A stretch of DNA of 18,760 nucleotides from Candidatus Omnitrophota bacterium (GTDB taxonomy: Bacteria > Omnitrophota > Gorgyraeia > Gygaellales > Profunditerraquicolaceae): NCBI GenBank assembly GCA_049517335.1, contig JBEKSD010000022.1, positions 1 through 18,760 on the forward strand. Reading direction: 5' to 3'. Shown here piece after piece: positions 1-18,760 of the stretch. The stretch's first letter is position 1. Each line of letters starts with the position of its first letter. Both the position numbers and the translations under genes were made by a program. The notes below the pieces were generated by a model. It worked only from the letters and a program-made list of their open reading frames with translations, was not told the origin of the DNA and did no database searches.

Positions 1-1
1 G

Positions 2-1564
2 ATTAATATCATTGCGAATATCCCTTCGGAAGGGCGCGTTGTGGGCCTTGCGTTAAACAGGGCAGTGCCGGTAGTAATCGATACCCCGCGTTCCAAGGTG
101 GCAATCGCGTTAAAGGGCTTAAGTGAGACGTTCGTTACAAAAAAAGAAATATTCCTGGAGCATAAAGAAATAGACCAGCTTAAGTTGAAAGAAGTTGCCG
201 TCGAGAAAGTCGGAGGTTTCTGGAGCCAGCAAGGGCTTGGAGAGGTTCCTTCAGCTATCGAAATTTCCGAGGAGAAAGAAGATGAAATAGTTTATCTTAA
301 AAAGCGTATACACAGCCGGCTTATCGAGCAGCTTAATATCAAGCGGCTTGATTTGAAGGTTTTTAGCGATTCTAAACTTTCAAAGGATTTAAGAGACAGG
401 GCTGCCGTAATGGTGACTAATCTGATAGCGGAAGAAGCAGGAAGTTTTATTTCTTCGGAACAATTACGCAGAAAACTGGTTAAGGAAATAGTTGATGAAG
501 CCTTAGGACTTGGCGCTTTGGAAGATTTATTGGCTGATCCTGAGATTACCGATATCATGGTCAACAATAAGAATGAAATTTATGTTGAGCGGCAGGGAAA
601 ACTGGAGTTAACCAGCAAGAAGTTTATTTCTAATGAACAGGTAAAAACCATTATTGAGCGTATCATCGCTCCTATCGGAAGGCGTATTGATGAGTCAGTG
701 CCGATGGTGGATGCCCGTTTAACGGACGGTTCACGCGTAAATGCCATCATACCCCCGCTTTCTTTAACCGGTCCAACGCTGACAATCAGAAAATTCAGAA
801 AAGAAAGATTTAAAGTAGAAGAACTTATTTCGTTTGGCACAACGACTCAGGCAATGGCGGAGTTCATACAGGGATGTGTTTTGTGCCGGAAAAATATGAT
901 TGTTTCGGGTGGCACAGGTTCAGGTAAAACAACTATCCTGAACGTTCTTTCATCGTTTATCCCCGAAGATGAACGCATTATTACAATTGAAGACGCAGCC
1001 GAGTTGAAACTTAATCAGAGCCACTGGATCCGTCTTGAATCTCGTCCTCCCAACATCGAGGGGAAAGGCGCAATTACCATAAGGGATCTTTTTAAAAACA
1101 CCCTGCGTATGAGGCCTGACCGTATAGTAATAGGCGAGTGCCGCGGGGGAGAGACTTTAGATATGCTACAGGCAATGAACACCGGCCACGACGGCTCAAT
1201 GACTACTTTGCATGCAAACTCTACTCAGGACGTTATCAGCCGCATGGACTCGCTTATCCTTATGTCCGGTGTTGAGCTGCCGCTGCGTGCCATCAGGGAA
1301 ATGGTATCTTCGGCTATCCACGTTATCGTACATACGGCCCGTCTTTCCGACGGTTCGCGCAAGATAACCCAGGTTACGGAACTCGCCGGGATGCTGGATG
1401 AAAGCCACGTAAACTTAAAAGACGTCTTTGCGTTTAAACAAAGCGGAATAGATGAGAAAGGGAAAATCATCGGAGAATTCCGGCCCACCGGTTATATCCC
1501 AACCTTTTTTGAAGATTTTAAAGTGAAGGGCATTAAGATTCCCGAAACTATTTTTAGGGCTTAA
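2..1564 (+). CDS. tadA: Tad/Flp pilus assembly ATPase CpaF/TadA, 5'-partial, apparently fused to an N-terminal CpaE/TadZ (MinD/ParA-like) domain
   Basis: Walker A GGTGSGKT, Asp box TIEDAAEL, LRMRPDRIVIGECRG and MNTGHDGSMTTLHAN are typical of CpaF/VirB11 ATPases. The frame is open from base 2 (INIIANIPSEGRVVGLALNRAVPVVIDTPRSKVAIALKGL, like a MinD/CpaE C-terminus), so the GTG at 41 is probably not the true start. Confidence 0.93.
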   Translation: MNIIANIPSEGRVVGLALNRAVPVVIDTPRSKVAIALKGLSETFVTKKEIFLEHKEIDQLKLKEVAVEKVGGFWSQQGLGEVPSAIEISEEKEDEIVYLKKRIHSRLIEQLNIKRLDLKVFSDSKLSKDLRDRAAVMVTNLIAEEAGSFISSEQLRRKLVKEIVDEALGLGALEDLLADPEITDIMVNNKNEIYVERQGKLELTSKKFISNEQVKTIIERIIAPIGRRIDESVPMVDARLTDGSRVNAIIPPLSLTGPTLTIRKFRKERFKVEELISFGTTTQAMAEFIQGCVLCRKNMIVSGGTGSGKTTILNVLSSFIPEDERIITIEDAAELKLNQSHWIRLESRPPNIEGKGAITIRDLFKNTLRMRPDRIVIGECRGGETLDMLQAMNTGHDGSMTTLHANSTQDVISRMDSLILMSGVELPLRAIREMVSSAIHVIVHTARLSDGSRKITQVTELAGMLDESHVNLKDVFAFKQSGIDEKGKIIGEFRPTGYIPTFFEDFKVKGIKIPETIFRA

Positions 1565-1582
1565 GAGAATACCAGCCTGGCA

Positions 1583-1924
1583 ATGAAAATAATCAATATA
1601 ACTAAAAATGCAATTTTAGCGGATAATACAATTCTCGCACAAACTGTTCTTGCGCGCCTTAAGGGTTTGCTTTTTCGTAAAGAATTCAGGAATGGGGAGG
1701 CCTTAATTATTAAACCCTGCAACTCAATACATACATTCTTTATGCGCTTCCCGATAGATGTAATTTTCATTGATTCTAATAATAAAATTGTAAAGATTCG
1801 TAAAGGAATTAAGCCTTTCAGAGCTACTCCTGTTTATTTTAAGAGTAAGTTTGTTATTGAGCTTCCTTCTGGCACTGCCGCAGCTGCAAATACAGAAGAA
1901 TCCGACCAGCTATCCATTGAATAA
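1583..1924 (+). CDS. DUF192 family protein
   Basis: RLKGLLFR...ALIIKPCNSIHTFFMRFPIDVIFID...VIELPSG matches the DUF192 pattern, which is often found next to tad genes. Confidence 0.88.
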   Translation: MKIINITKNAILADNTILAQTVLARLKGLLFRKEFRNGEALIIKPCNSIHTFFMRFPIDVIFIDSNNKIVKIRKGIKPFRATPVYFKSKFVIELPSGTAAAANTEESDQLSIE

Positions 1925-1953
1925 AACTTTAAATCTAGACACCCAGCACAACC

Positions 1954-1977
1954 GGGGCCGGAATTAATTCCGGCCCC
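1954..1977. terminator. Perfect 24-bp palindrome, probable terminator or stability hairpin after DUF192
   Basis: GGGGCCGGAATTAATTCCGGCCCC is self-complementary. Only a weak T-tract (GATTT) follows. Confidence 0.5.
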
Positions 1978-2000
1978 CGATTTAGGTTAAAACTAAACAC

Positions 2001-2029
2001 TTGACATCCTAATCCCTTTGGGCAATAAT
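2001..2029 (+). promoter_or_regulatory. Putative sigma70 promoter for the 622-aa gene
   Basis: TTGACA (2001-2006), 17 bp, AATAAT (2024-2029). GGAG at 2052-2055 precedes ATG 2061. Confidence 0.5.
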
Positions 2030-2060
2030 AGCTGAAAAGAATGTCCAATCTGGAGAAAAT

Positions 2061-3929
2061 ATGGGAGTTACCCACAAATTAGTGCCGGAACTTATAGAAT
2101 TTATCATCCAGCAAAAAAAGAACAATCCTGGCTTGAGCTGCCGCAGTTTAGCCAGCCTGATTGATAGTAAATTTCAAATCAGAGTATCTAAATCCAGCGT
2201 AAACCAGATACTCAAAGAAGCAGGCCTTAGTCAGCCTGTCGGCCGTAAGACCTCTAAAAGCGGGGAAACATTAAAGGAAAGAATACGCCTCGTTTTAAGC
2301 CCTGAGGCAGAGGCAAAGGAGCAGGCGCATAAAGAGACGGAAGAGAAAGAGCCTAAAGAAGCAGAAGATGAAACGCGTATTGAACAAGGGCGCCTTAAGC
2401 TTGCACAGGAACGCATCCGCCTTGACGCAGAAAAAATAGCCGAAGAAGAGAAGCTGCTTCAGGAAAAAAAGAAGATTGAAAATGAGCTAAGAACTGCGGA
2501 GGAGGCAAAAAAGCTTGCCGAAGAGAAACGGCTTAAGGAAAAGCAGAAAAAAATAGCCGAAGCAAACCGCCTGAAAGCGGTAGAAGAACAACTGGAGCAG
2601 CCGATTGTGTTTGAAGAAAAAGAAAGAGATTGTTCGGGGCTGATCCTTTTAAAAACAATGGATTATCTGTTAGCCGGAAGCAGTAAGTTTAACGCTTTAA
2701 TCAACAGGCAACTGGGAGGGACAGAAAAAGAAACAGCTGTTTTTAATGAAGGGTTTGTTTATTATTCTTTTCTTGAAAAAACACATACGGGGTTTTCTCT
2801 CTTGAGTGCGCTTTTAGACACAGATATAGCCGCCGATAAATTCAGGGATTATTTTTCCCGGGTCCAAGAGATTAAAACTTTACCCATTGAGCTTTCCAGC
2901 GCGCTCGCTGATATTTTTAAAGAAATCAGGTGCTTAAAGATTATTTTTGTGGACGGAAGCTTCCTTTATCTGGACGCGGATTTCTACACCACATGGTCTA
3001 CGCAATATACGCCTTATGACTTTTCCGCCTGCGTTAATAAAGTAAAAAGCGACCTGAATAAATATTTTCTGAATACCCGCCCGCTGGTCCTTTTTATGGC
3101 TCCCGGATATGATTTTCCTTCAAAAGAATTTATGGGCCTGATCTTGAATTTTAATTTTGAAAGGAATACTCCCCAGACTATCACGCTCTACGATAATAAA
3201 CTCGCCGAAATTTCCAGTGTGCGCCTTACCTCAAGGAAAACAAAATACCAGCTGGTCTTCGGGTTATGGCCGTGGCAATTTGTGGGCGTGCGTACTGTGA
3301 AAAGCTTGGGCGAATTTGTCTCATACCGCTTGGGAAAGCTTAATAACGATTTCTGCCTTGCGGATATCCAGCTTGAGCTTATGCATCCGGAAACAAAACA
3401 AAAAGTTTTATTGAACGGTTGCGCTTTAAAAAATTCCCTTCCTGAGCAGACACGGCTTGTTATTTTGACAAATGCGCGTAAAGGCACTTTTAAGCTGGAG
3501 GAACTTGCGGAGATGTATCTATGTAAGTGGCCGAATCAGGAAGAAGCCTTTCAGGACTATTCAAGGAAAGTTGAACTTTTTACCTATACCGCCGATTCAC
3601 AAAAATTCTTATCCCCGGATTTTTTGAAGGAAAAACTAGAAAAGGCGAAGGATGCAAACAGCATATTTACTATCTATCTGGAATTATTGGAGTTATATCT
3701 TAAATGGCATTTTCTGCCCACGGGTTACGAAGAAAAAGATTTCCAGACCATGAAATCAAGGTTTTATGACCTAACCGTACACGTTACTCCCAAGGAAAAT
3801 ATCACTAAGGTAACTTTTAGTGTGCCTGCCGGCTACGCTTATTCCCGGGACTTGGAATACCTCCTCCGGCGCCTGAATGAAAGAAACATTGAATTTTATC
3901 CCGGTAAGCCGGTTAAATTTTCTCTGTAA
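2061..3929 (+). CDS. Hypothetical protein: N-terminal HTH, E/K-rich coiled coil, C-terminal region resembling a degenerate DDE transposase
   Basis: The N-terminus PGLSCRSLASLIDSKFQIRVSKSSVNQILKEAGL resembles a transposase-type HTH. Residues about 80-185 form a charged coiled coil. LVILTN...EELAEMYLCKWPNQEEAFQDY resembles the IS4-superfamily 'LxTN...Yx2RWxxE..F' region. The ORF is secure; the product call is inference. Confidence 0.65.
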   Translation: MGVTHKLVPELIEFIIQQKKNNPGLSCRSLASLIDSKFQIRVSKSSVNQILKEAGLSQPVGRKTSKSGETLKERIRLVLSPEAEAKEQAHKETEEKEPKEAEDETRIEQGRLKLAQERIRLDAEKIAEEEKLLQEKKKIENELRTAEEAKKLAEEKRLKEKQKKIAEANRLKAVEEQLEQPIVFEEKERDCSGLILLKTMDYLLAGSSKFNALINRQLGGTEKETAVFNEGFVYYSFLEKTHTGFSLLSALLDTDIAADKFRDYFSRVQEIKTLPIELSSALADIFKEIRCLKIIFVDGSFLYLDADFYTTWSTQYTPYDFSACVNKVKSDLNKYFLNTRPLVLFMAPGYDFPSKEFMGLILNFNFERNTPQTITLYDNKLAEISSVRLTSRKTKYQLVFGLWPWQFVGVRTVKSLGEFVSYRLGKLNNDFCLADIQLELMHPETKQKVLLNGCALKNSLPEQTRLVILTNARKGTFKLEELAEMYLCKWPNQEEAFQDYSRKVELFTYTADSQKFLSPDFLKEKLEKAKDANSIFTIYLELLELYLKWHFLPTGYEEKDFQTMKSRFYDLTVHVTPKENITKVTFSVPAGYAYSRDLEYLLRRLNERNIEFYPGKPVKFSL

Positions 3930-3970
3930 CCATTAAAAAGAAAACGGTTTCAATTTAAGGGCTAGAGACA

Positions 3971-3999
3971 TTGACGCCTGCTTACAGCGGTGTTATATT
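3971..3999 (+). promoter_or_regulatory. Putative sigma70 promoter of the pilin array
   Basis: TTGACG (3971-3976), 17 bp, TATATT (3994-3999) with an extended -10 TG at 3991-3992. A bulged hairpin CTGCTCCCTAT...ATAGGGGCAG (4004-4031) follows in the putative 5' UTR. Confidence 0.65.
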
Positions 4000-4048
4000 T
4001 TATCTGCTCCCTATAATATAGATAGGGGCAGGTAAAAAAGGAAGTAAT

Positions 4049-4210
4049 ATGAAAAAGCCACGGAAGAATAACGCTCAGAGCGCTGTCGAGTTTATTATTA
4101 TTTTCGTTATTGTAGCTGTCGCCTCGGTATTACTGGTGAACAGTATGCCGACTATTTTTAATACGTACATCAATAAATGTACGGGAGCAATAACAGGAGA
4201 TATCCAATGA
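4049..4210 (+). CDS. Flp-like prepilin 1 (53 aa, not in ORF track)
   Basis: Hand translation: MKKPRKNNA|QSAVEFIIIFVIVAVASVLLVNSMPTIFNTYINKCTGAITGDIQ. Basic leader, A|QxxxE class III signal, hydrophobic helix. AAGGA upstream and an ATGA overlap with the next gene. Confidence 0.85.
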   Translation: MKKPRKNNAQSAVEFIIIFVIVAVASVLLVNSMPTIFNTYINKCTGAITGDIQ

Positions 4211-4368
4211 TAATTTTGCAGCGTCGTGGGCAGAATATGATTGAATATACGGTTTTAGTGATGATAGTCGCTGCCGCCTTAATTGCCATGACTACTTATA
4301 TGATGCGTTCAATGAATGCAAGGATTAAACAGACGCAGGATGAATTAAATTATTACCGTGTTGAATAA
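4207..4368 (+). CDS. Flp-like prepilin 2 (53 aa)
   Basis: MIILQRRG|QNMIEYTVLVMIVAAALIAMTTYMMRSMNARIK. Start 4207 is preferred over 4177 because of ATGA coupling and the AGGAG upstream. Confidence 0.87.
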   Translation: MIILQRRGQNMIEYTVLVMIVAAALIAMTTYMMRSMNARIKQTQDELNYYRVE

Positions 4369-4383
4369 AGAAAGGGGTGCAGG

Positions 4384-4557
4384 ATGAAGAGATGTAAGGC
4401 TCAGAGTACGCTTGAATACGTAATTATTCTTGCAGCAATTATCGGCGCAATAGTCCTTGTGGCAAATACCATTTTGAAACCGAAACTACAGGCGAGCTAC
4501 AGCGGCTTAACCGATAAAATGCAGACTAAGGTGGAGCAAGTTAATTTTGGGAATTAG
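4384..4557 (+). CDS. Flp-like prepilin 3 (57 aa, not in ORF track)
   Basis: Hand translation: MKRCKA|QSTLEYVIILAAIIGAIVLVANTILKPKLQASYSGLTDKMQTKVEQVNFGN. AAGGGG RBS upstream. Confidence 0.87.
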   Translation: MKRCKAQSTLEYVIILAAIIGAIVLVANTILKPKLQASYSGLTDKMQTKVEQVNFGN

Positions 4558-4581
4558 TTTTTAATATAGGGAGGTGAAAAA

Positions 4582-4917
4582 ATGTTGAAGCTTATGAGAA
4601 GGGGTCAAAGCACGGCAGAGTATGCCATAGTTATCGGCTTGGTCATTGCCGCGGCTGTAGCTATGCAAGTCTATGTAAAGCGCGGCTTACAGGGTAAAAT
4701 CAAAGTAGCCACTGATTATACCGATTCGGATGCGGCCAGCGTCGTCGGTAATGCCGGACAATATGAGCCGTATTATCAGTCATCGGATATGACAGGGACA
4801 CATACTACGAGTCTCACAGAAAATACTGCAACGGGTGGCGCGGTTACCAGGACTACAGGAAATGATACCAGCACTAGAACAGGAACTTCTACTGTAGGCG
4901 CTGTGCAGAATCCTTAA
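4582..4917 (+). CDS. Flp/Tad prepilin 4 with Thr-rich tail
   Basis: RRG|QSTAEYAIVIGLVIAAAVAMQVYVKRGLQGK. Strong RBS GGAGGTG. Confidence 0.9.
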   Translation: MLKLMRRGQSTAEYAIVIGLVIAAAVAMQVYVKRGLQGKIKVATDYTDSDAASVVGNAGQYEPYYQSSDMTGTHTTSLTENTATGGAVTRTTGNDTSTRTGTSTVGAVQNP

Positions 4918-4944
4918 TAAATTTTGTTCAAAAGGAGGTTTAGA

Positions 4945-5253
4945 ATGAATAAACGCAGGATGCGTGGCCAGGGTACTTTGGAGTATGTTATTCTGACCGG
5001 GTTTGTGGTTGCAGCACTTATTGCCATGGGTGTTTACATGAAGCGCGGCTTTCAGGGCAGGTTGCGTGAATCTACTGACCAGATCGGCGAGCAGTATTCA
5101 GCGCAGAATACTACGACAAATTATACGACGACCACTAATACAGTTCAGGAAGATAACCTGGCTGCTGGCGGCATAACTACAACTACTGTTTCAGAAAATA
5201 CCCAGACAAAAACCGGCAGTGAGAATGTTGCGGCTCTGAATACTGAACAATAA
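4945..5253 (+). CDS. Flp/Tad prepilin 5 with Thr-rich tail
   Basis: MNKRRMRG|QGTLEYVILTGFVVAALIAMGVYMKRGFQGR. AGGAGG at 4933-4938 favours ATG 4945 over TTG 4924. Confidence 0.9.
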   Translation: MNKRRMRGQGTLEYVILTGFVVAALIAMGVYMKRGFQGRLRESTDQIGEQYSAQNTTTNYTTTTNTVQEDNLAAGGITTTTVSENTQTKTGSENVAALNTEQ

Positions 5254-5259
5254 AAGTGG

Positions 5260-5613
5260 GTGATTAATATGCGTCGGGGCCAAGCTACGCTTGACTATGT
5301 CTGCTTGTTAGGTATTTTGATCGCTACGCTCATAGCTATGGGTATTTATATGAAACGTGGCTTCCAGGGAAAATACCGCGAATTAGGTGAACAGATTGGT
5401 TCGCAGTATTCTCCGAATGCAACCGTTTCAACTTTAACTAATCAGACTATTTCAGACACAAACTCTACTATAACAAATACCGTAAATAAAGTTTATAGTG
5501 CAGCAGGAGTTACAATTTCAGCTCAAAACCAACAAGATGATACTCAAGGAAGCAGTGAAATGCATTCGCGTACTCAGGATACAACCGGTGCGTTGGAGAG
5601 CGGGGGGGATTAA
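5260..5613 (+). CDS. Flp/Tad prepilin 6 (Asp instead of Glu at +5)
   Basis: RRG|QATLDYVCLLGILIATLIAMGIYMKRGFQGK. Start is GTG 5260 or ATG 5269. Confidence 0.87.
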   Translation: MINMRRGQATLDYVCLLGILIATLIAMGIYMKRGFQGKYRELGEQIGSQYSPNATVSTLTNQTISDTNSTITNTVNKVYSAAGVTISAQNQQDDTQGSSEMHSRTQDTTGALESGGD

Positions 5614-5981
5614 TGATCAAGATATTTAGTTCCAGAAAAGCCCAGAATTTGACGGAATTGGCCCTGCTTATCGGTGTCGTAGCCATGGTTTTTATAAGTA
5701 TGGAGGTTTATTTTAAGCGTGGTTTGCAGTCAAAAATAAAAAATATGACTGATAACTACATGACTAGTGGTGTGCTTGGTGGCGGTAACTTAGTATGGCC
5801 GGCTAATCAGGAAATTTATGCAACAGACATGCATAATTATGCGGTCCTGAATGCAAAGACCACAACGAATTCAAGCAGTACCGTAAATGTTGCGACTTTA
5901 GCCGGTGGAGGCACGGTTGCAACATCCCAGGTAGATATGAACGTTCCGGCATCGAGTTCCCATAGCGAAGCAACTTATTAA
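5613..5981 (+). CDS. Flp/Tad prepilin 7
   Basis: RKA|QNLTELALLIGVVAMVFISMEVYFKRGLQSK. TAATG overlap with the previous gene. Confidence 0.87.
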   Translation: MIKIFSSRKAQNLTELALLIGVVAMVFISMEVYFKRGLQSKIKNMTDNYMTSGVLGGGNLVWPANQEIYATDMHNYAVLNAKTTTNSSSTVNVATLAGGGTVATSQVDMNVPASSSHSEATY

Positions 5982-5995
5982 GACGGTGAGGTAAA

Positions 5996-6832
5996 ATGCT
6001 AAATCATAAAGGACAGGCAGTTACAGAGATGGCAATTTTTGGGACGTTAATTATTGCGGCTTTTGCTTTTGTTATAATGTTTAGCGAACGCATAAACCGC
6101 CAGCAATCCTATATCATGCAAGGATTCCGCGAATCGTTATATGAGGCGCGCACCTTACAAAATCCGGTTAGCTATACAAAAATTGCTGATCGCCGCATGC
6201 CCAATGTTTCCTCTCCCATGACTTTAGGCAGCCAAGAGACATTCAACACTACTAACAATACTATGTGGGGAAATGACTTTGCCAAATTGGATCAACCACA
6301 AATTTATTATAAAATCAATGATGCTAATTTAATACAAGTTGCGGAATCTCTTTCTACTAGTATTAGCGGCGGAGGGGGTTCCGGAGCAGTAATTACGCCG
6401 GTAATAACAAACGGTGTAATTACCGGTTTCACTATTAACTCAGGTGGTTCAGGTTATACTTCTGCTCCCACTATTACCATTTACGGTGGTAGCGGCACAA
6501 GCGCAACGGCAACGGCAGTAATAACAGATGGTGTTGTCACTGGTGTTACTATCACATCCGGAGGTTCAGGCTATGTTCCTGCACCTTCAGGAAATGTAAG
6601 CGAAGTCACTACGACTCAACAAACGACTCACACAGAAAACGAACAGACTTTAACAAAATCAGCTAGCGTAGATTCCGTAAGCGTCAGGCAGCTTAAGGCT
6701 CAAGATACGCTCATTGAGACTTCTCCAGATTATAATCAGACTTTTTACCTTGGCCCGGGTGGAAAATATTATGTTAACGACTCAGGCGGTGAGTCTAGGT
6801 CGGGTTCCTTGACTGCGGCGGGGGGGAGGTAA
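5996..6832 (+). CDS. TadE-like minor pilin carrying a tandem 39-aa beta repeat
   Basis: HKG|QAVTEMAIFGTLIIAAFAFVIMF N-terminus. GGTGAGG RBS. Internal Gly/Thr-rich repeat. Confidence 0.85.
   Translation: MLNHKGQAVTEMAIFGTLIIAAFAFVIMFSERINRQQSYIMQGFRESLYEARTLQNPVSYTKIADRRMPNVSSPMTLGSQETFNTTNNTMWGNDFAKLDQPQIYYKINDANLIQVAESLSTSISGGGGSGAVITPVITNGVITGFTINSGGSGYTSAPTITIYGGSGTSATATAVITDGVVTGVTITSGGSGYVPAPSGNVSEVTTTQQTTHTENEQTLTKSASVDSVSVRQLKAQDTLIETSPDYNQTFYLGPGGKYYVNDSGGESRSGSLTAAGGR
6362..6589 (+). repeat. Two copies of a 117-nt (39-aa) coding repeat
   Basis: ISGGGGSGAVITPVITNGVITGFTINSGGSGYTSAPTIT (6362-6478) and IYGGSGTSATATAVITDGVVTGVTITSGGSGYVPAPS (6479-6589). Confidence 0.85.
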
Positions 6833-6835
6833 TTA

Positions 6836-7075
6836 ATGAAAAGAAGAGCGCAGGCAACTCTTGAATTTACCTTTGTTTTTGTTATAATAATTGCATTAAT
6901 CTCAAGCTTATTCGTTATGTGGAAATGGTCAACGGATAATATCGTAAAAAGGCAGGAATGGTATAATGGTTCAAGAGTTGGAGCCGGTTCAATAGATACG
7001 CCGGGAGAACCGGAAGCTCAAGCGACAGTTCAACCATTAACGGATACTAATATGGTTTATCCGGAGAACAGATAA
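6836..7075 (+). CDS. TadE-like minor pilin
   Basis: MKRRA|QATLEFTFVFVIIIALISSLFVMW. GGAGG RBS. Confidence 0.87.
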   Translation: MKRRAQATLEFTFVFVIIIALISSLFVMWKWSTDNIVKRQEWYNGSRVGAGSIDTPGEPEAQATVQPLTDTNMVYPENR

Positions 7076-7077
7076 GA

Positions 7078-8565
7078 ATGTTTTTTTCCTGGCTTATAGA
7101 AAATAAGCATTTTAAAAAGGGGAGTGATATTAAAGGACAGATCACTCCCCTTTTGATTGTAATTACGGTCGTGCTTCTTATTTTAGCTTTGGTTACAATC
7201 AATGTAGGTCGTGTTGCGCTGGATAAAACCTACTCTTCTACCGCTGCTGACGCCGGAGCGCTCGCCGCCGCCTCAATATATGCCGCAGCTTTTAATGAAC
7301 TGGCGCAGTATAATCACGATTATTTATGGATGACTTATGTCGATAATTATGCAGCAATGCTTATGCTGCATGGTGAGGCGCAAGATGACCTTGATTTTGC
7401 CATAGGGCTTACTTCAACAGGGCTTGCTCTCTTGGATTCCGCCTACGCATATCTTCTTACTCAGACCCCTGTCGCATGTCCAGTCAACCTGTATACGTAT
7501 TATTCAAGTGCTGCTTGGTTTTTTGCAGCCAGCGCTGATTTTACTGAGGCGGCAGCATATACGAACCAATTTATTGCCGCTGCTTCATATATGCTTTCCA
7601 TAGTTAATAGCCACCATCTGAATACAGATGATGCCTATTGCCAGATGCGGACTATGATGGATGATTATAACAGTTCTAGTAATGATACCGGGTATTCTTA
7701 TGCGTTTAGCAATAGCGGCATCTTGGATAAACTATCAACAAATCAACAGAACGTATTTAGTGCTTGGCTGTCATCACAGAGCACTCCGCCTGCATATACC
7801 TCGGGCAGTTATTCTTGGCAGGATAGCCTTGCTCAAAACCACAGCGTGAATGTGAATGTAGCTGTTCCGACAATAACTTCTTATGAGTTGCAGCACACAA
7901 ACTACGGCTACCAAAAAGAATGCGACGTTATTGATGGTATGATTTCAACCGGCAATACTATAGTGACAATTTTAGGCGTCCAGGCATCATTGTGCGCTAT
8001 CGCTGCTACATTTTGTCTGACCTTGTCTGCCGCAGCGTCAGAAGCTTATACTACGTTTTGGACGGGTGTAGATATGATGATGGCATGTTGTCCTTGTTGC
8101 TGTTGTGGTCCTAACTGCGGTGGTTGTGCTTGTTGTGCTGCAGGTGCCGTGCTAATTGTTCAATCATATGGCATGGCGGCAGCTGTATGGGCAAAATGGG
8201 GTTATGTCGATGCCCTTGCAACTATAATTATTGTTGCGATAGATGCATTGGTTACTATTGGAACGGCTGTTGGATTGTATTTTTTAAAGGACGCAACAGA
8301 TGAAGCCTTGTATGGCTTTGAAATGGATAGTACTTTTTCAAGCAAGAGTTGTAGCGATGCCAGCGACCTTCTTATCGTAAAGATAAGCGAAGTTATTTTG
8401 CCGACATGGAAGGTCACTTGTTGCGAAACCCAGACCCATCCCGGAACCAGCCAAGGAATATTTACTACTGCTTATCCGTCTGTGCGTAGTTGTGCTAAGG
8501 CTAGTTTTGACGGCGGAGATGTGGGAAGTTTCACGAAGACCTACGACTCAAAGATAACTGATTAA
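7078..8565 (+). CDS. TadG-like pilus-associated protein with Cys cluster and hydrophobic Ala-rich helices
   Basis: KG|QITPLLIVITVVLLILALVTINVGRV...STAADAGALAAA is the Tad/TadG N-terminal signature. The protein has 19 Cys, including CCPCCCCGPNCGGCACC. Confidence 0.82.
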   Translation: MFFSWLIENKHFKKGSDIKGQITPLLIVITVVLLILALVTINVGRVALDKTYSSTAADAGALAAASIYAAAFNELAQYNHDYLWMTYVDNYAAMLMLHGEAQDDLDFAIGLTSTGLALLDSAYAYLLTQTPVACPVNLYTYYSSAAWFFAASADFTEAAAYTNQFIAAASYMLSIVNSHHLNTDDAYCQMRTMMDDYNSSSNDTGYSYAFSNSGILDKLSTNQQNVFSAWLSSQSTPPAYTSGSYSWQDSLAQNHSVNVNVAVPTITSYELQHTNYGYQKECDVIDGMISTGNTIVTILGVQASLCAIAATFCLTLSAAASEAYTTFWTGVDMMMACCPCCCCGPNCGGCACCAAGAVLIVQSYGMAAAVWAKWGYVDALATIIIVAIDALVTIGTAVGLYFLKDATDEALYGFEMDSTFSSKSCSDASDLLIVKISEVILPTWKVTCCETQTHPGTSQGIFTTAYPSVRSCAKASFDGGDVGSFTKTYDSKITD

Positions 8566-8591
8566 TAAGTAAAAGATTAAGAAGGGAGAAT

Positions 8592-9455
8592 GTGATGATA
8601 AAAAGAATTGCAGGTATAATCATTTGTTTTCTTTGCTTTACTATGCCCTTGCGGGCTGAAATTCCTTTACCTGAGGATGCGACATTGGTGAAGGCAGGGG
8701 AACCTGATACTAGCCCAATGCACTTGAGTATAAAGATGTATCGCACTTCGTTGTCGCTAAATAAGCTCAATGATTTTTTTAGCCGGGCAATGCAGCAGGC
8801 CGGGTGGCATGAAGATAAAAGCGCTAAAGGCTCTTTAAGGTTTCAAAATGGCCAACGCATGGCAATGATCTTTCCTTTGCCTACCTTGACCCGCGAAGGA
8901 AGGATCGCATTCACCGTTACTGAGGGCAAGGTTCTTTCCAAGGAAGATTTTGTGGCTACCCAAAAGGATAAGCCTGACGCGCTTATTTTTATGCCTCCAT
9001 ACCCGAATGCAAAACAGATGTATCTCTGGGATTTGCCAACCGGAGGTGTCTCGGCAGCCTATATTACGACAGACGCTATTCAGGATGTGTTGTTTTTTTA
9101 CAAGGCAAAGATGCTCGATTATGGCTGGTTTCTTGCTGAGGAGGCGCCAATTGTCAGGACTCCAATTTCATATGATTCTAAGGGAATTAAAACAATATTG
9201 GCAAAAGAACATATAAATGCTAAAGTTAAAGCTAAAGGCGAAGAGGAAAAAGCCTCCCTGACTTTTAAAAAGTCCACAGGAGAAAGTTGTTTTATCAACC
9301 TATTTTCTACTAGCGTGGATGCAGATTCATTTTTGGGAAATCCAAAGAACTTAGCTGCAATTACTGCGAATCTAAAAGATTGGCCGAAGACTTCTTCAGA
9401 AAGGAGAACAGAAATTCTGGTGACTTATAATGAAGTTAAGAAATTACATAAATAA
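8592..9455 (+). CDS. Secreted hypothetical protein with two related domains
   Basis: Sec-like signal MMIKRIAGIIICFLCFTMPLRA|E. Repeated pattern IPLPEDA...YRTSLSLNKLNDFFSRAMQQAGW and MPPYPNA...YITTDAIQDVLFFYKAKMLDYGW. Confidence 0.8.
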   Translation: MMIKRIAGIIICFLCFTMPLRAEIPLPEDATLVKAGEPDTSPMHLSIKMYRTSLSLNKLNDFFSRAMQQAGWHEDKSAKGSLRFQNGQRMAMIFPLPTLTREGRIAFTVTEGKVLSKEDFVATQKDKPDALIFMPPYPNAKQMYLWDLPTGGVSAAYITTDAIQDVLFFYKAKMLDYGWFLAEEAPIVRTPISYDSKGIKTILAKEHINAKVKAKGEEEKASLTFKKSTGESCFINLFSTSVDADSFLGNPKNLAAITANLKDWPKTSSERRTEILVTYNEVKKLHK

Positions 9456-9603
9456 AGCTCAAAGTGTATTTGAATATGCTATAATAATTATTCTTATGGT
9501 GGCTGCTCTTATTGCCATAGGTAAGTTTTTACAGAGGTCTTTGCAGGGTAGATACCGCCAATCAGCAGATACTTTTAGCAGCGGTGAGCAATACCTGCCT
9601 TAA
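9430..9603 (+). CDS. Flp-like prepilin (57 aa, not in ORF track)
   Basis: Hand translation: MKLRNYINKA|QSVFEYAIIIILMVAALIAIGKFLQRSLQGRYRQSADTFSSGEQYLP. Overlaps the previous gene by 26 nt. Confidence 0.85.
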   Translation: MKLRNYINKAQSVFEYAIIIILMVAALIAIGKFLQRSLQGRYRQSADTFSSGEQYLP

Positions 9604-9626
9604 AATATAATACGGAGAAATAACGC

Positions 9627-10472
9627 TTGTTAATAATCACAATATTTTTATTCCTTGCCGCAGTAACTATAATCGTCTATAGTCTTCTTCCCGGTGTTTT
9701 TCAGAAAGCTGAAACTTGGCAGCTCGCTAAGGAAAAGCAAGTTGCCAAGGAGATGGAAAAGCTTTATTTTGACAAGAATCCGCGCAGCATAGTACAATTA
9801 TACGCAATCCTGCCGATAATTTTAGGCGTTGGAGGATATCTCCTATCCAGGGCTTCTATTTTTACAATTATAGGAGCAATTATTGGCTTTGCAATACCCA
9901 ACTTTATTCTAAAAATGCGTTTTGCTAAACGAAAGCAGAAATTCAGCGTGCAACTACTTGATGCGATTAACCTTATGTCGAGTTCACTTAAGGGTGGATT
10001 GAGCCTGTTACAAGCAGTTGAAGTGGTGGCTGAGGAGATGCCTCCCCCTATTTCTCAGGAATTTGGTTATGTGATCCGCGAGAATAAAATTGGCGTTTCT
10101 TTTGAAAGCAGCCTTGAGCATTTAAAAGAACGCATGCCTGCTGAGGAGTTGACTTTAATTGTAAGCTCAATTCTTGTAGCGCGCGAAACAGGAGGAGACT
10201 TAACAAAAGTTTTTAGCAGGCTCTCCGTGACTATACGCGATAACAACAAGCTGAAAGAAAATATCAAGACCTTAACTTTACAGGGAAAACTACAGGCAGC
10301 AATTATGTCTCTTCTGCCTTTTTTCTTTGTTGGATGGGTTGTAACGGTAAATAAGCATCACTTTGATATAATGCTGCAAAACGACATGGGAAGGTTTCTT
10401 TTGATTCTGGCTGTCGTTCTGCAGGTTGTGGGAATGTTTTTAATCCGTAAGTTCAGTACTATAAAAGTTTAA
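9627..10472 (+). CDS. tadB: Tad inner-membrane platform protein TadB (T2SSF family)
   Basis: FSVQLLDAINLMSSSLKGGLSLLQAV...PPPISQEF...RETGGDL...IKTLTLQGK with multiple TM segments. GGAG precedes the TTG start. Confidence 0.92.
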   Translation: MLIITIFLFLAAVTIIVYSLLPGVFQKAETWQLAKEKQVAKEMEKLYFDKNPRSIVQLYAILPIILGVGGYLLSRASIFTIIGAIIGFAIPNFILKMRFAKRKQKFSVQLLDAINLMSSSLKGGLSLLQAVEVVAEEMPPPISQEFGYVIRENKIGVSFESSLEHLKERMPAEELTLIVSSILVARETGGDLTKVFSRLSVTIRDNNKLKENIKTLTLQGKLQAAIMSLLPFFFVGWVVTVNKHHFDIMLQNDMGRFLLILAVVLQVVGMFLIRKFSTIKV

Positions 10473-10477
10473 TAACT

Positions 10478-11332
10478 ATGATTTTAATCTTATTGATCAT
10501 TGTTGTCGGTGGTGTAATTATCCTGATAGGGATTTCGCAGGCAAGCCATACAACGCTTAAGCCTTTCAATTTCCAGCAAAATACTAGTAGGCATAATTTT
10601 ATGCGGCCGCATGAGGCTCCGATTTCAATTCCTTTTATTCAAAATATCTTAGAGAGGACCGGTTGGGGGGCGACTTTCAGGAGAAAGATTGACGCAGCCC
10701 ACCTCCGCCTTAACCCCCAGGTATTTTTCCTTGTAAAAATTGCCGTTGCGATCCTGTTATTTGTCGTCAGTTTGGCAATTTATGGCAAATTCAATCCGTT
10801 TATAATTATCCCCATCTTAATTGGCTATACAATCCCAGATTTTTACCTTAAAATGAAAATTAACAAGCGTAAAGCCCAGATTATAAGGGTTATGCCTGAG
10901 ACTATTGACTTGCTGGGGCTTTGTATCGAGGCAGGCCTTGATTTTACAAATGCCGTAAAGTGGGTTATTGACAAGACCCCACCTACTCCCCTTGTTGAGG
11001 AATTAGTGTTTGTTTTGGAGGAGATTAAATGGGGAAAACCCAGAATTCAGGCGTTAAAGGATATGTCGAGGCGCCTTGATATTCCTGAAGTAACCTCTTT
11101 TGTACAGACGATAATTCAGGCGGAAAGAATGGGTACGCCTGTGGCCGAGGCCTTTACCATACTCTCTGAAGACAGCCGTATGCAACGTTTCCACCGCGGC
11201 GAGCGCATTGCTCTGCAAGCTCCCATCAAGATACTTTTTCCTCTCATTTTCTTCATTATGCCTGTTATTGGCATAGTCATAGGCGGGCCGATCCTTCTGC
11301 AATTCATGCACGGCGGCCTAGTTCCTAAATAA
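10478..11332 (+). CDS. tadC: Tad inner-membrane platform protein TadC (T2SSF family)
   Basis: MPETIDLLGLCIEAGLDF...GKPRIQAL...IIQAERMGTPVA...APIKILFPLIFFIMP. Confidence 0.93.
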   Translation: MILILLIIVVGGVIILIGISQASHTTLKPFNFQQNTSRHNFMRPHEAPISIPFIQNILERTGWGATFRRKIDAAHLRLNPQVFFLVKIAVAILLFVVSLAIYGKFNPFIIIPILIGYTIPDFYLKMKINKRKAQIIRVMPETIDLLGLCIEAGLDFTNAVKWVIDKTPPTPLVEELVFVLEEIKWGKPRIQALKDMSRRLDIPEVTSFVQTIIQAERMGTPVAEAFTILSEDSRMQRFHRGERIALQAPIKILFPLIFFIMPVIGIVIGGPILLQFMHGGLVPK

Positions 11333-11338
11333 ACAATA

Positions 11339-11369
11339 GTAGACGGTTCGAACCCTACCTTTATTATTT
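11339..11369 (+). terminator. Possible weak terminator after tadC
   Basis: GTAG-AC-GGTTCGAACC-CTAC imperfect hairpin followed by CTTTATTATTT. Confidence 0.35.
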
Positions 11370-11474
11370 CTCGATTATTAATTTTGCCTGTAGCAGGAAA
11401 TCTTCAGCAAGCGTTTCTGAAAGCAATCTTACGAATCTATCATAGTCTAACATGAAATGTTATATTCTAACACC

Positions 11475-11885
11475 TTATCCTTTAGGCAATATGGATTTTA
11501 CCCAAGTAAGGAATCTTTCTGAATGCTTAGATAAGCTAACCGCTTCGCTTTGTGTAATTAACCTTTGATCATATTCAACAATATTCTTTATTGGAATCAA
11601 ATTACGTAAATGGCTAATATTTTCTTCAAGCGTTTTTATGTTTTACTAAGCTACTAATAAGTTTAAGGATATCATCATGCTTCGGACTTGCGCTTCTTAC
11701 TTCGTGCAGAGAGACTAACAGTGCATCTGCTGAAGAGATGCCAGCATAAATGGCATTTAAACCAGCGGCGTTCCATTTTTCTTTTATAAGACTATCTTGC
11801 CGCTTGAGAAAAATTCTTCCGCTTTTTTGAGGTAATTTATATAATCTGACTTTGAAACGTGGCTAGTTTTAATATTTTTTGTCAT
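11475..11885 (-). pseudogene. HEPN domain protein of an MNT-HEPN pair, two frameshifts
   Basis: Reconstructed: MTKNIKTSHVSKSDYINYLKKAEEFFSS / QDSLIKEKWNAAGLNAIYAGISSADALLVSLHEVRSASPKHDDILKLISSLVKHK / LEENISHLRNLIPIKNIVEYDQRLITQSEAVSLSKHSERFLTWVKSILPKG. Frameshifts near 11800 and 11632. ATGA overlap with the MNT stop. Confidence 0.75.
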
Positions 11886-12501
11886 AAATTGATTAATTCG
11901 GATATCTTCTTACCGTAGATGACGTTACCAGTGCGAACAATTTCATTGATAAAGACGTCTTTCTTTTTGAATTTATTCTGGAATTCATTTATCAAAAGTG
12001 GTACGCTTGCCAGATAATTCCCAAAAAGCAATGTTATCTTTTTTTCTACCTCAGATAATTTTTTGGCGATAAGCAACTTGTTTTTTGAGTGCGGATATAT
12101 AATAACGATATCTATATCGCTATCGGCCGAGGCGCCACCTCTAGCAAAACTAGCGAATAGAATAATACTTAAGGGCCGCGGTGACTTAATTTCTCTTAAG
12201 ATAATCCGGGCAATACGGCCAAAAATATCTCCTTCTTTTTCAAATGCTGGACGAATAATTTCTTTAACTAAGAAATTCTCTGCGTTAAGCCAATAAACTA
12301 AAGAACTACCTACAGAACGCATACTTACTACACCATGCCTAGTTAAATCCTTTAGGGCAGTGTGGACTTTTACATGCGATAAACCAACATTCTTGACAAT
12401 CTCCCTACCGTTTAACTGAGCCTGGCTTTTGACTAGAAATCGCAGTATTTTTACCTTGGAATATTGCCCTAAATATTATCAAGCGGCCTGTCTAATAACA
12501 A
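11882..12501 (-). pseudogene. Winged-HTH + minimal nucleotidyltransferase (MNT) fusion, frameshifted near the 5' end
   Basis: AGGAGG RBS (12507-12512) and TTG 12501 give MLLDRPLDNI. A 1-nt loss near 12470 follows, then LGQYSKVKILRFLVKSQAQLNGREIVKNVGLSHVKVHTALKDLTRHGVV in frame with track ORF 11882-12322. MNT motif LFASFARG...DSDIDI (usual GS is AS). Confidence 0.8.
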
Positions 12502-12528
12502 TTCTGCCTCCTTCTTAGGAAACTATAC

Positions 12529-12554
12529 TTACCATCTGGTAATTATTATTACCA
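12529..12554. promoter_or_regulatory. Putative autoregulatory operator of the MNT-HEPN pair
   Basis: Inverted repeat TTACCA-TC-TGGTAA (12529-12542) plus another TTACCA at 12549-12554, just upstream of the wHTH-MNT start. Confidence 0.4.
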
Positions 12555-12589
12555 TGAATATTCAATTTCTCAATGCATTTTTGTAGTGG

Positions 12590-13036
12590 GGCTGCGTCAA
12601 GCGAATTGTGTAAAGTCCTTTAAGGTTCATTCCTTCCAGTGTTTCTTCGGGCAATCGTAAAAATTAAGCAGGTTATCAATATCCTTTTCTACGCATTCTA
12701 CTGCTTTAGGACAACGCCCAATCCAGCCCCTGCGCCATTCTTTAAACTTATTCATTGCTTTCGCTTTGCTCTTGGCAGTATAGCTCCTTGAGGCATTCCT
12801 TAGCTTATGCACCCAGCAAGCCTGCCTTGGAGTTAAAGGATAAAGCATATCCAAAGCAGCATGTAGGTCTTTTAAGCCGTCGGTGACAACCAACTTTAAA
12901 TTATCTCCTTTAAGGCCGCGTTTGTAGAGCGCTCGAATACCCTTGTCTTAAACCCACCCTTGCGTAAGCGGGGGGGATGAAGATCGTTTACGCACCCAAA
13001 CTGAGTAACAAGCGTCCTGCGGTAATAGCCGTTACG
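12590..13036 (-). mobile_element. IS256 (Mutator) family remnant with internal deletions and one terminal inverted repeat
   Basis: The N-terminal piece RNGYYRRTLVTQFG...PRLRKGGFKTRVFER (13036 to about 12930) is joined out of frame to LYKRGLKGDNLKLVVTDG...YPLTPRQACWVHKLRN...HWKE*. IS256-type end GGCTGCGTCAAGCGAATTGTGTAAA at 12590-12614. Confidence 0.85.
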
Positions 13037-13204
13037 TTATATTCTTCTTTAGACTGCAATATTGTTTTAAAAATTAAACTCTGTTATAATAAGAATGGAC
13101 ATTGTTTTTGTAGGTTAAATGGCAAAATATTCCTAGCTCGAATTTTGAGATGATATCATTTTAATTAAGAATTTAAAATTAGAATCTAACAAAAATCTTG
13201 AAAC

Positions 13205-13236
13205 ATGGGGTCAGAGCCATTTAACTCTGACCCCAT
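13205..13236. repeat. Perfect 12-bp inverted repeat (REP-like or terminator-like)
   Basis: ATGGGGTCAGAG, 8-nt loop, CTCTGACCCCAT. Confidence 0.7.
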
Positions 13237-13278
13237 CTTTGGAACTCTGTTTTGAATCTTTTATAGGACAGAAAATAA

Positions 13279-13319
13279 TGTCCAAACTGTCCAGTCTGAG
13301 CTTAAAATTGTCCACTCTG
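13279..13319 (+). promoter_or_regulatory. Cluster of TGTCCANWCTG direct repeats, putative protein-binding sites
   Basis: TGTCCAAACTG 13279, TGTCCAGTCTG 13288, TGTCCACTCTG 13309. The same motif, TGTCCAATCTG, occurs at 2042-2052. Confidence 0.45.
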
Positions 13320-13346
13320 ATAAAACCAAGATAGAGACGGAATCTC

Positions 13347-13446
13347 AAGGACGTTTCTCAACTATTTGGAATGATTTTTTGAGAAACGTCCTTAAGACTA
13401 CAGTTCTCCATGATTGTTTTAAAGACGTTTCTGTGCGAGAACCGTA
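13347..13446. repeat. Two related REP-like palindromes
   Basis: AAGGACGTTTCTCAA (13347-13361) / TTGAGAAACGTCCTT (13379-13393) is a perfect 15-bp IR. A degenerate copy GACGTTTCT-GTGCG-AGAACCGT lies at 13424-13445. Confidence 0.65.
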
Positions 13447-13506
13447 CCTAAAATGACCACCGTGCTGAAATAAAGAAAACGCTACCAAAAAAGAGCATAT
13501 TTTTGC

Positions 13507-13534
13507 TTGACAGCGTCGGAGAATATGGTATATT
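13507..13534 (+). promoter_or_regulatory. Putative sigma70 promoter for riboswitch and giant gene
   Basis: TTGACA (13507-13512), 16 bp, TATATT (13529-13534) with an extended -10 TG at 13526-13527, immediately 5' of the aptamer. Confidence 0.7.
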
Positions 13535-13551
13535 TGGAGTGTAGTAAAGAG

Positions 13552-13645
13552 CGGTAGTAAAGAGTAAACTTAGAGTAATCTAAGGACACAAAGCCACGGG
13601 TCCTTAAATAGTAAAAGCTTCGCAGGACAGCCGGGTTGCCGATTC
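13552..13645 (+). ncRNA. GEMM-I / c-di-GMP-I class riboswitch aptamer, A20 variant (candidate 3',3'-cGAMP sensor)
   Basis: GAGTAAAC, P2 CTTAGA/GTAA/TCTAAG (GNRA loop), GACACAAAGCCACGGGTCCT...AGGACAGCCGGGTTGCCGA matches the GEMM-I consensus GGCAAAC...GACGCAAAGCC...GGGTTRCCGA. There is a compensatory U-A pair at 13565/13588. Confidence 0.9.
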
Positions 13646-13686
13646 CGACGAGAAAAGTTGGGTTTGACAATCCGGATTTTATTTTT
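13631..13686 (+). terminator. Riboswitch expression-platform terminator overlapping the aptamer 3' strand
   Basis: CCGGGTTGCCGATTCCGAC (13631-13649) pairs with GTTGGGTTTGACAATCCGG (13657-13675) at 17 of 19 positions, counting G-U. TTTTATTTTT (13677-13686) follows. Confidence 0.78.
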
Positions 13687-13811
13687 AGTACTTCTTAATC
13701 GGTTTTAAAAACGATTAAATAACCAATTATGAATAGCTCAAAAACCGAAATTAAAATAGGCAGATTTGGGGTAAGGGGAGTAGTTATTTTTTATATAATA
13801 TATAAAAAAAT

Positions 13812-16800
13812 ATGAATACTGAAAAGCCACAGACCGATGAAGACCATTTAGAGCAACCCGAGATCAAGCCGAAATTTAACTCTAGTTTTAAGACCTGGAT
13901 CCGCGTAGTTGCTTTTATTGTTGTAGCGGTCTTTTTGCCGGAACAGGCTGCCCAAGCAATGGAGTATGATTGGCGCGTTCTCTGGCAGAAACCAGCCATA
14001 GGCTCATTTACTCCTGGCTATCTTCGTGACCTTCGCAATATCGATACCGCCTTAGCAATCAAAAATATCCTCAAAGATATAACAAATAAGCCAATAACAA
14101 GCATAAAAATATCGTCCAATCTGACTGTGAATTTGGATAAGCCTTTACAAATGTCCAATCAGAAAATTGAAGAGATTTTTGATTGGCTAAAGGGTCGTCC
14201 TTGCGGATCCAAAGCTCTATATGATTTCCTCGTTTATCAAGGCAATAAAGTTGAGGAACAAGATATTGCCATTATGGCTTTAACTGTGGATATCTTAAGT
14301 GAAATAGTCAAACCTGAGGGCAATCCCCAAGTCATTAAAAACTCACTTTTTGCCCTTGCTAAAGCATCAGAATTCTTTGGTAGTAAGCTTTATCCCATTA
14401 AAGCGGATTTGAATAATCTCAAAGAATTCGCTCCATTTATTGCGCATATCAAAGGTGACCATTATGTTTTGGTCACTCGTATCGTAAATGATAAGGTCTA
14501 TTTTAGCGATAACCACAGAGAAGAATTTCTACCGTTTGACCTATTCATTCAACGCTTCAGCGGCTTTGCTTTGATTAATCAATCTACCCTTCCTAAAAGA
14601 GCAGTATTTCTTACTCCACAAGAGAGTAAAACCATACTAGGCGCTAATGTATCTACTCAAGCTGATTTGAATAGCGCCATGTCTAGCGCAGATGTGCAAA
14701 AGTACGTATCTTCCGTAAGAAATAGTTTGCATAGTGAATATAATAAGATTCAGACCAGTGCAATGATTAGTATCGGTATTAGCTTGGGTACAACAGTGCT
14801 TGGGGGATTGGCGGCAGGGGGGGCATTCGGCGGTTGGTTTGGCCAGGGAGATTACTTGGGTATGGATATGGCTACTCGTTTTGCAATTACCGGAGCAGTA
14901 CTTACACCTGTGGCTCGCGGGGTGCTTAGCGGTAATTGGAATGATTGGTATTTGTATGCTGGTGCCGGTGCTGCTGTTGGCGGGCTTGCTGGATGGGCAA
15001 TGCAGTCCATGTCAGACACACAATGGCAACAATTTACATGGGCTTTTAATTCGAAAAGCACATGGAGCTGGGCTACTTGGCCGGCAACAGGCGCCTTAGG
15101 CGGGTTGGTCATCGGTGGCCTTTCAACCGGTAAATGGTTTAGCGGTGACTCTCTTACATATGCCATGTATGGTGCTGCTGGAGGATTAGGGTTACGCACT
15201 TTATCAGGGCTTGGTTCCGTATACTCAAGTAAAGGCGATTGGTCTAATTTTATTGGTCAAGACTCTGCTACTACTAGCCTCAGCGGGAATCTAAGTTTTA
15301 CCAACCCTTCACCATATGCGCCATTTACTTCAAAGGCCTATACGGTTTATCAAGGAATGTTAAATGCTCAGATAGTTAATCTTGTTAGCTACGGCCTTAG
15401 TGCTACCGGCATGAACCAAAAAGATGCAGAGTTATTGGGCGCAGGTCTAAGCGGAGCTTTCTTGGGAGCTACGGGCAGTTTGGGTGGTTTGACTAATGGA
15501 TTAGACTCAGCCTGGGAACGCGCAATTTCAGGATCTTTAACTACCCTATCTTCAACATTCATCCGACAGGAGGCACTTGATCTTGGTGTTAAGAGTACGG
15601 CACTAGCTTCTTATATCGGTAATGTTGGAGGCTTGGTGGTAAATAGTGTTGTTAATGGCACTATGTTGTATGCAAATAATTTATCTATAGCCCCAGCTCC
15701 AGGTACTAGTATTTCCAACAACATTTTAGTAGGTGACTATGATTCTCTGAAGAGCACGGTGGTATTAGGTCAAAATCAAAATATAAATGATGTTATTGCT
15801 AGTCCAAACAACAACTACTTTGATTACATAGGGAAAGATATAAACTATACTTTCGAGGCTAACGGCAGTGCTTTATTAAAGGGCTTGGTTTCAAATAGTG
15901 TTGCGGAGTTAGTAACGCGTTATCCCGGAATGGTAGGTTTGTCAGCATCAGATATAAAGTCAATGCCATATGCCACTGCTATCGGTTCTGCTGTAGGTGG
16001 TTTCGTCCCTTCTTCCACGATGACTATTCAACAGAGTATTATGAATGGCTTATTGACTGGTGGACTTACGATTTTTGAAGCTAAGATTGAGTCTAAGTTG
16101 ACGAAACTTGATCCTACTGCAATGACTTCAGTAATGGCAGCTTTTGTAGCTGATGCCGGCGCTGCGTTAGTTAGAGGATTTGTGGGTTCAGTATTGATGC
16201 CGTCTCCCCAAACTGTGTTAACAATAGATGCAAATGGCCAAACTCAGACGCAAACTGCGATCCCGACAGGCGGCGCCCTTAGTATGATGGGTTATCAGTT
16301 AGGCAAGGATTCTTTTGATGTTTTAAGCTTTGGTTATGCTGGCAAAGGAGAGGGAGCATATAATGACATTGTTTATATAAATAAACTTACCACTGCATTT
16401 TCACCGGTTACGCCAGAGCTTCTCAAACAGCAGATGGAGGCATATTCATATAAAGGAACGCTGAGCGCGGATGGTACAACCGCTACAATCACTCTTAGCA
16501 ATGGAACTCAAGCAACATTAACTAAGGTTAATGGATGTTACTATGATGCTAATGGCGAGAAATGGGACAGAACTAGTGGTGGTAAATTCTATTTGGATAG
16601 TAGTAATACCGCTACCGTTACATCCAGCTGGTTGTCATCTCTGGTGAACGGTTGGGGAGAGTTGGCGCACGATATTTATCAGCAAGGCGCGGTTGACAGT
16701 ATGGTGGCAACTATTGGTTCTTTTCAGGGTGCGCGGCAGTTGTTTGGATTGCCGATAACCTTTCTAACGAATGTTAATTACGCAGATGGCGTCAGAGAGC

Positions 16801-18760
16801 AAATGTTTGAATTTTACAGTAAATCAGAGTCCAATCAAAATGGACAATCCATGACAAAAGACACATTCAGTCTTTATGATCAGTATTCAAGCACTCCGGT
16901 TACCACTCAAACTTTCTTGGATGAAGCATTGCTAAATAATGGTAATATCGCACATTCCTATTTACCAATTTCCGGTTCGTGGACTGATGCAAAAGGGAAT
17001 GAAATTAGCCCTTGGTCTTACCGTAATTACACCCTGAATGAGAATGGTTCTATTTCTGCAAAAAACGGGAATCAAACAGTAACCTTGCCAAATAATCTTG
17101 GAGATTTCTATTCTGATGCAGATACTTTTAACGTCGTTCAAGCAGGTTCGGATTGGGCGATTTCGCCTTTTACTCATACAGTAGATCCCATACAGTTTAT
17201 AATTATGGGGACCCAGATGATAGATGCCAATGGCGCAATAGTTTCAGCTGACCTTGTGTTTAATGGCGGCAGCAACGTAACTATAGACAATGGCTGGGCG
17301 TACGATGGGACTATCAGTAACGGTTTGAAACCTATTAATAAGAGCCTTAGCCAGCCTTTAGTGGGTGGGCGGGGAGGCGAAAACAATGAAACTGGCCTTT
17401 ACCGAGGTTATACTACTTTTACTACTGTTGGTGATACTACTGTTGGTAATTTTAATTTTGACTTGACTGAAGACGGAACAGCCGCGAAGGTTAATCAGTT
17501 TGGTGTAGTAGTTAGTCCCGGTGATGTGATTTATGGCCAGGGCAATGATAGTATCACAGGTCTTGGTAAGGATATTAATCCGAGGAATCTTCTTTACACC
17601 ACAGAAGATGGCTCGTATCAATTCAGAGTAACTTCTGATGGAACTCTTTTTGGTAGTCCTAGTCTTGGAGATCATGGTGTTATTTCCGGATTTGACCAAA
17701 CAAATAATTCTTCAGTAAAGTTAGGTGTTTTTAATTATTATGCGGATAGCACAACAACTTCTTTGATAATCGGTGCAGGCCTAGGTTATTCTGTCGATAG
17801 GGGGTGGGTTGAAGGTTTTACGCCGGAAGCAGGAACTCTTTCTAATAATAATCAGTCACTAACATTAGGAAAAGATACATGGATTTTTCTTACTGCTTTC
17901 GGAGCTGTGGGTAACACTGGTGACGATAGTAGTTACAAAACCGGGACATTGAGTTCGCAACCTTTAGTAGGAATTGATTTTTCTAATAATTATGATGTTA
18001 ATGGAAACGAATTCTTCAACCCGTTATTATTAACTGCCGCCGGGGCACAATATACTTTTACTTCCGGAGAAGTAGCTCTTGTCAATTCTAACATCCAGAC
18101 CCAGAAGGTCGATGCTTCTCCCAGCGCCAAGGGTACTGTAGCAGGCGCAACAGCAAAAGGTGATACAGCCGCCACACTTTACGGCGAGGGCGCTTTCGGT
18201 GAGGCAGTTGCCGGCAAGAACGGTATGGATATCGGCCAGGGCCTTTATTATGATGTCAATGGTCCTAACAGACAAAATGTCTTCTTGAACGGATATTTAA
18301 CCTACAGCGGCTATGATACCAAAGAATATAACGAAGGCAATTTTACTTCTACCTATTTTTATGCTCCCGGTGCCTTCTACGGTTATGTTAGTAGTAATCC
18401 CAATGAGATTGCTAACTGGCATGGAGTTACCGCTACCTTCCAGCGGGATAATTTAACCGCCGGTGTTGATTCTGAGGGTAGTAATTATGATATTAGTGTT
18501 GGTTTTTATGATTATATGATGTCCCAAGTTTACAATCTCAAGGGTTTAAACGCCACAGTTACTTTTGATGCTAACGGTAATAAAAAATGGAGTAACGTTT
18601 CTATTTCAAGCGGAACTGCAACAACTTCGATTCTTACAGATTATTTTGATGGGCAGACTGATGTAGCTAATCTAACCGGCCTTCTTACCGATGCTAATGG
18701 CAATGTTCTGTTCCATACTACCGGTGGCTCACAATACCTCTTCAGGGCTGAGGAAGCCGG
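13812..18760 (+). CDS. Giant exported protein, 3'-partial (>1649 aa): signal segment, C39 peptidase-like domain, double-glycine-type motif, Gly-zipper hydrophobic region, beta-rich region
   Basis: Hand translation from ATG 13812 shows no stop to the window end. FKTWIRVVAFIVVAVFLPEQAAQA is signal-like. PCGSKAL (C131), PFIAHIKGDHYVLV (H217), KVYFSD (D233) and FIQRFSGFAL fit the C39 pattern. Confidence 0.92.
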   Translation, partial: MNTEKPQTDEDHLEQPEIKPKFNSSFKTWIRVVAFIVVAVFLPEQAAQAMEYDWRVLWQKPAIGSFTPGYLRDLRNIDTALAIKNILKDITNKPITSIKISSNLTVNLDKPLQMSNQKIEEIFDWLKGRPCGSKALYDFLVYQGNKVEEQDIAIMALTVDILSEIVKPEGNPQVIKNSLFALAKASEFFGSKLYPIKADLNNLKEFAPFIAHIKGDHYVLVTRIVNDKVYFSDNHREEFLPFDLFIQRFSGFALINQSTLPKRAVFLTPQESKTILGANVSTQADLNSAMSSADVQKYVSSVRNSLHSEYNKIQTSAMISIGISLGTTVLGGLAAGGAFGGWFGQGDYLGMDMATRFAITGAVLTPVARGVLSGNWNDWYLYAGAGAAVGGLAGWAMQSMSDTQWQQFTWAFNSKSTWSWATWPATGALGGLVIGGLSTGKWFSGDSLTYAMYGAAGGLGLRTLSGLGSVYSSKGDWSNFIGQDSATTSLSGNLSFTNPSPYAPFTSKAYTVYQGMLNAQIVNLVSYGLSATGMNQKDAELLGAGLSGAFLGATGSLGGLTNGLDSAWERAISGSLTTLSSTFIRQEALDLGVKSTALASYIGNVGGLVVNSVVNGTMLYANNLSIAPAPGTSISNNILVGDYDSLKSTVVLGQNQNINDVIASPNNNYFDYIGKDINYTFEANGSALLKGLVSNSVAELVTRYPGMVGLSASDIKSMPYATAIGSAVGGFVPSSTMTIQQSIMNGLLTGGLTIFEAKIESKLTKLDPTAMTSVMAAFVADAGAALVRGFVGSVLMPSPQTVLTIDANGQTQTQTAIPTGGALSMMGYQLGKDSFDVLSFGYAGKGEGAYNDIVYINKLTTAFSPVTPELLKQQMEAYSYKGTLSADGTTATITLSNGTQATLTKVNGCYYDANGEKWDRTSGGKFYLDSSNTATVTSSWLSSLVNGWGELAHDIYQQGAVDSMVATIGSFQGARQLFGLPITFLTNVNYADGVREQMFEFYSKSESNQNGQSMTKDTFSLYDQYSSTPVTTQTFLDEALLNNGNIAHSYLPISGSWTDAKGNEISPWSYRNYTLNENGSISAKNGNQTVTLPNNLGDFYSDADTFNVVQAGSDWAISPFTHTVDPIQFIIMGTQMIDANGAIVSADLVFNGGSNVTIDNGWAYDGTISNGLKPINKSLSQPLVGGRGGENNETGLYRGYTTFTTVGDTTVGNFNFDLTEDGTAAKVNQFGVVVSPGDVIYGQGNDSITGLGKDINPRNLLYTTEDGSYQFRVTSDGTLFGSPSLGDHGVISGFDQTNNSSVKLGVFNYYADSTTTSLIIGAGLGYSVDRGWVEGFTPEAGTLSNNNQSLTLGKDTWIFLTAFGAVGNTGDDSSYKTGTLSSQPLVGIDFSNNYDVNGNEFFNPLLLTAAGAQYTFTSGEVALVNSNIQTQKVDASPSAKGTVAGATAKGDTAATLYGEGAFGEAVAGKNGMDIGQGLYYDVNGPNRQNVFLNGYLTYSGYDTKEYNEGNFTSTYFYAPGAFYGYVSSNPNEIANWHGVTATFQRDNLTAGVDSEGSNYDISVGFYDYMMSQVYNLKGLNATVTFDANGNKKWSNVSISSGTATTSILTDYFDGQTDVANLTGLLTDANGNVLFHTTGGSQYLFRAEEA

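Follow-up and report, generated by a model that had tools for sequence, protein, structure and literature searches.

The gene start analyzed here raises the question whether an Omnitrophota giant protein works as a single chain or is cleaved, and at which bond. Published accounts of these giants describe proteins of up to more than 100,000 residues. The main text of West-Roberts et al. 2023 (10.1101/2023.11.21.568195) already proposes an N-terminal C39 peptidase on the Omnitrophota giants called 'Archaeovorins' and autoproteolysis in general, and states that the cleavage points are unknown. The feature described there is the present one: the giant gene opens with a predicted signal peptide and, close to it, a C39 domain, and a type II/Tad-like secretion locus adjoins. 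What is added here is one conserved site, which follows the C39 domain directly. The terms 'double-glycine' and 'autoproteoly' are absent from the main text of that preprint, and the literature searched on C39 autoprocessing in cis, on cleavage sites in giant proteins and on the riboswitch variant discussed below, with supplements outside the scope of the search, held no description of the site. The N-terminal C39 domain and its possible autoproteolysis are already published, while the proposed cleavage site is not; with it one exact conserved candidate bond, the first concrete one for these giants, can be named.

The window, i.e., the whole stretch of 18,760 nucleotides that was analyzed, carries the 5' part of a giant gene on the forward strand (13812..18758); all further features given here lie on the same strand. 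In the ORF scan this frame of 1649 codons has no stop before it runs to the contig end. In relatives the homologous N-termini stand at the head of open frames reaching 68,606 aa. The first 49 residues (13812..13958) are strongly conserved in an alignment of 20 homologs and consist of a basic n-region, a short hydrophobic core (W29-L42) and then A-Q-A; read from the sequence, they are likely a Sec signal peptide or signal anchor, with a putative signal peptide cut after A49. They are followed by a conserved N-terminal sub-domain (residues 50-115, 13959..14156), recognized from homolog conservation, in which D53 and W58 are invariant in the homolog alignment and AF2 pLDDT ranges from 35 to 86. 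The papain-like C39 cysteine peptidase domain (residues ~116-258, 14157..14585) comes next, and because a signal-peptide-like segment lies ahead of it this domain is probably extracytoplasmic, unlike the C39 domains of exporters.

Assignment of the domain was based on Pfam, on a PDB sequence profile and on an AF2 model searched with Foldseek. Pfam PF03412 (Peptidase_C39) matches residues 178-256 with 31.5 bits (cut-off 22), and with 35.9 bits in a six-frame search of the genome. This match aligns only profile positions 46-128 of 133 and leaves out the catalytic cysteine, since the N-terminal part in which it lies has diverged too far from the profile. The PDB sequence profile is weak alone (6mpz, E 0.01; ComA, E 0.058) and likewise does not reach the cysteine. 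The AF2 model, with a mean pLDDT of 80.3, finds 6mpz (LahT150) as its best PDB match (E 1.9e-6, TM 0.70 by target, 132 columns), followed by PCAT1, ComA and the HlyB CLD (3zua, 8dck); in total 22 matches have E <= 0.001. The preliminary description of this DNA had placed C131, H217 and D233 and the motif LTPQESKTILGA on the sequence, and the ORF translation bears out every position: the codon of C131 starts at 14202 (14202-14204), H217 is at 14460-14462 and D233 at 14508-14510. In the HMMER alignment H217 falls on the histidine of the HY/HF pair of ComA and LahT150 and D233 on their aspartate, so that the 16-residue His-Asp spacing it had called typical of C39 peptidases agrees with both proteins.

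Conservation was scored in 131 representatives of 50%-identity clusters of the family, those that cover the scored columns. Both Cys and His are invariant (131/131), as they are in all 80 genome loci, and no Cys-less homolog was present among the representatives covering the columns; four rows with a gap at the cysteine were N-terminal fragments or carried a divergent N-C-A cysteine. The third triad position is less constant, with D in 92 representatives, E in 13, Y in 9, S in 6, Q in 5, N in 3 and T, F and K in one each. Six residues before the cysteine there is a tryptophan (W125 here, Trp in 125/131) where ComA and LahT have glutamine, a register set by spacing alone because no profile alignment covers the position. 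The role of this proposed oxyanion glutamine has itself been questioned in the account of LahT150 (PMC6363468). On its sequence the domain is therefore best filed as a divergent C39 subfamily and not as a typical member.

Immediately downstream lies the motif that carries our argument. Since the Pfam match ends at residue 256, the domain end falls ~11 residues before L267, close to the ~12 residues claimed at the outset. A linker of low pairwise identity (residues 259-266, 14586..14609) leads to LTPQESKTILGA (residues 267-278), whose L267 starts at 14610 and whose A278 ends at 14645, and which is listed as a tethered leader of double-glycine type on the grounds of conservation, pLDDT and docking. 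Its residues are L(-12), T(-11), E(-8), S(-7), I(-4), G(-2) and A(-1), exactly as had been read before. The published leader consensus (PMC6363468) is Leu(-12)-x3-Glu(-8)-Leu(-7), and its position -4 is hydrophobic; L267, E271 and I275 fit it and G277-A278 provides the double-glycine pair, Gly(-2) with Gly, Ala or Ser(-1), while S272 stands at -7 instead of Leu. This departure is shared by the close relatives, all 78 of which have A or S at -7. The predicted scissile bond, placed by its position after the Gly-Ala pair, is A278/N279 (14645/14646).

The motif is held as firmly as the catalytic residues. Gly(-2) is found in 131/131 representatives, an invariance equal to that of Cys and His; all 131 have I or V at -4, 130 have L, V, I or M at -12, and 118 have A, S or G at -1, where one representative has a gap. 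G[AS] is present in each of the 78 loci, among 80 genome loci, that reach the site. In the 131 representatives G251 and G277 are 22-34 residues apart, with a mode of 24. The expected co-conservation of triad and motif was thus seen for Cys, His and Gly(-2), whereas for the Asp it held in only 92 of 131. The expectation that divergence would set in right after the Gly-Ala was borne out: mean pairwise identity among the 78 relatives is 15% at -24..-13 and 52% at -12..-1, then 11.5% at +1..+12 and 8% further on. When relatives were searched with a query reaching to residue 363, 18 of 24 strong matches stopped at 278-292, and in BLASTP comparisons with the giants of relatives similarity stopped at residues 257-287 in 7/7. 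The putative released chain (residues 279-1649, 14646..18758) has Gly-rich hydrophobic segments followed by S/T/N/G-rich sequence; no Pfam family and no similarity to the relatives' giants was found in it. It should be noted that in 12 of the 131 representatives, all distant, position -1 is N, D or T and the residues after the site are conserved, which would suit a cleavage site poorly.

How unusual such a site is was addressed by scanning the giants and the genome. Giant ORFs totalling 250,639 residues contain the generic pattern [LIVM]x3Ex3[LIVM]xG[GAS] 15 times; seven of these matches lie directly after the C39 domain, in seven of the eight C39-headed proteins examined. Genome-wide, a PSSM built from 78 homologs with the window's own sequence left out was run over all six frames (2.89 million positions) and ranked the window site first, with 26.0 against a shuffle maximum of 15.3; three intermediate scores (18.7-21.6) belong to sequences without G[AS] at their end. 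That the motif resembles a double-glycine leader by chance is in our opinion hardly credible: it is short, and one generic match in 1649 aa would be unremarkable alone, at a rate of ~6e-5 per residue, but for the 30 residues that follow the domain the expectation is only ~0.001 matches, the motif is kept in all homologs examined and its PSSM score is the highest in the genome.

The same scans bear on a mainly trans-acting C39 domain, for which the motif next to it would be one target of many or incidental. The main text of West-Roberts et al. 2023 (10.1101/2023.11.21.568195) proposes cleavage of the giants into several polypeptides or, as the other option, of other proteins, and eight of the generic matches are indeed scattered inside the giants. 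These eight in ~250,000 residues amount to no more than the background rate, however, and in eight giant or partial ORFs (236,375 residues) the family PSSM gives one site per giant, with N-terminal scores of 26-37 and one variant at 13.1, whereas the best internal scores (<= 16.3) stay within the range of shuffled sequences, so that the candidate internal sites were dropped. One site per protein argues against canonical C39 cutting at many sites. As to other proteins, besides the window site a single G[AS] match in the genome exceeded the shuffle maximum, and being marginal (15.8) and mid-protein it was rejected as a further substrate. Targets mainly in trans are for these reasons quite improbable. 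Nor was a second C39 or PCAT able to cut in trans found in the 92%-complete genome, which has one PF03412 match.

Docking of the motif in the active site, a check proposed in the preliminary description, came out clearly in the prediction. AF2 gives pLDDT values of 86-87 up to the Gly-Ala and 42 beyond. In the complex prediction the motif scores an ipSAE of 0.76 against the protease, whereas the best of three controls reaches 0.01; for scale, the ipSAE mark is attained by 58 of 80 solved complexes and by 2 of 110 mismatched pairs. The docking runs share at least 66% of their contacts, with partner pLDDT of at least 58. The predicted interface includes P130-A135, G215-V219 and E271-V280, i.e., the segments of C131 and H217 together with G277-A278, and places L267, S272 and I275 (-12, -7 and -4) in contact with a groove formed by S178-F180, P195-K197 and F252. 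The same geometry has been described for LahT150 with its leader (PMC6363468). Both the fold and the complex predictions may echo the solved C39-leader complexes 6mpz and 6v9z, and such structure predictions express a likeness and are no proof of activity.

A role as mere scaffolding must be considered at this point, namely that the segment is a C-terminal helix and turn without any part as substrate or ligand and that the divergence marks the end of a conserved module. Drops in conservation often coincide with module boundaries, and AF2 is confident of the segment as part of the fold. The motif is nevertheless parted from the domain by a linker with 15% identity, its conservation falls on precisely those positions that C39 enzymes recognize (-12, -8, -4, -2 and -1) and it is predicted to touch the segments of the catalytic Cys and His, all of which makes a purely structural role very unlikely. 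Less remote, though still improbable, is a pseudo-substrate latch, in which the motif would occupy its own groove and active site uncut until displaced by a substrate or signal, and so keep the enzyme closed or pin the head to the chain. Conservation and docking fit binding as well as cutting; in some distant members N or D stands at -1 and the residues downstream are conserved, and Trp replaces the oxyanion Gln. A latch does not account so well for Cys and His in 131/131 representatives, for a small residue at -1 in 118/131, like in true substrates, nor for the freedom to vary from P1' onward, which is expected where that side merely leaves; no other candidate substrate was found in the genome PSSM scan.

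What is established here is the family to which the fold belongs, how the motif is conserved, that its site is unique and that it is predicted to dock. As the protease stands directly ahead of a copy of its own recognition site, self-removal of the head is the most likely outcome, and we consider it reasonably probable that the head, a C39 protease with a tethered leader, cuts itself off after A278. Counting against this are the variable third triad position, the Trp at the Gln position, Ser in place of Leu at -7, the distant members with N, D or T at -1 and, should residues 1-49 be a signal peptide, a place of action outside the cytoplasm that exporter C39 domains do not share. The first 278 residues would then be a self-processing head. 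Its signal peptide or anchor (1-49) would take the N-terminus to or across the membrane; next in the chain comes the C39 cysteine protease with C131 and H217, and after the short variable linker an amphipathic helix ending in Gly-Ala (267-278), a copy of the leader that bacteriocin-exporter C39 proteases recognize. This helix would set L267, S272 and I275 in a hydrophobic groove, either that of the protease in the same chain or that of a copy nearby, and so bring G277-A278 into the active site, and the cut after A278 would part a ~25 kDa head from the giant hypervariable remainder starting at N279. Cleavage as such, its occurrence in cis or in trans, the compartment of the cell and the purpose of the release are what we infer from the established features.

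Compared with known systems, the domain shares with the AMS/PCAT exporters (LahT, PCAT1, ComA) the fold, the Cys/His dyad and, in this protein though in only part of its family, an Asp 16 residues after the His. Their substrates are alike in having a helix, hydrophobic residues at -12/-7/-4, Glu at -8 and Gly-Gly/Ala/Ser (PMC6363468). Differences are the Trp at the Gln position, A/S at -7, a variable third triad residue, the signal-peptide-like segment ahead of the probably extracytoplasmic domain and above all the substrate, which here is tethered in the enzyme's own chain. The C39 domain is moreover not fused to an ABC transporter and is no PCAT: Pfam found no ABC domain in the 1649 residues that are visible, in agreement with the earlier reading, and there is none in the 14,264-aa ORF of a further contig (C4), a possible continuation of the giant gene. 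Joining the window's contig (C22) to C4 was rejected given that there is no end overlap and no bridging colinear homolog, and the continuation is a guess. The motif sits inside a protease-bearing chain and not at the N-terminus of a separate small precursor; it would act like a leader but is outside the class of double-glycine precursors.

Other proteases offer partial parallels. The FMDV protease Lpro is a papain-like N-terminal protease of a very long polypeptide which frees itself by one C-terminal cut; its lineage and recognition site are unrelated, and viral polyprotein leader proteases are cytosolic. In Pseudomonas, the giant surface protein LapA is freed when the cysteine protease LapG, controlled by c-di-GMP, cuts off its N-terminal module at a pair of small residues. 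A c-di-GMP-type riboswitch precedes the giant gene here, but LapG is a separate periplasmic protein of another family, its site is Ala-Ala and its control is via LapD and not by riboswitch. The HlyB-type CLDs (3zua, 8dck) have the same fold as the present domain but are not known to carry the catalytic Cys, which in the present family is invariant (131/131). C80 domains cut several sites, after Leu; they belong to another peptidase family, are activated by inositol hexakisphosphate and lie internally in the chain. As is proposed for the present protein, MARTX and the large clostridial toxins with their C80 domain are very large secreted proteins with a built-in cysteine protease and self-processing in cis (PMC8277102). 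The CLDs of HlyB-type exporters have been described in the literature as potential substrate chaperones.

The head would be a case of a C39 protease that has its substrate built in and works without an ABC exporter. There is some practical meaning as well: in fragmented assemblies, motif and head show by sequence where a giant gene truly begins, and a self-removing module of protease plus site might serve as a self-cleaving tag.

Regulation of the gene was addressed in its 5' leader. The covariance model RF03167 places a candidate c-di-GMP-I-GGC-type riboswitch aptamer at 13554..13644, with 58.3 bits in the window against a gathering score of 59 (E 1.6e-12). Among the 19 loci scanned, 15, counting that of the window, have an RF03167 match ahead of the homologous gene, and 14 of these 15 reach the gathering score (59-76.6 bits). 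Neither 'riboswitch' nor 'c-di-GMP' occurs in the main text of the two Omnitrophota giant-protein preprints; that of the 2023 preprint (10.1101/2023.11.21.568195) mentions 'cyclic di-GMP' in one passage, which concerns PilZ and GGDEF. Taken together with the head, this arrangement leads us to a wider and rather doubtful suggestion, namely that the signal peptide, the C39 domain and the tethered leader act together as a portable handle which excises itself. Throughout a whole bacterial phylum, this handle would be all that is conserved in giant genes that otherwise cannot be aligned. The c-di-GMP-type riboswitch would turn expression on, the handle would start export beside the Tad machinery, and a single self-cut after Gly-Ala would release the hypervariable cargo, which could run to tens of thousands of residues. 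Such an arrangement resembles the polymorphic toxins, with their constant head and variable body, and the viral leader proteases, and its logic is undescribed for C39 enzymes.

Downstream of the aptamer, the minimum free energy fold of 13550-13700 contains a terminator-like hairpin followed by a U-run (13631..13686; z-score -3.54), for which a simple terminator scan gave no call. The 5' arm of this hairpin is shared with the 3' strand of the aptamer, and the hairpin is a candidate expression platform. The sequence TTGACAATCCGG at 13655 had been considered as a promoter, a reading that was dropped once the riboswitch was found because TTGACAATCCGG is the 3' arm of the hairpin. Upstream of the aptamer, at 13507..13534, there is a putative sigma-70-like promoter, TTGACA-16-TATATT with a TG extension, which is called from its match to the consensus only (11/12).

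The source genome measures 1.45 Mb with 42% G+C, and the window is one entire 18,760-base contig of it, in which the giant ORF starts at 13812 and runs for 1649 codons, stop-free up to the contig end. Upon re-translation C131, H217, D233 and the motif LTPQESKTILGA (residues 267-278; 14610-14645) were all found in this ORF, exactly at the coordinates assigned to them in the preliminary description, which had proposed that a C39 peptidase cuts its own chain at this double-glycine-type motif. Pfam Peptidase_C39 matches residues 178-256 with 31.5 bits (cut-off 22), and HMMER alignment places H217 on the catalytic His and D233 on the Asp of LahT150 and ComA. This is the sole Pfam family across the 1649 residues, in agreement with the earlier statement that the visible part lacks an ABC domain; an NCBIfam scan of the protein gave no match. 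With its basic residues, its short hydrophobic core and an A-Q-A, the segment 1-49 resembles a Sec signal peptide or a signal anchor. The visible body past the motif is composed of Gly-rich hydrophobic stretches and S/T/N/G-rich sequence in which Pfam recognizes no known family. We lean towards self-cleavage at A278|N279, a reading which every computational test available (conservation, divergence, uniqueness, and docking) has backed. The head, residues 1-278, would then be a self-processing module made of a targeting segment, the C39 protease, a linker, and a tethered leader; the chain would be cut after A278, and the cut might serve either to free it from an N-terminal anchor or to remove an export or folding handle.

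Conservation of the motif was analyzed at three depths. When 20 N-termini were aligned with MAFFT, every one showed the consensus (L/I)-x-D-x-E-A-K-x-(V/I)-(L/M)-G-(A/S), with Q at -8 in a single case. Among 80 loci, drawn from a one-genome-per-species collection, Cys and His were kept in every case, and the 78 loci reaching the motif all have G-A (73) or G-S (5), the other two ending at a contig edge ahead of it. Run against 1.84 billion proteins, the 19-sequence profile A1 recovered 701 cluster representatives with E <= 0.001, of which 105 have E <= 1e-30. Residues were counted in the best 150 representatives; 19 of these are fragments or cut, and 131 span the columns of Cys, His and -2. Cys, His and Gly(-2) are each present in 131/131, so that Gly(-2) equals the catalytic dyad in invariance, down to sequences scoring E 1e-24 against the profile; no loss of the Cys was seen among these 131. 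Position -4 is I or V in all 131 and position -12 is L, V, I or M in 130, while position -1 is A in 90, S in 16, G in 12, N in 8, D in 3, T in 1, and a gap in 1. The expected co-conservation of motif and triad thus holds for Gly(-2), Cys and His, but not for the third triad position, which is D in 92 of the 131, E in 13, Y in 9, S in 6, Q in 5, N in 3, and T, F and K in one each.

A motif that is bound as a pseudo-substrate and left uncut fits the same data. Against self-cleavage, besides the variable D233 position, stand the residue six before the Cys, which is Trp rather than Gln in 125/131 representatives, the small residue instead of Leu at position -7, and a distant clade of 12/131 representatives in which N, D or T at -1 is followed by a conserved K-W-x-D-x-S..LPGL. 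In this clade (the group of representatives P0100-P0150, e.g., P0138 and P0148) A-F-(V/I)-W-G-(S/N/D) replaces ..ILGA, and the K-W-x-D-x-S-x-x-L-P-G-L stretch lies directly past the motif, unlike in the window's clade; judged by these residues, its motif is a less convincing scissile site. A further clade has ..ILGG and then Y-T-Y. In these clades the motif may have an altered specificity or role.

Self-cleavage after G-A had also been expected to leave divergence starting right behind it, and this was found. Across 78 G-A-anchored sequences (the window's own and 77 loci, leaving aside two loci that end ahead of the motif and a third that ends seven residues past it), mean pairwise identity is 15.2% at -24 to -13, 51.9% at -12 to -1, 11.5% at +1 to +12, and about 8% at +13 to +36; the motif is therefore an island of conservation, flanked by a variable linker on its N-terminal side and by unrelated sequence on its C-terminal side. 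BLASTP of the window's protein against the giants of seven relatives aligned the head alone, ending at residues 257-287, with no similarity past it at E <= 1e-5; the closest relative, 71% identical across the head, likewise aligned nothing further. A search with residues 1-363 gave head matches in 31 of the 61 genomes from this family and order, the window's own included. Excluding the window itself, 24 matches reached at least 200 bits, of which 18 terminate at query residues 278-292, four extend to 296-326, and two break off early, at 232 and 260. The frames behind the head matches reach up to 12,627, 17,444, 30,624, 31,476, 42,913, 57,756, and 68,606 aa, those of 31,476 and 68,606 aa being stop-bounded at both ends. 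Several relatives carry more than one head-module gene, with three matches each in genomes G011 and G025 and two each in G018, G053, G056, G060, G030, and G043, and so the module is reused on different bodies within one genome.

The number of candidate sites was addressed with a PSSM of the motif, which scored 26-37 at the post-domain site in seven of eight C39-headed proteins scanned (28.3 in the one of these seven outside the training set); the eighth, also outside it, with Q at -8 and S at -1, scored 13.1. No internal copy stood out in 236,375 residues, where the best score of 16.3 lies within the shuffled maxima (up to 18.8). In a six-frame translation of the whole genome, with the window's own sequence excluded from the PSSM, the LTPQESKTILGA site scored highest, with 26.0 against a shuffle maximum of 15.3, and the next three matches have no G[AS]. 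Since the genome (92% complete) contains a single Peptidase_C39 match, that of the giant ORF, the only enzyme-substrate pairing available in it is that of the protein with itself.

An AF2 model of residues 50-308 built with A1 reached a mean pLDDT of 80.3 and a pTM of 0.74; the blocks with linker and motif have pLDDT 87 and 86, dropping to 42 directly past G-A. The top Foldseek match in the PDB was LahT150 with its leader (6mpz; E 1.9e-6, TM 0.70 by target), followed by PCAT1, ComA, and C39-like domains. When the chain was split into residues 50-262 and 263-308, the best of three controls scored an ipSAE of 0.01, but the predicted complex scored 0.76, a mark attained by 58/80 solved complexes and 2/110 mismatched pairs, with contact agreement between runs of at least 66% and partner pLDDT of at least 58. 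As anticipated in the preliminary description, the motif is placed on the C131 and H217 segments, the predicted interface being P130-C131-G132-S133-K134-A135 and G215-D216-H217-Y218-V219 with E271 to V280; the surest predicted contacts are those of L267 (-12), S272 (-7), and I275 (-4) with S178-F180, P195-K197, and F252. This placement is that of the leader of LahT150, in which, according to the available text, -4, -7 and -12 lie in a hydrophobic groove and P1-P3 are extended in the active site (PMC6363468). As like complexes have already been solved, the score, which may stem from predictor memory, shows likeness to them and not cutting by the window's copy. Docking in cis looks feasible, because the FSG motif of the domain is 22-34 residues (mode 24) from Gly(-2) and the single-chain model is confident there, though the cut may instead be made between copies.

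N-terminal C39 domains of Omnitrophota giants are already in print: the available text of West-Roberts et al. (2023; 10.1101/2023.11.21.568195) places them near signal peptides in full-length giants and suggests that they might divide each giant into several polypeptides or act as proteases on other proteins. A 2026 preprint (10.64898/2026.06.07.730766) contains a 24-protein PF03412 architecture cluster and is, in its available text, silent on cleavage. A literature search over main texts found no published C39 protease with its own double-glycine site in the same chain. New here are the site itself, its single copy, its location precisely where conservation ends, and a cis arrangement that involves no exporter.

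A Tad/Flp-type pilus locus (2-11332, +) precedes the giant gene in the same orientation, a setting described for Omnitrophota giant genes (Seymour et al., 2023, PMC10066038; West-Roberts et al., 2023). All five relatives tested likewise have a TadC homolog on the strand of the homologous giant gene, 0.6-8 kb ahead of it. Relatives with a readable label are nearly all named Candidatus Omnitrophota or Omnitrophica, some Planctomycetales, and single ones Ignavibacteriae and Margulisiibacteriota. The locus encodes a CpaF-like ATPase (2-1564, +), four small tandem Flp-like pilin ORFs (4582-5981, +) with a G|Q(S/A)T.EY-type processing motif, a TadE/G-like protein (7078-8565, +) with the Cys-rich hydrophobic stretch CCPCCCCGPNCGGCACC, two TadB/C-like platform proteins (9627-11332, +), and, also within 2-11332 (+), a DUF192 protein and a 622-aa HTH and coiled-coil protein. 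Between this locus and the giant gene, a 146-aa nucleotidyltransferase-domain protein (11882-12322, -; PF01909, PF18765) might represent the MNT half of an MNT/HEPN pair. Elsewhere in the genome, contig C4 carries a 14,264-aa frame (3-42794, +), 5'-open at the contig edge, which may be the continuation of the giant gene; neither overlap nor a bridging homolog linking the two contigs was found. It has two GT4 glycosyltransferase domains, RNHCP, a protein kinase, several methyltransferases, DUF294, FHA, Fic, and 31 hydrophobic segments, and no ABC domain.

The 5' leader of the giant gene contains a match to the c-di-GMP-I-GGC riboswitch aptamer (RF03167; 13554-13644, +; 58.3 bits, just under the gathering score of 59; E 1.6e-12), with a sigma-70-like promoter ahead of it (13507-13534, +) and behind it a terminator-like hairpin and U-run (up to 13686, +) sharing the aptamer's 3' strand. 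An RF03167 match precedes the homologous gene, in the gene's orientation, in 15 of the 19 loci scanned, the window's included, and the 14 relatives among them (loci L003-L008, L010, L011, L013, L015-L017, L019, and L021) attain the gathering score with 59-76.6 bits; the other four loci gave no match at E <= 0.001. The main text of neither giant-protein preprint mentions a riboswitch, while that of West-Roberts et al. (10.1101/2023.11.21.568195), as available, reports PilZ genes downstream of such giants and GGDEF domains inside them. A conserved DNA box, GGGGTAAGGGGA(AA), at about 13766-13781 (+), lies 30-45 nt upstream of the start codon and recurs at the corresponding position in at least 13 of 20 loci (L002-L021). 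Most relatives have ATATAGGTAA, which may contain the ribosome-binding site, about 20 nt past the box. The box shares the reading frame of the ORF in several relatives, where it translates to G-V-R-G-K and makes naive ORF calls begin too early.
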